Of a stretch of DNA of 64,000 nucleotides, positions 1 through 64,000 are shown piece after piece. This DNA comes from a bacterium (lineage in GTDB: Bacteria > RBG-13-61-14 > DATKZS01). The translations under genes were made by a program, and so were the position numbers. The stretch's first letter is position 1. The number at the start of each line of letters is the position of its first letter. The DNA lies in NCBI GenBank assembly GCA_963674965.2, contig CAXXFL010000006.1:160001-224000 (forward strand), in the 5' to 3' direction. Under the pieces are notes generated by a model, which had not been told where the DNA came from, ran no database searches, and saw only the letters and a list, made by a program, of their open reading frames with translations.

Positions 1-95
1 ACCGCCCTGGTAATGAAGCTGAGGTGCAAGGTCAGCCACTCGAGTCCTTTTTCGATCCCCTCGCCCAGGGGAATTTTAGGCGGCTCCCAGCTCAT
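1..95 (-). CDS. proW: Glycine betaine/proline ABC transporter permease, N-terminal part (runs off window)
   Basis: ATG at 95 overlaps the proV stop (TGATG); reads MSWEPPKIPLGEGIEKGLEWLTLHLSFITRA, resembling a ProW/OpuAB N-terminus; operon position fits. Confidence 0.7.
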   Translation of the reverse strand, partial: MSWEPPKIPLGEGIEKGLEWLTLHLSFITRA

Positions 96-1282
96 CAGCC
101 CGAGCCTCCCTCGGCCAGGCATGAAAGGAGCGAACCCTTGATCACCACGCCGAGCAGCTTGTCCTTTCCGTCCACCACGGCCACGGGCAGGCCGGATGCC
201 GCGACGATGGGGATTAGAGCGCTGACCGGCTCGTCGGGACCGACCTTGTCCCTGACCTCCTCGATGATGCTCGAGATGTTTTTCTCGCCCCGGTCGATGG
301 CGCTTTTTGCCTCGGCGGCGCTCACGATCCCCAGCAGGGAATCGTCCTTTTTCACCACGAAGATATTCGAGATGCCGGCTTCCTTCATTTTATGGAGAGC
401 GGTGCGGGGACCGTCGGCAGCGTAGGCCACCGCGCGGGTCGGGATCATGACCGTCCGCGCCGTGAGTACCTTGGTCACGTCCACCTCCTCCACGAAGCGC
501 TCAACGTAACGGCCGGCCGGATTGGTAAGTATTTCCTCGGCCGTTCCTATCTGGACCACCGCGCCGTCCTTCATAAGGACCACCCGGTCGCCGATCTTGA
601 TGGCCTCGTCCAGGTCGTGGGTGATGAACACGATGGTCTTTTGCACCCGGTCCTGAAGGGAGATGAGCTCGTGCTGCATGTCGCGCCGGATAAGGGGATC
701 GAGGGCGCTGAAGGCCTCGTCCATTAAAAGCACGTCCGGGTCCACGGCCAGGGCCCGGGCCAGGCCGACCCGCTGCTGCATGCCGCCGCTGAGCTGGGAG
801 GGCATGGAGTCCTCCCACCCCCCGAGTCCGACAAGTTCGAGGGCCTCCCTGGCTTTGGCCGTCCTGGTGGAGGGATCGACGCCCTGAACCTCGAGGCCGT
901 ACTCGACGTTTCTTATCACGCTTCGGTGAGGGAAGAGGGCGAAGTTCTGGAACACCATGCCGAACTTCCGGCGCCTGAAGGCCACGAGCGCCTTTTCCGG
1001 CATTCTCGTCACGTCGGCTCCGTCGACCAGCACCCGGCCGGAGGTGGGCTTGATAAGGCCGTTAAGGCAGCGGATGAGGGTTGACTTGCCGCTTCCGGAC
1101 AGCCCCATCACCACCAGGGTCTCGCCCTCGTTGACGGCAAAGGACACATCCACGAGTCCCACGGCGTGGCGGGTCTCGTCCATGATCTCGCGCTTGGACT
1201 TGCCTTCCCCGAGGAGGGCAAGGGCCCTCTCGGGACGCGGCCCGAAGACCTTGGTGACCTTTTCTATGCTTATCTTATCCAT
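95..1282 (-). CDS. proV: Glycine betaine/proline ABC transporter ATP-binding protein with C-terminal CBS pair
   Basis: Walker A GLSGSGKST, signature LSGGMQQRVGLARAL, LLMDEAFSALDPLIRRDMQ typical of ProV/OpuAA; CBS-like C-terminus. Confidence 0.93.
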   Translation of the reverse strand: MDKISIEKVTKVFGPRPERALALLGEGKSKREIMDETRHAVGLVDVSFAVNEGETLVVMGLSGSGKSTLIRCLNGLIKPTSGRVLVDGADVTRMPEKALVAFRRRKFGMVFQNFALFPHRSVIRNVEYGLEVQGVDPSTRTAKAREALELVGLGGWEDSMPSQLSGGMQQRVGLARALAVDPDVLLMDEAFSALDPLIRRDMQHELISLQDRVQKTIVFITHDLDEAIKIGDRVVLMKDGAVVQIGTAEEILTNPAGRYVERFVEEVDVTKVLTARTVMIPTRAVAYAADGPRTALHKMKEAGISNIFVVKKDDSLLGIVSAAEAKSAIDRGEKNISSIIEEVRDKVGPDEPVSALIPIVAASGLPVAVVDGKDKLLGVVIKGSLLSCLAEGGSG

Positions 1283-1292
1283 GGGCGGAGCG

Positions 1293-2126
1293 TCATTTAC
1301 TTAGGGAGAAAATCCCCCATCTGAGCCATCCCTTTTTGCCGCCGTCCACCCAGAGGGCAAGGCCTTTTTTCATGCGGCTTATATAGTCGTCCGAGCAGAC
1401 TTTATGTAGTTCCTCCTCGTTCTTCAGGGTTTCCTCGAGGACACGGGCGTAATGCCGGATCAGGTTCGGCGTCTGGTCCTCGAAGGCGACCCGGGCAAAG
1501 CCCGCGTCCTTGGCGGCCTCCGTATAAAAGGCCACCGACCCGAGGGACGTGAGGTGAATCCTCTCATAGATGGGCTCGAGCACTCCCACCGGTACCTCGT
1601 CGGCCTGCATGGGATCGGTGAAGATGAACTCTCCCCCGGACGCGAGTACCCTGGACGTCTCGGCCAGGACCTTGTTCCTGTCCCCGCTGTGGAGGATGGC
1701 GTCCTGGGACCAGACGACGTCGAAGGACCCGTCCTCGAAAGGAAGCTCCTCGAAGTTCCCGTCCACCACGTCGATCAGCGAGTCCAGGCCCTGATCGGCG
1801 TTCATTTTCCTGTTCCTCTCGTTCTCGACCTCGGACAGGTTCAGGCAGGTCACGCGGCACCCGCGCGTTTTCGCCAGGTACCTGGCCGTGCCGCCGAAGC
1901 CGGCCCCCACGTCAAGGACCCTTGTTCCCTTCCCGAGTTTTTTCGACTTCGCGGCCATGAGGTCGATAGTCCTTCTCGAGGCGTCGAAAATGGAGTCGTC
2001 CTCCTTTTCGTACACCCCGAGGTGGAGGTCCTCGCCGCCCCAGATGGTAAAATAAAAGTTGTCCGCGTCATGGGAATTGTAATAATCCCTGGTTACATCG
2101 ACGGCGCTCTTCGCCTTATCGTTCAT
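1293..2126 (-). CDS. SAM-dependent sarcosine/dimethylglycine N-methyltransferase (SDMT-like)
   Basis: YYNSHDADNFYFTIWGGEDLHLG N-terminal motif, SAM motif VLDVGAGFGG, VWSQDAILH, FTDPMQ; GGAGG RBS before ATG 2126. Confidence 0.85.
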   Translation of the reverse strand: MNDKAKSAVDVTRDYYNSHDADNFYFTIWGGEDLHLGVYEKEDDSIFDASRRTIDLMAAKSKKLGKGTRVLDVGAGFGGTARYLAKTRGCRVTCLNLSEVENERNRKMNADQGLDSLIDVVDGNFEELPFEDGSFDVVWSQDAILHSGDRNKVLAETSRVLASGGEFIFTDPMQADEVPVGVLEPIYERIHLTSLGSVAFYTEAAKDAGFARVAFEDQTPNLIRHYARVLEETLKNEEELHKVCSDDYISRMKKGLALWVDGGKKGWLRWGIFSLSK

Positions 2127-2177
2127 CCAGATGCCTCCCGGTATATTTTGATTATTGTCCCGGCGGGCCAAAGCCCC

Positions 2178-2849
2178 TCAGTCAAGGAAAGGGGCGGCGC
2201 TTACGACCTCGCCTCCTTTAACCTTCACGAAATCATCGTCGTAGGGTCCAAAAAGGACCTTCCTGAAAAAGTCCTTTTTACCCGCCACTTCCTCGTATTC
2301 CTTGTTAAGGAATATGGCGTTTTCCCTGGCCCTCGCCCGGAGGGTGCCCAGGTCCCCGGCGCCCGTGTCTATGAGGGCGATATGGGTGTAGTGCTTGAGT
2401 TCCTCGTTAATGGTCCAAATGGCGTCTTCTCTTCCCACGCGCGGCGTGTAGTCCTTCTCCATGATGCCGATGGGGTCCTTATTCTCCCGAATCCAGCTTG
2501 GAGTGAGATAATAACAACCCGGCCTTTCGCGATGGGCCTTGTAGTAGGCGGCCCTCGAGCCGAGAAACAAGGCTATGCAGTCGTGCACGCGCGGAATGAT
2601 CAGTCCCTGGGGCGGCGCCTCGAGCCCGGCCACCCCGTTCGAGCATAGCCCGTAGCCGAGCACTATTTCCTCCGCCTCTTCTTTACACTCGTCCACCGCC
2701 TCTTGAAGAATTTCCGTCATCAGCTCGGGAGTACGGTGCAGATCCTGGTCTTTATACCTGACGCTCACGCCTCGATACTGGGGATCGTGGCAATCCAGCT
2801 CCGCCTCCATGCAGCCGCAGGCGATGACTATCCGTTTAAACCTCGGCAA
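2178..2849 (-). CDS. DUF1638 family protein (corrinoid methyltransferase-associated)
   Basis: IACG, LH..PE, LGYGLCSNG, PRVHDCIALFLGS, YYLTPSW motifs. Confidence 0.8.
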   Translation of the reverse strand: MPRFKRIVIACGCMEAELDCHDPQYRGVSVRYKDQDLHRTPELMTEILQEAVDECKEEAEEIVLGYGLCSNGVAGLEAPPQGLIIPRVHDCIALFLGSRAAYYKAHRERPGCYYLTPSWIRENKDPIGIMEKDYTPRVGREDAIWTINEELKHYTHIALIDTGAGDLGTLRARARENAIFLNKEYEEVAGKKDFFRKVLFGPYDDDFVKVKGGEVVSAAPFLD

Positions 2850-2867
2850 CCGCTCGCCTCCGCGCCC

Positions 2868-4940
2868 CTAGGCGTGGGCCTTTATGGCCCCGGACGACAA
2901 GTTGGGGTTGCCGTAGGCTCTCGCCCTTATTCTTTGCAGGGCCCCGTCGATCTCGATGAGGGTCTGCACCTGGGGATTGACGGCCCCGGCCCTGACCACG
3001 TCATTCACGGCCAGTTCCGTCACCGTCTCCTCGGCGTATTCCCGGGCTTCCTCGAGTTTCTTGAAGACCCTGCTCACGCCGTCGACCTGGACCTGATACA
3101 CCCTTTTCTCGTCGGTCTCCTTCAGGATGACGATGGCCTCGGCCCCCGCCATGACCGATCCGGCCACGGCGCCCACGGCGTTGGCCACCTCCGCGTAGGG
3201 AGGAAGGATAAACTGGCTTCCCAGTCCCCTGGCGACCTTCCCGACGAAGGCCCAGGCCGGGGCTCCGATGCCGATGACCGGAAAGCGGCATTTGAAATTC
3301 ACGTCGAAAAGACTGTCTTTTCCTCCACCAAGCTCACGCGAGCGGTCGAATAGAAAGCGGACCCATTTCTCGTCCATTCGGTCCGGCAGTCCCTCGGCCC
3401 CCTCTTCCCGAGCCAGGAAGACCAGGCTCTCCTCCACCATCTCGGAAACCAGGCGCTCGATGAAAAGGGCGGGAAACTCCTTGGCGTCCCTCCCGTGCAT
3501 CTTGCAAAGACACTTCACGGCCTGGACGGCCACGCTCTGGTTCCACAGGTCCATGTCGCCCGAGGCGTGCATGACGTCGGTGGGCGTAACCCCGGCCCGG
3601 CCGATCAGTCCTTTTCTGAAAAGGCTCTCGGCGTTCAGTTGGACCGGATGGTGGGCGCTCGCTTTTTTAAGGAGTCCCTTGAGGCTAAGCGGCCCCTTGG
3701 CCAGAATCTCGACCACGCGCCTTTGGGGCACGTTGTCCTGGGGAAGCTCGTCGGGATCGATTTCCTTGTTTGCGAACCAGTACTCGAGGTCGTTCTCGCT
3801 CCAGGTGATTGCCCTTTTCTTATCAAGGCCGAGAATTTCCTTTTCGACCTGGGGATAGAGGAATGCCAGCCGGCATAGGGGCACGACCCTTTCGGGTCCG
3901 ATAAGAATTTCTCCGCCCGGACCGAAGGACACCCTCGAGTCCCCCCCCAGGCAGGCGGTGCGTATGGAGGCGGCCTTGACGGCCGTGGCCACGTCGCCCA
4001 CCCTTGCCCCGTCGTCCGAGATGGTGACCCTCGAGTCCTTGACGTGGGCCATGTCGGTCGTGGTCCCCCCCACGTCGATCATGAGGGCGTCCCGGACGCC
4101 CGTGAGAAATATCCCGCCCATGGCCGAGGCCGCCGGGCCGCTCAGGATGGTCTCGACCGGCTTCTTTACCGCCTCTTTATAGGACATGAGCGACCCGTCG
4201 CCCTTGACGATCATAAGGGGGGCCTTGACGCCCCGCTCCCGTAGCGCTCCTTTCACCGCCTCGATAAACTCGCTCATGATGGCGACCAGAGACGCGTTGA
4301 GGCACGCCGTGGCCGCCCTCTTGACGGAGTCGAGCTTGCTCGAGAGCTGGCTTCCAAGCACCACGGGAATGGGGCAGACCTTGCGGATGGCCTTCATGGC
4401 CCTCTCCTCGTGGGAGGGGTTGAGGGGGCTGAAGTAACTCGAGACGGCGATGGCGTCGAACTTGTGCTTGTGCCGCTTGACCCAGGCCACGATGCTCTCG
4501 ACGTCGAGGGGGGCCCGCTCGTCGCCCTGGGCGTCGTGTCCGCCCCGGAAGTACTCGAAGTGGCGCGTGACGAATTTATCCGCCAGGGAATAGCTCTCGA
4601 CCAGGCCCCTGTCGTATCCGATAAGTATCAGCCCGACCTCGCGCCCCTTGGACTCGGCGATCGAGTTGGTGGCCAGGGTGGATGATATGCCCACCAGCCT
4701 TACCTGAGAGGGCTTGGCTATATCGAGTCCATCCAGGACCTTCTTGACGCCCGCGGCCAGCTCCTGGTGAGTGGTCAGGGTCTTGGCCGAGCTGATCACC
4801 CGCCGGGATGAGTAATCCATGAGCACGCCGTCGGTGTAAGTGCCGCCCGTGTCCATGCCGATGACGTACTCGGGCTTTTTCACCGCCGGCTTCCTGGGAG
4901 CGCTCGCGGCCGTCTTAATATCATTCTTTTTTACGGGCAT
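2868..4940 (-). CDS. Hydantoinase/oxoprolinase A-like (ASKHA-fold) protein
   Basis: GMDTGGTYTD, ETILSGPAAS, DVGGTTTD, LGGDS, VANAVGA motifs; start taken at ATG 4940 after GAGG. Confidence 0.85.
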   Translation of the reverse strand: MPVKKNDIKTAASAPRKPAVKKPEYVIGMDTGGTYTDGVLMDYSSRRVISSAKTLTTHQELAAGVKKVLDGLDIAKPSQVRLVGISSTLATNSIAESKGREVGLILIGYDRGLVESYSLADKFVTRHFEYFRGGHDAQGDERAPLDVESIVAWVKRHKHKFDAIAVSSYFSPLNPSHEERAMKAIRKVCPIPVVLGSQLSSKLDSVKRAATACLNASLVAIMSEFIEAVKGALRERGVKAPLMIVKGDGSLMSYKEAVKKPVETILSGPAASAMGGIFLTGVRDALMIDVGGTTTDMAHVKDSRVTISDDGARVGDVATAVKAASIRTACLGGDSRVSFGPGGEILIGPERVVPLCRLAFLYPQVEKEILGLDKKRAITWSENDLEYWFANKEIDPDELPQDNVPQRRVVEILAKGPLSLKGLLKKASAHHPVQLNAESLFRKGLIGRAGVTPTDVMHASGDMDLWNQSVAVQAVKCLCKMHGRDAKEFPALFIERLVSEMVEESLVFLAREEGAEGLPDRMDEKWVRFLFDRSRELGGGKDSLFDVNFKCRFPVIGIGAPAWAFVGKVARGLGSQFILPPYAEVANAVGAVAGSVMAGAEAIVILKETDEKRVYQVQVDGVSRVFKKLEEAREYAEETVTELAVNDVVRAGAVNPQVQTLIEIDGALQRIRARAYGNPNLSSGAIKAHA

Positions 4941-5014
4941 TTTCTTTCCTCGCAATCCATCTCGATCGACGATTATTCCAAACGCTTGTTTCCCACCGCC
5001 GCAAGGACCGTTTC

Positions 5015-6490
5015 CTAGGCGGACTCGGCCATTGCTTTGGCCCTCTCCTCCGCCTGGTCGAGGACTTTCTGGATGTCCTTTTTGACCTCGGGGGGAACGT
5101 TTTTAGAGGGGCCCTCGAAGTTGTCTATCAGGTCCCTCGTCTTCTCGATGACCCTGTCCTTCATGGTGGTCTTGCCTCGGGCCTCCCAGTCCTCGTAGCT
5201 GTTGCGGTCCATGAGGGTGGGACGCCAGTGGTTCCTGAACCACTTCATGGTGTGGTCCTCATACAGGTAGTGGCCGCCGGGACCAACGGCCAGGATAGTA
5301 TCGAGGGCGAGGGTTTCCTCGTTGACCTCGACGCCCCGCTCGATAACGCGGGCCATGCCGATGATCTCGTCGTCGAGCACGGTCTGAAAAATGTCGCCCG
5401 TGATGCCCGACTCGGTGTAGCCGTTGTCGTGGACGAAGTTGGCCCCGCTGAGCATGGCGGCGTGGATCGAGAGGGCGGCCTCGATTCCCGACTGGATCTC
5501 CATCATCTTGGTGTCCGTGCATCCCGAGGTCGAGTACATGGGCAGGCCGCAGAACTTGCACATCTCGGTCATGGCCGCCGAGAGGATCGAAAGCTCGGGC
5601 GCGCCGTACGAGTATATCGAGCGTCTCATGTCGAGGATGGACTGGACCCCGCCGATGATGATGCACGTTCCCGGGCTGATAAGCTGCGAGGCCACCACCC
5701 CCACCATGGACTCGGAAAGGGCCACGATGATCTGTCCCGCGTGGCTGGCGGGCACGGTCCCGCCCCCGATCGAGCATGGGCTGTACACCTGGGGTATGCG
5801 GTGCTCGGCGCAGTACATGCACTTGTCGATGGCGTGGAAGTCGCTGACCAGCGGCGATATGGGCTCGCCGTAAAAAATGTAATTGGGCCGTTCCTTGAAG
5901 GCCTCCTCGCTTCCGGCCATGATGATCCCGATCTTATGCTCGTCCCTGCACCCGTCCCGGGTAAAGGACCAACTCATGACGGGCTTTAAAGTGTTCTGGA
6001 TCATGTCGGCGAACTCGTATATATCGGCCAGGCCGTTGGTCACGTCGTTGATCGAACCGAGCGACTGCACGTAACCGATATTGGGCAGGGCCTCGCACAC
6101 GCGGGCCACCATGGCGGCGTCCTTCCTCAGGTACGGCCTCCTCTCCAGGGTCTCGGTATCGATAAAATTCGGAGGCGTCGGGCCCGGCCCGAAATAGCTC
6201 CGGTTCTTCTCGACGAAGCACATGGGCTGGTTCTCCCACGACCAGATGGTGGTCGAGGGCGGCAGGGTCGAGAGGGCCTCCCTGACCAGCTGCGGGGGAA
6301 TCCTCACCCGGATCCCGTCCACCTTGCAGCCGGCCTTGTGGAAAAGCTCCCGGGCCCCCTCGTGGTGGACGTTGGCCCCCGTGTCGTTAAGCGTTCTTAT
6401 CATGCCGTTAAATATCTCTTCCTTTTGGTCATCCGACATAAGGGAGAAATAAGGCGACTGGTTTGCCGTATAATTAACTCGATCCAACAT
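5015..6490 (-). CDS. MttB-superfamily trimethylamine/quaternary amine:corrinoid methyltransferase (non-pyrrolysine)
   Basis: EPISPL, GGTVPASHAG, YGAPELS, GLPMYSTSGCTD, LSGANFVHDNG, VGPGGHYL; no in-frame TAG. Confidence 0.88.
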   Translation of the reverse strand: MLDRVNYTANQSPYFSLMSDDQKEEIFNGMIRTLNDTGANVHHEGARELFHKAGCKVDGIRVRIPPQLVREALSTLPPSTTIWSWENQPMCFVEKNRSYFGPGPTPPNFIDTETLERRPYLRKDAAMVARVCEALPNIGYVQSLGSINDVTNGLADIYEFADMIQNTLKPVMSWSFTRDGCRDEHKIGIIMAGSEEAFKERPNYIFYGEPISPLVSDFHAIDKCMYCAEHRIPQVYSPCSIGGGTVPASHAGQIIVALSESMVGVVASQLISPGTCIIIGGVQSILDMRRSIYSYGAPELSILSAAMTEMCKFCGLPMYSTSGCTDTKMMEIQSGIEAALSIHAAMLSGANFVHDNGYTESGITGDIFQTVLDDEIIGMARVIERGVEVNEETLALDTILAVGPGGHYLYEDHTMKWFRNHWRPTLMDRNSYEDWEARGKTTMKDRVIEKTRDLIDNFEGPSKNVPPEVKKDIQKVLDQAEERAKAMAESA

Positions 6491-6528
6491 TGAGGTTTCT
6501 CCTTTTCGGAAGGGGGAATCGAGGTCCC

Positions 6529-7977
6529 TTATTCCGAGTGCCTTTCGTCCGCGGCGTTAATAATGCTCCAAAGCTCCTTTTCCAGGTCCTCGCCCAGCGG
6601 CTCGGGCTGGTGCGTCTCGAGGATACGGTCGGTCTCCTCGATGACCCGGTCGAGCATGGTCTTCTTTCCCTCCAGGTTCCAGGTGTCCCAGTCGGACCGG
6701 TCCTGGAGCTTGGGCAGGAACCACTCGCGCCAGTGCTCGTAGGTATGGTCGTGGGTCACGAACTCCCCGCCGGGCCCGACTTCCTGGATCACGTCGAGGG
6801 CGAGGTGGGCGTCGTCGGTGTTGATGCCCTTGCCGAACTGCCGGACCATGCCTATGATCTCGTTGTTCATCACCAGGCTGTCGAGCGACCCGTTGGTCCC
6901 GGAGTCGATGTATCCCACGTCGTGGATGAGACTGGCGCCGGACAGGTAGGCGTAAAAAAGGCTGGTGGTGCACTCGGCCGCGGCCTGCTCGTCCACTATC
7001 TTGGCGTCGGTGCATCCTCCCGTCGAGAACATGGGAAGACCGATCCACTTGGATATGTCCGTGTTGGCGGCGGAGGCCAGGCTGAGCTCGGGCGCGCCGT
7101 AGGAATAGGCCGTGGTCAGCATGTCCATGACCGTGGTGACGCCTCCCATAATGAGGGGCATGCCCGGTTTTTTCAGCCAGCAGAGCACCACCGCCATGAG
7201 GGTCTCGGCCAGGGACTGCACCAGCATTCCCGCCATGGTCGCCGGGGCCGTGGCGCCGGAGCTGGGGCAGGGAGTGTACATGGCGGGTATGCCCTTCTCC
7301 GCGGCGAACAGAAGTTTTTCCACCGCCGTCCGGTCGTTCTTAAGGGGAGAGATGGGCTCGATGTAGGCCACGAAAAGAGGATTGAGTCTGAACTCCTCCT
7401 CCCCTCCCTGCACCAGGCAGGCCATCTTCCAGAGGTCCTCGAGGCCCTCGCCGTCAACGCTGGTCAAAACGAAGGGCTTGGTGCAGGTCTCGAGCATGGC
7501 CATAAACTGGCGACGGTCATAAGTAAGGGGGTTGGGAGCGTCGGTAACGATCCCGTGGGACATGTGGAAGTCGTACTGCTCGAGACTATCGACTATGCGG
7601 GCGGCCTCCTTGACGTGGGCGTAATCGGTCCGTATCCTTTTCCCCGTCTTCCGGTCGTGGGTAAAGGGAAGGTCCGAGCCGGTGCCGAAACCCGCGTTGT
7701 CCTTTTGGAGCTGCAGCCTTTTTTTCCCTCTTCCCTTGAGGGATATCTTCCGGGGGTTCGAGCCGAGGGCCAACTCGATCATGGATATGGGCACCTTGAC
7801 CAGGTTGTCCTTCACCACGGCGTCGCTTTTTTTGAAAAGCTCGAGTGCCTCGTCGTGGAAGATCAGGCCGCCGTTCCTTTGCAGGACCTCGCAGGCGGTG
7901 AAGTATATCTGCTCGATCTGGTCGTCCGAAAGCACCCGAAAGACGGGTGACCTTTGCCAGCTTTGATTCATCCTCAT
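6529..7977 (-). CDS. Second MttB-superfamily methyltransferase (non-pyrrolysine)
   Basis: EPISPL, GATAPATMAG, YGAPELS, GLPMFSTGGCTDAK, LSGASLIHDVG, VGPGGEF; start at ATG 7977 after GGAG (ORF-track start 8058 overlaps the upstream gene). Confidence 0.88.
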   Translation of the reverse strand: MRMNQSWQRSPVFRVLSDDQIEQIYFTACEVLQRNGGLIFHDEALELFKKSDAVVKDNLVKVPISMIELALGSNPRKISLKGRGKKRLQLQKDNAGFGTGSDLPFTHDRKTGKRIRTDYAHVKEAARIVDSLEQYDFHMSHGIVTDAPNPLTYDRRQFMAMLETCTKPFVLTSVDGEGLEDLWKMACLVQGGEEEFRLNPLFVAYIEPISPLKNDRTAVEKLLFAAEKGIPAMYTPCPSSGATAPATMAGMLVQSLAETLMAVVLCWLKKPGMPLIMGGVTTVMDMLTTAYSYGAPELSLASAANTDISKWIGLPMFSTGGCTDAKIVDEQAAAECTTSLFYAYLSGASLIHDVGYIDSGTNGSLDSLVMNNEIIGMVRQFGKGINTDDAHLALDVIQEVGPGGEFVTHDHTYEHWREWFLPKLQDRSDWDTWNLEGKKTMLDRVIEETDRILETHQPEPLGEDLEKELWSIINAADERHSE

Positions 7978-7999
7978 TATACAGGCTCCCTCCGGAGGC

Positions 8000-8641
8000 T
8001 CAGGCCATGCCCAGTATCTGCTTGCCCGTGTCCACGGCCATGGCCGCGTTGGCGCCATAGGCGTCGGCCCCTATCTGCTCGGCGTAATCGGCCGTGACGG
8101 GGGCCCCGCCCACCATGACCTTGACCTGGTCCCTGATGCCGGCCTCCTTGAGCGCGTTGATGACCTTGCCCATCTGGGGCATGGTGGTGGTTAAAAGAGC
8201 GGACATGGCCAGGATATCGGGCTTGTGTTCCTTGACTGCGTTGACGAAGACGTCCACCTCGAGGTCGATCCCCAGGTTATGGACCTCGAAGCCCGCTCCC
8301 TCGAACATCATGGAAACCAGGTTCTTGCCGATGTCGTGCAGGTCTCCCTTTACCGTGCCGATGACCATGGTGCCCGCGCTGGGGGCGCCGGTCTCGGCCA
8401 GGAGCGGCCTCAGTATCTCCATGGCCCCGCCCATGGCCTTGGCGCAGCGCATGACCTCGGGGATAAACATCTCGCCCACCTTGAAGCGCTGGCCCACGAC
8501 GCCCATGCCCGCCAGAAGACCGTTGGAAAGTATCTCGGCGGGGTCCTTGCCCTCGTCCACCACTTCCTGGGTGAGTTTCTTAAGCTCGTCAACCTTGCCC
8601 TGTATGAGAGACTCGGCCATGATTCCGTACTTTTCCGACAT
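8000..8641 (-). CDS. Corrinoid (B12-binding) methyl-acceptor protein, MttC/MtgC type
   Basis: GDLHDIGKNLV (DxHxxG), SALLTTTM, VMVGGAPVT; N-terminal cap with GEMFIPEV; AAGGAGG RBS. Confidence 0.93.
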   Translation of the reverse strand: MSEKYGIMAESLIQGKVDELKKLTQEVVDEGKDPAEILSNGLLAGMGVVGQRFKVGEMFIPEVMRCAKAMGGAMEILRPLLAETGAPSAGTMVIGTVKGDLHDIGKNLVSMMFEGAGFEVHNLGIDLEVDVFVNAVKEHKPDILAMSALLTTTMPQMGKVINALKEAGIRDQVKVMVGGAPVTADYAEQIGADAYGANAAMAVDTGKQILGMA

Positions 8642-8905
8642 CGTTTCGTTCCTCCTTGTTGTGCCGTTTAACCACCGCCCGCCTTGAAATGAATTTTCCC
8701 TTTCCCGAGACTTTTTCCGGGAACGCGAAACCGACGGACAACCACGCGTTTATAGTAAATAGATTATACCGTTTAGTGGCCGGGGGCTTTAGAGACAAAG
8801 CGGTCCGCGTGAGCGGGTCGTGAATGGAAAATGTTGGATAAAAATAAAAAACGTTCAGCGACCCGCCCGCTTGACCGCGCCCAAAGCGCAGCCGGCGAAG
8901 TTAAG

Positions 8906-9178
8906 CTACGGGAAGCCGATGTTCCAGAAGTTTTCCATGACGCGGAAACGGGGTTTCGTTATCCGCTCGAGGTTGTCATAGGGGAAAAGGGACACGCTGT
9001 TCTTGGTGGATAGTTTGGAGGCGATCTCCTCCTCGGGAGCGCCAAATCCGGCGGCGATTGAAAAAGACTCGCTTGAAGCCAGCGCCTCAAGCGCGGCTTC
9101 CAAACGACTACTTCGTTCGTGATCGTTAAAGGTCAGGATTAACGGGTCCATATCGTTCGATAGAAAATCTTCCCTCAT
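8906..9178 (-). CDS. Small hypothetical protein
   Basis: ORF with GGGGG RBS-like element before ATG 9178; no recognisable motif. Confidence 0.3.
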   Translation of the reverse strand: MREDFLSNDMDPLILTFNDHERSSRLEAALEALASSESFSIAAGFGAPEEEIASKLSTKNSVSLFPYDNLERITKPRFRVMENFWNIGFP

Positions 9179-9654
9179 AACCAACCCCCTTTCTCTAAAT
9201 CGCGGCGGCCAAATTGCTCGTTCAAAACCTTAAGAATAAATCAAACCGCTATTGAATGGTCATACCGCTCAAAAACTCACGCGCTGAAAGCGACTGGAGC
9301 TTAAGATAAGAAGGGCGTCTTAAAAGCCATCAGCTAAGAGAAGACCAAGGCCGAAAAAAAATACAATCGCCCGTTTGGAGGAAGGTTACTCTTTGCGACC
9401 TCAGTCCGAAGCGCCCATGCCTGGAGTACGCCTCCCAATAAGAAACAAGCGATATACTATAAATAGCACATAAGGCGGTTATTGTCAAAAGAAAGTAGCC
9501 ATTTTTAATATTGGAACTCAGTTCGTATCTGGTTTGAATTCTTAATAAATCACGTATTTTCCTATCCAACTTCCTCTAAAAAGTGCTCTTCCCATGACAT
9601 TACGCCGCATTGAACATGAATTTTATTTTAATATCATCGACTGAGACATTATTT

Positions 9655-9675
9655 CTGAACTTTAGAACTTTTTAG
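9655..9675 (+). repeat. IS left inverted repeat
   Basis: Exact reverse complement of 11068-11088. Confidence 0.92.
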
Positions 9676-9765
9676 CCATGTTCCACCATGTAAAAATAGC
9701 GTTCACCAGTTTTTCCCGTATAATGAGAGGTGTGATCGGCCCTCATAACGCGGGAGTGAACGCTG

Positions 9766-11046
9766 ATGAACGCTCAAGCTCTTATGTTGCCGCTGATGCT
9801 TGTATTTGTCAACTGCTTCTCCAAGCCCGGGTTCGAGCACTTCCAGACCTTCATTATCGCCCACGCGGCGCTGTTCGGTCTCCAGCACTGCGTGACCGAG
9901 GTCATGCGCCTCACCCAAGTCCACCGGGTCATGCACTGGACCACGCCCTACGCTTTCATGCGCAAGGGCCGGTGGTCCTGCCAAAAGGTGAGTCAATGCC
10001 TGCTCGACCTGGTGGCCCAACGACTCAAGATCATGGACGAGATCGTCGTCGCCGTCGACGACACCCTGGTCAAGAAATGGGGCAAGAAGTTCTTCGGTCT
10101 GGGCTATTACCCGGACCCGACGGACAAAAACCCCGGCCATCAAAAGCGCCGGGGGCTCGGCCACTGCTGGGTGGTGATGGCGCTTCTATGGGAGCGCGGG
10201 GGCAAGTGGTTCGCCTTCCCCCTCTCGGCGCTGCTCTTCGTCCAGGAAAAGTTTTGCCCCAAGGGATGGGAGTTCAAAACCAAGATCGAGTTGGCCGCCA
10301 TGATGATAAAAAGGTTCTCCTGGCCCGCTCGGAGACTGGTCCTGGTGGTGGACAACCTCTACGCCAAGGCCAAGTTGGCCGGTCTCGAGTTCGACGGCAA
10401 AGAGGTGGTCCTGATCAGCCGCCTCCGCTCGAACGCGGCGCTCTACGAACTCCCCAAAAGGAAGAATGGTCCGGGAAGGCCGCCCAAGCGCGGCAAGAAG
10501 TTCAGCCCCCAACAACTGTGGTTGAAAAGATCGAAGCGCGAAAAAATCAAGGCCAGGATTTACGGCAAGACCGTTACCATCGAGGCCTTCGTCGGGGTGA
10601 TGGTCCCCAGCGCCACCCTCGGCGACAAGCCGATACTCGTCATCATTTTCCCCCGGCGCTCCGGCAAAAAAATGAACGTGTTTTTCACCACCGACGTCGA
10701 GATGAAGCCGGAGCGGGCGCTGGAAACGTATTCGGGCCGCTGGAAGATCGAGGAGTTGTTCCGGGAGGTGAAGACGGCGGGCGGTTTCGGCGACTATCGC
10801 CAGAGGTCGTTCACGGCCATCAAGCGCCACGCCAACCTCTGCCTGGTCGCCTACGGCCTTTTGGGCCTGCTTGCCCTTTGCGTCCCGGAGGCGGAAAAGA
10901 TCGAGGCCGAACCGTGGTGGGACCCGAGCGGCCCCCCAAGCGTCGGTCGGCTCCGACGCGCTTTCTACAAGGCTTTGCGAATTTCTCCCGCTTTCCATTC
11001 CGACCCCAAACCAGAGGAAATTACGCCCCTCAAGGAGGCTGCTTAA
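9766..11046 (+). CDS. DDE transposase (IS701-like)
   Basis: AVDDTLVKKWG, VVDNLYA, SRLRSNAALY, YSGRWKIEELFREVK (Y-x2-R-x3-E-x6-K, IS4-superfamily signature). Confidence 0.92.
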   Translation: MNAQALMLPLMLVFVNCFSKPGFEHFQTFIIAHAALFGLQHCVTEVMRLTQVHRVMHWTTPYAFMRKGRWSCQKVSQCLLDLVAQRLKIMDEIVVAVDDTLVKKWGKKFFGLGYYPDPTDKNPGHQKRRGLGHCWVVMALLWERGGKWFAFPLSALLFVQEKFCPKGWEFKTKIELAAMMIKRFSWPARRLVLVVDNLYAKAKLAGLEFDGKEVVLISRLRSNAALYELPKRKNGPGRPPKRGKKFSPQQLWLKRSKREKIKARIYGKTVTIEAFVGVMVPSATLGDKPILVIIFPRRSGKKMNVFFTTDVEMKPERALETYSGRWKIEELFREVKTAGGFGDYRQRSFTAIKRHANLCLVAYGLLGLLALCVPEAEKIEAEPWWDPSGPPSVGRLRRAFYKALRISPAFHSDPKPEEITPLKEAA

Positions 11047-11067
11047 TGTCGATACGTGCAAACCAGA

Positions 11068-11088
11068 CTAAAAAGTTCTAAAGTTCAG
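11068..11088 (-). repeat. IS right inverted repeat
   Basis: Exact reverse complement of 9655-9675. Confidence 0.92.
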
Positions 11089-11945
11089 TAAAGGTAAATT
11101 CCAAAAGGGAAATCGATTCGGGCGCGCCGACCAATTCCGAAGCGTTCTCCGGATCGGCCAGGTATTCGTTGAACATGTGATGAATCCAGATATATTTCCC
11201 GATGAATATCCCGGCCAGGCTCGAGACCATCCCGATGACGACCAAAGGTACCCCGCCTCCTCCCGCGACTACGGAAATGGCCATCCCCACCAAAAAGCCC
11301 ACTCCGATGGCGGCGTAGCCGATTTCATAACCGGTGAGGATACCGATAACCGCCCATACAATCCCCGCGATCAGCGCGGCAAACCCGCCCGCTATTACGG
11401 CCTTGATCAGCACGCCGCCGTCGATGTCCGCGGCCTGGCCCGACGCGGCCATGGAATTCGCTTCCATCATCCGCGCGGCGGTCAGGTTGGCGGCCACGTT
11501 CTCGGGAGTCATGGGCAGCGGCGCGCTCCCGGCGCCGTAATCGATAGCGGACGCCGCCTCCCGCTCCGCCTTTCGCGCCATGGCCTTCTCGTACTTGCTC
11601 AGGAATATCCCGCAGCCCGGACACTCATCCTCGCCTTGAGGGACGGCGACGCCGCATTTAGGGCAGGATTTAACGCCGCTCACGGGATCGGCCGCGGCCG
11701 GAGCGGGAGCTTGTCCGGTTTCTCGAATTTTCGCGGCCCCCCCCGATACTTTCCAAAAACGCCTTGGCTTTCTGGGCCGCCTGCATGTCGCCCACCGAGT
11801 AAACCACGCAACCCGGACCGCTGATCTTCGCTCGAGCCTGCTCGGGGCTTATCTTGTACGCGGCCGCGAATTTTTCCACGATTTGTCGTTCATCGTTTCC
11901 GGTCCCGGGCGCCGGTCCGTTGTAAACCACTTCATACTTGGCCAT
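11078..11945 (-). pseudogene. Zinc-ribbon membrane protein, split by a G8 frameshift and 3'-truncated by the IS
   Basis: ORFs 11670..11945 and 11078..11683 fuse if the C8 run at 11737-11744 were C7 (..SIGGAAKIRETGQAPAPAADPVSGVKSCPKCG..); CxxC-CxxC ribbon then TM helices; stop codon lies inside the IS right IR. Confidence 0.7.
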
Positions 11946-11980
11946 GTGTCCTCCTCGGATCAAGAATTAAGACGGACGGT

Positions 11981-12009
11981 ATATTACAAAACTTTGAAAG
12001 GACATGCAA
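11981..12009 (-). promoter_or_regulatory. Putative sigma70 promoter for the leftward gene
   Basis: TTGCAT-17 bp-TAATAT on the minus strand. Confidence 0.4.
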
Positions 12010-12060
12010 GACGCAATAGATAACGTCCATGGCTTGCCCAGCGTCCGGGCAAAAAGTTTA

Positions 12061-12089
12061 TTGACATTCTCCAATCTCGCCTGTATAAT
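12061..12089 (+). promoter_or_regulatory. Consensus sigma70 promoter of the asd leader
   Basis: TTGACA (12061-12066), 17-bp spacer, TATAAT (12084-12089). Confidence 0.85.
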
Positions 12090-12108
12090 TTTTCGCTGGA
12101 AGAACGAA

Positions 12109-12174
12109 ATGGAAGCATATTATTATAGAAAGACCACGAAGAGCGTCGCCCGGGGAGTCGGGCGAAAGCGCTGA
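12109..12174 (+). CDS. Putative attenuator leader peptide MEAYYYRKTTKSVARGVGRKR
   Basis: 21-codon ORF between the promoter and a terminator; clustered Tyr3 and Lys-Thr-Thr-Lys codons. Confidence 0.55.
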   Translation: MEAYYYRKTTKSVARGVGRKR

Positions 12175-12196
12175 GACGCGCTCCTTTTGACTCACC

Positions 12197-12225
12197 GGGC
12201 CGCCTTGAAAGGGCGGCTTTTTTTT
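12197..12225 (+). terminator. Intrinsic terminator (attenuator) upstream of asd
   Basis: GCCGCCTT-GAAA-GGGCGGC hairpin followed by T8. Confidence 0.8.
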
Positions 12226-12290
12226 AGGCTTGATTACGCCGGCGCTTGGCGGGCGGTCAATATAGACAAAGTTATTTTAGGAGGCAACAC

Positions 12291-13319
12291 ATGGCGGCGA
12301 AGAGAGGTTACAGGGTAATAGTGGTCGGCATCGGCATGGTCGGCTCGAAGATGGTCGAGGTCTTAAACGAGAGCAGGAAGCTCCCGGTCAAGGAGATCAA
12401 GATACTCGCCACCCGCGAGCGTTACGAGATGGTGGCGGGCAGGAAATACCTCGTCAAGAAGGCCGACGTCAAGGAGTTCGACGGTTTCGACCTGGCTTTC
12501 TTCGCCGGCACGGAGGGGGCCTCGGGCGCCTCGAAGGTCTATGGCTGGGAGGCGGTCAAGCGCGGCGTGGTGGTGATCGACAACGGCAAGGACTATCGCA
12601 TGGACAAGCGGGTCCCGCTGGTGGTCCCCGAGGTCAACGCGGAGCACCTCAAGGACCACAAGGGCTTCATCGCCAACCCCAACTGCTCGACCATCCAGGC
12701 CATGGTGGCCCTGGGTCCCATTCACGAGAAGGCCGTGATTAAGAGGATGGTCTGCTCGACCTACCAGGCCGTGTCCGGCTCGGGGTCCAAGGCGGCGGCG
12801 GAGCTCATCGCCCAGACCAAGGCCTTTGCAGCCGGCCGGAAGCCCAAGGCCGAGGCCTACCCGGTCCAGATAGTGGGCAACGTTATCCCCCAGATATCCA
12901 AGCTGACCGACGAGATGCCGGGCTACTATGAGGAGGAGGTCAAGATGCAGCGGGAATCCCGCAAGATTCTGGGCTCTCCCCGCCTCAAAGTGAGCGCCAC
13001 CTGCATTCGGGTGCCGGTGCTTAACGCCCATACCGAGTCGATCAACGTGCAAACCAGGGACAAGCTCACGGCCGCGGACGTAAGGTCCATCTTGCGCAAG
13101 GCCCCCGGCGTTACGGTCATGGACCAGCCGGAAAAGGGCGTATGGCCCTACCCGCTACTGGTGGACGGCCAGAACGACGTCTACGTGGGCAGGATCAGGG
13201 AGGACCTTTCGGCCAAGAACTGCATCGACATGGTGGTGGTGGGCGACAACATCCGGAAGGGGGCCGCCCTCAACGCGGTGCAGATAGCCGAGAAGATGCG
13301 GCAGATGAAGCTCATCTAG
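12291..13319 (+). CDS. asd: Aspartate-semialdehyde dehydrogenase
   Basis: VPLVVPEVN, IANPNCSTIQ (catalytic Cys), STYQAVSGSG, SATCIRVPV, DNIRKGAALNAVQIAE; AGGAGG RBS. Confidence 0.96.
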   Translation: MAAKRGYRVIVVGIGMVGSKMVEVLNESRKLPVKEIKILATRERYEMVAGRKYLVKKADVKEFDGFDLAFFAGTEGASGASKVYGWEAVKRGVVVIDNGKDYRMDKRVPLVVPEVNAEHLKDHKGFIANPNCSTIQAMVALGPIHEKAVIKRMVCSTYQAVSGSGSKAAAELIAQTKAFAAGRKPKAEAYPVQIVGNVIPQISKLTDEMPGYYEEEVKMQRESRKILGSPRLKVSATCIRVPVLNAHTESINVQTRDKLTAADVRSILRKAPGVTVMDQPEKGVWPYPLLVDGQNDVYVGRIREDLSAKNCIDMVVVGDNIRKGAALNAVQIAEKMRQMKLI

Positions 13320-13337
13320 ACGAACTCGCCCGGCAAA

Positions 13338-13363
13338 GGGGGAGGGCCCGCCCTCCCTCTTTT
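13338..13363 (+). terminator. Probable terminator after asd
   Basis: GGGAGGGC/GCCCTCCC hairpin followed by TCTTTT. Confidence 0.55.
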
Positions 13364-13406
13364 GCCACGTTTGCCTTTCCGATATATTCTGAAGCCGGGT
13401 TTTGTT

Positions 13407-14588
13407 TTGCGTAAATTAAAAAGAAAGATTCTGGCCCTTTGCCTTTCCACTATCCTTTCGCTTTTTATTTTGGAGGCGGGGCTGAGGCTCTTTACCAACT
13501 TTCCCATGCATAACACCTGGAAGGCGAAGGTCAAGGACGAGCGTCTCCACCACCGGCACAAGCAAAGCATTCCCGGTATCGACGCTAGAGGCTTTCGCAA
13601 CCCCAAGGTCCTGGACAAGGCCTACCTGGTGGCCCTGGGCGACTCCCATACTTATGGCCACATGGTTCAGCCGGAGGACGCCTGGCCCCGGCAACTCGAG
13701 AAAACCATCGGCCGCGACGTGTACAACTTCGGCATAGGCGGCTACGGCGTGTTCCATTATTACGCTCTTATGGACGACGCCCTGGCCATGGACCCGCAGT
13801 GGATAGTGGTCGGCCTTTTTCTGCACAACGATATCAGGGACATGTGCAGGCTGCTTGACGAGGCCGCCCCCTATTGGCGGAAGGTGGCCGCTGAAAAGGG
13901 GTGGAATCTCAAGGCCGTCAATACGTGCTGTGAGAGGAATAAGACGAAAAAGACGGCGAAGTATTACTTCACCCGTACCGCCGTGGGATCGGCCTTCGAT
14001 TACTACGTCCTGATCAGGCTCAAGTTTAAAATTATCTGGGCCCTCCAGCGAAGACATTACGTCAACAGGGACGAGTTGCCCGGCATACACGTGAACGACG
14101 ATAAAAACAAGACCATTATTACCTATAGCCGCATAAAAGGCTCGGCCCCTTACGTGGACCTCACCAATCCCACCATCGCCGAGCTTTACCAGTTCTCGAA
14201 AAAGCTGTTCGAGGAAATGAACGAAAGAAGCGAGAAAGCGCTCGTGAAATTCGGGGTCGTCTTCCTGCCCAGCAAGGAAGTGGTCTTTTACGATTATATG
14301 GTGGAAAGAGGATACGAGCTTCCCCAGGACTTGCACGACACGGTTAAAAACGAGCTGGAAATGAAGCGGGGACTGATCGAGTTCTTCGACTCGAAAAACA
14401 TACGCTACGTGGACGCCACGCCCTACATGATCGACCTTATTCACGACCCGGGCAATATATATCCGGACTGGGCGGACTGCCACCCCCTCGCCGCCGGCCA
14501 GGCCGGTTACGCCCACGCCGTCCTCGATATGATCTCGCGCGACGAGCCCCAGGCTTTGCCCGAGTTGGACGGACCTTCCAATCCCTAA
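13407..14588 (+). CDS. Membrane-anchored SGNH/GDSL hydrolase-fold protein (possible polysaccharide acetyltransferase/esterase)
   Basis: N-terminal TM helix, LGDSHTYG, NFGIGGYG, HND, DCHP; start codon uncertain. Confidence 0.75.
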   Translation: MRKLKRKILALCLSTILSLFILEAGLRLFTNFPMHNTWKAKVKDERLHHRHKQSIPGIDARGFRNPKVLDKAYLVALGDSHTYGHMVQPEDAWPRQLEKTIGRDVYNFGIGGYGVFHYYALMDDALAMDPQWIVVGLFLHNDIRDMCRLLDEAAPYWRKVAAEKGWNLKAVNTCCERNKTKKTAKYYFTRTAVGSAFDYYVLIRLKFKIIWALQRRHYVNRDELPGIHVNDDKNKTIITYSRIKGSAPYVDLTNPTIAELYQFSKKLFEEMNERSEKALVKFGVVFLPSKEVVFYDYMVERGYELPQDLHDTVKNELEMKRGLIEFFDSKNIRYVDATPYMIDLIHDPGNIYPDWADCHPLAAGQAGYAHAVLDMISRDEPQALPELDGPSNP

Positions 14589-15559
14589 TTGGGGACCGGA
14601 GCGTCGCGGCCGCTTAACTTATCGTCCGCCTCGCCGGTCCCATCCTCGCCGTCGATCCCCGGCTCCTCGTCCTTTTCGCCCAGCATCAGGGCCAGGCGCT
14701 CGTCCTTGGCTTTCCACAGGTCGTTGATCCAGATTTGGAACTCCCGCCGGTAGTTCTCGTCCTCGAAGTAGTCGCCCATGATTTCCCCGGTCACGGCCAT
14801 GTCCTCGATATGGACCTTGACGTGGGGCACCTCGCCGGCCAGGAAGCCCCATAACCCCTTGACCCCGCAAGGATAGGCGATGGTCACGTTAAGTATGCGG
14901 TTGATCTGGTCGCCCATGGCCGCCAGAACGTAGGCTATGCCCGCGGCCTTGGGCTGGAGAAGGCGGTCGTAGGGAGACTGGGTCTTATTCTTTTTTTCCT
15001 CGCTGAAGCGCGTGCCCTCCACGAAGTTCATCACCGCCACCGGCAGGGTCTTGAATTTCTCGCAGGCCTTCTTGGTCGTGGCCAGGTCCTGGCCCTTCTT
15101 CTCGGGGTGCTTATCGAGGAATTCCTTGCTGTAGCGCTTCATGAAGGGATAATCGAGCGCCCACCAGGCGAAACCCATGACGGGAACGTAAATAAGCTCC
15201 TTTTTGATGAAGAACTTGAGGAACGGGACCTTGCGGTTGAACACCCGTTGCAGCACCAGGATGTCCGTCCAGGACTGGTGGTTGCTCACCACCAGGTACC
15301 ACTCCTTTTTCGCCAGACCCTCGAGACCCTCGACGTCCCAGCGGATTTTGTTGTGCAGCGCGAAGTTGAAGTTGTTATACGAAATCCAGGTTTCGCTGAT
15401 CTGGATCAGGACCCAGGAGAAAAACTTGCGCGTCGGCCCGATGGGAATGAGCTTGAGAATGGCCACCGGGAAAAAGAACATGAAAATAAAAAGCGTCCCC
15501 ACGACGAGCATCAAAAAGGACGATACCATTTTTACCTTGCCGGGAAGGAAATTAAGCAT
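14585..15559 (-). CDS. Lysophospholipid acyltransferase (YihG-like PlsC family)
   Basis: SNHQSWTD (HxxxxD), FLKFFIKKEL, WWALDYPFMKRYSKE, NFVEGTRF. Confidence 0.88.
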   Translation of the reverse strand: MLNFLPGKVKMVSSFLMLVVGTLFIFMFFFPVAILKLIPIGPTRKFFSWVLIQISETWISYNNFNFALHNKIRWDVEGLEGLAKKEWYLVVSNHQSWTDILVLQRVFNRKVPFLKFFIKKELIYVPVMGFAWWALDYPFMKRYSKEFLDKHPEKKGQDLATTKKACEKFKTLPVAVMNFVEGTRFSEEKKNKTQSPYDRLLQPKAAGIAYVLAAMGDQINRILNVTIAYPCGVKGLWGFLAGEVPHVKVHIEDMAVTGEIMGDYFEDENYRREFQIWINDLWKAKDERLALMLGEKDEEPGIDGEDGTGEADDKLSGRDAPVPN

Positions 15560-16149
15560 GTTAAAACGTCTCCTTATAGGCGTTGCTTAAGGAAGCCATC
15601 CAGGGCGGCCCCCCAACGCGAAAAACTCCGATCAGACCTGTAATGATATATCAATCTCAGGAATTCGCAACCTCATGACCAAAAGGTAAATTCCGGTCAG
15701 TATGGAAGCTACAAGCCGATGTAATGGCCATATCCGGGCGCCGAAGGCGTGTGAAAGGGGCGACGGCCCACCGAAAACATATATCGCGATCCAACGGCTG
15801 TCGCCGCGCGGATAGCTCCCGTCCGCGCGGCGCGGGCCTATTGGTTGAATTGATAATTATCCATGAGCCGGACCGCCTCCCCTCGAGCATTTGCGCGATA
15901 AATTGCCGACTGAAATTACTCACCCATAGATATATCTTCATAGCCGTGTAATTTTCTTTATACTATATAAACGGCCATGACTTTTCTCGCGGCAATGGAT
16001 TGTGTTTGTTTTCATGACATTACGCCTGGCCATGAGCCCGGCCCGAAAATTGCTCCCATTTGCATGGGACACGTAAAGGTGGAGAATATTTATCGTGAAA
16101 TGATTGTAAAAGGTTTTTCTTCTGATTATTTTCAAGGCGGTGATTATCG

Positions 16150-16770
16150 ATGAAAGAGTTCAATATTATTATTGTGGTGATAGGGTACTTCATATTAATA
16201 GTATTCACGGGCAGGCACTGCTACACTAATTACGTTAACTACAATCACAAATTTTATCAGGGCGTGGGCATGTCCGCCTTGGAGCTATTGCATGAGAAAC
16301 AGCAGGAATATAAGAAAATTAACGGCAAGTACGCGACGGATTTCAAACCCTTCAACCTGGATAAAATATACCTTCCCTATTACTTGTACGTGATCAATAA
16401 CGATTCATTTTATCCTCAAAACCTTTCGCCCGGCTTTGACCTTCCTCCTTTCCTGTCCAAGGACTTCTCTGGAGATTCATATATCATGTACGCCATAAGG
16501 AATACGGATGCAGACCCGTGTCTGGACATATTCGCGATTATCGAGACCGGAGACGTCTACCACGTCTCCAACGACTCGAAGTGCTCCGATCCTTACAAGC
16601 AAAACAGAAGCGCGGCCGCGAAAAAAAACGGCCGTGAAGTCCTTGGAAAAATAAGGACTTACTCTTCCCCCACTTGTCCCGTCAATAACCCACTATCGTC
16701 ACCGCCGGCGCTTTCTCGATTTCCGGACAATACCTCCCCTTCCCCGACTGGTCGCCGCAGGACGGGATAG
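16150..16770 (+). CDS. Hypothetical pilin-like protein (AT-rich)
   Basis: N-terminal hydrophobic helix, then L..L...Q..Y.....Y and AIRNTDADPCLDIFAI..VSND, reminiscent of deltaproteobacterial pilins; no clear prepilin cleavage motif. Confidence 0.4.
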   Translation: MKEFNIIIVVIGYFILIVFTGRHCYTNYVNYNHKFYQGVGMSALELLHEKQQEYKKINGKYATDFKPFNLDKIYLPYYLYVINNDSFYPQNLSPGFDLPPFLSKDFSGDSYIMYAIRNTDADPCLDIFAIIETGDVYHVSNDSKCSDPYKQNRSAAAKKNGREVLGKIRTYSSPTCPVNNPLSSPPALSRFPDNTSPSPTGRRRTG

Positions 16771-19700
16771 TCGCGTTTAGGTAGATTGTGCCGGGGGAAT
16801 CGACCCGGACGACGATGGACGCGAGGCCGCCCGCGTCCATGGCGCCGGACACGTCGTAGCGGCCCGATCCGCTCGGGCCCTCGCCGCCGAGGAGGGTGGC
16901 CGCGCCGGTCGAGCTCGGGTCGATCTCGAAGACCACCCCGAAGGAGGAGGAGTAGCCGATGGCCGAGGAGTTGATAACGCTCACGGTCACCCGCGTGGTC
17001 GAGCCTTCCTCAACGCTTCGAGAAGTGGCGCCGTCCACCACCAGGTCCGTGGGGATGGTTGGGTTCGAGGCCGTGTCGTTTCCGCTTATCATGGCCTGGA
17101 TCAAGCTGAGGTCAAGGGGCGACACTCCCGCCGGGTCGCCCATCAGGCGCTGGCTGTCTCCGTTGGGCGGCAGCACTCCCAAGTAGGACGCGTCGTTGCC
17201 GATGATCCGGTTCTTCAGCGCCGTCATATCCAGCGGAGACACCAACCCGTCGGCCGACACGGTATTCCCCGCGTCGCCCCAGCTAAAACATGACGCCCCG
17301 CCCGTCACGTCCACCTCCCATATATCAGTTCCATTATAGTACTCATGCGCGTTCTCGATCCCGTCCCCGTCGAAGTCCGCCCCCAGCCCGTCGCCCGCCG
17401 ACAACGGGTCCAGTCCCGTATCCCCGTGCCCCACCGAGTTGTCAGCCTCGAACCCATCCGGCAAGCCGTCGCCGTCCGAGTCCCAGTAGTCGGGGTCGGT
17501 GCCCAGGCTCGCCTCCACCGCGTCGGAGAGACCGTCGCCGTCCGTGTCGGGGAGCGCTTCGATAACGTCGATCATGATGCCGCTATCGGTTTTAAGGGTC
17601 TGGTAGTAGAAGTTGACGTATGTGTTCAAGGTCGGGTAGTCGGAGATGGGAAGCGCGATGTCCAGGTAGCAGCCATTCAGGACCGAACCGAAGGAGGGCG
17701 CGGCCGAGGAGGGGCTGATATAGTAGTTGACCACGCTCTCCCACCAGGCGCCGATGGCGTAGTACTTGCCCGCCGTGAGGGTCGCGTGCATGTCGCCGGA
17801 GGAAAACCAGTGGGTCGTGTCGCCGGGGAAGGTTTGGATTACGCGCGAGACCGCCTGCCACGGCCCGTCGGCCGCGTCGGACTCGTACACCAGGAAGTGC
17901 ATGGTGTTCGCGTTCTCGTTGTCCAGGTAGAGGGAGTGCTCGGTCAGGGTGGTCGTGGCGGTCGCGTGATACACGTTACCCCTGAACCTCAAGCCGCCCG
18001 TGGAGTTCGAGTTGTTGGTCGAGATAGCGTCCACCGTGATCTGGGCCGAGGGCATGCTCGCGCCCAGGCCCTCCGTGTCAAGCGCCGTTAGGGTCACCCA
18101 CTCGGCGATCGCGTCGGTCAGGGCGATCGTCACCACGCCGCCCGAAACCTCGGCCACCACCTGGTTGGTCCCGCCCCCGCTTATCACGCTTCCCACCGAG
18201 GCCGAGCTCGCGAATACCGCCGACCCGTCCACCGCCAATGTAAACCGGCTCGAGTCGTCCCCCTCGAAAAACAGCCCCTTCTGATCGTAGACCTCGAAGG
18301 TAACGCCCAGCCACTCGCCGACCTCCACCCACCGCGTCTGGTCCTCCTTCAACCCCACCTCGGCGGCGTAGCGATTAACGTCCGGGTCGAGCGGATCGAG
18401 ATCAAATCCGTCAAGATAGCCGTCATCGTCCGTGTCCGGGTCACAAGGATCGGTCCAGACGTTGTATTCCTCAAGGTTATTCAGACCGTCCGCATCGTAA
18501 TCGGCGGTGGCGTCCGCCGTGTCTCCCATCATGCAGGAATGGGAATTTTCCCAATCGTCGTGCATGCCGTCCCCGTCGCGGTCCATCAAATGAGAATTGA
18601 TATTATAAATATGCAACCCGTACTCTTTATCCGCGACGTAGACGAAGCCGTTCGAATAGTGGACGCTCAAGGCGGTCCCCGGGGTGTCGTAACAAGCTAT
18701 AAGCGTAGGGCTGGTGGGGGATGAGACGTCGATGATCTGCAATCCGGAGTTATAGTCCGCCAGGAAAGCGCAGTTCGAGAAAACGGAGACGTCATAGGAG
18801 GACCCGGACGTGTTGTAGGACCCGGCGAGTGTAGGGTTTGACGGGTTGGACACGTCTATGATTTGCAGACCGGAGCCACTATCGGCCACGTAGGCGTAGC
18901 CGCCGGAGACGGCCACTTTTCTCGCCGTGCCCGCGGTAACGTAGTATCCCGCCAACGAGGGAGTCTCGGGATCGGAGACGTCGATGATCGCCAGGCCCGC
19001 TCCGTCGGCCACGTAGGCGTAACCGCCCGACGCGAAGACGCCGTAGGAAGTCCCCGTCGTGTCATATTGTCCGGCGATGTGTGGATAAGATTGCTCTTCA
19101 GTTACAAAGAGGCCATCAGTGCCCGCCGCTATGTATGCCCTGCTATTTTCAATGTGTAAGTCGTATGCGCGAGGCGGATAAATAAAACCAATTTCATTGG
19201 GGGAATATTTATTCGAAATATCGATTATAATCACCGGGGTTGTAAAAAAGGCATTACATAGCGCGTAGGCGTAATCGCCTGACACAAAAACATCCCATGC
19301 CGATTCATAAGTTTCAAATCCCGCCGTCTGCCTCGGACTATCAGGATATGACACGTCGAATATCGCCAGACCTTCTCCTTTGGCCACGTAGGCATAGTCG
19401 CCCGACGCGTAAACTCCCAATGCCCAGTAAGAGTCGTAGTGTGATCCCACGAGAAAAGCCGCCTGAAATTCAGAGTCGTCTTCCGGGCCGGAGCAATCGT
19501 TGTCTTCCGGAAAGTCGGTGAAGCCGTCTTCATCATCGTCGATTCCGTTGTCGCAAAAAAATAAACTTCCCCGTTCGTCGTTGTCCTTATTGTCATTGCA
19601 TCCGGAGTCGAGAAGGTCCGTCAGCCCATCACCGTCGTTGTCCACCCCGTCGCTGCAGGCCACGACCGAGCATGGATTCATTATATTCTGATACTCCTCC

Positions 19701-20800
19701 ATGTTAGTAAACAAGTCCCCGTCGGGATTGGCCTCGTCGTCGACCGTGTCGGCCATCATGCAGGAATAGGTATTCTCCCAAGCGTCGGCCAATCCATCCC
19801 CATCGTTGTCCGCTTCATCTACAAGGAATATTTTGAGGTCGGAAAAGAAAAACTCGAAGCTAAAAGCAGACTCTATAAAGTAAGCGAAGCCATCGGAGTA
19901 ATAAATTCCCTCAGTTGGCTCCAACGAGTTATATAAACCCACCAACGTTGGATTGGCCGGGTCGGAGACGTCGATCATCAGAAGTCCCGAACCGGTATCC
20001 GCCACGTAGGCGAAGCTTCCAGAGACATGAACGTCACTACTGGATTCTCCGGGGGTATCGTAGTATCCGGCCAAGGTTGGACTGGCGGGGTTCGATACGT
20101 CAATGATTTGAAGACCATAAAATCCATCGGCCACGTATGCGTAGCTTCCGGATACGAAAAGGCCGCTTGAATAACCAGGCGTGTTGTATGATCCCGCCAA
20201 GGCCGGGGACGCGGGATTGGTGACGTCAATGATTTTAAGCCCAGAACCTCCGCCCGCCACGTAAGCGTAATTCCCAATGACTTGGACCTCGGAAGCCGTT
20301 CCAGTTGGTTTGTACGTACCAACGAGACCAGGGGCCGAGGGATTTGTGACGTCAATGATTAAAATGCCCGCGGTATTGTCCGCTATATAGGCGTAATTTC
20401 CCGAGACGTAAACGCCACTGGCATCGTATGTATCGTATGTTCCCGCCAATGATGGAGAGGATGGATCGGAGACGTCTATTATTTTTAGGCCGGCGGCTCT
20501 ATCCGCCACGTATGCATAATTGCCTGAGACATATACATCCAAAGGTCCATCGGTATCATACGAGGCTATCAAATTTGGACTTGAGGGGTCCGAAATATCG
20601 ATTATTTCGATACCGAACCGATACCCCGCCACGTAGGCGTAGTCGCCGGAAACAAAGACACTAGTTGGATATCCCGACGTGTCGTACGATCCCATCAAAA
20701 TAGGGTTCAGTTGCGCCGCCGCGCCGGTCGGTACCGTGAGGGCGAGGGCGATGATGGCCATGATAATGGCGGTTTGAATCCGCGTCCTTTGTTTGGTCAT
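16682..20800 (-). CDS. Large secreted LVIVD-repeat protein with Asp-rich Ca-binding repeats and a dockerin-like C-terminal region
   Basis: Signal peptide; many YDT.G....V.VSG.YAYVAD...GL.IIDVS.P.SP repeats in two blocks; DxDGDG repeats; paired G.VSPLD motifs. Confidence 0.82.
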   Translation of the reverse strand: MTKQRTRIQTAIIMAIIALALTVPTGAAAQLNPILMGSYDTSGYPTSVFVSGDYAYVAGYRFGIEIIDISDPSSPNLIASYDTDGPLDVYVSGNYAYVADRAAGLKIIDVSDPSSPSLAGTYDTYDASGVYVSGNYAYIADNTAGILIIDVTNPSAPGLVGTYKPTGTASEVQVIGNYAYVAGGGSGLKIIDVTNPASPALAGSYNTPGYSSGLFVSGSYAYVADGFYGLQIIDVSNPASPTLAGYYDTPGESSSDVHVSGSFAYVADTGSGLLMIDVSDPANPTLVGLYNSLEPTEGIYYSDGFAYFIESAFSFEFFFSDLKIFLVDEADNDGDGLADAWENTYSCMMADTVDDEANPDGDLFTNMEEYQNIMNPCSVVACSDGVDNDGDGLTDLLDSGCNDNKDNDERGSLFFCDNGIDDDEDGFTDFPEDNDCSGPEDDSEFQAAFLVGSHYDSYWALGVYASGDYAYVAKGEGLAIFDVSYPDSPRQTAGFETYESAWDVFVSGDYAYALCNAFFTTPVIIIDISNKYSPNEIGFIYPPRAYDLHIENSRAYIAAGTDGLFVTEEQSYPHIAGQYDTTGTSYGVFASGGYAYVADGAGLAIIDVSDPETPSLAGYYVTAGTARKVAVSGGYAYVADSGSGLQIIDVSNPSNPTLAGSYNTSGSSYDVSVFSNCAFLADYNSGLQIIDVSSPTSPTLIACYDTPGTALSVHYSNGFVYVADKEYGLHIYNINSHLMDRDGDGMHDDWENSHSCMMGDTADATADYDADGLNNLEEYNVWTDPCDPDTDDDGYLDGFDLDPLDPDVNRYAAEVGLKEDQTRWVEVGEWLGVTFEVYDQKGLFFEGDDSSRFTLAVDGSAVFASSASVGSVISGGGTNQVVAEVSGGVVTIALTDAIAEWVTLTALDTEGLGASMPSAQITVDAISTNNSNSTGGLRFRGNVYHATATTTLTEHSLYLDNENANTMHFLVYESDAADGPWQAVSRVIQTFPGDTTHWFSSGDMHATLTAGKYYAIGAWWESVVNYYISPSSAAPSFGSVLNGCYLDIALPISDYPTLNTYVNFYYQTLKTDSGIMIDVIEALPDTDGDGLSDAVEASLGTDPDYWDSDGDGLPDGFEADNSVGHGDTGLDPLSAGDGLGADFDGDGIENAHEYYNGTDIWEVDVTGGASCFSWGDAGNTVSADGLVSPLDMTALKNRIIGNDASYLGVLPPNGDSQRLMGDPAGVSPLDLSLIQAMISGNDTASNPTIPTDLVVDGATSRSVEEGSTTRVTVSVINSSAIGYSSSFGVVFEIDPSSTGAATLLGGEGPSGSGRYDVSGAMDAGGLASIVVRVDSPGTIYLNATIPSCGDQSGKGRYCPEIEKAPAVTIVGY

Positions 20801-21140
20801 TTGGCTTTCTCCTTTTTGGATGACTAGGCGCCGTATCGTCTTATAATTCGGAGTGCTCGCTAAGAAAACTATAGACTATAACCGATCAAAATACAATCAT
20901 TTTTTTACCCGCCATTTTACTCGTCCCCCGTCGCGGGTTTTTCGTGGGCGGCTTGGGCCGGGACGGTGCGTTTGCGACTCGGGCCTTCATGGCGCCTTGG
21001 CTTCCAATATTTGGCCGACGCGGAATCTTTCACGCGCGGTCGCGGGACCGGGAGGCGGTTTCGCGAATTCGGTTTTGATAAAGTTACCCGCTTGTGATAG
21101 GAATAAGCCGTTAGATTGCAATCGTTATCCGGAGGTGGCC

Positions 21141-21611
21141 ATGGCGGGAAAATCGAAGAAGACCGGGCGGGGCAGAATGATCGTCGACGCGATCGCCGAT
21201 ACCATCATACCGTCAGACGGGCCCGAGCGGCCGGGGGCCCTGGACGTGGAGCTCCCGGACAAGCTGCTCGACTGGCTGGGCCAACTTCCGGGGGCCAGGC
21301 AAGCCTTTGTCGCGTCCTGCTGGTTCTGGGAATTCTCGCCCATATTGACGGGGCGCTTTTGCCGTTTTACCAGTCTTTCCTTCGAGGAGCGCACGGCCCT
21401 GTTCGAGGACTTCGAGAGTTCCCGCTCCTTTACCAGGAGGTGGACCTTTTTCGCGCTCAAGGCGATCATGCTGGCGGTATTTTACAATGACGAGGAAATC
21501 TGGCCGCTTATGGGGTTCAAGCCGGGCTGCCTGTCCGAGCCGCCGGGCAAAGGCGCCCGTCTTTCCATGCGGACCGCCGCAGCCGTTGAAACTTCCGGAG
21601 GGGTGCAATGA
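21141..21611 (+). CDS. Gluconate-2-dehydrogenase subunit 3-like partner protein
   Basis: AIADTIIP...PGA, RFTSLS.EER, FY....W..MGF motifs; GGAGG RBS; ATGA overlap with the GMC gene. Confidence 0.7.
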   Translation: MAGKSKKTGRGRMIVDAIADTIIPSDGPERPGALDVELPDKLLDWLGQLPGARQAFVASCWFWEFSPILTGRFCRFTSLSFEERTALFEDFESSRSFTRRWTFFALKAIMLAVFYNDEEIWPLMGFKPGCLSEPPGKGARLSMRTAAAVETSGGVQ

Positions 21612-23119
21612 TCCACGAGGGCAAGGAGTTTGACCGCGAGGTAAACCTCGACGCCGACGTGGTGGTGGTCGGCTCCGGGGCGGGTGGACCGGTGGTGGCC
21701 AAGGAACTCCAGGAAAAGGGCCGATCGGTGATTTTGCTCGAGGAAGGCGGCAACTACCATACGCGCGACTTCGGCAAGGACGTGATCGAGTCTTTCCGGA
21801 CTTTGTATCGAGACTTCGGCAGCACGGCCGCTCTGGGCATACCCTTCGTGCCCTTTCCGCTGGGCCGCTGTCTTGGCGGGACAACGGCCATCAATTCGGG
21901 CACCTGCTTCAGGACACCGGACGTCATTTTAAAAAGATGGGAGCGAGCGTGGAACCTGCCCGATATTTCGCCGGAATTCATGCGGCCTTACTTCGAGCGG
22001 GTGGAAAAGCTCTATTCGGTAAGCGAAGTTCATCCGGGCAACATGGGTAAAAACGGCGAGATATTCCTTCGCGGCGCTCGCGAGCTTGGTTATTCCTGCG
22101 GTCCATTAAAACGGAACATGGACGAGAACTGCACCGGCTGCGGCGTTTGCACTTTAGGCTGTCCTTCCGACGGCAAGCGGCACACGGGGCTTAACTACAT
22201 TCCCATGGCCGTGGAAAAAGGATGCGAGGTATATTGCGACTTTCGGGTCGAGAAGGTACTGACGCGAGGGAACAGGGCGGTCGGCGTTTCGGGAAGCGTG
22301 CTTAACAGGTCGAACAATAAAAGGAAAACCAATTTCAAAGTATCGGCCAAAGTCGTGGTCATGGCGGCGGGGGCCGTTTGTACTCCTCATCTGTTATTGC
22401 AAAACAAGCTGGCCAACTCGAGCGGCCAGATGGGAAAGAATTTACGGCTTCATCCCGGCATCCGGGTGAGCGCGGTTATGAACGAGGAGGTAAAGGGATG
22501 GCTTGGCGTTCCCCAGGGCGTATATGTTGACGAGTTCTGGGACGAGGGTATCATGCTCGAGGGCATTTTCGTTGGCCCTCTTTTATCGGCGCCTTCACTT
22601 CCTTATTTTGGTCGGAAGTCCAAGGATTTAATGTTTAACTATCCGAATATAGCGGCTTTTGGCGCTATGATTCACGACGAGACCAAGGGCCGGATTCGGC
22701 CGGGACCGCTGGGCCGCCCTCTTATCACCTACTGGCTTAACAAGGAGGACCTTCGCAAGGCGGTCAAGTCGATAGCGTACGCGGCTGAAATCTATTTTGC
22801 CGCCGGGGCCAGGAAAGTATTCACCATTCTCCCCTGGATGCCGGAGATCACGAAAAAGAGCCAGATCGGCGATATCTTGACCGGTCCCACCAGGGCCTCG
22901 GAACTGGAGATGATGGCCTTTCATCCCATGGGATCGGCCCGCATGGGCACGGACCCGGCAAAGTCCGTGACCAACCCCTACGGCGAGACGTTCGACGTGA
23001 AAAACCTTTTCATCGCGGACGCCTGCCTTTTCCCCTCCTGCCTGGGGGTCAATCCCATGGAATCGATCATGGCCTTCGCCAACAGGAACGCCGACTATAT
23101 GCATGAGAGGAAACTGTAA
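21608..23119 (+). CDS. GMC-family FAD oxidoreductase
   Basis: VVVGSGAGG, LEEG, GRCLGGTTAINSG, CxGCGxCxxGC, FHPMGSARMG, GVNP. Confidence 0.9.
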   Translation: MIHEGKEFDREVNLDADVVVVGSGAGGPVVAKELQEKGRSVILLEEGGNYHTRDFGKDVIESFRTLYRDFGSTAALGIPFVPFPLGRCLGGTTAINSGTCFRTPDVILKRWERAWNLPDISPEFMRPYFERVEKLYSVSEVHPGNMGKNGEIFLRGARELGYSCGPLKRNMDENCTGCGVCTLGCPSDGKRHTGLNYIPMAVEKGCEVYCDFRVEKVLTRGNRAVGVSGSVLNRSNNKRKTNFKVSAKVVVMAAGAVCTPHLLLQNKLANSSGQMGKNLRLHPGIRVSAVMNEEVKGWLGVPQGVYVDEFWDEGIMLEGIFVGPLLSAPSLPYFGRKSKDLMFNYPNIAAFGAMIHDETKGRIRPGPLGRPLITYWLNKEDLRKAVKSIAYAAEIYFAAGARKVFTILPWMPEITKKSQIGDILTGPTRASELEMMAFHPMGSARMGTDPAKSVTNPYGETFDVKNLFIADACLFPSCLGVNPMESIMAFANRNADYMHERKL

Positions 23120-23187
23120 GCCGGAACACGGCTGGAACGGTAAAGAGTAAACGTGCCTTCCGCCTTACAGGATGGGCTGGGGACGCC

Positions 23188-23613
23188 TCAGGGCCTCGAG
23201 ATGTCCGATCGGTTCTCGATATTTTTATCGGATTTTCTCTTCTTGCATAATTTTGCCAGAAATATTCCCGCTTGTCCTAATAAATAGGATGGTAGGGATA
23301 AAATTGCAAAAGGCAGCCACATCGCGATATAGAAGCCAAGAATGAACATGTACGGCATGGCCTCAATCGCCGACTTCTCTTTCATTTTATCACGCGTCTC
23401 AGGAACGTATTTCCAGAAAAACTGGTTCATCTGGAAAATAAATCCTAGTGGAATAAGCGCGTGTAAAAAGCATAATATCAGGGCCATAAGCGGAGCTGCG
23501 ATCAGGTTGGAAAAGAAATCGGCATTGGAGGTTTTAAATTCCAAGCCGCCAAGGTTCTCAATCATGTCGCTTATAGCCGGCATTATCGGGTTCTTTTCCA
23601 AGTTAAAGGCCAT
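23188..23613 (-). CDS. Hypothetical membrane protein (AT-rich)
   Basis: Two hydrophobic segments; GGAG before ATG 23613. Confidence 0.45.
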   Translation of the reverse strand: MAFNLEKNPIMPAISDMIENLGGLEFKTSNADFFSNLIAAPLMALILCFLHALIPLGFIFQMNQFFWKYVPETRDKMKEKSAIEAMPYMFILGFYIAMWLPFAILSLPSYLLGQAGIFLAKLCKKRKSDKNIENRSDISRP

Positions 23614-23730
23614 TTGCGCTCCATTATCTCTCTTAGTGAGAAATTTGCATCGATCAGACGCAACTCCAGACATCTCTCTTCATTAGATTCAGAAAGGTAG
23701 TTTTTCCATACTGAAATTAAAGGAAGGGTC

Positions 23731-24543
23731 CTACTTCTTCCTTTTAAAAGGCGGCCTTCTCCTGGGGTTTTTGCCGTCCTCTTCCTTGAAGACGTCCCCC
23801 AGTCCGGAGACGACGTAGGTCCCCGACCTGGCGTCCCGATAGAGCATTATCAGGCCCTGGTCCTCTGCGTCCTCGAGGAGTTCCGTGAACATGCGATAGC
23901 CGTAATAACTCTCGTCGAAGCTCGGGTCCTTGCGCTTCATGGTGTCCTTGACCATGGAGGCGTAGATCACGGGCTTGTTCTCCCGCATGAGGGCCGCCGC
24001 CGAGTCCACCAGCAACTTGAAGACGTCGCGCCTCTCGTTGGGTATCTTGGAAATGGCCTTTTCCGCGCCCGCGGGCTGAAGGTCCTCGTAGTAGATGAAC
24101 TCATCGCAGTTGTCCCGAAGTAGGTTCGAGGTCGAGTCGCGCATGCCCAGGCCGATAACGTACTTGCCGTTTTCCTTGAGCTTGCTCACGAGGGGCGAGA
24201 AGTCCGAGTCTCCCGACACGATGACGAACGTATCGATGTGGGCCTTGGCGTAAGCCATGTCCATAACGTCCACCACCAGCCGGATGTCGGCCGAGTTCTT
24301 GCCCGTGATGTCGCGCTTGGGTATCTCGATCAGCTCGATGGCCGACTCGTGCAGCTTGCGCTTGTACTCGTCATAGCGTATCCAGTCCGCGTAGGCCCTC
24401 TTTACTATCAGTTTTCCTTTTTCGACCAGCCGCGCCAGAACGCGCGATATGTCGAATCTTTCCTTGCTTCCCTTGAACCCGAGGGCCAGGTTCTCGAAGT
24501 CAATAAATACGGCCAGCCTTCTTTCGTAATCGTGCTCTTCCAT
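23731..24543 (-). CDS. NYN (LabA/DUF88, PIN-fold) protein with C-terminal OST-HTH/LOTUS domain
   Basis: FIDFEN, RAYADW, GKNSADIRLVVD, VSGDSDFSPLV; C-terminal MKRKDPSFDESYYGYRMFTELLE. Confidence 0.88.
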   Translation of the reverse strand: MEEHDYERRLAVFIDFENLALGFKGSKERFDISRVLARLVEKGKLIVKRAYADWIRYDEYKRKLHESAIELIEIPKRDITGKNSADIRLVVDVMDMAYAKAHIDTFVIVSGDSDFSPLVSKLKENGKYVIGLGMRDSTSNLLRDNCDEFIYYEDLQPAGAEKAISKIPNERRDVFKLLVDSAAALMRENKPVIYASMVKDTMKRKDPSFDESYYGYRMFTELLEDAEDQGLIMLYRDARSGTYVVSGLGDVFKEEDGKNPRRRPPFKRKK

Positions 24544-24604
24544 GTCCACTCCCGCTTATCGGATGATTCGCGTCGGGTCCAGTCGAGCCGGCCGAGGCGG
24601 CCCG

Positions 24605-24952
24605 CTAACCCGGCGGCCAGGAAAACTTTCGTCCCCCCAGAAGGTGCAGATGGATATGGAAGACCTCTTGACAGGCGTCCTTGTTGGTGTTGAAGACGCT
24701 CCTGTAACCGGCCCCGCTAACGCCCAGGTCCCGGGCTATCCTGGACGCGGCAACCATTAATTTTCCCATTAACGCCGCGTCTCCTTCCTCGAGCCCGTCC
24801 AGGCTGGGAACGTGCTTCTTCGGTATGATAAGCACGTGTACCGGGGCCTGGGGGTTAATGTCCTTGAAAGCTAGGAGGTCGTCGTCCTCAAAAACCTTGT
24901 CCGCCGGAATGTCTCCGGCCACGATCTTGCAAAACAAGCAATCCTCGGCCAT
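24605..24952 (-). CDS. hinT: Histidine triad nucleotide-binding protein
   Basis: CLFCKI, FKDINPQAPVH, HIHLHLLGGR, WPPG. Confidence 0.92.
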   Translation of the reverse strand: MAEDCLFCKIVAGDIPADKVFEDDDLLAFKDINPQAPVHVLIIPKKHVPSLDGLEEGDAALMGKLMVAASRIARDLGVSGAGYRSVFNTNKDACQEVFHIHLHLLGGRKFSWPPG

Positions 24953-25052
24953 CTGCCGCCTCCAGGGGAAGTAGTTTTCCTAGCAACTAATCTAATCCCC
25001 GAGAGGGAGATTTGTCAACACGGGCCCTTTTAGCGGCGTTTACGGGGACATA

Positions 25053-26588
25053 TTAATCGGAGATCTCGAAGAAGACTATCATGCCCTTTTGCGTTTCAGT
25101 TTCGGCGATCGGTTTTAAGCTGTATTTCTTTTTAACCTCCTCCTCCATTTCCTTGAAATAGGGACTGGTAAGAGGGCCAATGTCCGAGAAATATATCCTA
25201 CCCTTTGAAAAGTCCAGAGGCGTTTTCGGGTCGGGCCTGAGGAGCATGTCGGTGGGCGCGCACCTGGCCCCGATGGTGGTGGAAATGGCGGAGGGAAAGG
25301 CGGCGAAATAAAGCGCGTCCTTTGGCAGCTTGTCTTTCATCTCCAGGAGAAACCGGTACTCCCGCTCGCTTTCGGCGCGGAAAGGCTTCTGAGCGTTGGG
25401 TATCCCCGGGATAATGAGAGCGGCCGCGGCCAGCGACAGGGCCACGAGGACGGGGCTGTACTTCCTTTTAAACCCGCCCGCCCAATCGATGGCCGCCGCC
25501 ATGAATCCGGCCAGGCCCGGCGCTAGAAGGAGCTGATATCTTTGCAGGTCGTAGCGGCTCGAGTCGACGTTGATATAAAAGGCGTAGACCAGGAGCATGC
25601 CGAGCATATTGGCGAAGAGGCCGGCCAGCAGGGCTGGTCGCTTTTTCACGAGCACGGCCGCTCCCATAAGGATGAGGGCCGGATAGGCCAGGGGAAGAAG
25701 GTCCCCTCCCATCCAAAAGGACATGCCGCCCAATAGCGGAACGCCGGGGGCCTTCTGGCGAAACGAGCTATAGGCCCCGAACCCCGCCAGGGCCTGCATA
25801 ACCGCCGGCAAAAGGAAGAGACCCAGCCAGAGGTAGTGCTTTCTTTCGAACTTGAAGGGATTTCCCCGCCGCCATTCCTCCAGGGCCCCGAGGATTACGG
25901 GCACGGCCAGGGCCGAGGCCACGCTCTCGAGACGGAACGTCCCGGCCAGGCCCACGGCCGCTCCCCCCGCCAGGAACAGCCCGTCGTTCCTGGTTTTGAC
26001 GAAGGACACGCAAAGGCCCGAGGCCAAAAGCACGGCCGCCATGGCCCCCGGCTCCATGGACGTTCCTCCCGACATGCGAAGATGGAGGGGCCAGGCCGAG
26101 ACCAGCAAGGAGGCTATAAGGGCAGTCGAGCCCCGAAAGCCCAGGGAGCGGACGAAGAACCAGGCCGCCATAACGCCCAGGGCCCCCAGTATGGCGTTCA
26201 GCCCATAGGCGGTTTCCTCCCTTTCCCCCGCCAGGACAAAGCCCGCGGCGAGCAGGGAATGGAAAGCGGGGGGCCACTTGGGCGCTCGGCGTATCCTGGT
26301 ATCATGGTCGCCGGCAACGATGGTCTCACCGAAGCGACCCGTGTGGCGAAGGTTCTCCGCCAGCTCCAGGTGAAGGAACTCGTCGAAGTAAACGTTATGA
26401 GTGTGGTAAACCCAGTATTGCCGGACGGCCCAGGACAAAATAATGATCGCGGCCAGAGCGATAAGCTCGACCCTGCCCGCCTGGATGAACTCCCTCAGGG
26501 CGGCTCGTTCCCGGATGGTAAAATAAATGACCGAGAAAATCAGCGCGGCGATGAAAAAGGGCGCGCCGTGTATGATCAGGGGGGACAA
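25053..26588 (-). CDS. Polytopic membrane protein, GT-C (PMT/ArnT-like) glycosyltransferase candidate
   Basis: About 11-12 TM segments, YFDE in the first external loop, WPP, RY motif near the C-terminal TMs. Confidence 0.6.
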   Translation of the reverse strand: MSPLIIHGAPFFIAALIFSVIYFTIRERAALREFIQAGRVELIALAAIIILSWAVRQYWVYHTHNVYFDEFLHLELAENLRHTGRFGETIVAGDHDTRIRRAPKWPPAFHSLLAAGFVLAGEREETAYGLNAILGALGVMAAWFFVRSLGFRGSTALIASLLVSAWPLHLRMSGGTSMEPGAMAAVLLASGLCVSFVKTRNDGLFLAGGAAVGLAGTFRLESVASALAVPVILGALEEWRRGNPFKFERKHYLWLGLFLLPAVMQALAGFGAYSSFRQKAPGVPLLGGMSFWMGGDLLPLAYPALILMGAAVLVKKRPALLAGLFANMLGMLLVYAFYINVDSSRYDLQRYQLLLAPGLAGFMAAAIDWAGGFKRKYSPVLVALSLAAAALIIPGIPNAQKPFRAESEREYRFLLEMKDKLPKDALYFAAFPSAISTTIGARCAPTDMLLRPDPKTPLDFSKGRIYFSDIGPLTSPYFKEMEEEVKKKYSLKPIAETETQKGMIVFFEISD

Positions 26589-26600
26589 GCTATCGCCTCG

Positions 26601-28730
26601 TCACTGGATATAGCCCAGGGCCTTAAGCTGCTTGACCATTTGCGGAGACAGGTTCTGCTCCTCCGGGACGGTATAGGGCGTCTCGTCCATCCAGGCCTTG
26701 AGCTTGGCCTCCATTTCCATGGCCAGGCCGGGGTCCTTCGAGATCAGGTCGTCCTCCTCGTTCCAGTCGGCTTCCAGGTCGTATAGCTCGGAGGGATAGT
26801 CTCCGCCGAAGGTCTGCATGAATTTTTTGCCGTCCTCCACCAGGGCGTACTGGGGAAGCGACAAATAGGGGCGAGGAGGGTCCTCCCGATGCGTGGGCAG
26901 CATGCACCGGTCCATGACGGCCCGGCCTTTTCTTTGTCCTCCCTCGATCAGGGCCCGAAGGCTCGAGCCCTGTGAGGGAAGGTCCTTGACGCCGAGAACG
27001 TAATCGTACACGGTGGGGGCCACGTCAACCGCGCTGACCACGTCGTCCACCTCGAGGCCGCCGGGCAACTGGCCGCTCTTGGTATCTCGGCCATAGGATA
27101 CGATCAGGGGCACGTGGACGATGGCGTTATACAGGAGTCCGCCGTGGCCGTAGGCGTAACGGACGGGTCTGTCCTGGTAGTCGGCGAGGGACTCTCCGTG
27201 GTCCGCGATGACCACGTACAAATTGGGCGACTGGGGCCTGGGCTCGAGGGCCTCGGCGTACTCGAGGAGCTTTCCCACGTAGTAGTCGGTATAGAAGATT
27301 TCCCCGTCGTAAAGGTCTATCCGGTCCTGGATTTCCTCCGGGCTATAACCTTTCTGGCCGGGCTCGAGGAAGCCGTTTCCACCCAGGGCCCTGGGAAATT
27401 TCTTGCTCGTAAACTTCTCGGTAAAGCCCTTGTGCGGCATGTAGGGCATATGGGGGTCGAAAAAGTGGACCCAGATAAACAGGTCACGGTCCCGGTATTT
27501 CCTGAGCTGGTTGGCCGCCCGCCTGAAGGCGTCCCGCGCCGAGGTCTGGTCGGCCCGAAAGGCGGTCCTCGCCCCGGCCTCGGGGTCGCGAAACCAGGTC
27601 ATGGCGCCGCTCGACTCGTCGAAGCCCTCGATGCCCATGTCGAAAGGCATCAGCCTCGGCCTCGAGGTGACGGCCGAGGTGGTGAAGCCTCGCTCGCCCA
27701 GTATCTCGGCCATGGACTTGACGTTGCCCGTCACCTTCTGGAAGAGCCGGGCCAGGCCGTGGGTCCTGGGGTAATAGCCGGTCAAGATCGAGGCGTGGGA
27801 CGGGTCGGTTACGCCCATGGGACAAAAGGACTTTTTAAACAATACGCCCGAGGCCGCCAGCGCGTCCAGGTTGGGACTGGTCTTCCTTTCATAGCCGTAG
27901 CAGGAAAGATGGTCGGCCCGGACCGTGTCCAGGGTGATGAGTATCACCCGGTTCCTGACCGGGGCCTTGGGGTTGGACGCCGAATAATCCGAATAATAAC
28001 CCAAAACAGAAGCGGCCAGGGCGATGAGGATCGACGCGTACGTCGAGTAGCGCCGGAATTTTCCCGCGCCGCCGGGCGCGTTCCACTTGGCCAGGATCAG
28101 CCACCACAGCGCCGCGCCCGCTACCAGCCCGATACCAACGTGACGGAACATAGGCTCCGTGATGAATGAATCGACCTGCCTGAGAGGAAACGTGACCAGG
28201 GCCGACGCGATCAATAGATACGCCGACTGCCGCGCCGCGGCGATCGCCTTCTCATCAATAATGGACCCGACCCGCCCGGACAATAAATCGAAGGCCATCC
28301 AGAAGCCGTAATGAAGGCCCCCCGAGATGACCGAGCAAAGAATGGTCAAGGCCAGTCTGGTCCCGAGCCCGGGCACGAGGTAGTAATAGTGAATGGAGAA
28401 TATCACCCCGGCGGTCGCGCCGGCGGCCACGCCCAGTCCCGCCCACCTCCGACCCGGATCGTCCAGGTCCAGGCAGGCCAGGGCCGCAAGGCCGCGGGCT
28501 TTCCCGATGATAAAGGCCAGGAAGGTCGAGGGCTCGCGCCGTACGGCGTCTCTTGCGACCCAAAGTCCCGTGCCGATCCACCAGGGCTTGATCCACTCGC
28601 TAAGAGATATCTTGATCCCCGCCACCACCCATTTGTGATCTCCCGTGAACCAGACGGCCATGGCGGAGAAAAAGAAAAAAAGACCCAGAAGCCTGAGTAT
28701 TATTCCCGCGACTTTTCTTGTTTTATTCAT
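26601..28730 (-). CDS. Membrane-anchored sulfatase-like (alkaline phosphatase superfamily) protein
   Basis: About 7 N-terminal TMs; ITLDTVRADHL, TDPSHASILTG, HFFDPHMPY, YDGEI, ADHGE, LKALGY. Confidence 0.85.
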   Translation of the reverse strand: MNKTRKVAGIILRLLGLFFFFSAMAVWFTGDHKWVVAGIKISLSEWIKPWWIGTGLWVARDAVRREPSTFLAFIIGKARGLAALACLDLDDPGRRWAGLGVAAGATAGVIFSIHYYYLVPGLGTRLALTILCSVISGGLHYGFWMAFDLLSGRVGSIIDEKAIAAARQSAYLLIASALVTFPLRQVDSFITEPMFRHVGIGLVAGAALWWLILAKWNAPGGAGKFRRYSTYASILIALAASVLGYYSDYSASNPKAPVRNRVILITLDTVRADHLSCYGYERKTSPNLDALAASGVLFKKSFCPMGVTDPSHASILTGYYPRTHGLARLFQKVTGNVKSMAEILGERGFTTSAVTSRPRLMPFDMGIEGFDESSGAMTWFRDPEAGARTAFRADQTSARDAFRRAANQLRKYRDRDLFIWVHFFDPHMPYMPHKGFTEKFTSKKFPRALGGNGFLEPGQKGYSPEEIQDRIDLYDGEIFYTDYYVGKLLEYAEALEPRPQSPNLYVVIADHGESLADYQDRPVRYAYGHGGLLYNAIVHVPLIVSYGRDTKSGQLPGGLEVDDVVSAVDVAPTVYDYVLGVKDLPSQGSSLRALIEGGQRKGRAVMDRCMLPTHREDPPRPYLSLPQYALVEDGKKFMQTFGGDYPSELYDLEADWNEEDDLISKDPGLAMEMEAKLKAWMDETPYTVPEEQNLSPQMVKQLKALGYIQ

Positions 28731-28838
28731 CTCGTTAAAAAGGCGGAACCGGTTTTACTCGTCCCGCCGATTAAAAATTTAACACTCGATTCGGGCAATT
28801 ATCAAGCGAGCGCCCGAGCAAGGCCGGGAAAAGCCACG

Positions 28839-30485
28839 CTACTTATCGAACTCCGACTCGGAGAAGACGATGGCCTGGAACCTCTCGAGGACCGCGTCGT
28901 CTCTTTTCCAGCAGTTCGGGTCCATTACCCCGGCCTTGCGGCATAAATTGGAAAGGTAGGCGTCATGGTCCCAGCCCTGCTCGATGGGCACCTGGGGCAG
29001 GAACACGCCCCTGGCCCGGCCCAGCGTGATCAGGACCCCGTCACGGCCCACCTTCACCTCCTCCGGGCTTTGGCATCTCTCGATAGGAGTCAGCACCGAT
29101 ATCTCTATCTCCAGCTTCTTAAGGTCCTCGGGCGTAAGGGGATGCATGAAGAAGCGGGCGTCGTGAATGGCCGCGTCCACCGCGCGTCGCTGAACGCAAA
29201 GATAAAGAGGCTCGTTCGGTATGATAGTGCCGATGCAGCCCCTCAAGTCGCCCTCGGTCTTGAGCGTCACGAAGGCGGCCCCGATCGAGCGAAGGGACTC
29301 GCTTTTAGTTTCCATGGTTGGAAGGTCTACTCTTTTTACGGCGGCCTCGGCGAAGGCCCGGGCCATCTCGAGTAACTCCTTTTTCTCTTCGCCCGTTAAG
29401 TGAAAGCCTTTTGGGGACGGAGCGCTCGCGTCGCTCGCGGGACCAGGCGCGGCTTCACTTTTGTCTTCTTCATCCAGGATAAAAGCCGCCGCCCCGTAGC
29501 CAACCACCCTCGAGCGGTCTCCGGTGGCGTCCCCACTGTCGGCGTAGTGCAGCGTTTTGACCACTCTTCCCCCTCTCTCCTTGAAAAGACGCATGAGGGT
29601 CACCACGGGCAGGCCGCCGCAAATGGGACGGGTCCGGTCCTTCACGCCCCTGGCCACGGCCTCGACGTCCATGGACTCGATCGTCTCGAGGGTCTTAAGG
29701 TCCACGGGCTTCGTCTGCTCGGTCCCCTTATAGGGGGGATAATTGCCGTGGGACATGTCGGTCGAGGCGACGAATACCACGTCGTCGCCGGGAAAGGTCT
29801 CGTCAAGGACCTTGGCGAAATCGGCGGCCCGATCATCGGTGAGACCGCCCATCATCACCACGTTGATTTTGAGTCCGGGGCCGGCGACCGTTTGGATAAA
29901 GGGAATCTGGACCTCGAGCGAATGTTCCTGGCTATAGAAACGGTCGTCCGAGACGATCCAGTCGCGTGAGGCAACGAGCTTTTTGGCCGCCTCCCGGTCC
30001 ATCTCGACCTCGCCCAGAGGAGTGCGGTAGGCGTCCTTGTCCAGCACGAAGACCCCCTCGAGGGGGGAGCGGTGGGAAGGGCCGAGGATGACGAAGCGGG
30101 AGGGACGAGCCGGGACCAGGGCCTTATAGGCGTAAGCCGCCACCGGGCCGGAATAGCGGTATCCAGCGTGAGGGACCATGATCCCGAACACGCGTCCCTT
30201 TATTTCGGGCGCGGGAGCCAGGTCGAGGAAGCCCTTGATCATGGAGCCAAGCTCATCGGGGCCGGCGGGATAAAAAGAACCCGCCACGATGGGAGACTGC
30301 ACCGTCCTGGCGGTGGGAGCTTTTTCCGGTTTCGAGGTCACGGCGGGCGCCTTGGCTTCCATGGCCCGAGAGCTTTCTCCTACGCGTTCCTTGTCCTTGC
30401 ACCCCCCGGGACCGACAAGGGTAGCCAAAAGAAATATCGAGACGATGCCAAACGGTACTTTCTTTGTCATCGATCGAGAGATCAT
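28839..30485 (-). CDS. amrB: AmmeMemoRadiSam protein B (MEMO1) fused to protein A (AMMECR1), with lipoprotein-like signal
   Basis: VAGSFYP, VPHAGYRYSG, GPSH, EHSLEVQIPF, STDMSH, VVGY (MEMO); AFVTL, LRGCIG, EISVLTP, FLPQV, LCRKAG (AMMECR1); hydrophobic stretch ending GGC. Confidence 0.92.
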   Translation of the reverse strand: MISRSMTKKVPFGIVSIFLLATLVGPGGCKDKERVGESSRAMEAKAPAVTSKPEKAPTARTVQSPIVAGSFYPAGPDELGSMIKGFLDLAPAPEIKGRVFGIMVPHAGYRYSGPVAAYAYKALVPARPSRFVILGPSHRSPLEGVFVLDKDAYRTPLGEVEMDREAAKKLVASRDWIVSDDRFYSQEHSLEVQIPFIQTVAGPGLKINVVMMGGLTDDRAADFAKVLDETFPGDDVVFVASTDMSHGNYPPYKGTEQTKPVDLKTLETIESMDVEAVARGVKDRTRPICGGLPVVTLMRLFKERGGRVVKTLHYADSGDATGDRSRVVGYGAAAFILDEEDKSEAAPGPASDASAPSPKGFHLTGEEKKELLEMARAFAEAAVKRVDLPTMETKSESLRSIGAAFVTLKTEGDLRGCIGTIIPNEPLYLCVQRRAVDAAIHDARFFMHPLTPEDLKKLEIEISVLTPIERCQSPEEVKVGRDGVLITLGRARGVFLPQVPIEQGWDHDAYLSNLCRKAGVMDPNCWKRDDAVLERFQAIVFSESEFDK

Positions 30486-30682
30486 GCCTCATCCTCCTTG
30501 CCCGGCTCCAGGCGCTCGTAATGGTCGGCCTCCACGAAGGAAACGGTGGAGACGGGCCCCTTCGGAAAGGAGGCCATGTCGGCCGCGATCCCCAAAAGCC
30601 CGACGGCCGTCGCCGCGAAGCCCCTGCGGGACCACCTAAGCCGGCATTTTTCCCCGGAGCCTTCCTTGCGTTTCTTTTCCAT
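30482..30682 (-). CDS. Small protein with twin-arginine-like motif
   Basis: SRRGFAA followed by a hydrophobic stretch; C-terminal EADHYERL; 1-bp gap to amrS and ATGA overlap with amrB. Confidence 0.6.
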   Translation of the reverse strand: MEKKRKEGSGEKCRLRWSRRGFAATAVGLLGIAADMASFPKGPVSTVSFVEADHYERLEPGKEDEA

Positions 30683-30683
30683 G

Positions 30684-31673
30684 TCAATTCCACCTTCCAG
30701 CGGCCGCCTTTCCGCAATAAGGGCATCGGCCGTTTTTCAGGTTGTACTCGAGTATGGCGTATCCCATCCGTTTTATCAGGAGTTTCCCGCAGCCGGCGCA
30801 GTACGTGTCTCCTCCCCCGGGGACGTCGACGTTGCCGACGTACACGTGTTTCAATCCCTCGCCGAGCGCCGCGTCCCTGGCCTTGACCAGGAAGTCCTTG
30901 GGAGTGGGCGGAAGATCCATGAGCTTGTACTGGGGATGGAACCTCGAGAAGTGAAGAGGAGTTTCAACCCCGGTTTTTTCCGCGATCCAGGCGCACATCT
31001 TTTTGATCATGTCCAGGTCGTCGTTCAAGGTGGGCACGACCAGGTTGGTCAGTTCCACCCATACTCCCTCCTCGGCCATGACCTCGATGGCGCGGAGGAC
31101 CGGATCGAGCCGTCCCGAGCATATTGTCCGGTAATACTCGTCGCTCATGGCCTTTAAGTCCACGTTGGCCGCGTCGGCGTGGCGGCAGAGTTCCCGCAGG
31201 GGCTTCTCGTTGATGAAGCCGGCGGTGACGAGTATGTTTTTAACGCCTTTCTCGGAGGCCAGTTCCTGGCAGTCGCGGGTATACTCGAAAAAGGTGATGG
31301 GCTCGGAATAGGTATAGGCGATCGAGCGGCACCTCGAGCGCTGGGCCGCCTCGACGATTTTCTCGGGCGGGGCGTCGATGACCCGGCCGGGGTCGGCGTC
31401 CTCCGGGTTGAGTTGGCTTATGCTCCAGTTCTGGCAGAACTTGCAGTGCAGGTTGCAGCCCGCCGACGCCACGGAGAAGCACCTGGTCCCGGGAAGGAAA
31501 TGGAAGAGGGGTTTCTTCTCCACCGGATCGTAGGGATGGGCCGACAGGGGCTTGCCGTATACCAGGGTGACCAGTTTGCCCTTGTAATTCAGACGCGATC
31601 GGCAATCCCCCCGCTGGCCCGGGGAAAGGACGCACTCGCGCGGGCACAGAAGACACCTGACCTTGCCGCTCAT
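30684..31673 (-). CDS. amrS: AmmeMemoRadiSam radical SAM enzyme
   Basis: VRCLLCPREC, DPVEKKPLFHFLPG, GCNLHCKFCQNWSISQ, IAYTYSEP, PLHFSRFHP. Confidence 0.93.
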   Translation of the reverse strand: MSGKVRCLLCPRECVLSPGQRGDCRSRLNYKGKLVTLVYGKPLSAHPYDPVEKKPLFHFLPGTRCFSVASAGCNLHCKFCQNWSISQLNPEDADPGRVIDAPPEKIVEAAQRSRCRSIAYTYSEPITFFEYTRDCQELASEKGVKNILVTAGFINEKPLRELCRHADAANVDLKAMSDEYYRTICSGRLDPVLRAIEVMAEEGVWVELTNLVVPTLNDDLDMIKKMCAWIAEKTGVETPLHFSRFHPQYKLMDLPPTPKDFLVKARDAALGEGLKHVYVGNVDVPGGGDTYCAGCGKLLIKRMGYAILEYNLKNGRCPYCGKAAAGRWN

Positions 31674-31909
31674 CGGCGGTCCTCCTTAACGGGCTCCCAG
31701 TGGTCCGCCTTGATGAGGCTCAGCCGCCCCTCCCGCTCGAGGGACTCGATCATCTCGATATCAACCTTTCCTCCCGAAGCGACGTCTAGTTCCTCGGGCG
31801 CGGTAAAGACCACGAGGAAGCCAAGAATAATAGCCGCCGCCAGGGCGAGAATAAATTTACAGTCGTCCGCTTTCAATCGGGCCCCCAAGAAAGATATATT
31901 AGCATTCAT
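31670..31909 (-). CDS. Small single-TM protein upstream of amrS
   Basis: TM helix then GKVDIEMIESLEREGRLSLIKADHWEPV; ATGA overlap with amrS; start uncertain (up to 31978). Confidence 0.6.
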   Translation of the reverse strand: MNANISFLGARLKADDCKFILALAAAIILGFLVVFTAPEELDVASGGKVDIEMIESLEREGRLSLIKADHWEPVKEDRR

Positions 31910-32114
31910 GGCGGGCGATACAATGGGCCGCTCGCGCTTGGGTGATTTCCGAGAAAAGAGACCGCCGGTCATATTCAAACGCCGCTTTCCGGGCTGGAAA
32001 AATGAGGCCGGAAGTCACGGAAAAATACCCGCCGCTGAAAAATTACAAGCCGTTTTGAGCGAGGACTCCGGATAGGATAATATTATGTTTTGAGTCGATG
32101 ATGGGGTATGTAAA

Positions 32115-34904
32115 ATGAAAATGCGTCTTCGGCACAAGATAACCCTGGCCGTCCTGATCGGCGTGATGATTCCCTCCGCCGGCGGTCTTTATTACGTTTC
32201 CCATAAGGCGAGGATCGATCAGTTGGAGACCTTCGTTCGTCAGGGCAGGGTAATGTTCCAGCAGATTCTGATAACCCGCCGCTGGCTTTCGCGCCACGGC
32301 GGCGTTTACGTCCGCAAGGATCCCTTCGTCAAGGACAACCCTTTCATGGAGGACGCCAACACCCGCACGGTGGAGGGAGAGCCGATCGTCAAGCGCTCGA
32401 CCGACGGGGTCACCAGGGAAATATCGGAAATAGCCGAGGCCGAGGGCGTTTCCCGTTTTCGTCTGACCAGTCTCGACCCTATCAATCCGGCCAGCGCTCC
32501 GACCCCCTGGGAAAAGGAGGCGCTGAAAAGCTTCGAGCGCGGTGAAAAGGAGAGCTGGACCATTCGCGGCGAGGGGCCTGAGGCTCATTTCGTTTACATG
32601 GCCCCCGTCTTCACGGAGCGGTCCTGTTATAAATGCCACCAGGAATCATCCTACATGGTGGGCCAGGTGCGGGGAGGAATCAGCGTCGAGTTTCCCGTGG
32701 GTGAAATGTACGGGGCCTCGAGGGACAAGCTGGCCGCGAACCTTCTTCTTTTATTGCTCGCCGGGTCCTTCGCTCTCCTGGTGCTTTCCCTTGGGGCCAA
32801 ATATTTTCTCCTGCGGCCCCTGCTCGCCATCCACTCGGTCATCAAATCCATGGCCTTGGGCGACTTCGAAAGCCCCTTGCAGGTAAAAAGCCAAGACGAG
32901 ATCGGCGAGCTGGCCGAGGCGGTCGCGTCCATGCGGGAGACCATCCGCAAGCAGAACGAGATGCTCGAGGGCGAGGTCACGGAGGGGGTCAAGAAGCTCC
33001 AGGAATCGGAGAGGCGTTTCAGGAAAATCTTCGAGTCATCCCGCGACGCGGCCTTTATTCTGGAGGACGGCGTCTTTATCGACTGCAACCAGGCGGCGGT
33101 CAGGGTCTTCGGGGTCGAGGGCAAACAAGACCTTATCGGCCGGGACCCGGGAGATTTCTCCCCCCCCCGCCAGCCGGACGGAAGGGAATCGATCAAGGGA
33201 GCGGCAAGGCATATCAACGCCGCCACGCGAGACGGGTCGCGCTTTTTCGAGTGGGTGCATAAGACCGGAGACGGCCGCCTTTTTCCCTCCGAGGTTTCCC
33301 TCAGCCTCTTCGAGCTGGACGGCAAAAAGGTCCTGCAGGCGGTGATCCGGGACGTCACCGACCGCAAGCGGGCGGAGGAGGAAATACTCGAGGCCAGGCG
33401 GGCGGCGGACGCGGCCAATCAGGCCAAGAGCTCCTTTTTGGCCAACATGAGCCACGAGCTAAGGACGCCGCTTAACCACATCATCGGATACGGCGAGCTC
33501 CTCAAGGAGGAGGCCGAGGACATGGAGGCCGAGGACTTTATCCCGGACCTGGACAAGATCATCTCCTCCGGCAAGGGCCTTTTGAAAATCATCAGCGACG
33601 TCCTCGACCTCGTCAACATGGAGTCGGGTAACCTCAAGCTCGAGGCCTCGGTTTTCAGCGTGAAAAGCGTTTTGGACGCCGTCGCCAATGAACACCGGAC
33701 GGCGGCGGAAAAGAAGGGCCTTACCATCAAGGTCGAAGAGGGAGACGACGCGGGCGAAATGCATCAGGACGCGGAGAGGCTGAGGCAGGTCCTTTCCAAT
33801 CTCGTCTCGAACGCCGTCAAGTTCACGGCGGAAGGCTGGGTAAGGCTGTCGGTCCTCCGGAGCGGCGACATTATCCGGTTCATGGTAACGGACACCGGCG
33901 TGGGCATGAGCCGCGATGAAATGGACAGGATATTCAAGCCCTTTATCCAGGCCGACCTGTCCTCGACCAAGGAGTATGGAGGAGCGGGGCTGGGGCTTTA
34001 CGTCTCCAGGCTCTTCGCCCGGGCCATGGGGGGCGACGTTACCGCGGTCAGCGAAAAGGGAGGGGGAAGCGAGTTCAAGGTTACCCTCCCCGTGAAGGGG
34101 GCCTGGATCAAAGACATGCCCGAGGCCGCCCCGGGCGAGCTCGAGCGGGCGGCCCAGGAGGTCTCGGCCATCCGCAGCCCCAACACGCTCCTGGTCATCG
34201 ACGACGACCCCAGCGTCCTCAAACTGGTGGAGACTTTCGTCAAGAACGACGGCTTTCACGTGGTGACGGCCGCCAGCGGGGAAGAGGGCGTTCGGATGGC
34301 GCTCAGGCACATGCCTACCGTCATTCTCCTCGACGTGCGGCTGCCGGGCATAGATGGATGGAAGACGCTTGAGATAATCAAGCGCAACCCGGCGGCCAGG
34401 AACATACCGGTAATCATCATTTCCGGGGAGGAGGCCAAGGATAAGGCCAGGGAGATGGGGGCCTCCGATTTCCTTCCCAAACCGATCAAAAAGGAAGTCC
34501 TTTTACAAGCCCTGGACGGCTATAAGTTCAAGGACACCAGGGGCCTTGTCCTCATCGCCTTGAAGGACGAGGCCTCGAGGGAGATAATGGCTCACACCGT
34601 GCAAAGGCAAGGGTGGTTCGTCAGCGAGGCCGACGGGGCCAAAACGGCGGCCGAGCGGGTAAAGTCGGACGCTCCCGACCTGGTCGTGGCCGGCCTGGAT
34701 CTGGACGAGCCGGACGGAATTGACGCTATCGCCCGGATCACCGGCGCCGGCGAATCGGAAAAAACGCCGATCCTGGCCATAGCCAACCGGGCGCCCTCCC
34801 CGCGGGAGGAGGAAAGGCTTGGCTCCGCGGGGGTCAAGGTGATGGTTCGAGGGAAGTTCACGCTGGTGGACCTGGTAAACGAAATCGGTCTGATGACGAA
34901 ATGA
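32115..34904 (+). CDS. Hybrid sensor kinase: periplasmic DUF3365-like heme-c domain, HAMP, PAS, HisKA, HATPase, receiver, degenerate receiver
   Basis: TM..SLDPINP..CYKCH..VRGGIS..TM; DEIGELA; SHELRTPL; NAVKFT; DTGVG; GAGLGL; LLDVRLP. Confidence 0.9.
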   Translation: MKMRLRHKITLAVLIGVMIPSAGGLYYVSHKARIDQLETFVRQGRVMFQQILITRRWLSRHGGVYVRKDPFVKDNPFMEDANTRTVEGEPIVKRSTDGVTREISEIAEAEGVSRFRLTSLDPINPASAPTPWEKEALKSFERGEKESWTIRGEGPEAHFVYMAPVFTERSCYKCHQESSYMVGQVRGGISVEFPVGEMYGASRDKLAANLLLLLLAGSFALLVLSLGAKYFLLRPLLAIHSVIKSMALGDFESPLQVKSQDEIGELAEAVASMRETIRKQNEMLEGEVTEGVKKLQESERRFRKIFESSRDAAFILEDGVFIDCNQAAVRVFGVEGKQDLIGRDPGDFSPPRQPDGRESIKGAARHINAATRDGSRFFEWVHKTGDGRLFPSEVSLSLFELDGKKVLQAVIRDVTDRKRAEEEILEARRAADAANQAKSSFLANMSHELRTPLNHIIGYGELLKEEAEDMEAEDFIPDLDKIISSGKGLLKIISDVLDLVNMESGNLKLEASVFSVKSVLDAVANEHRTAAEKKGLTIKVEEGDDAGEMHQDAERLRQVLSNLVSNAVKFTAEGWVRLSVLRSGDIIRFMVTDTGVGMSRDEMDRIFKPFIQADLSSTKEYGGAGLGLYVSRLFARAMGGDVTAVSEKGGGSEFKVTLPVKGAWIKDMPEAAPGELERAAQEVSAIRSPNTLLVIDDDPSVLKLVETFVKNDGFHVVTAASGEEGVRMALRHMPTVILLDVRLPGIDGWKTLEIIKRNPAARNIPVIIISGEEAKDKAREMGASDFLPKPIKKEVLLQALDGYKFKDTRGLVLIALKDEASREIMAHTVQRQGWFVSEADGAKTAAERVKSDAPDLVVAGLDLDEPDGIDAIARITGAGESEKTPILAIANRAPSPREEERLGSAGVKVMVRGKFTLVDLVNEIGLMTK

Positions 34905-34934
34905 TATCATTATGGGCCGCCTGGAAATAAAGTC

Positions 34935-37900
34935 ATGAAAAACGAAACCATAATCGACGAGCGCGACCGCCGCCTGCTTTTCGGGGAGGTCGCCCTATCT
35001 CTTCGGCTGGTGACGGCCGATGAGCTTGAGAGGGCCAGAAGCGCCTTCTCCCGTGACCCCTCCCTTTCCCTCGAGGGAATGATCTGCGGTGAGGGCGAGG
35101 CCGGGGTGGAGCGCCGGGCGCTCATCGAGAAACTGGTGGATTGGAAAATTCAGGACAGCGGCAACGACGCCTCGGCGGCCCTGTCCGCCTTTGTTTCCTC
35201 CGGCGGCTCCTACGCGACGGCGCTGGTGAGAGGCTCGTTGGACGCCACGGCCCGGACCATCGACGCGGTGAACGGCACCTTGCCCCTTGACGGGGACGAG
35301 GCGGTTTTCGCCGACTCGGGCGATCGGAACAAGCGGCCGGGCCTGGTGGTGGACCCGGAGACGAGATACACCATCAAGAGCGAGCAAGGCAGGGGCCAGA
35401 TCGGCGTGGTCTCTCTGGCGGTGGACGAGCACATCGGCCGGGAGGTGGCCCTTAAGGAACTCCTGGTCTATAACGACGACTTTGACGGCGGCCCGAAGAA
35501 ACCGAGCATACGTGCCATGGACCGCTTTTTGCGCGAGGCCCGGATCACGGCGCAGCTCAATCATCCCTCCATCGTTCCCGTCTACGATATAGCCAACCGC
35601 TCCGGCGGGGCGCCCTATTACACCATGAGGCTGGTGAGGGGCAAGACCATGGGCGACACCCTCTCGGGCTACAAGGACATTTCCGAGAGGCTCCAGATGC
35701 TGCCCGCGTTCCTGGACATCTGCTACGCCATGGCCTACGCCCACTCGCAAGGAGTTATACATCGGGACCTCAAGCCCGACAACGTGCTCATCGGCAAGTA
35801 CGGAGAAACCGTCGTGCTCGACTGGGGACTGGCCAAGGCAAGGGGCGTGGCGGACATAAGCTCGGGCAAGATCGAGGTGGACGAGAAGATCCTGGGCTCG
35901 GGCGGGATATTCGCCACCGTGGCGGGACATCCTCTCGGCACTCCCTGCTACATGAGCCCCGAGCAGGCACAGGGCCGCATCGACGACGTCAATGAAAGGA
36001 GCGACGTCTGGAGCCTGGGCGCCATACTATACGAGCTTCTTACCGGCCGGCCGCCCTTTTTAGGCGGCAACGCCTTCGAGGTCATCAAGAAGGTCATTCG
36101 GGACCCACTGCGTCCCATCGAGGAATTATGCCCCGAGGCCCCGCCCGAGCTTCAGGCCATAGCCGGGAAGTGCCTGGAAAAAGACCCGCTCCTTCGCTAC
36201 GCCAACGCGGGAGAGGTGGCGGACGACGTGGCCGAGGTGGTCCAGGTCCTGTTCGGCCCCATGTCCTTCATCCAGGTGCGGGAGGAGAAGAACCAGGCCA
36301 TCGAGGCGCGCCGCGTGGCCGAGGAACAAAGGAAGATCGCGGAGGAACAGCGGGAACTGGCCCAGGCCAGGGAACTGATCGCTCGCAAGGCCCTGGCCGA
36401 GGCCTATTACCAGTACGGCCTCCGGGCGGAGCAGAGAAAAAGATGGAACGACGCCCGCGTGTATTTCGCCAAGGCCATGTTTTTCGACGGCCGGGAGGAA
36501 GCCAGGTCCGGGCTGGCCCGCGAGGCGGCGAGGCCCATGAGGTTTTTCAACCGCGTCTCGATCAAGGCCCATGAAGACGAGGTGACGGCGGCGCGTTTCT
36601 CCGGCGACGGTAAGCTACTGGCCACGGGCGGCAAGGATAAGACGGCCAAGATATGGCGGGTGAAGGACGGAAGTCCCACCGGCGTCGAGATGAAGCACGA
36701 CGACTGGGTCAACGACCTGGACTTCTCGCCGGACGCAAAGCGCGTAATAACCTGCTCCTCCGAGGCCATCTTCCTGTGGAACGCCCAGACCGGGGAGATG
36801 ATACGCCGGATATCCGGACACGAGAGCGAGGTGAGCGGCGTGAGGTTCACGCCCGACGGCCAAAAGGCCCTCTCCAGCAGCCTCGACCTGACTCTCAAGC
36901 TTTGGGACCTCGATTCGGGCGAGTGTCTTTTTACCATGTCCGGCCACGAGGACATGGTTACCTGCCTGGACATATCCTCCGACTCGAGCCTGGCCGCCTC
37001 GGGCGGATGGGACAAGAGCGTCAGGATATGGTCCCTTAAAACCGGCGCGCTCGAGAACGTCCTGGCCGGGCACGGCGACGAGGTCAACTCCGTCGCCTTC
37101 GACGGGCAGGGAAAGACCCTGGTCTCGGCCGGCGCCGACGGCGCGATCCTGGTATGGGACCTGACCAGGGATTTCCCACCTCCAGCCGAGCTGCCGGGGG
37201 ACTCGGAGATTAAAGCCGTCTCGGTCGGCCCCGGCGGGACCATACTGGCGGCCGAGTCGTCGGGATGGATCGGGGTCTGGCCGGGGGGCGGGGGGGAAAA
37301 GCTTTGCGCTCTTCGCGGCCACTCGGGCGGGGTCGAGGCCCTTCATTTCAGCGGGGACGGGAAACTTGCCGTCTCGGCGGGGGCCGACGGAGCCGCCCGC
37401 CTCTGGGAGATCGTCCGCTCCAACGCGGTCACCGAGTATCGGGACCGTGCCGGCGAGATATCCGCGGCGGCTTTCTCGCCCGACGGCAAAGCCGTGGCCT
37501 CGAGCGGGCAGGACCGCAAGATTCGCGTGCATTTTCTCGGCCGGGAGCGGAAAGACCTTACCCTTTCCGGACACGAGGCCCCGGTTTCATCCCTGTCCTT
37601 CTCGCCCCGGGGCGACCTTCTGGCCTCGGGAAGCTGGGACGACTCGGCCCGACTATGGTCGCTGAGCGACGGCCAATGCGTCGCCGTTTGCGAGGGACAT
37701 GAGGGCGGCGGGGTCATGCTGGCCGAGTTCAAGGACGGCGGCGAGAAACTTCTGACCGTGAGCTACGACAACCTGGTCAAGTTGTGGTCCTCGAGCGACG
37801 GCTCCGCCCTCAAGACCTACCGGACCCGGACGCGCGAGATATCCTCCGCCCGCTATTGTGAGGCCCGCGACGTTTTACTGGTGGGAAGCTGCGCCCGCAA

Positions 37901-38423
37901 GGAGGGCTTAAGGTGCCTGGCGGGCGAGACTTCCCTCCATGCCCTGGCGCACGACGAGCCGATGGGCGCCTTTGCCGGCCACGCCGACGCGGTAAGGTGC
38001 GTGGCCGTCTCGGCGGATGGAAAGCGCGCGATCACGGGCGGCGGAGATTCCCTTCTGGTCTGGGACGGCGAGACGGGCCGGACCCTTCGCGAGCTTCGGG
38101 GACACAAGGCGACGCTCCGGGCGGTGGACGCGTCCGCCGACGGGAGTAGGGCCGTTTCCGGTGACGACGACGGCGCCATAAAGCTGTGGGACCTGGAGAC
38201 CGGGGCCTGTCTTCTCACCTTCGCCGGCCACGAGGGACCGGTGCTGTCGGTCCGGTTCGCGCCGGACGGAAAAAGCTTCGTCTCGGGCTCGAAGGACAAG
38301 ACCACCCGGGTCTGGCGAATCCCGGAGGACCTGCTGGATAAAGAGGGAGAAGATATTTTCGAGACGGCCGGCCTCGAGACGGGCATGGTCCTGGACGGCT
38401 TTTTCCTTGCGCCGCGGAAGTAG
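34935..38423 (+). CDS. Hanks-type Ser/Thr kinase with many C-terminal WD40 repeats
   Basis: VALKEL, RFLREA, HRDLKPDN, DWGLAK, GTPCYMSPEQ, SDVWSLG; repeated GH...V....FS.DG..L.S...D....W. Confidence 0.92.
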   Translation: MKNETIIDERDRRLLFGEVALSLRLVTADELERARSAFSRDPSLSLEGMICGEGEAGVERRALIEKLVDWKIQDSGNDASAALSAFVSSGGSYATALVRGSLDATARTIDAVNGTLPLDGDEAVFADSGDRNKRPGLVVDPETRYTIKSEQGRGQIGVVSLAVDEHIGREVALKELLVYNDDFDGGPKKPSIRAMDRFLREARITAQLNHPSIVPVYDIANRSGGAPYYTMRLVRGKTMGDTLSGYKDISERLQMLPAFLDICYAMAYAHSQGVIHRDLKPDNVLIGKYGETVVLDWGLAKARGVADISSGKIEVDEKILGSGGIFATVAGHPLGTPCYMSPEQAQGRIDDVNERSDVWSLGAILYELLTGRPPFLGGNAFEVIKKVIRDPLRPIEELCPEAPPELQAIAGKCLEKDPLLRYANAGEVADDVAEVVQVLFGPMSFIQVREEKNQAIEARRVAEEQRKIAEEQRELAQARELIARKALAEAYYQYGLRAEQRKRWNDARVYFAKAMFFDGREEARSGLAREAARPMRFFNRVSIKAHEDEVTAARFSGDGKLLATGGKDKTAKIWRVKDGSPTGVEMKHDDWVNDLDFSPDAKRVITCSSEAIFLWNAQTGEMIRRISGHESEVSGVRFTPDGQKALSSSLDLTLKLWDLDSGECLFTMSGHEDMVTCLDISSDSSLAASGGWDKSVRIWSLKTGALENVLAGHGDEVNSVAFDGQGKTLVSAGADGAILVWDLTRDFPPPAELPGDSEIKAVSVGPGGTILAAESSGWIGVWPGGGGEKLCALRGHSGGVEALHFSGDGKLAVSAGADGAARLWEIVRSNAVTEYRDRAGEISAAAFSPDGKAVASSGQDRKIRVHFLGRERKDLTLSGHEAPVSSLSFSPRGDLLASGSWDDSARLWSLSDGQCVAVCEGHEGGGVMLAEFKDGGEKLLTVSYDNLVKLWSSSDGSALKTYRTRTREISSARYCEARDVLLVGSCARKEGLRCLAGETSLHALAHDEPMGAFAGHADAVRCVAVSADGKRAITGGGDSLLVWDGETGRTLRELRGHKATLRAVDASADGSRAVSGDDDGAIKLWDLETGACLLTFAGHEGPVLSVRFAPDGKSFVSGSKDKTTRVWRIPEDLLDKEGEDIFETAGLETGMVLDGFFLAPRK

Positions 38424-38431
38424 GCCCCCAC

Positions 38432-40594
38432 TTATCCCGTGACCCGAATGACCTCCTCGAGCGAGGTTATCCCCATGGACGCCTTGGTCAGGCCGTCGCG
38501 GCGGAGCGTGGACATTTCCAGGCTCTCGATGGCGTAGTTCCGCAGGTCGTCCACCCCGGCCCCGCCGATGATCATCTTGCGGATGACCGGGTCCATGACC
38601 AGAATCTCCATGGCCCCGGCCCGTCCCTTATACCCGGTCCCGTTGCATCTCTCGCACCCGACGGGTTCCCAGAACTCGGACCCCGCCTCCGGCTGGAAGC
38701 CGTACTTTTGCAGTTTTTCCTCGTCGATCTCGGCCGGCTTTTTACAGAAGGTGCAGAGCTTTCGAAGGAGTCTTTGCGCCTGCACCATCTCGAGGGCGGA
38801 GGCCACGAGGAAGGAGTCGATGCCCATGTCCACCAGCCTGACGATGGTGGAGGGCGAGTCGTTGGTGTGCAGGGTCGAGAGCACCAGGTGGCCGGTAAGG
38901 GCGGCCTTGATGGCGATGTCGGCGGTTTCGAGGTCCCTGATTTCTCCCACCATGACGATGTCGGGGTCCTGCCTCAATATCGAGCGCAGGGCCGCGGGAA
39001 AGGTGAGGCCCGCGTCCACGTTAACCTGCACCTGGGTAATGCGGTGGAGCTCGTTCTCGATGGGGTCCTCGACGGTGATGATGTTCTTGTTCGGCTCGTT
39101 CAGCGCCTGGAGGGCTGAGTACAGGGTGGTGGTCTTGCCCGAGCCGGTGGGACCGGTGACGAGCAGTATTCCGTATGGTTTTCGGATGCTTTCCTCGAAG
39201 AGCCGCAGGGAGGCGCCCATCAGTCCCAGCGACTCGAAGTCCAGGGACATGGCGCTGTTGTCGACAATCCTGATCACCACTTTCTCGCCGTAGCGGGAAG
39301 GCAAGGTGGAGACACGGAGGTCCACGGTGCGTCCCTTGAAGGTGATCCGTATTCTTCCGTCCTGGGGTATTCTCCTGTTGGCGATATCGAGTTCCGCCAT
39401 GATCTTGAATCGGGAAACGACGGCGGCGGCCATGTTCTTGGGGACGGGGTCCATCTCGTTGAGCATGCCGTCGATCCGGTATCTGATTCCCAGGCAGTGC
39501 CGGCGCGGCTCGACGTGGAGGTCCGAGGCCCCCATGGCCACGGCCCTGGCCAGTATCTCGTTGGCCTTTTTGACCACTGGCGGCTCGTCCGCCCCCTCGG
39601 CCAGGACGCGCTCGTCAAGGTGGTCATCCGTCTCGGCCCGGACGGTCTTGAGCTCGGCCGCGGCCTGGAGGTCGGCCTTATCGGCCGCGGGGGCCTTCCG
39701 GATCAGGGTGACCTCGTCCTCGGACTTGTCGCCGAAAAGAGGAACGATGTTTTCGGGCTCGGTCACCACCACCCTGAACTCCCGGCCCTGCTCGGAAAAG
39801 CGGTTGAGCGCGTCGGTAAGCTGGAGGTCGAAGGGGTTGGAGAGGGCAAAGGAAGTGTCGTGGGCCGCGTCGCAAAGCGCCACCACCAGGTTCGACCGGC
39901 AAAAGCGGGTGGGCAACACGCCCAGCTTGACGTCCTTGGGATTGACGTAGGACAAATAGGGGAGCTTTTTGAAGTCGGCCAGAAGCTGGGCCGCGGCGGA
40001 GGTCTTAACCTCCAGCTCCCGGCAAACGTCGTAAAGACGCCTGGGAGCTGCGGCCTCGAGCTTCTTCCTGCCCTCCCCCTCCAGGCCCATCTGGGCCGCG
40101 AGAAAGGCCTTGAACTGGCCGAAGTCCCGCGCCCCGCCCGGGCGCTCCGGCGCGGCCTCGGGGACTTCATCCTTCACCCCGAGCTCCTCCCACTGGCTGC
40201 TGGTGCTGAGGTGGGACTTGATCTTCTCGAGAAGGTTGTCCTTTTTAATGGGTTTGACCAGGTAGTCGGCCGCGCCCACGGCGAAGGCCTTGGCCTTGTC
40301 CCGCTCCTCGCCCAGGGCCGTGGCGAAGATGACGGGTATATAGGCCGCCTCGTCGTTTTCCTGTATCTTGGCGCAGACCTCGTAGCCGGTCATGCCCGGC
40401 ATCATGACGTCGAGGAGGATAAGGTCCGGCTTGATGGTCTTCAGTTTTTCAAGTGCCTCCTCGCCGCTTGCCGCGAACTCGACGCCGTAGCCGCCCTTTT
40501 TAAGGTAGAGCTCGATGATCTTCTGAATCCGTTTATCGTCGTCAACCGACAGCACCAGGGGCTTTCGGTCCTTATCCGCCGTATTCTCGGACAT
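38432..40594 (-). CDS. PilB/GspE-family assembly ATPase with N-terminal receiver domain
   Basis: REC (VDDD, LLDVMMP, KP); ASDLHVEP, RYRIDG, PQDGR, GPTGSGKTTT, EDPIE, LRQDPD..VGEIRD, GHLVLSTLH, CxxC/CxxC. Confidence 0.92.
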   Translation of the reverse strand: MSENTADKDRKPLVLSVDDDKRIQKIIELYLKKGGYGVEFAASGEEALEKLKTIKPDLILLDVMMPGMTGYEVCAKIQENDEAAYIPVIFATALGEERDKAKAFAVGAADYLVKPIKKDNLLEKIKSHLSTSSQWEELGVKDEVPEAAPERPGGARDFGQFKAFLAAQMGLEGEGRKKLEAAAPRRLYDVCRELEVKTSAAAQLLADFKKLPYLSYVNPKDVKLGVLPTRFCRSNLVVALCDAAHDTSFALSNPFDLQLTDALNRFSEQGREFRVVVTEPENIVPLFGDKSEDEVTLIRKAPAADKADLQAAAELKTVRAETDDHLDERVLAEGADEPPVVKKANEILARAVAMGASDLHVEPRRHCLGIRYRIDGMLNEMDPVPKNMAAAVVSRFKIMAELDIANRRIPQDGRIRITFKGRTVDLRVSTLPSRYGEKVVIRIVDNSAMSLDFESLGLMGASLRLFEESIRKPYGILLVTGPTGSGKTTTLYSALQALNEPNKNIITVEDPIENELHRITQVQVNVDAGLTFPAALRSILRQDPDIVMVGEIRDLETADIAIKAALTGHLVLSTLHTNDSPSTIVRLVDMGIDSFLVASALEMVQAQRLLRKLCTFCKKPAEIDEEKLQKYGFQPEAGSEFWEPVGCERCNGTGYKGRAGAMEILVMDPVIRKMIIGGAGVDDLRNYAIESLEMSTLRRDGLTKASMGITSLEEVIRVTG

Positions 40595-40625
40595 GGGTCC
40601 TCCTTGCTTTGGGTCCCAAAGGGCT

Positions 40626-40931
40626 TTATTCGTACGCTATCTCCACCCGGGCCAGGTAATCCTCGAGGCGGGCGACCAGGGCCGCCACTCCGTCGATGGA
40701 GCCGGTCTTGGCCAGGTTCTCGATCTTGGCCCCGATCTCGGAAATCTCGTCGAAGCCGTAGCCGCCACCGCTTCCCTTCAGGGAGTGGCCTATGGAGCGG
40801 GCCTTTCCCGCGTCTCCCGCTTCCACCGCCGCCTTGAGGCCTTCCACGTCGGCCAAGGTCATCTCCATGAAATCCGGTATCAGTTCCTCCAGGTCGGCGT
40901 CGACTATCACCTTGATTTTTTCTTCAGCCAT
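40626..40931 (-). CDS. Hpt phosphotransfer protein
   Basis: IGHSLKGSGGGYG (HxLKG), all-helical, about 100 aa. Confidence 0.88.
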   Translation of the reverse strand: MAEEKIKVIVDADLEELIPDFMEMTLADVEGLKAAVEAGDAGKARSIGHSLKGSGGGYGFDEISEIGAKIENLAKTGSIDGVAALVARLEDYLARVEIAYE

Positions 40932-40991
40932 TTCCTCTTCCATCCTCTCTCGATTTTTGCACAATCCCCCCTGGAACTCATTCTGGGCGAA

Positions 40992-42599
40992 TTACTCCAG
41001 GGCGAATTCCTCCAGGGCCTTCATCAAGCGGTCCTTTTTTATCGGCTTGGTCAAGTGTCCGTTGCAACCCGCGTCGAGGCTCTGGCGAAAGTGCTCGCCC
41101 ATAGCGTGGGCGGTTAAGGCGACGATGGGCGTGGACTTTTTATCGTTTTCCGCCTCCCATTGTCTGATGGTTTTGGTGGCGGTCAGTCCATCCATGACCG
41201 GCATCTGGATATCCATGAGGACGAGGTCGAAGCTCGAGGCCTTGAACTTGTCCACGGCGGCCTGGCCGTCCTCCGCCTCCTCCAGGGTATGGGCGGTCTT
41301 TTTCAGAAAGGCCTTGATCAGCATCCGGTTCTGGGGGGTGTCGTCCACGAGCAGGATGTGAAGCGGCCTCTCCTTGGGGCCGCTTCCCGCGGGGGAAGGC
41401 GGCGCGGCTTTTTCCGACGGCCCGGGAGAGGCGGCCTCGGCGGCCGGCCCCGCTTCTTCCTCACTCTTGGCGGCCACTTTCAATAGGGGCGTAAAGATGA
41501 AGCTCGATCCCTGGCCCACCTCGCTCTCGACCCAAATCCTTCCGCCCATGAGCTCGGCCAGTCTCTTGCAGATGGCCAGTCCCAGTCCAGTGCCCCCGTA
41601 CTTCCTGGTGGTCGAGGAGTCGGCCTGGCTGAATTTATCGAAGATGGCTTCCAGCCTGTCCGCCGGAATCCCGATGCCCGTGTCGGTCACGCTGATACGG
41701 AGGGCGCCGTCATCCTCCCTCTCCGGGTCCCTGGCGATGGAGACGGTTATGCCTCCCTTCTCGGTGAACTTGACCGCGTTTCCCACCAGGTTGATGATGA
41801 TCTGTCTGAGCCTGGTCGGGTCTCCCATGACTTTAGCGGGAAGTCCCTCGGCCATCTCGCATTTGAGGTCCAGGTTTTTTTCCTGGACCCTGACGTCCAT
41901 AATCCGGCAGGTCTTGTTGGCCAGGTCGGCCAGGTCGAACTCGATCTCCTCGAGCTCGAGGTGTCCGGCCTCGATTTTCGAGAGGTCCAAAACGTCGTTA
42001 ATAAGGGCCAGTAGCGTCTCGCCCGCGGACTTGAGCACGTTGGCGAACTCGCGCTGCTCGTCGTCGAGCCCGGTTTCCATGAGGAGCTCGCTCATTCCGA
42101 TGATGGCGTTCATGGGGGTCCGAATCTCGTGGCTCATGCTGGCCAGGAACTCGCTTTTGGCGTTCGAGGCGGCCAGGGCCTGCTCCCTAGCCCTGGAGAG
42201 GTCCTCTTGAAGCCTCTTGAGCTGCATCTGGGTCCGGGTCCGGGCCATGGCGATCTGGAAGTCCACCGGCTTGGTGACGTAGTCGTTGGCCCCAACTTGC
42301 AGGGCCTTGACCAGGTCGTCGGTCTCTCCCTTGGCCGTGACCATGATCACGGGCAGTTCCATGAGCGAGTAATCCTTGCGCAGGGTCTCGAGCACCTCGA
42401 TGCCGTCGATGCCCGGCATCATGACGTCGAGGAGGACCACGTCGTACTTTTCCGGCGCGATCATGTCGAGGGCCTCTTGACCGTCGACGGCTATGTCCAC
42501 CTCGTAGCCTCTTCTCTTGAAGCGGCGCGAGAGCATGTCGCGGTTCATCTCATTATCGTCGACGATGAGGATGTGGCCCTCTTCCTTGTCCCAGCTCAT
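40992..42599 (-). CDS. Cytoplasmic hybrid kinase REC-HisKA-HATPase-REC
   Basis: [41 protein letters not shown]. Confidence 0.92.
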
Positions 42600-42600
42600 G

Positions 42601-42966
42601 TCAGTCTTCCAGGAATTCCCGCATTTTGGACATGAGCCTCTTGAAATCCACGGGCTTGGTGTCGTAGTCGTCGGCCCCGGCCTGGAGGGCCCTTTCGCGG
42701 TCCCCGGCCATGGCGTGGGCGGTAAGGGCGATGATGGGGATGGAACTGGTGGTCTCGTCGGCCTTGATCCTTTTGGTGGCCTCCCATCCGTCTATCTCGG
42801 GAAGGCTGAGGTCCATAAGGATCAGGTCCGGCTTTTCCGAGCCGGCCTTCTCGATGCCCTCCCTGCCGTCCGCGGCGCAGACCACCTCAAAGTTCTTACG
42901 GGTCAGGCGCCTCGAGAGCATGTCCCGGTTCATTTCATTGTCTTCAACGATAAGGATTTTTGTCAT
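42601..42966 (-). CDS. Single-domain response regulator (DivK-like)
   Basis: VEDNE, LMDLSLP, ALTAHAM, TKP. Confidence 0.92.
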
Positions 42967-42988
42967 GAGCTATACCTCCAGGTTGACG

Positions 42989-45109
42989 TCACTTAAGATG
43001 GGCGTAATCCCTTACCATTGCCTTCACTTCCCGCAGGAGATCATCCCGGCTGTAGGCCCCCTTCTGGATGATCTTCTTGACCCGGCCGTTCAAGAGGTCC
43101 CGCTCGTCGCCGGTGAGTTCCTTGGCCGTCACCACTATCACCGGTATCTCCTGCCAGCCGCGGTTTTTACGGAGTTCCTCCAGGAACTTGAAGCCGTCCA
43201 TCACCGGCATCATCAGGTCAAGAAGGATTACGTCGGGCGCGTCCTTTTCGATGAGCTCGAGCGCGACCTGGCCGTTCTCGGCCGTGTCAACGTCCCACCC
43301 GGCCTTCTCGATCATCCGGGCCATCATCTCGGCGGTGTCCTTGTCGTCCTCCACCACCAGGGCGAAGCCCTCCATGCCCGCCTTCTTGTACTTGGCCAGG
43401 TTGGCCAGCAGCCTTTCCTTGTCAACGGGCTTGACCATGTAGTCGGCCGCCCCCAGGGTGAAGCCCAGGTTCTGGTCGTCGATGATGGTCACCATGATGA
43501 CCGGGATGTCGGCTATCTCGGGGTCGGACTTGATGATCCGAAGGGCGGCCCAGCCGTCCATTTTCGGCATCATCACGTCCAGGGTGATGACCGTGGGCTT
43601 TATCTTTTTCGCCAGCTCGATGCCGCGCTCCGCGCCGCCCGCCGTGACCACCTCGAAGCCGTCCTTGGTAAGGTGTCTCTTCATGATGTCGTGAATGATG
43701 GGGTCGTCGTCTATGACCAGAACGACGTTTTCCCCCCTCGTCACGGGTTCCCTCTCGACCAGCACGGGCCGGGCCGGCTGGGCGGTCTTGCCCGCCTCGG
43801 CGTCGGCCTCCATGCGGGCCGGTATCTTCACGGTAAAGGTCGTGCCCTTGCCCTCCTCGCTCTCGACGTAAATGTCTCCTCCCATCATCTCGCAGAAGCG
43901 CTTGGTGATGGTCAGGCCCAGGCCGGTGCCGCCGAACTTCTTGGTGGTGGAGGCGTCGGCCTGAGTAAAGGGCTCGAATATCTTTTTCACCTGTTCTTCC
44001 GTCATGCCGATGCCGGTGTCGGTCACGCCAAGATAGGCCCATTCGACCTTGTCGTCCGACTCTTTCTTGACCTTCAAGGTGATCTTGCCGTTCTCGGTGA
44101 ACTTGGCCGCGTTGCTGATAAGGTTGAAAAGTACCTGCCTGACGCGGGTCATGTCCGCGGTTATGGTCCCCAGATCGTCGGGGCATTCCAGCGCCATCTC
44201 GTTGTAATTTTTCTCGACCAGGGGATGGGCCGTGGCCACGACCTCCTTGACCAGCTTGGGCAGGTCGAACTCCTCGATGAGCATCTCCATCCTGCCCGCC
44301 TCGATCTTGGAAAGGTCCAGGATGTCGTTTATTAGCGAGAGAAGGTGTTTTCCCGCGGCGTTGATCTTTTGCAGGTCGGGGATAAAGTCGTCCAGATCGA
44401 GGTCCTCGGCCTCCTCCTCGAGCATCTCGGAGTAGCCGATAATAGCGTTAAGGGGGGTCCTGAGCTCGTGGCTCATGTTGGCCAGAAAGGTGCTCTTGGC
44501 GCGGTTGGCGTTCTCGGCGGCGCGCATGGCGGCCTTGATTTCCTGTTCCGCCTTTTTACGCTGGGTGATGTCGATGGCGGCGCAAAGGAACCCGGTCACG
44601 GCCTTGCCCGCGCCGTAAAGGGCGGTGACGGAGAGGGAAACGGGAAACCTGGTCCCGTCCTTTTTGACGTAGGTCCATTCCCTTTCCTCGGCCATTTTCT
44701 GGCGGGCGTACTCGAGCAGGAGCTCGGGACCCTTGATCGGTTTGCCCACCCTCTCGCTCATCTCCCGGCATCTTTCCTCCAACTCCAGCCCGTGATGGAA
44801 ATCGGAGGGACGCTTGCCGTTCATGGCCTCCTCGGCGGAATAGCCCAGCATCCTTTCCGCCCCCCGGTTGAAGACCATGATTTTTCCGCTCGCGTCGGCG
44901 GCGATGATGGAAATCCTGGAGGCCGCGTTAAGCACGGCCTCCTGGAGCGCGCTCGACTCCTGAATCCTTTCCAGAAGGGTGACCGTTTCCTGGAACTGGT
45001 TGGTCACCAGGTCGGCCGTGATCTCGGCCGATTCCCGGGCCACTCTCACCTCGTTCCTTAGGACGGCGTTCTCCTCGACAAGTTGCTCCAAGTTCAAATG
45101 GCTGATCAT
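42989..45109 (-). CDS. Cytoplasmic hybrid kinase: helical N-terminus, PAS, HisKA, HATPase, REC, REC (candidate H2-sensor partner)
   Basis: FNRGAERMLGYS..KKDG..DITQRK (PAS); SHELRTPL; NAAKFT; GGTGLGL; TLDVMMP and LLDLMMP; ATGA overlap with the protease gene. Confidence 0.92.
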   Translation of the reverse strand: MISHLNLEQLVEENAVLRNEVRVARESAEITADLVTNQFQETVTLLERIQESSALQEAVLNAASRISIIAADASGKIMVFNRGAERMLGYSAEEAMNGKRPSDFHHGLELEERCREMSERVGKPIKGPELLLEYARQKMAEEREWTYVKKDGTRFPVSLSVTALYGAGKAVTGFLCAAIDITQRKKAEQEIKAAMRAAENANRAKSTFLANMSHELRTPLNAIIGYSEMLEEEAEDLDLDDFIPDLQKINAAGKHLLSLINDILDLSKIEAGRMEMLIEEFDLPKLVKEVVATAHPLVEKNYNEMALECPDDLGTITADMTRVRQVLFNLISNAAKFTENGKITLKVKKESDDKVEWAYLGVTDTGIGMTEEQVKKIFEPFTQADASTTKKFGGTGLGLTITKRFCEMMGGDIYVESEEGKGTTFTVKIPARMEADAEAGKTAQPARPVLVEREPVTRGENVVLVIDDDPIIHDIMKRHLTKDGFEVVTAGGAERGIELAKKIKPTVITLDVMMPKMDGWAALRIIKSDPEIADIPVIMVTIIDDQNLGFTLGAADYMVKPVDKERLLANLAKYKKAGMEGFALVVEDDKDTAEMMARMIEKAGWDVDTAENGQVALELIEKDAPDVILLDLMMPVMDGFKFLEELRKNRGWQEIPVIVVTAKELTGDERDLLNGRVKKIIQKGAYSRDDLLREVKAMVRDYAHLK

Positions 45110-45573
45110 CTTGGTCCCACCTCGACGTGTTTTTGGTTTGGTTTCTTCACGATCCCGCTCACGGCGGCCGCCAGGGCCGACCGTGCCAGGGACCTGGCCT
45201 TGTCCTGGTCGGCCGGTCCCTCCAGCCCGACCAGGACCAGCTCGGGCAAAGGTCCGTCCACCACCCGGGGAAGAACTTTCAACAAATAGGCCAGTCCGCC
45301 CCCGTGTCCATAGGCGGCGTCCACTCCGCCCGCGGCGGCCAGGGCGTCCATGACCACTTGCCCGCCCTCATCCGTAAAGCCCTTGACCGAGTCGACGAAC
45401 ACGACGCGGTCCGCGCTCTCGACCATGGGAAGAAGGTCGATGCCCGCCAGTCCGCCCTCGATCACCTCGACGCCGGGGGGGATTTCCATCCCGGCCAGGG
45501 CCTCGAGGGCCAAGGGACCGGCCGAGTCTTCCTGGGCGTAGCGGTTGCCCACGCATATAACGCGAGAGATCAT
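45106..45573 (-). CDS. Hydrogenase maturation protease (HupD/HycI family)
   Basis: CVGN....DSAG, IEGG, VVFVDS, H. Confidence 0.85.
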   Translation of the reverse strand: MISRVICVGNRYAQEDSAGPLALEALAGMEIPPGVEVIEGGLAGIDLLPMVESADRVVFVDSVKGFTDEGGQVVMDALAAAGGVDAAYGHGGGLAYLLKVLPRVVDGPLPELVLVGLEGPADQDKARSLARSALAAAVSGIVKKPNQKHVEVGPR

Positions 45574-47105
45574 AGGATCATCTTGCCCCTGGTTTTTCCC
45601 CTCTCCAGGGTATGCACGCAGCAGACCATGCAGGAGTCGAAGGACCTGATGACGTGTCCCACCTCGACGGGGTTGTCCACGTCCTTCACGCTCGCGCCGA
45701 TAAGGCTTTCCTCCCAGGGGCCCCGGACTTCGCCCTCGTCGCGGGGAGAGGCGTTCCAGGCCGTGGGAGTAATGATCTGGTAATGGCTGATTTGCCCGTC
45801 ACTGATTTTCACCCAGTGGCCGAGGGCCCCCCGCGCCGCCTCCACCAGCCCGAACCCCTGTCCGTCGGATATCTTGCCGGGATGAGAGTAAAAACCCTCG
45901 CCGTCGGTCTTGACCTCCGCGAGCCAGGCGTCGACGGCCGGTATTAAAAGAGAGGGCCTCACCAGCCGGGCCAGCTCGCGGGCGAACACGCTGGGGCCTT
46001 CCTTTTTGATTATGTCCGAGAAAAGAGGGTTTTCCGCGATCACGGCCTCGGCCAGGGGACCGGTCTCGGCGGGCCGGCCCTCGTAGCGGGGGGCCTTTGC
46101 CCAGGAGTACCTTTGCCCCTCGTGGCCCGAGGCATAGGGCTTGGTGTCCTCGTCAAAGGGGTGGTTGGCCTTCAGGGCTTCCTCGAACCAGGAATGGGTC
46201 ACGTCCTCGGTGACCTTGGACTGGTCGAACCAGCCGGGCCGGCTTCCCTCCGAGTAGCCCGCGGGAATAAAGGACGTGCCCTTGCCCATGGCCGCCACCG
46301 AGGTGTTGCGGGGCATCTCGAGACCGCCGAAGCTGATATAGTTGTTGTGGCCCCGGCCGATCTCGCTTAGTCCGGCCTCACGACAAAAGCGGATGAAAAA
46401 GCCCAGGTCCCCGTTCTTATGTTCCTCTTTCTCCTCGAGCCAGGCCGAAAGGTCGGCTAGACTTCGGACCTCGGACCACCGCTCGATCGTGCATCCCAGG
46501 ACCGAGCGCTCGAAATATTTGCGGAACCCCCGGAGGACGGAGCGGCACTGCAGCAGGTCTCCGGCGTTGGGCAGGGATACGATGCCGCCGGGGACCATGA
46601 AGGAGGTGTGGGGCCATTGTCCTCCTAATATGGCGATGATCTCGAGGAGCTTTTTCGATTCCTTGATGGCCTCGATCACCTTGGTCCCTTTAAAAGGCGC
46701 ATACTTGGCGACGGCCTCCTGGAAAAGGGAGAGCTTCTCGTAGGACTGGTTGGTGAAGTCGGCGAAGAACATAAGGATGCCATGCCTTATGTCGCTTTGC
46801 ATGTCCTCGCACATGAGGGCCACGTTCCGGACGCGGGTGGCGTTGTCCGGCGGCTGTATGCCCGCTATCATCTCGAGGGCCTGGGCCGCGGCGGTCAGGT
46901 GGCAGACGTTGCACAGTCCGCAGATTCGGGGCGTTATCACCAAGCCGTCCAGGGCCCCTCGTCCCTTCAGTATCTGCTCGAAGCCCCTGAACATGGTGCC
47001 CGAACTCCAGGAGTTCGTGACTATTCCGTCGGTTATTTCAACCTTTATTTCAAGGTCTCCCTCCACCCGGTTGAGCGGTATGGAACGTATGGTTTTGCTT
47101 GCCAT
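45570..47105 (-). CDS. [NiFe]-hydrogenase large subunit, group 2 sensory type (HupV-like, probably 2c)
   Basis: NRVEGD, FRGFE, L1 PRICGLCNVCH, GQWPH, YSWAKAPR, EAARG.LGHW, PTAWN, L2 SFDSCMVCCVH plus a 13-aa tail. Confidence 0.9.
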   Translation of the reverse strand: MASKTIRSIPLNRVEGDLEIKVEITDGIVTNSWSSGTMFRGFEQILKGRGALDGLVITPRICGLCNVCHLTAAAQALEMIAGIQPPDNATRVRNVALMCEDMQSDIRHGILMFFADFTNQSYEKLSLFQEAVAKYAPFKGTKVIEAIKESKKLLEIIAILGGQWPHTSFMVPGGIVSLPNAGDLLQCRSVLRGFRKYFERSVLGCTIERWSEVRSLADLSAWLEEKEEHKNGDLGFFIRFCREAGLSEIGRGHNNYISFGGLEMPRNTSVAAMGKGTSFIPAGYSEGSRPGWFDQSKVTEDVTHSWFEEALKANHPFDEDTKPYASGHEGQRYSWAKAPRYEGRPAETGPLAEAVIAENPLFSDIIKKEGPSVFARELARLVRPSLLIPAVDAWLAEVKTDGEGFYSHPGKISDGQGFGLVEAARGALGHWVKISDGQISHYQIITPTAWNASPRDEGEVRGPWEESLIGASVKDVDNPVEVGHVIRSFDSCMVCCVHTLERGKTRGKMIL

Positions 47106-47135
47106 TTGTATCTCCTTTGGCGGGACTTGGCGGGC

Positions 47136-48074
47136 CTAGATTTTCGTTTTGCGCTTTTTGAGTCTTTCCGGCGAGGCCGCGGCGGCCATGCTTTTGTAGG
47201 CCATGTAATGAGCGCGGTTCAGGCCCTCCGGAAGCTCGATGGGTATGCCCTCGATGTTGCGGGTCTCGAAGAACGGATAGGACTGGGGGAAGTCAGGGTT
47301 GGTGCAGCCGAAGCAGGGCACGCCCACCCGGGTCTTGCTCGAGCGGCGGTTCCACAGGAACTTGTTGCAGGGACCGTGGGCCAATGGGCCGTGGCATCCC
47401 ATATAGAAAAACAGGCAGCCCTTTTCGCCGAAGATTTTCTCCTCGATGCGATACTCGTGGTATTCGTTCCTGGTGCATCCCTGATGGACCATCATGCCGT
47501 ACCATTGCTCGGGGCGGTTGTACTCGTCAAGATCGAGCTTGACCCCGTTGGCCAGGGCGGTCAATGTTCCTCTGACCGCCTCGGGATGGACCGGACATCC
47601 GGGAAGGTTTATTACCGGTAGCCCGGCGGCGGAAACGAAATCGGAGCCCAGAAAACCTCCCTTTTCCTTTTTCAAAAACTGAAGGCCCGTGGCCTCGATC
47701 TCGCCGTCGGCCCCCACTCCTCCAAAAGCGGCGCAAGTGCCCATGGCGATTATAAATTTTGCTTTGTGACACAAGGCCGAAATCAAGTCCTTTTTCGGAC
47801 GGCCCTCGACGGTGTCGAACATTCCCGTGCCTCCGGGGCCACGGATTACCGATCCCTCCATCACCAGGATATCAAGGGGCGTTTCGCCGGAGATGATCTT
47901 CTCGTTCTGGCGGCGGTACTCCCGGATATTCTGCGGCGAGAGAGAAGGGTGCCATATCACCTGGACGTCCAACTCCTCCAAAAGCTCGGGAAGGTCGGGA
48001 GATTCCATGTTCAGGACCGACATGGAGTCGCCGTCGCACCCTCCTCCTACTATACAGTAAAGACTTAAAGACAT
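47136..48074 (-). CDS. [NiFe]-hydrogenase small subunit (HupU-like), no Tat signal
   Basis: GGCDGDSMS, WHPSLS, EGSV..GP.GTG, GTCAAFGG, NLPGCPVHP, HQGCTRNEY, GCLF..MGC.G, PCFGC. Confidence 0.9.
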   Translation of the reverse strand: MSLSLYCIVGGGCDGDSMSVLNMESPDLPELLEELDVQVIWHPSLSPQNIREYRRQNEKIISGETPLDILVMEGSVIRGPGGTGMFDTVEGRPKKDLISALCHKAKFIIAMGTCAAFGGVGADGEIEATGLQFLKKEKGGFLGSDFVSAAGLPVINLPGCPVHPEAVRGTLTALANGVKLDLDEYNRPEQWYGMMVHQGCTRNEYHEYRIEEKIFGEKGCLFFYMGCHGPLAHGPCNKFLWNRRSSKTRVGVPCFGCTNPDFPQSYPFFETRNIEGIPIELPEGLNRAHYMAYKSMAAAASPERLKKRKTKI

Positions 48075-48230
48075 TCGCTTTCCTCCGTGAAAGGGACGGA
48101 TTATTTAAAGCGTGGGTAAGAAAGTAATAGAAAGGACAAAAGGCATTTATAAACCTACGCTTTGATACAGGATAAGGAAGTTAGCACATGAAAATGCAAA
48201 ATTCAATCCAAATTTTCTAAAGCAAACGAC

Positions 48231-49241
48231 CTAACAAACGCGAGGCAGAAGGCGTCCGGAGGGCATGTCCAGGACCCTTGTTCCCCCCACTTTGGTACGC
48301 AATACCACCATGCCGGCGGGGGAGTCTTTTACCGTTCCGATTATGGCGGCGTTCTTGCCAAGTTCCGCTGAACGCATGGCCGCCAGGGCGTCATGGGCTT
48401 TCTCCTTTTTAACGAAGGCCACCAGTTTTCCCTCGCAGGCCAGAAAGAACGGGTCCAGGCCCAAAAGTTCGCAAAGCCCCGCGACTTCCTTTTTTATGGG
48501 GACCGAGGCTTCCTCGATCTCGACGCTCGTTCCCGATTGCGTCGCGATCTCGTTCAAGGTCGCCGCCAGTCCTCCCCGCGTGGGATCGCGGAAACAGGCC
48601 GCAGCCCCGGGGCACGCGGCCAGGACGCCCTGAACAAGGCCGCCGAGAGGAGCGCAGTCGCTTTTGAGATCAGTCGCCTTGGTAAGATTTTCCCTGGCGT
48701 TCAAGATGGCGATCTCGTGATCGCCCACCGTCCCACTAACCAGGACCGCCATGCCCGGCTTTGCCCTGGACCCGGAAAGCTCGATCCCCTCCTCGATTAT
48801 CCCCACTCCGCTCGTGGTGATATATATCTCGTCCACGGCGCCTTTCTCGGCCACCTTGGTGTCGCCCGTTACCACCTCGACCCCCGCGTCATTGGCCGTC
48901 TTTGCGATCGAGCGGCATATCTTTTCCAGGACCTCGATCTCGAGTCCCTCCTCGAGGAGAAAGGAGACGCTTAACCAGCGAGGCTTCGCCCCCACCATGG
49001 CCAGGTCGTTGGCCGTGCCGCAGACGGCGAGCTTTCCGAGGTCTCCGCCCGGGAAAAAGATTGGCTTCACCATGAAGGAGTCGGTCGAGAAAGCCAGACG
49101 GCCGGACTCGACCCGGATCACGGCCGAGTCGTCGCTCGATCCCCTCGCCCTGGGCGCGAAGCTGCCTCCAAATACCTCGCGGATAAGGGCGTGCATCTCG
49201 AGCCCTCCCGCGCCGTGTCCCAGTCCTATTTTATTCTTCAC
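48231..49241 (-). CDS. hypE: Hydrogenase maturation carbamoyl dehydratase
   Basis: GHGAGG, STDSF, FFPGGDLG.LAVCGT.ND, GDTKV, RDPTRGG, ACEG, terminal LPRVC; GTG 49241 overlaps the hypD stop. Confidence 0.93.
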   Translation of the reverse strand: MKNKIGLGHGAGGLEMHALIREVFGGSFAPRARGSSDDSAVIRVESGRLAFSTDSFMVKPIFFPGGDLGKLAVCGTANDLAMVGAKPRWLSVSFLLEEGLEIEVLEKICRSIAKTANDAGVEVVTGDTKVAEKGAVDEIYITTSGVGIIEEGIELSGSRAKPGMAVLVSGTVGDHEIAILNARENLTKATDLKSDCAPLGGLVQGVLAACPGAAACFRDPTRGGLAATLNEIATQSGTSVEIEEASVPIKKEVAGLCELLGLDPFFLACEGKLVAFVKKEKAHDALAAMRSAELGKNAAIIGTVKDSPAGMVVLRTKVGGTRVLDMPSGRLLPRVC

Positions 49242-50317
49242 CTCTTCACTTCCCCGTATTTGTAATAGGCCCGGCAGGACCCTTCCGATGAAACCATGCA
49301 AGGACCGACGGGACCGACGGGAGAGCAGGCCTTGCCGAAGAGGGGGCAATCGGGAGGATCGATCAGGCCGCGCAGGACGTCGGCGCACCGGCAGCCGGGC
49401 GCGTCCCGGCCCTCGCTTTGAAATTCCACCTTTATCAAGGAGGCGTCCCGTTTTTGGAACGCTGGACGAAAGCCGAGGCCGCTGTCCGGTATCTCGCCCA
49501 GCCCCCGCCACAAAGAGGAAACCGGCTCGAAAACCTGGTCGCGCGTCCGTATAGCCATCGGGTTTCCCTCTTGCCTGACCACGCCGCCGTACTCGTTCTC
49601 GATTCTCGCCACGCCCCTCGCGGCCAGCTCGATAACCCGAGCGAGGGCCCTCAATATGGCTCGCGCCTCGAAGCCGGCCACCACGCCCGCGAGACCGAAC
49701 TCCCGGGCGAGGAAGAAGAAAGGCTCGAGGCCGGTCACTGCGCTCACGTGTCCGGGCAAGAGGAACCCGTTTATGTTGGCCCCCCCGTCCTGGAGCAGAG
49801 CCCTCATGGCCGGGGCGATCAGCTTCATGGCGGGAAGGACCATGAAGTTGCCGATACCCCGCTTCTCCGCCTCGATGACGGCGGCGGCGATGGCGGGCTG
49901 AGTGGTCTCGAAGCCCACGCCGAAGAAAACGACCTTCTTGTCCGGATTTTCCAAAGCGACTTTCAGGCAGTCCCTCGGCGAGTAGACCACCTTGACTTTC
50001 GCGCCCATGGCGCCGGCTTTCTCGAGGCTCAGCCTGGAGCCCGGCACCCTGATCATGTCGCCGAAGGTGCAAAGGATAAGGTCGGGCAAGAGGGCCAGGG
50101 CGATGGCCATGTCCACCGTCTCGACGGGTGTGACGCAGACCGGGCACCCCGGTCCCGAGGCCAGGCGCAGCTTCGCGGGAAGGATCGACCTTATCCCTTC
50201 CCGGGCGATGGCCATGGTATGGGTACCGCATACCTCCATGACGGTGAGAGAGCGTCCGGCCAGGGCCGTCCCGATCTTTTCCCGCCATCCCTCGCCCTTT
50301 GGACCGCTATTATTCAC
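49238..50317 (-). CDS. hypD: Hydrogenase maturation protein HypD
   Basis: MEVCGTHT, GPGCPVCVT, GFETT, PGHVS, GPCMVSSEGSC. Confidence 0.95.
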   Translation of the reverse strand: MNNSGPKGEGWREKIGTALAGRSLTVMEVCGTHTMAIAREGIRSILPAKLRLASGPGCPVCVTPVETVDMAIALALLPDLILCTFGDMIRVPGSRLSLEKAGAMGAKVKVVYSPRDCLKVALENPDKKVVFFGVGFETTQPAIAAAVIEAEKRGIGNFMVLPAMKLIAPAMRALLQDGGANINGFLLPGHVSAVTGLEPFFFLAREFGLAGVVAGFEARAILRALARVIELAARGVARIENEYGGVVRQEGNPMAIRTRDQVFEPVSSLWRGLGEIPDSGLGFRPAFQKRDASLIKVEFQSEGRDAPGCRCADVLRGLIDPPDCPLFGKACSPVGPVGPCMVSSEGSCRAYYKYGEVKR

Positions 50318-50531
50318 CCGCGTCCATCTCCCGGAAAAGCTCGAGCGATCTTTTGGCCTCCTCGGGGTCTATCACCTGGATCACGTAGCCCGCGTGAACC
50401 AGCACCCAGTCGCCCACCCCGGCGTCGGGCGTAAGGTCCAGGGCCACCTCCTTGGTCAGGCCGGACCAGGAGGCGACTCCCAGATTCTCTTCCCCTATCT
50501 CAACCAACTGGGCCGGTATGGCCAGACACAT
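50310..50531 (-). CDS. hypC: Hydrogenase chaperone HypC
   Basis: MCLAIP, GDWVLVHAG. Confidence 0.95.
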   Translation of the reverse strand: MCLAIPAQLVEIGEENLGVASWSGLTKEVALDLTPDAGVGDWVLVHAGYVIQVIDPEEAKRSLELFREMDAGE

Positions 50532-51693
50532 TTTTATCTCCTTTTGCCAGACGGGCCGAGGCCGCGGCGGCCTGGCCGTAAGCCAGGAAGCCGTCGTGGG
50601 GCCGGGTCCTGTCGGCTTGGCATACCCGGAAAGAGGCGGACTCGAGCCTTTCCGCCGTCATGGGCGCGAGCGTCCGGTTCTGGAACACGCCCCCTGAAAG
50701 GACCGCTATCTTCACGTCCCTTTCGCGGGACACCTTTTCGCAAAGTTCGGCGGCGGCAAGGGCCAGGGCCAGGTGGAAACCCGCGGCCAGCTTACCGACG
50801 TCCGTCCCGTCCTCCAACGATGATACCATCCTTTTCACCGCCGGGAGAGGATCGAGTATCCATGATCCTCCCTCTTTTTTCACCTCCATCTCGAGGGGGA
50901 TGGGATCGCGATCTTTCGCGGCGGCTTCCAGGGTAATGGCCGCCCTGGCCGGCGCGTCGTTTACATCGCAAAGGCCGAGGAGGGACGAGACGCCGTCGAA
51001 GAGCCTTCCCGCGCTGGTGGTGGGCGGAGAGTTGACGCCCCTTTCCATGGCCCTTATCAGCACGCGCGTTTTTTCCATGTCATGACGTGAGGCGAAGCGA
51101 GCGGCGTGGCCGGGCCAGTCGTCCCCATAGGCCCGGTAGAGCAGGGACAGGGCCATGCGCCACGGGGCGAGGGCCGCCGCGTCTCCGCCCGGCTGGGCCA
51201 TGGGACGGAGATGACCGACCCTCTCGAAATCGGCCAGGTCTCCCAAAAGGAACTCTCCTCCCCAGAGGCCTCCGTCCGTTCCCATGCCCATGCCGTCGAA
51301 GATCACGCCGAGGCAGGTCTCGGTAATACCGTGCTCGGCCATGACCGAGGCCATGTGGGCGTGGTGATGCTGTATGGGAACGGGGATGAGACCGCTGGAC
51401 ATGGCCATCCGGCTCGAGGCGAAGTCCGGATGAAGGTCGCGGGCGCAGTAAAGCAAAGACGCGCCGGCGTTATGAACGACTCTTTCGATCGACTCCTCCA
51501 TCCGAACTCTTGCCGCCGGAGCGCCAAGGTCGTCGCCGAGCTCGAAGAGCCTTGCCTCGCCCCCCGCCGCCAGGCAAAAGCTCGAGTTCAGTTCCGCGCC
51601 GAAGGCAAGAAGCGGCGGCCCCGCGACGGGAAGGGCGAGTCTATATTCCAGTGGCGTTTCTTGGGGCCATTGATTTTTCATGCGCGTATTCAC
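50500..51693 (-). CDS. hypF: Short HypF carbamoyltransferase (C-terminal Kae1-like domain only)
   Basis: DLHPDF, QHHHAH, DGMGMG.DG..WGGE, PGGD, SAGRLFD, LSGGVFQN; no acylphosphatase, zinc-finger or YrdC part. Confidence 0.85.
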   Translation of the reverse strand: MNTRMKNQWPQETPLEYRLALPVAGPPLLAFGAELNSSFCLAAGGEARLFELGDDLGAPAARVRMEESIERVVHNAGASLLYCARDLHPDFASSRMAMSSGLIPVPIQHHHAHMASVMAEHGITETCLGVIFDGMGMGTDGGLWGGEFLLGDLADFERVGHLRPMAQPGGDAAALAPWRMALSLLYRAYGDDWPGHAARFASRHDMEKTRVLIRAMERGVNSPPTTSAGRLFDGVSSLLGLCDVNDAPARAAITLEAAAKDRDPIPLEMEVKKEGGSWILDPLPAVKRMVSSLEDGTDVGKLAAGFHLALALAAAELCEKVSRERDVKIAVLSGGVFQNRTLAPMTAERLESASFRVCQADRTRPHDGFLAYGQAAAASARLAKGDKNVSGHTGPVG

Positions 51694-51866
51694 CTTAATG
51701 GTTTAAGTTTAGTCTCGGGTTATGTCGCGGGCAAACGCGGCATAAAAAAAGGGCTTGACTCGCCCGGCCCAATTATGTAACGTTTGTTAAATTCACGCGG
51801 CATTGAAGGCCGAAAAAGATACATGAGTGTATAAGCTACTGGGACTCGGACGGCTTTAATAAGGAG

Positions 51867-52712
51867 ATGGACAAGGTGAATAGCGGTATGGATAAATATA
51901 AAGGCAAGGTCGCCATCGTGACCGGCGCCGGCTCGGGCATAGGCAGGGCCCTGGCCGAGGAGTTGTCGCGGCGGGGAACGGCGGTGGCCGTGTCGGACGT
52001 GAACCCGGACCGGCTCGAGTCCACGAGAAGCGGCATCGCGGCGTCGGGCGGATCGGTCCGGGCCTTCGCTTTGGACGTGTCGGATTACGAGGCGGTGAGG
52101 AAGATGGTCGGCGACGTGATCGGGGAGCACGGCCGCCTGGATTACATCTTCAACAACGCGGGCATAGCGGTGGGCGGCGAGGCGCGGGACGTGGATATAG
52201 AGGATTGGCGGGCGGTGCTGGGCGTAAACCTCTACGGCGTGGTCAACGGCGTGGCCTCGGCATATCCTTTCATGGCCAAACAGGGATGGGGGCACGTGGT
52301 GAACACGGCCTCCATCGAGGGGCTCATACCCTTCCCCATGACCGCCTCATACGTGGCCAGCAAGTACGCGGTGGTCGGCCTGTCCAACGCCCTCCACGTC
52401 GAGGGCGCCGACCTGGGAGTAAAGGTACACGCCGTGTGTCCCGGCTACATCAAGACCAACATCTTCGAGGACTCGAAGTTAATCAAGGTGGACAGGGAAA
52501 AATTCATCAAGTCCCTGGCCGACTGGGCGGGCATAACACCCGAGGAATGCGCGAGGCGTATTTTAAAGGGGGTCGAGAAAAACAAGGCCATCATTCCCAT
52601 CACCGCCTTCTCCTGGATCATGTGGTATCTGCATCGACTCAGCCCGGGCGCCATTCTATGGCTGATGAAAAAACTGATCTGGAGCGCGAGAAAAGACGGG
52701 ACGGTGGGATAG
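51867..52712 (+). CDS. Short-chain dehydrogenase/reductase
   Basis: TGAGSGIG, NNAG, YVASK, CPG; alternative start at 51888. Confidence 0.92.
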   Translation: MDKVNSGMDKYKGKVAIVTGAGSGIGRALAEELSRRGTAVAVSDVNPDRLESTRSGIAASGGSVRAFALDVSDYEAVRKMVGDVIGEHGRLDYIFNNAGIAVGGEARDVDIEDWRAVLGVNLYGVVNGVASAYPFMAKQGWGHVVNTASIEGLIPFPMTASYVASKYAVVGLSNALHVEGADLGVKVHAVCPGYIKTNIFEDSKLIKVDREKFIKSLADWAGITPEECARRILKGVEKNKAIIPITAFSWIMWYLHRLSPGAILWLMKKLIWSARKDGTVG

Positions 52713-52823
52713 GAACGACCGATCGTTTTTGGCCGCCCACGGCGTTCATGCGCGGGCGGCGTAGCCGCGGGCAGAACGGAGAAGTGCTTCATTTGGGATG
52801 TATGAGAAATTTAAGAGGATGAA

Positions 52824-53528
52824 ATGCCAAATAGGAATAGAGAGGAAGAGAAAAAAAGTATCTCCGCTCTTGAGCGTTGGTTGCAAGAACATGGTTGCGA
52901 TGTGAAGGTAAAGTCTGAACCTAATGATCCTCCTGATTTTTGGATTGAAATAGATGGCGAGACGTTCGCGGCCGAAGTTACTCAAATCAAAAGGGAAAAT
53001 GTGCCAAAAGCCTATGATTGGTATTGCAAGCTACTAAAAGATTTGAAAGGGAAAGCTTCAAGCCTGCCTGGTTATTACTCATTGGACGTAGCAGGCGAGC
53101 CAGAAATACCAAAACCCGGGAGCCAGGAGAGGAAACAAATAATCGCAAATGCGTTACAATATATAGATTATACGAAAAACATGAACTCCTATGATTCTGA
53201 GCCTCTTTGGGGAAGTGGCGGTCCAGGTATTTTAATTACAAAAAGATCATCTTCTCCATCAGGGATATTTCTAAACCACTATCGAGCGGAAAGAAAAACA
53301 CGGACTCAGGAAGAAATGCAGAACCTATTACAGGAAAGAGTCGATAATAAAAAAGCAAAAATGGAAAAGGTCGATTGTTCAAAGAAGATACTCCTTCTTT
53401 ACAACTCGGATGGTTTCTGCACTTACAACATTGCGCGAGAGGTGTTTCATAAAATAAATGGGTACGATTGTTTCCACTCAATTTTTTGGATCGGCCAAAG
53501 TGGAGAATGTCGCAGGCTTGCTTATTAA
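52824..53528 (+). CDS. AT-rich hypothetical protein, possible PD-(D/E)XK fold
   Basis: DPPDFWIEIDGETFAAEVT resembles the PD...E core; composition differs from neighbours. Confidence 0.5.
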   Translation: MPNRNREEEKKSISALERWLQEHGCDVKVKSEPNDPPDFWIEIDGETFAAEVTQIKRENVPKAYDWYCKLLKDLKGKASSLPGYYSLDVAGEPEIPKPGSQERKQIIANALQYIDYTKNMNSYDSEPLWGSGGPGILITKRSSSPSGIFLNHYRAERKTRTQEEMQNLLQERVDNKKAKMEKVDCSKKILLLYNSDGFCTYNIAREVFHKINGYDCFHSIFWIGQSGECRRLAY

Positions 53529-53805
53529 TCTGCAACCCAGCCAATATGCAAACGAATCTTCCCGCCCATCGGGCGGACATATCGCGGCCCTGACCCCGGG
53601 CCGTGATATCCTGGCCCCGTAGGGCGATGTGATTCATCATGCGATTTTTTCTATTTTTTCCTTTCCATCAACAGGTCGCTGAACATGGTAACGCAGACGT
53701 ATAAGATACCCGCTGACGTCCCCACGGGACTTAACGACGGATGACCCGTCCGTTTTTCGTAAGAAACCGGGCGGCTTGGGCGACTATATCAGGATTGGAA
53801 CGCTC

Positions 53806-54714
53806 TTAAAAGTCGCGGGCCAGCTTGAAGTGGGCGAAGATTTTCTTGACGCTCTCGCGCTCTTCCTTGCTCATCCACTCCTCGCGGGAGTATTTTACGT
53901 CCTTGTCCATGGCCCGGGCCTTGGAGACCCAGAGGGGGTTGTAGGGGAGGAGCCCGATCTCGCCCACGCCCAGTTCCTTGAGACGGGAGGCGATGGCGAT
54001 GAGGTTCCCGGGGGTGGCGGTGACGCCGGGGATGAGGGGGGTCCTGATGAGGACGGGCGGCGTATCGAGGGCGGCCAGCCGGGCGATGTTTTCCTGGATT
54101 CTTCTCGAGTCCAGGCCGGCGTATTTTTTATGGTCCTCCGGGTCCACTATCTTCATGTCCACGAATATCCGGTCGAGATGAGGCAGGAGATTGTTTTTGA
54201 AGCGGTCCCACTCGAACATGCCCGAGGTCTCGAGCAGGACGCGAATCCCCCTGCCCTTCAACTCGCGGGCCAGCTCGGCGACGTAGTCCATGAACATGGT
54301 CGGCTCTCCGCCCGAGAGGGTGACGCCGCCGCCGGAGTTGTCGTAAAAGGCCTTGTCCCTGGCCAGGAGGTCGGCCAGCTCGAGTACCTCGTATCTTTTG
54401 CCCACCATGGAGAGGGCGCCGGAGGGGCACTCGTCCACGCACTTGCCGCAGAGGTCGCATTTTTCGCGGTCGAGTTTCGCCGGACCGTCCGGTCCGATGG
54501 CATTTTTAGGGCAGACCTTGGCGCATTCTCCGCACCCGATGCAGGTCTCGGCCTTGTACATGATCTCGGGGTCCGGGTCGATGCACTCGGGGTTATGGCA
54601 CCAGACGCAGCTAAGTGGGCATCCCTTGAAGAAGACCACCGACCTCACGCCTGGCCCGTCGTCGAGGCTGTTCCTTTTTATCTCCGCCACCAGGGGATAC
54701 TTCACGGCGCCCAT
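53806..54714 (-). CDS. Glycyl-radical enzyme activase (radical SAM with ferredoxin insert)
   Basis: DGPGVRS..FFKGCPLSCVWCHNPE, two CxxCxxCxxxCP motifs, GGGVTLSGGEP. Confidence 0.94.
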   Translation of the reverse strand: MGAVKYPLVAEIKRNSLDDGPGVRSVVFFKGCPLSCVWCHNPECIDPDPEIMYKAETCIGCGECAKVCPKNAIGPDGPAKLDREKCDLCGKCVDECPSGALSMVGKRYEVLELADLLARDKAFYDNSGGGVTLSGGEPTMFMDYVAELARELKGRGIRVLLETSGMFEWDRFKNNLLPHLDRIFVDMKIVDPEDHKKYAGLDSRRIQENIARLAALDTPPVLIRTPLIPGVTATPGNLIAIASRLKELGVGEIGLLPYNPLWVSKARAMDKDVKYSREEWMSKEERESVKKIFAHFKLARDF

Positions 54715-54720
54715 CCTCGC

Positions 54721-57666
54721 TCACTTCTTCAGGGCGTGCTCGGCCCTCTCGATCAGCTCGAGCTGGAGGTCCCGGTTAAGCTCGATGAAATAGGCGTTAT
54801 AGCCGGAGATGCGGACCATGAGGTTTCTGTGCATCTCGGGATGCTCCATGGCCTCCTTCAAGGTCTCCGTGCTCATCACGTTGAACTGCATCTGCATGCC
54901 GCCCGTCTCGACGTAGGTCTTGGCGTAGGCGGTCATTATATCCAGCGACTCCTCGGGCGCGTCGTTCGGGTCTGGCACCACCTTGACGTTGAAGGCGATG
55001 TTGTTGGGCATCTTGAGGGGATCGAGCCCGGCCACGGTCTGGATGTTTTGGAGGAGCGTGTCCCTGGCCCCCGGCGCGGGGGTGATGCCGGGGGTAAAAG
55101 GCTTGTATCTTCTCCTTCCGCTGGGCAGGGCACCTGATAAAATGCCGAAGGCCACGTGGTTGGACATGGACCAGTAGCCGGTGGTGTATTTTCCGCCCCG
55201 GTAATGGGGGAAGGACTGGTACAGGTCGTAGAGCCAGTCGATCATCTCCTGGGCCAGGCGGTTGCATTCCTCGTCTCCCGAGCCGAACTTGGGGACCCGG
55301 TTCTGGACGCGGGCGTGCAGTTTCTCGTGTCCCTCGAAGTCATTGGACAGGGCCTCGAGCAAAGTCCCGAAATCGACGCGCTTCTCGTCGTAGACCAGCT
55401 TCTTGACGGCCATGAGGGAGTCGATCACGTCGGCCAGGCCGATCAGGGCCACGCCCGAGGTGTTATACCTGGCGCCTCCGTCCACCACGTCCTTGCCCTT
55501 TTCCAGGCAGCCGTCGATGAGGGAGGAGAGGAAGGGAGTGGGCCGCACGTAGCGGTGGGTCTCTCCGAAAAGGTTGTTGCACTCGACCGACTGTCCGGCC
55601 AGGAACTTAAGTTGGGTCTTGTAGGCCTCGAGGAACTCCTCGAAGGTCCCGAAGTTTCTCGGGTCTCCGGTTCGCGGCCCGACGTACTCTCCGCACAGGG
55701 GATGGAACCCGTCGTAAAAGGCCATCTCGAGGGGGGCCACCAGGCTGAACATCATGCAGTTGGTATGTCCGAAGTGACGTCCCGAGCTGGTGGGCTCGAC
55801 GCAGCCGGTGGCGCTCCAGTCCCTGGCGTCCTCCACGGCGAAGCCCTGGTTGGCCACGGCGGCTATGACCGCCTCGTCGTTGTGGATGGAGGGGGTCGAG
55901 CCGGTGAGCATGTTGACCTCGCAGAGGCGGCGGAGGTAATCCTCGGAGTTGGCCGACGGGTGGTACCTGGCGTTCAGGTTCGGGTCCCTCAGCCGGAGCA
56001 TCTCCGCCACCTTGAGGATGATATAGGTCATGTCGCACACGCCGTTGCCGCCGTCCTCCAGCACTCCCCCCAGGGTGATGGCCTGGTCCGAGCTAGAGCC
56101 GCCGAAGAGCTTGTTGCCCAGGTCCGCCACCTGGGGAAGGTGGTCGGTGCAGCGCAGGAAGAAGCAGCCCAGAAGCTCGACCGCCCTTTTGATCATGGCG
56201 TCCCCGGCCTCCTGGTCGGCGCATTTTTTCATGTCCGCCTCGAGGTAGGGCTGGAGCCACTTATCGACGCGGCCGATGCTGAGGCCCGCGTTGGTGTTTT
56301 CCATGTGGAGGGCGACCCAGGTGATCCACATCGAGTTCACGGCCTCCTCGAGGGTCTCGGCCGGACCGGCGGGGACCTTGGCCAGGACGGCGGCCAGGTT
56401 GTCGAGTTCGGCCTTGCGGGCCGGGTCCTTGCATTCTTTGGCCTGGAGGGCGGCCTGGGCCTGAAGACCCCGGCCATAGGCCATGACGCCCTCCAGGCAA
56501 AGACGCGCCGAGCGGTAGAAGGTCCTGGCCCCCTCGTCGGAGGTAGCGCTCTCGAGCTCGGACGCCTCGTCGGCTATGGCCGACAGTCCCTTGCCAAGCA
56601 CGCTGGGAAAATCGGCAATGGTGTGGGACAGGGAGTGGGCCTTCCACTGGAAGTAAAGCACGAAGCGCTCGTCCAGCCTCATGCAGGTGGGGTTGTCCGC
56701 TTTTTTCCTGGCCACCTCCCTCATGTTGCGCTTTTCCCAATAGGGGAATATCTCGCTCAGGACGCGCCTGTCCTCCTCGGATATCCGGTACGGGTTCAGC
56801 TTCCGGGACTGCATGGTGTAAAGCTCGGGCCAGATAAAGACACCGCCCAGGTCGGGGTAGACCACCACGCCCACGTCCTTGTCCGTGGTCGTGCCCGCGA
56901 TGAGGTCGTTCTCGCGGATGATGGGCCGGCGGTTCTCCATCAGGTACTTGTAGGACTCGGCCTGGCGCAGGCGCGGATCGCGGGGTTTTTTGTCGGCGTC
57001 CTCCTCGTAGCCGTGCTCTCGGAAATACTCCGTCACCAGGCGGGCCCGCTCGGTGGACATCTCGGGCCTGGTACTGAAGAAGTCCTTTAAAAATTCCTGG
57101 AGGCGCGGAAAGTCCTCGATGGTCCAGTCCGAAAAGGCCGGGTCGTCCAGGAACTTGACCTCATCGCATCTCTTCATGCGCTGGGACCTGACGGGGGGCG
57201 CTATCTCGGCGTTATAGAGCACGTCGTGGCGCGGGTCGCTTTTGCGTCCGTTCTGGTTAAGGAGCCTTCCCATCAGGTAGGAAAAGCGGGCCACCGTGGC
57301 CAGGTTGCCGTCGAACACCAACTCGTTGCGCAGAAGCATCTCCATGGATTCCTCCGGCGAGCTGAGGAGCATCTTTTTCAGACAAGCCAGGTCCTTGAGG
57401 ATGAAGGTCACGTCCGGCTTATCCACCGGACCCTTGCCGGACCGGGCCTTGCCTTTCTCGACGACCAGGTGACGGCAGAAATCTCCGTCCCGAGTCTTGA
57501 AGACTATCCTCGAGTTCCACGGCTCGGTCCCCTTGCCCGTGTCCTGGTAAACGTTACGCTTGCGGAACTCCGAGTCCAGGGCCGCCCTTACGCCGATGCT
57601 CTTGAGCACGGCCGCCATCAATACGGGCGCCATCTTGTCCGAGGTCTTTTCCAGAAAGGATTTCAT
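54721..57666 (-). CDS. Glycyl radical enzyme (PFL2/dehydratase-like) with N-terminal SCP2-like domain
   Basis: Cys loop SATGCVEP, Gly loop RISGYNAYF, SIGRVD, QFNV; N-terminus V.KGK....G....PDVT..L.......L.....L...GN; AAGGAG RBS before ATG 57666. Confidence 0.88.
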   Translation of the reverse strand: MKSFLEKTSDKMAPVLMAAVLKSIGVRAALDSEFRKRNVYQDTGKGTEPWNSRIVFKTRDGDFCRHLVVEKGKARSGKGPVDKPDVTFILKDLACLKKMLLSSPEESMEMLLRNELVFDGNLATVARFSYLMGRLLNQNGRKSDPRHDVLYNAEIAPPVRSQRMKRCDEVKFLDDPAFSDWTIEDFPRLQEFLKDFFSTRPEMSTERARLVTEYFREHGYEEDADKKPRDPRLRQAESYKYLMENRRPIIRENDLIAGTTTDKDVGVVVYPDLGGVFIWPELYTMQSRKLNPYRISEEDRRVLSEIFPYWEKRNMREVARKKADNPTCMRLDERFVLYFQWKAHSLSHTIADFPSVLGKGLSAIADEASELESATSDEGARTFYRSARLCLEGVMAYGRGLQAQAALQAKECKDPARKAELDNLAAVLAKVPAGPAETLEEAVNSMWITWVALHMENTNAGLSIGRVDKWLQPYLEADMKKCADQEAGDAMIKRAVELLGCFFLRCTDHLPQVADLGNKLFGGSSSDQAITLGGVLEDGGNGVCDMTYIILKVAEMLRLRDPNLNARYHPSANSEDYLRRLCEVNMLTGSTPSIHNDEAVIAAVANQGFAVEDARDWSATGCVEPTSSGRHFGHTNCMMFSLVAPLEMAFYDGFHPLCGEYVGPRTGDPRNFGTFEEFLEAYKTQLKFLAGQSVECNNLFGETHRYVRPTPFLSSLIDGCLEKGKDVVDGGARYNTSGVALIGLADVIDSLMAVKKLVYDEKRVDFGTLLEALSNDFEGHEKLHARVQNRVPKFGSGDEECNRLAQEMIDWLYDLYQSFPHYRGGKYTTGYWSMSNHVAFGILSGALPSGRRRYKPFTPGITPAPGARDTLLQNIQTVAGLDPLKMPNNIAFNVKVVPDPNDAPEESLDIMTAYAKTYVETGGMQMQFNVMSTETLKEAMEHPEMHRNLMVRISGYNAYFIELNRDLQLELIERAEHALKK

Positions 57667-57717
57667 TTTCCGCTCCTTTTCGCGCGGGTCGTTTTTCAAG
57701 CGGCCAAAGCCGACGCG

Positions 57718-58392
57718 TCACCGATTGGCCGAGGCCATGGTATCGGACGTTGCCGATCCCCCGGTCAGGACCAGGCGATAGGCCAGGTCGATAACGTCTT
57801 CCACGGTCTTCTCGGGGTCATCGTCCACCTGGGCGAGAAGGCCGTTGTTAAAAAGCGAGACGATCCCGTGAAGCTGGCTCCATAAAGCGAACTGGGCCGT
57901 TTTGGGATTTATGGACTCCCCGTAGCCAGCGTCGATGAATTCCTTGACGCACTTGCCGGCTATCTCGAGGTTCTTCACGGAGCTCTCGAGTTCCTCCCTG
58001 GCCGCTTCCTCGAGGGCGGTCCCAATATAATCGGTATACTTGGGGCCGGAGGCGTCGAACATGATCTCGTAGTAGCGTGGCTTGGTGATCCCGAACAGGA
58101 CGTAGGCCTTCATCATGATGCGCGCTTTCTCGGGCAGGTCCTTGCCTTTTTCATAAGCCGCCTCGAGTTCATCGTAGAGCATGCGGCCGGCTCGTTTCCT
58201 AATGGCTATATTTATCTCGTCCTTGTTTTTAAAGTAATGGTAGAGGTTGGCCGCCGTCATGCCCATCTTGTTTCCGATCTTCCGCATGGACATGCTCTGA
58301 TAGCCTTGCTCCAATACAATGAGGGCGGCCACGTCCAGGATATCCTGTTTCATCCTGGCTATTTCCAATTCATCCATAGGGGCCTTGGGCAT
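57718..58392 (-). CDS. TetR/AcrR-family regulator
   Basis: ILDVA...GY..MSMRKIG..MGMT..NLYHYFKNKDE; C-terminal LWSQLHG (WHG-like). Confidence 0.92.
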   Translation of the reverse strand: MPKAPMDELEIARMKQDILDVAALIVLEQGYQSMSMRKIGNKMGMTAANLYHYFKNKDEINIAIRKRAGRMLYDELEAAYEKGKDLPEKARIMMKAYVLFGITKPRYYEIMFDASGPKYTDYIGTALEEAAREELESSVKNLEIAGKCVKEFIDAGYGESINPKTAQFALWSQLHGIVSLFNNGLLAQVDDDPEKTVEDVIDLAYRLVLTGGSATSDTMASANR

Positions 58393-58422
58393 TTTTGTTT
58401 CCTTCTGGAGTGACGTCCATTG

Positions 58423-58451
58423 TTTAACATCGTTTACTGAACCATGTTAAA
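58423..58451. promoter_or_regulatory. Candidate TetR operator (inverted repeat)
   Basis: TTTAACATCGTTT-act-GAACCATGTTAAA, 11/13 symmetric, just downstream of a minus-strand TTGACT element (58474-58479). Confidence 0.65.
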
Positions 58452-58594
58452 TAAATAGCACGCCAGGATAAATAGTCAAGGAAAAAATTGAGACGCGGCA
58501 AAAACAAGACTATGCATTCAAAAGAAAGTCTCAGAAAATGAGGGCACAATTACTATTTTATCAGATTTTCAACCGCTATTTGAGAATGAGAAAC

Positions 58595-59083
58595 TTAACT
58601 CATTTTCTTTCCCGGGGGCCAGTCGTAGGGAATATCGAGGGTTACGTGGATGAATCTGTCCCAGTCGCTTTTCCGGACGTAGTCGGGCTGGGGGAATCCC
58701 TTGAATATTTTTACGAGGATGGGCTTTACTTCCTCGAACTTTTCTCCCTTAAGTTCCACCTTGCCTTTGTATCCGGCTATGCCCTGGATGTAGGGACAAG
58801 AGGGGGGGAAGAGTTCCTTGCGGATGGACTCGACCGATATCTTGTGGCACCAGCCGGTCATTTCCCGGACCTGGTATACCCCGCAGACGGCCTCTCCGTT
58901 TTCCTTGTAGGACAGGTATTTGCAGGGCAGGTCGCGAAGCAGGACCATGTCTTCCTTGATTTTTATGGCCGCGTGGCAGCATACGCCGCACCTTTGGCAA
59001 ACGCTCTCGTCGCCAAAGCGGGCCTTGATCTCCGGCGTGACGCCGGTGGCGTACTCGAGGATGCTTTTAACGATTTTAGACAT
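58595..59083 (-). CDS. Cysteine-cluster protein (YkgJ/CxxCxxCC-like)
   Basis: CQRCGVCC, PCKYL, CGVY, C, CPY; start may extend to 59149. Confidence 0.7.
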   Translation of the reverse strand: MSKIVKSILEYATGVTPEIKARFGDESVCQRCGVCCHAAIKIKEDMVLLRDLPCKYLSYKENGEAVCGVYQVREMTGWCHKISVESIRKELFPPSCPYIQGIAGYKGKVELKGEKFEEVKPILVKIFKGFPQPDYVRKSDWDRFIHVTLDIPYDWPPGKKMS

Positions 59084-59243
59084 GGCCCTCGCCCCCAAAA
59101 GGGGAGTTTGCCCGCCTTTTCCTTGGTTTCCAGTTACCGATTCGCTCATTTTTTAAAATTATAGACCCCTATCGCGGAATTGCCCCGTCCTATGCGAACG
59201 GGGCAGGTCCAGGCCCAGGTCAATATATTTGTATCCAGCGGTT

Positions 59244-59642
59244 TTAACTGGATTTTTTAACAAGGTCCTCCCAGAAGGAAAGGGTCTTCTTTCTCCTGTC
59301 CTTGCTGTCCACCAGGTCTCTTATCATCTCCTGCAGAGTGGATTTCTCCTTGGCCGCCAGCTTGCCCACGTTGCCCAGGTAGGCTATCGAGGCCTGGACC
59401 AGTTCGTCGTCGGCGCTGGCTTTGCCACCGCCTTCCTCGCCGGACGAGGCCTTGCCGGTTAAAAGCCAATCCAGGCTGACGCTGGTCTTACGGGCTATCT
59501 TGATAAGGGTTTCCCTGTCGGGCTGACGTCCGTTTAAGTACCGGCTGATCGAGGCCTGAGTGGTTCCAAGCCGCTCGGCGAACTGGGCCTGGGTTTCAGA
59601 CGGCAAACGTAAAGACTTAATACGGTCGGCAAGCGTTTTCAT
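59244..59642 (-). CDS. XRE-family HTH regulator
   Basis: TQAQFAERLGTTQASISRYLNG..P..L.KIA....VSLDWLL.G. Confidence 0.9.
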   Translation of the reverse strand: MKTLADRIKSLRLPSETQAQFAERLGTTQASISRYLNGRQPDRETLIKIARKTSVSLDWLLTGKASSGEEGGGKASADDELVQASIAYLGNVGKLAAKEKSTLQEMIRDLVDSKDRRKKTLSFWEDLVKKSS

Positions 59643-59786
59643 TTTTACTTCTATCTCCTTTTACATTACTAAAAATATCATTTAGCCTTCACCACGCGTT
59701 TCAGCGTGGCATAAATATTCTATGGGCTACTTGAAAGGAATGATGCCAGAATGTTTGGGGCCTAAACTTTCCCTTTTCCTTATTGT

Positions 59787-59815
59787 ATTTTACTAGCCGC
59801 AGGGCCGCGTGTCAA
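59787..59815 (-). promoter_or_regulatory. Putative sigma70 promoter for the XRE gene
   Basis: TTGACA-17 bp-TAAAAT on the minus strand. Confidence 0.65.
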
Positions 59816-60193
59816 GAAAGGGGCCGGCAAAGCGTTATTTTGCCCCGAGAGAGACCATATAATTTTATTCTTTATTTTCAGCATGTTAAATAATTCAAAT
59901 CCAGCGGGCGCGATGGCCTGAAAATTTTCCACAACGGAATCGGCGTGGCCCCATCCGGTTCTGGATCATTCTAATTGCCTGGAATATTTAATCATTTCAA
60001 GGCGATCCTGACGGAGAAGGAAAAAATCGTACCCACTCGTCATTTTTCTCCATAGGCTACCGGGCGTTTTTTTACGAACGCCTGAAAAGAAAAGGAAATC
60101 ACGGATGGGATTGAATCGAGCAGACCCGAGTTGACGACTCCCCGCCGGCGCGGTACTTTAAATAATCGGCGATTTTAAAAAATGGAGGAATAA

Positions 60194-60751
60194 ATGGGAA
60201 AGAGGAAACTTGAGGACCTGGCCGCCCTTTCCAATCGCGAATTGGAGGACGTCTACGATAAGGGCAAAACTCCGGACCCGGAGAAACTGGTGGGCTGGGA
60301 GTTCAGGGGGTATAACGTCCCCTTCGCGGCCAAGCTGTTGGGGATCAAGAAATTCATGAAGGGCTTTTACAAGGTGGGAGAAGAGCATTGGGGCTACAAT
60401 ATTCCCATCTATCAGAACGGCCTTGACGAGCCCTGGCGCAGCCAGCCGGTGGACCATAACCCCAAGCGGTTCGGTTATTACTCGGTAAGGCCCGTGACTC
60501 CCGGAATGAAGGAAAACAAGGAACCAGGTTCCCTGATACTCAATTACGCCGACGGCAAGAACCTTCCCTGGGAGGGGTCCATGCTTCGGGACTATATCAA
60601 ACAAGTGGACCCGGACAATGACGACCTATACCTGGGCAAGGCCTATTTCGCCGTGGGCCCCGCCCGCGTGGCGCCGGCGTTCTTCATTATCGAGCGGGCC
60701 AGGAAGACCGAGACCCAGGTGGCGCATAAGCCGAAGCGCGCCGCGGGTTGA
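60194..60751 (+). CDS. Hypothetical protein
   Basis: GGAGG RBS; protein-like motifs L.GWEFRG.N, KFMKGF, LNY, LRDY, LGKAY. Confidence 0.7.
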   Translation: MGKRKLEDLAALSNRELEDVYDKGKTPDPEKLVGWEFRGYNVPFAAKLLGIKKFMKGFYKVGEEHWGYNIPIYQNGLDEPWRSQPVDHNPKRFGYYSVRPVTPGMKENKEPGSLILNYADGKNLPWEGSMLRDYIKQVDPDNDDLYLGKAYFAVGPARVAPAFFIIERARKTETQVAHKPKRAAG

Positions 60752-60767
60752 GTTCCGTCAGGAAAGA

Positions 60768-61823
60768 TCAATCTCCGAAGTGGATTTTAACGGGGGCGCG
60801 GGCGAACAGGGTCGTGCCCACCGACTCGTGGGCGGCGACGGTCAACTCTCCTCCCATGGTCGTGGTCAGCCTCCTGGCCAGGGCCACGCGGAGCACCCTC
60901 TGCTTGTCCTTCTCCGAGGTCGCCCCCAGCGCGTCCTGAAGAGAAAACTCGCTTCCCACCATCTCGAGCTCGGGCGAGACCACGCCCGTGCCGGTAATGG
61001 CGTAGCCCAGGGTTGCGGACCCGTCCCCCATCATCATCAGGTCGGCCGAGATGACCACGTTCTCTCCCTTTTGCGTCCTCCTGATCATGAAGTCCACCAG
61101 GATGGCAAGAACGCGGTTTAAAAGGGCCGGGTCTCCCACCACCTGGGGAAGATCGCGACAGGCGGCCTCCTCGAGGTAGACCCCTCTTTCCTCGGCGATG
61201 GGACGGAAGGATTTCCGCGCCAGAGCGAGCAGGCGGTTGGGATGGAAGGGCACCGACTCGGAGCGGAACTCACCGAACAAAAGCTCGCCAAAGTCCCTCA
61301 TCCGGTAGAAACCCTCCTCGAACTGGCCGAGCAATTCCCCGAAGCTGGCGTCCACGTATTCGGTCCTGTGGTCGGGCCGGGCCACGATCGAGTTCATCTC
61401 CAGCATGGGATACTCGAAGTTGGTAAGCATGGACCTGAACAGCTCGAGGTTTTTCCGCTTCTGGTTGAGCTCGGAGGTCGCGTCCCATAAGGTCAGCACC
61501 GCCCCGGCCGCCCTGCCCTCCAGGGTGATGATCCCCATGCTGGCTCTGAACCTGAACCTGTCGTTGCTCAGCCAGAACCGCCTGGGCGCTCCTCCCGGAG
61601 TGATGGCGGCCAATTGATCGCTTATGGGCTCCCACATCCAGGCGGGGAGTATCTCGGAAACGTGTCTTCCCAGGTCGAGGCCGGCGTTGGAGTCGAACCT
61701 TTTGATAAAGGCGGGGTTCATGTAGGCGGCCACGCCCTTGGCGCTAAGGACTATAACGGGGTCCTCCATGAACGAAAGCAGGGTCCTCTCCGGTCCTTTT
61801 TGAATCTCGTCAAACTCCTTCAT
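60768..61823 (-). CDS. PAS-containing pseudo-histidine kinase
   Basis: PAS-like N-terminus; LPQVVGDPALLNRVL and MGGELTV..VGTTLF fit HATPase geometry, but H, N and G boxes are degenerate. Confidence 0.7.
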   Translation of the reverse strand: MKEFDEIQKGPERTLLSFMEDPVIVLSAKGVAAYMNPAFIKRFDSNAGLDLGRHVSEILPAWMWEPISDQLAAITPGGAPRRFWLSNDRFRFRASMGIITLEGRAAGAVLTLWDATSELNQKRKNLELFRSMLTNFEYPMLEMNSIVARPDHRTEYVDASFGELLGQFEEGFYRMRDFGELLFGEFRSESVPFHPNRLLALARKSFRPIAEERGVYLEEAACRDLPQVVGDPALLNRVLAILVDFMIRRTQKGENVVISADLMMMGDGSATLGYAITGTGVVSPELEMVGSEFSLQDALGATSEKDKQRVLRVALARRLTTTMGGELTVAAHESVGTTLFARAPVKIHFGD

Positions 61824-62461
61824 GGTTTTTTTACCGATCTCGAATCCAGCAGTTCCTCCGACAAAAGCCGGTACAGTATCCTGAAAGTCATGAACCGGGG
61901 AAGCGGGCTAAGGGCGGCCAGGTCCTCCACCGTCGTCTCCCCCGTGATGAGCGAGAGCACGAAGCCCTCCTCCTGGGTGAAGTCCATGGTGCCGATGAGC
62001 TTGGTCAGAGGCACCTTGAGACGGGGCGTGGCCTTCCTGCCCCCGCAGGCCTCGATCACGTGCCGAAGCAGACCCGCCCGGCAAAGCTCGACGTGGGCCC
62101 AGTAGTAGGGTTGGGAAGGATCGAGTTTATGGGCGGCCTCGAAGGACTGGATGGCCTCGAGCCAGTCGCCCCGGTGCAAGCTCTTGTAACCCTTGACGAA
62201 CTGTTTGTTGAAACCCGATTTTACGCTGGTGGTCGTTTCCTCCTCGACCACCTCGGCCAACTCGATGGGCTCCGAGCGATCGGAAAGGGAGGACTCGGCC
62301 TTTCTGCCCGTCTCTATCTCGATATATTCGCGGGCCGTCTCGTTGGAAGGGTCGTACCGGAGGACCTCGCGCCAGCGCTCGAGCGCCTTTTGCGTGTCGC
62401 CTATGCCGTAATGATAAAGGCCCCTTTCAAGAAGTCTCTGGATGTCCTTGGCGCCGCTCAT
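61820..62461 (-). CDS. TPR protein with DUF4388-like C-terminal motif
   Basis: Two TPR-like units; FTQEEGFVLSLITG..TV.DL..LSPL; ATGA overlap with the next gene. Confidence 0.7.
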   Translation of the reverse strand: MSGAKDIQRLLERGLYHYGIGDTQKALERWREVLRYDPSNETAREYIEIETGRKAESSLSDRSEPIELAEVVEEETTTSVKSGFNKQFVKGYKSLHRGDWLEAIQSFEAAHKLDPSQPYYWAHVELCRAGLLRHVIEACGGRKATPRLKVPLTKLIGTMDFTQEEGFVLSLITGETTVEDLAALSPLPRFMTFRILYRLLSEELLDSRSVKKP

Positions 62462-62516
62462 GTAATGCCTCTATCAAGCCGCCCGCTTTCTCGCCTGGGC
62501 GGATTAAACCACGCGC

Positions 62517-63485
62517 TCAGCCGGCGATCCCTCTGCTCTGCCGGTACTCGGGGATGCTCAGCATGGGCGGTCTCTCGCGAAGCTGCACCGGAGTGTTCTC
62601 CAGCCTGTAGAGGGCGGGATCGCAGATAAGCTTATAATAGTCCGCGCTCAGGTCCCCGTCGAATTTAGCTATTTCAAGGCTTTCGAGACGGGAGAAGAAA
62701 GCGTGGATGATCTCGAAGCCCATCTTGCCCAGGGCCGTGGTGGACTGATTGCGGTGAATCCTTTTATCCAGGTTCACCTGGGCGATGACGTCCGAGCCCA
62801 GCCGGGAGGATATGTCGATCAACATGCCCGTCTCGATGCCGTATCCCGTGGGAAAGGGGAGAGACTCGAGGAGGTCGCGCCGGCCCGCGCATTCGCCGCT
62901 GCAGGGCTGGTAAAGCGTGGCCAGGTCGGGGAAAAAAGCGCTGAAAAGGGGGCGGACCAATATCTCCGTTACCCTGCCGCCGCCGTGCTCGTCCTCCTCT
63001 CCCGGCCGGAAAAGGGGGCGGTCGTAAAAGGCCTTGACGAACTGGATCTCCGGATAATACAAAAGAGGACCGACCAGGCCGTAAACGAACTTGGGATGGA
63101 TGTTCTTGATGTCCGCGTCAACCCAGACGATGAGGTCGCCCTTTAAAAGGAAAAGGCTTTTCCAGAGGTTGTCGCCCTTGCCCGGCATCCGGCCCAGATG
63201 AGGAAGGCAATCCTCGGCCAGATACACGTCGGCCCCCGCCCGCTCGGCCTCGAGGGCCGTCCGGTCGCTCGAACCGCCGTCGATGACCGCGATCTCGTCC
63301 ACCAGCCCGTACCTGGTCTGGAGTCCTTCCTTGACCGCCCTGATCTCGGCCCCGATGGTCGATTGCTCGTTCAAAGTGGGAAAAGCCACGCTGACGGTTA
63401 AACCCTGGGCCTCTTTCTCCCGCGTCAGGGCCGCGATATCGGAGAAGGCCGTGTGATGGAAAGTCGCTATTTCCGTTCGGGACAT
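62517..63485 (-). CDS. gpgS: Glucosyl-3-phosphoglycerate synthase
   Basis: PTLNE..TIG, GKGDNLWKSL, VDAD, VKAFYDRP, GGGRVTE...RPL, QP.SGE.AGRR, GYGIE, R.HRNQ. Confidence 0.85.
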   Translation of the reverse strand: MSRTEIATFHHTAFSDIAALTREKEAQGLTVSVAFPTLNEQSTIGAEIRAVKEGLQTRYGLVDEIAVIDGGSSDRTALEAERAGADVYLAEDCLPHLGRMPGKGDNLWKSLFLLKGDLIVWVDADIKNIHPKFVYGLVGPLLYYPEIQFVKAFYDRPLFRPGEEDEHGGGRVTEILVRPLFSAFFPDLATLYQPCSGECAGRRDLLESLPFPTGYGIETGMLIDISSRLGSDVIAQVNLDKRIHRNQSTTALGKMGFEIIHAFFSRLESLEIAKFDGDLSADYYKLICDPALYRLENTPVQLRERPPMLSIPEYRQSRGIAG

Positions 63486-63740
63486 TTTTATATACTCATA
63501 TTTACGGGGGAATACCCGGAAAACAACGAATACAGAATATACAATTTAACCCGAACCCGAGAGTAAAGTCAAGTAAAGGAGGCGGAAAGGTAATCCTTTG
63601 AAACGCCCGAAAAAGCTTGCACAAGAAGCCTGTCGGAGTATTAGCTCCGCGCTTTGATCCGTAATGATCGATCACTGACGTTCCGGCTCGCCAACTTTGA
63701 TTTTTTATTGTTGGCGGCATGATCGCGAAATCGATCGAAA

Positions 63741-64000
63741 TCAATTTGCCTTGTACTCGGGCACGGCCTCGAGGCCTCCCTTGTAGACCTCCCAGCTCGT
63801 CTTAAGGCTGGTCTCCTCGCCCGGTTTCAGGGTGACCTTGGGTCCGAGTATCTCCATTTCCATCAGTCGGCCGGAGGGGTCGTCCTCGGCGTACCTTCTT
63901 TCGTTTTTATGCACGAACTCCCCTTTTCCCGCCACCCACATCTCGAAGTTTCCCCGGTCGGGGTAGACGGCCTTGGGGTCGTAAGGAAAACGCTGCACGT
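63741..64000 (-). CDS. C-terminal part of a hypothetical (DUF4380-like) protein; runs off window
   Basis: YPD.G.NFE.W, MEMEILGP...L.PGE....W. Confidence 0.55.
   Translation of the reverse strand, partial: VQRFPYDPKAVYPDRGNFEMWVAGKGEFVHKNERRYAEDDPSGRLMEMEILGPKVTLKPGEETSLKTSWEVYKGGLEAVPEYKAN

Follow-up and report, generated by a model that had tools for sequence, protein, structure and literature searches.

Gene organization of the locus

Analysis of the window, i.e. the whole stretch of 64,000 nucleotides considered here, reveals an operon of eight genes on the minus strand (38432–48074). In the direction of transcription, these encode the small subunit (SSU, 312 residues, 47136–48074, Pfam Oxidored_q6 and NiFe_hyd_SSU_C) and the large subunit (LSU, 511 residues, 45570–47105, Pfam NiFeSe_Hases, 4.4e-79) of a [NiFe]-hydrogenase, a HycI-type maturation endopeptidase (155 residues, 45106–45573, Pfam, 4.7e-06), a histidine kinase of PAS-HisKA-HATPase-REC-REC architecture (HK1, 42989–45109), a single-domain receiver (REC, 121 residues, 42601–42966), a second kinase of REC-HisKA-HATPase-REC architecture (HK2, 40992–42599), a stand-alone Hpt protein (40626–40964, Pfam, 4e-12) and, as the last gene, a receiver-fused PilB/GspE-type ATPase (REC-PilB, 720 residues, 38432–40594, with Pfam matches to REC, 2.2e-30, to the N1 part of MshEN and to T2SSE, 2.4e-133). 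The genes, their domains and their order, as assigned by Pfam over the whole operon, agree with the preliminary description of this DNA. The same holds for the gene junctions when these are read directly from the sequence: ATGA overlaps at 45570–45573 and 45106–45109 join each end of the protease gene to its neighbour, and the other gaps, given before as 1–31 nt, measure 30, 22, 1, 27 and 31 nt, the shortest one separating the stop codon of the REC gene from the start of HK2. Such spacing fits one transcript; scans for consensus promoters and terminators gave matches at chance level only. A strong Shine-Dalgarno sequence (GGAGG) precedes the SSU gene and another (AAGGAGG) the REC-PilB gene.

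Maturation genes lie directly upstream of the operon on the same strand (48231–51693, Pfam). The set had been described as hypFCDE. Three of its members were recovered, namely hypC, located within an open reading frame (50314–50600), hypD (49238–50317) and hypE, which forms the C-terminal part of an open reading frame (48231–50288), but the supposed hypF (50500–51693, 397 residues) is truncated to its Kae1-like C-terminal half, and the zf-HYPF domain has no match anywhere in the whole genome. The hypA gene is found outside this cluster, at C2:328548. Neither a DNA-binding response regulator nor a further hydrogenase came up in the Pfam screen of the window; the preliminary description had noted the absence of such a regulator and of an uptake hydrogenase.

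The hydrogenase and its clade

The LSU carries both Ni-Fe ligand motifs, RICGLC..H and SFDSCMVCCVH; residues C62, C65, C492, C495 and H498 are invariant in the LSU alignment, and a C-terminal extension of 13 residues follows H498. Its best solved relative is Huc, a group 2a enzyme (1.6e-134). Classification of the LSU had been called for in the preliminary description, and the tree of 110 rows places it in a 41-row clade (SH-aLRT 84) inside a starred 47-row group, apart from a further 47-row clade with the Mycobacterium Huc-type and Aquifex rows. By its sequence, the LSU is a member of a group-2c-like clade, the label 2c being taken from the L2 motif and from gene linkage. The consensus of the L2 motif in the clade is RSFDACLVCTVH; compared with the 2c consensus SFDxCLVCTVH (PMC4853749), the motif in the window keeps both cysteines and the histidine and shows two substitutions, with M replacing L and C replacing T.

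The SSU can be aligned from residue 1 with 18 relatives (58–67% identity); its N-terminus starts about 10 residues ahead of the first Fe-S cysteine, and the first Fe-S cysteine region begins at residues 7–13. Because this short N-terminus has no space for a Tat signal, the SSU is predicted to be cytosolic. The first cysteine of the proximal-cluster CxxC motif is lacking, and the C-terminal tail AHYMAYKSMAAAASPERLKKRKT is nearly invariant among the 18 relatives. No cytochrome b or diaphorase gene was detected by Pfam in the operon. The whole genome (97.6% complete) contains only this one PF00374 large subunit; it also encodes HydABC and a HydS-kinase. The literature searched reports no function for group 2c hydrogenases, which the HydDB entry lists with the role 'undetermined' and annotates as 'diguanylate cyclase-linked (putative); may sense H2 and regulate through c-di-GMP' (PMC5037454).

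An N-terminal helix marks the signalling partner

HK1 opens with a putative coupling helix of about 45 residues (approximately residues 5–50) that is conserved in the clade. An HMM of this helix matches 32 of the clade's 33 loci in species genomes and 11 metagenome loci, none of 47 other group-2 loci and none of nine Planctomycetota REC-PilB loci; in the 6.5-Mb genome carrying the operon, HK1 is the only place matched. Seen from the LSU tree, 39 of the 41 clade rows have a helix-bearing partner gene, the remaining two being contigs that end just past the protease, whose homologues hold the same position in loci of the clade. The helix occurs without a PAS domain in seven loci (L008, L014, L016, L024, L034, L037 and L038), and a weak match (E 2.6e-4) directly heads a GGDEF-EAL protein in L099 and L100, two sister loci, which makes the helix, not the kinase, the constant element. 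In all clade loci, the neighbour of the 2c-like hydrogenase is a signalling protein. HK1 is the predicted cognate kinase of the hydrogenase.

The signalling partner is thus marked by its N-terminal helix, and the outputs are modular across relatives. Most clade members have a histidine kinase first, followed by varied outputs: REC-GGDEF proteins (7 of 23 loci), HD-GYP proteins (HD_5, 2 of 23), a Ser/Thr kinase or a PP2C phosphatase. The tie of group 2c to diguanylate cyclases, mentioned as a proposal in the preliminary description, is mostly indirect, with a kinase and a REC-GGDEF protein in between; the GGDEF-EAL protein of L099 and L100 is a direct partner. No gene for a GGDEF, EAL or HD-GYP protein is present in the operon or in the window.

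Components of the predicted phosphorelay

The phospho-acceptor histidine and aspartate residues of the relay are all intact, as are the ATPase motifs. The H-boxes read SHELRTP and SHEIRTP, and the elements of a multi-step phosphorelay are found together: hybrid kinases with receivers, an Hpt with the HxxKG motif (GHSLKGS, His60 in the numbering that begins at TTG) and a terminal receiver with acidic pocket, threonine and lysine (D18–D20, D62, T92 and K114 of REC-PilB). The start of the Hpt gene is uncertain, either TTG at 40964 or ATG at 40931. From domains and residues, a His-Asp-His-Asp phosphorelay is predicted.

HK2 has no sensor domain besides its N-terminal receiver. A motif of 11 residues in helix alpha-1 of this receiver is found in exactly two places of the genome, both in the operon, the other being the single REC; outside this genome, nearly every HK2 homologue has it, as do orthologues of the single REC at other 2c loci. 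In the 2c loci L037, L010 and L016, the single-REC orthologues show 64–68% identity, and the single REC itself is likely a branch of the relay or a phosphate sink. In HK2 homologues of 59–61% identity, an Hpt is fused to the C-terminus, and the contig sizes listed for these proteins are also those of REC-PilB homologues. The Hpt-fused HK2-like proteins include P0245, P0246 and P0251, to whose C-terminal Hpt the stand-alone Hpt is 46–50% identical; judged from this similarity, the Hpt of the operon is the counterpart of the domain that HK2-like proteins from other loci carry at their C-terminus. Connection of an Hpt to REC-PilB is also seen in other arrangements, with a REC-PilB-Hpt fusion in locus L165 and contiguous HK, Hpt and REC-PilB genes in L166.

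REC-PilB, a receiver-fused motor ATPase

REC-PilB consists of a receiver, an N1 domain and a PilB/GspE-type hexameric ATPase, with PF00437 (T2SSE) covering profile positions 3–370 of 370. The ATPase motifs comprise Walker A (GPTGSGKT), the Walker B/His box set DPDIVMVGEIRD, LSTLHTN and the tetracysteine CTFC...CERC. The ATPase domain is nearer to PilB than to GspE: among solved structures, Geobacter PilB 5tsg gives the best match (1.4e-129, versus 3e-120 for GspE), and the domain shares 50% identity with the type IVa pilus (T4aP) PilB encoded in this genome.

The Pfam match named MshEN in REC-PilB (residues 222–285) corresponds to the N1 part only. We searched for the c-di-GMP-binding MshEN motif, which has 24 residues and occurs in tandem (RLGxx(L/V/I)(L/V/I)xxG(L/V/I)(L/V/I)xxxxLxxxLxxQ), with its published relaxed pattern, and obtained no match in REC-PilB nor in 120 members of its family (0/120). 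In PilB/MshE-type extension ATPases, on the other hand, c-di-GMP control is exerted through MshEN (PMC5013675, PMC4624772). Both belong to the same family and combine an N1 domain with an N-terminal regulatory module, but in REC-PilB the receiver occupies the place of the c-di-GMP-binding helices of canonical PilB/MshE, so that phosphorylation would replace the c-di-GMP that REC-GGDEF outputs of related 2c loci would make. A receiver fused to PilB would act as a switch on the pilus motor in cis.

A full set of T4aP genes is present in the genome, besides a set for a type II secretion system (T2SS), with six PilB/GspE ATPases versus only two platform genes; the surroundings of REC-PilB in the window contain no gene for a platform protein, a pilin or a secretin. 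The REC-PilB family is widespread (2,841 database matches at E <= 1e-10), its usual neighbours are hybrid kinases and Hpt proteins, and no description of it was found in the literature searched. Since REC-PilB as an output of phosphorelays is already widespread, the novelty of the locus resides in the pairing of input and output: it is a new output of a known class of putative sensors.

Recurrence of the pairing

The preliminary description had made co-occurrence of hydrogenase and REC-PilB in other genomes a test of its proposal, and the pairing proves rare. A PilB gene within 10 kb is absent from all 33 loci of the clade in species genomes and from 59 metagenome loci; five genomes holding 2c loci are devoid of a REC-fused PilB, and none of the nine Planctomycetota REC-PilB loci has a hydrogenase nearby. 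On the other hand, one contig size, 55,787 bp, is listed for the closest homologues of three operon genes, LSU P0002 (65% identity), REC-PilB P0122 (61–63%) and HK2 P0243 (61%), which suggests that the operon recurs elsewhere. A second size, 9,659 bp, is listed for both LSU P0037 and HK2 P0249.

Proposed circuit and alternative explanations

From these features we infer a circuit, including its dependence on H2, the order of phosphotransfer, the sign and target of its output and its effect on pili. A [NiFe]-hydrogenase of the group-2c type, located in the cytosol and matured with the help of the hyp genes and a dedicated protease, would report H2 to HK1 via the N-terminal helix of the kinase, possibly together with the conserved C-terminal tail of the SSU. 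HK1 would phosphorylate the two receivers that have the unique alpha-1 helix in common, one at the N-terminus of HK2 and the other being the single REC, a branch or sink. Activated HK2 would then pass phosphate from its C-terminal REC through Hpt to Asp62 of REC-PilB, turning this PilB paralogue on or off, and a change in H2 would thereby take only seconds to drive or stall the T4aP machine (less likely the T2SS). We consider it probable, if by no great measure, that this one operon constitutes an H2-responsive multi-step phosphorelay ending in a motor ATPase, not in a transcription factor. Every sequence-level test that was run favours the original proposal of a post-translational relay from H2 to a motor, and the arrangement suggests that, in this hydrogen-producing bacterium, H2 controls pili directly rather than via gene expression.

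It is unlikely, in our view, that the operon joins two insulated pathways on one transcript, with a complete 2c sensing unit made up of hydrogenase, HK1 and single REC, and with an HK2-Hpt-REC-PilB cassette that evolved separately, was inserted downstream and receives its input from another kinase. The cassette does exist alone elsewhere and may therefore take input from other kinases: the Planctomycetota loci L165–L170 contain it without a hydrogenase, HK2-like and REC-PilB homologues both list contig sizes of 22,666, 26,074 and 8,173 bp, none of which occurs among the best 120 LSU matches, and the 2c loci L010, L016 and L037 combine a kinase and a single REC with other outputs. Yet a single nucleotide separates the REC stop from the HK2 start, the input of HK2 is a receiver only, whose alpha-1 helix matches the single REC of 2c loci and is absent elsewhere in the genome, and LSU and HK2 homologues share a contig size twice (55,787 and 9,659 bp).

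An equally improbable explanation would make the hydrogenase a working enzyme, serving redox balance by cytosolic H2 oxidation or evolution, with HK1 using its PAS domain to sense something else, such as a metabolite or the redox state. Neither the operon nor its relatives encode an electron-acceptor subunit, HydABC is already present for H2 turnover, and the sole invariant neighbour is a signalling protein, of which the N-terminal helix and not PAS is conserved; these observations have to be set against the C-terminal extension of the LSU and its dedicated protease, which are like those of catalytic enzymes, the catalytic nature of Huc, the nearest solved relative, and the 'undetermined' role of 2c in HydDB. 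That REC-PilB is no motor of pili or secretion but an orphan paralogue acting, for instance, in some unrecognised filament or in DNA uptake, or mostly as a phosphate sink or regulator, is very unlikely: pilus genes are missing near REC-PilB here and at its loci elsewhere, and the six ATPases outnumber the two platform genes, but all ATPase motifs and the Zn tetracysteine are kept, the similarity to the genome's own T4aP PilB and to Geobacter PilB is high, and regulatory PilB paralogues sharing one machine, e.g. MshE-type ATPases, are established (PMC5013675, PMC4624772).

If the H2-responsive relay to REC-PilB is true, syntrophic H2 exchange would be directly tied to cell attachment or motility. 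A more speculative extension, which we put forward as possible though rather doubtful, is that H2 gates pilus extension within seconds, so that an H2-producing fermenter attaches to, pulls towards or releases H2-consuming partners depending on the H2 around it, that the helix is a portable hydrogenase-docking adaptor, fused in evolution either to kinases or straight to c-di-GMP enzymes, and that 2c hydrogenases form a family sensing H2 whose outputs can be exchanged (c-di-GMP, Ser/Thr kinase, PP2C, pilus motor). The helix and the SSU tail offer a handle for testing how a [NiFe] enzyme signals to a kinase.

Comparison with known systems

All proven H2 sensors known to us regulate transcription of hydrogenase genes. 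The group 2b sensors, HoxBC-HoxJ-HoxA of Cupriavidus necator and HupUV-HupT-HupR of Rhodobacter capsulatus, have an NtrC-type output, and their LSU ends at the L2 histidine, without a maturation protease. The operon resembles them in that a soluble histidine kinase with a PAS domain accompanies a group-2 [NiFe]-hydrogenase of the cytosol, but its hydrogenase belongs to a different clade, its LSU has the C-terminal extension and a protease, and its relay would involve several steps and end post-translationally in an ATPase instead of an NtrC-type activator. Unlike the 2b systems, this genome has no uptake hydrogenase to regulate, and the window contains no sigma-54 activator. With group 2c, the operon shares the clade and a heterodimer in the cytosol that has a dedicated protease and a signalling gene behind it, and its L2 motif comes close to the 2c consensus apart from the two substituted residues; it differs by its output, REC-PilB reached via a second kinase and Hpt, and by having no c-di-GMP enzyme.

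Two-component control of PilB without transcription is described for PilG/PilH, for the cyanobacterial PixG/PATAN-REC proteins and for Xanthomonas DrdR, which are stand-alone receivers acting in trans, whereas the receiver of REC-PilB is fused in cis and would be fed by an Hpt relay rather than by a CheA-type kinase. Finally, the [FeFe]-hydrogenase-histidine kinase fusions of HydDB group C1 likewise place a candidate H2 sensor before a single REC and a REC-HisKA hybrid kinase, but they belong to another metalloenzyme family, their sensor is fused to the kinase and not docked, and no motor output is known for them; one such system, of the HydS-kinase type, adjoins HydABC in the genome studied here.

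Organization of the operon

Analysis of the open reading frames and their Pfam domains bears out the gene order proposed in the preliminary description: eight consecutive genes occupy positions 38432–48074 of the minus strand in the window. They code for the small (SSU, 47136–48074) and large (LSU, 45570–47105) subunits of a [NiFe]-hydrogenase, a HycI-type protease (45106–45573), a first kinase HK1 of the type PAS-HisKA-HATPase-REC-REC (42989–45109), a single REC (42601–42966), a second kinase HK2 of the type REC-HisKA-HATPase-REC (40992–42599), an Hpt protein (40626–40964) and a receiver-fused PilB/GspE ATPase, REC-PilB, with the domains REC-N1-T2SSE (38432–40594). The two ATGA overlaps are real, and the other gaps, said to span 1–31 bp, measure 30, 22, 1, 27 and 31 nt. 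Shine-Dalgarno sites are strong for the SSU and REC-PilB genes; the Hpt gene starts either at TTG 40964 or at ATG 40931, the domain being intact with both. Between hypE and the SSU gene there is an AT-rich spacer of 156 bp; at the other end, 8 bp lie between the operon and the stop codon of a convergently oriented Ser/Thr kinase-WD40 gene (34935–38423, plus strand). Just upstream of the latter there is a gene for a hybrid kinase, Tll0287-like sensor-HAMP-PAS-HisKA-HATPase-REC (32115–34904, plus strand). Simple scans for promoter-like (3 vs. 2.8 expected) and terminator-like sites (13 vs. 16) gave chance numbers, and the sequencing runs matching the operon comprise three DNA-type rows from one study and no RNA rows.

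The eight-gene operon leading from a hydrogenase to REC-PilB is a real finding, and its interpretation as an H2 sensor wired by a phosphorelay to a motor ATPase is supported as far as sequence goes. Within the putative sensor class of group 2c it represents a new variant of output, joined to a REC-PilB relay cassette; the H2 dependence of the relay, the order of transfer, the direction of regulation and the machine targeted are putative.

A hypFCDE set had been described directly upstream. This holds for hypE, hypD and hypC; according to Pfam, the "hypF" gene (50500–51693, minus strand) codes for no more than the C-terminal, Kae1-like half (397 aa). The ORF upstream of it (51720–52295) is without Pfam match, and no zf-HYPF domain was found across the 6.5-Mb genome, which is 97.6% complete. 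Full-length HypF is present in the related loci L099–L102.

Affiliation of the hydrogenase

In the large subunit both Ni-Fe ligand pairs are intact (RICGLC..H and SFDSCMVCCVH), and the protein ends with a 13-residue C-terminal extension. Its best solved relative is Huc of group 2a (1.6e-134), and database searching found homologues at 55–66% identity across many phyla. In a 110-row tree it belongs to a 41-row clade (SH-aLRT 84) inside a starred 47-row group, apart from a 47-row clade of mycobacterial Huc-type and Aquifex sequences. The L2 consensus of the clade, RSFDACLVCTVH, agrees with the group 2c L2 consensus quoted in PMC4853749 (SFDxCLVCTVH), from which the window protein departs by two substitutions, with both Cys and the His kept. 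The gas-channel pair is Ile/Phe in the 2b sensors; at its first position the window protein has Leu64 and the clade consensus Ile. As the five hydrogenases found in the other 12 genomes of the same phylum are only 38–41% identical and fall in an outgroup clade, the operon looks horizontally acquired.

In the small subunit (residues 7–14), the proximal-cluster CxxC is without its first Cys, the sequence there being GGGC and position 7 being occupied by a Cys instead; this first Cys is also missing in 5 of 18 relatives. At residues 160–163 the sequence reads PGCPVH vs. PGCPCH in most relatives.

A helix as the constant partner of the hydrogenase

HydDB lists group 2c (PMC5037454) as "diguanylate cyclase-linked (putative)... 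may sense H2"; the literature searched contained no functional study of any 2c hydrogenase. Twenty-six loci offered enough sequence for ORF calling, and after L009, L015 and L027 had been left out for want of a usable downstream ORF, Pfam was run on 63 ORFs lying downstream in the remaining 23 clade loci. In nearly all of these, the genes for the large subunit and the protease are followed by one for a histidine kinase. What comes after the kinase varies: REC-GGDEF in seven loci, HD-GYP-type domains in two, HisKA-REC-Ser/Thr kinase in two (L016 and L034), HisKA-REC-PP2C in one and single receivers in three. No DNA-binding regulator and no PilB was identified by Pfam among these ORFs.

Alignment of the kinase N-termini reveals a common helix of about 45 residues, ENxxLRxEIxVARxAAEITAxLVVxQFE, with or without a PAS domain behind it. 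The corresponding HMM was run on the complete genome and on all loci collected by then, each translated in six frames. It matched exactly once in the 6.5 Mb, in HK1, and in 32 of the 33 clade loci that come from species genomes (the exception, L015, stops about 150 bp past the protease) as well as in 11 metagenome loci; there was no match in 47 other group 2 loci or in nine Planctomycetota REC-PilB loci. In the sister loci L099 (3079–4539) and L100 (4707–6194) the protease gene is followed by a gene for a GGDEF-EAL protein, the first ~60 residues of which match the kinase helix weakly (E 2.6e-4). The constant partner of the clade hydrogenases is this helix and not a cyclase. From its distribution, from the weak matches in L099 and L100 and from the near-invariance of the small-subunit C-terminal tail, we infer that the helix is a hydrogenase-coupling module. 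Prediction of a complex of the small subunit, the large subunit and the HK1 helix (alignments A3, A1 and A2) returned a score of zero and weighs neither way.

Proposed wiring of the relay

The only input domain of HK2 is its N-terminal receiver, which is 48% identical to the single REC and has the alpha-1 helix in common with it. A relaxed pattern of this helix gave exactly two matches in the genome, both within the operon; the same helix occurs in single-REC orthologues (64–68% identity) of the 2c loci L037, L010 and L016, and almost every close homologue of HK2 has it too. Since alpha-1 is a main determinant of kinase-receiver pairing, its presence in both receivers suggests one donor for the two, most simply HK1. 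HK2 homologues at 59–61% identity terminate in an Hpt domain that is 46–50% identical to the separate Hpt of the window, which argues for a step from the C-terminal REC of HK2 to Hpt. The step from Hpt to REC-PilB is argued for by the fused REC-PilB-Hpt of locus L165 and by locus L166, where HK-REC-REC, Hpt and REC-PilB-REC are contiguous. The relay would then run from HK1 to the single REC and the HK2 N-terminal REC, and from the HK2 C-terminal REC through Hpt to REC-PilB.

The REC-PilB family

With the N-terminal 340 residues of REC-PilB as query, 2,841 proteins were recovered at E <= 1e-10, and all 120 matches listed contain REC and T2SSE. Most of those listed are REC-PilB-REC proteins of about 850 aa; a subgroup of ~700–740 aa is 54–61% identical to the window protein. 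The receiver takes the place of the c-di-GMP-binding helices of MshE/PilB, and the c-di-GMP motif taken from PMC5013675 is absent from all 120 matches listed. The ATPase is nearest to Geobacter PilB (1.4e-129 vs. 3e-120 for GspE), with 50% identity to the organism's own T4aP PilB and 43% to its own GspE-like ATPase.

Only two distant REC-PilBs occur in 12 other genomes of the phylum, and none in five genomes with 2c loci. A Planctomycetota sample contained REC-PilB in 8 of 401 genomes (nine loci), six of these loci lying amid hybrid kinases, Hpt proteins and receivers, and none of the nine with a hydrogenase beside it. In the Planctomycetota operon L167:498–6644, overlapping genes encode PAS-HK-REC-REC, REC-GGDEF and REC-MshEN(N1)-PilB in a row, that is, a c-di-GMP output and a motor output under one kinase. 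Ser/Thr kinases adjoin REC-PilB in two of the nine loci (L168:8843–10663 and L173:11049–13733). The output had been put forward as one not known from earlier descriptions; the literature searched has receivers acting on PilB in trans and none described as fused to it, and the MshEN-REC association is noted only in passing in PMC5013675. The REC-PilB relay cassette is widespread, with no description found.

Possible recurrence of the operon

Synteny of a 2c hydrogenase with REC-PilB may also occur elsewhere. By tblastn, the PilB ATPase is found in 0 of 33 clade loci, the sole match among 86 loci being L081, a non-2c locus; a scan with the LSU homologue P0002 found PilB near the hydrogenase in 0 of 59 metagenome loci. 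When further groups were searched for hydrogenase-adjacent REC-PilB, the class of genome G013 gave 0 of 401 and the class of genome G210 only G210 itself (1/9). Comparison of the longest contigs listed for best or near-best database matches showed one size, 55,787 bp, common to P0002 (65% identity), the REC-PilB homologue P0122 (61–63%) and the HK2 homologue P0243 (61%), each of these three being from JGI only; this contig is not among the 59 loci returned with P0002. A longest contig of 9,659 bp is likewise listed for both LSU P0037 and HK2 P0249, and sizes of 22,666, 26,074 and 8,173 bp are common to HK2-like and REC-PilB homologues. The evidence for recurrence of the operon is indirect.

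Genomic context

No other [NiFe] large subunit was found in the genome. At L174 (G000:C5:328000–344000), genes for a bifurcating-type [FeFe] hydrogenase (HydC/HydB/HydA) are followed by those for a REC, a GAF kinase, a radical-SAM protein with a BATS domain (HydG-like by domains), a HydS-like [FeFe]-HisKA-HATPase fusion and a REC-kinase. The HydS-like fusion is a second candidate H2 sensor; with HydABC, the adjacent kinase and the sole [NiFe] large subunit in the operon, the organism would seem to produce H2 and to carry two separate candidate sensors for it. The window also contains two MttB-family methyltransferases with a corrinoid (B12-binding) protein and, elsewhere, a glycyl-radical enzyme with its activase (5015–8641 and 53806–57699); both fit an anaerobic fermentative lifestyle.

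As to the pilus or type II secretion motor proposed as target, a T4aP set (PilB, PilT, PilC) is encoded on contig C7, where PilM and a secretin are also found ~95 kb off, and contig C3 has a T2SS-like set. For six PilB/GspE-type ATPases there are only two platform genes in the genome. Three of the ATPases are further orphans (C5:560632–563376, C6:16872–18884 and C4:24947–26842; 914, 670 and 631 aa), each with a long N-terminal region.
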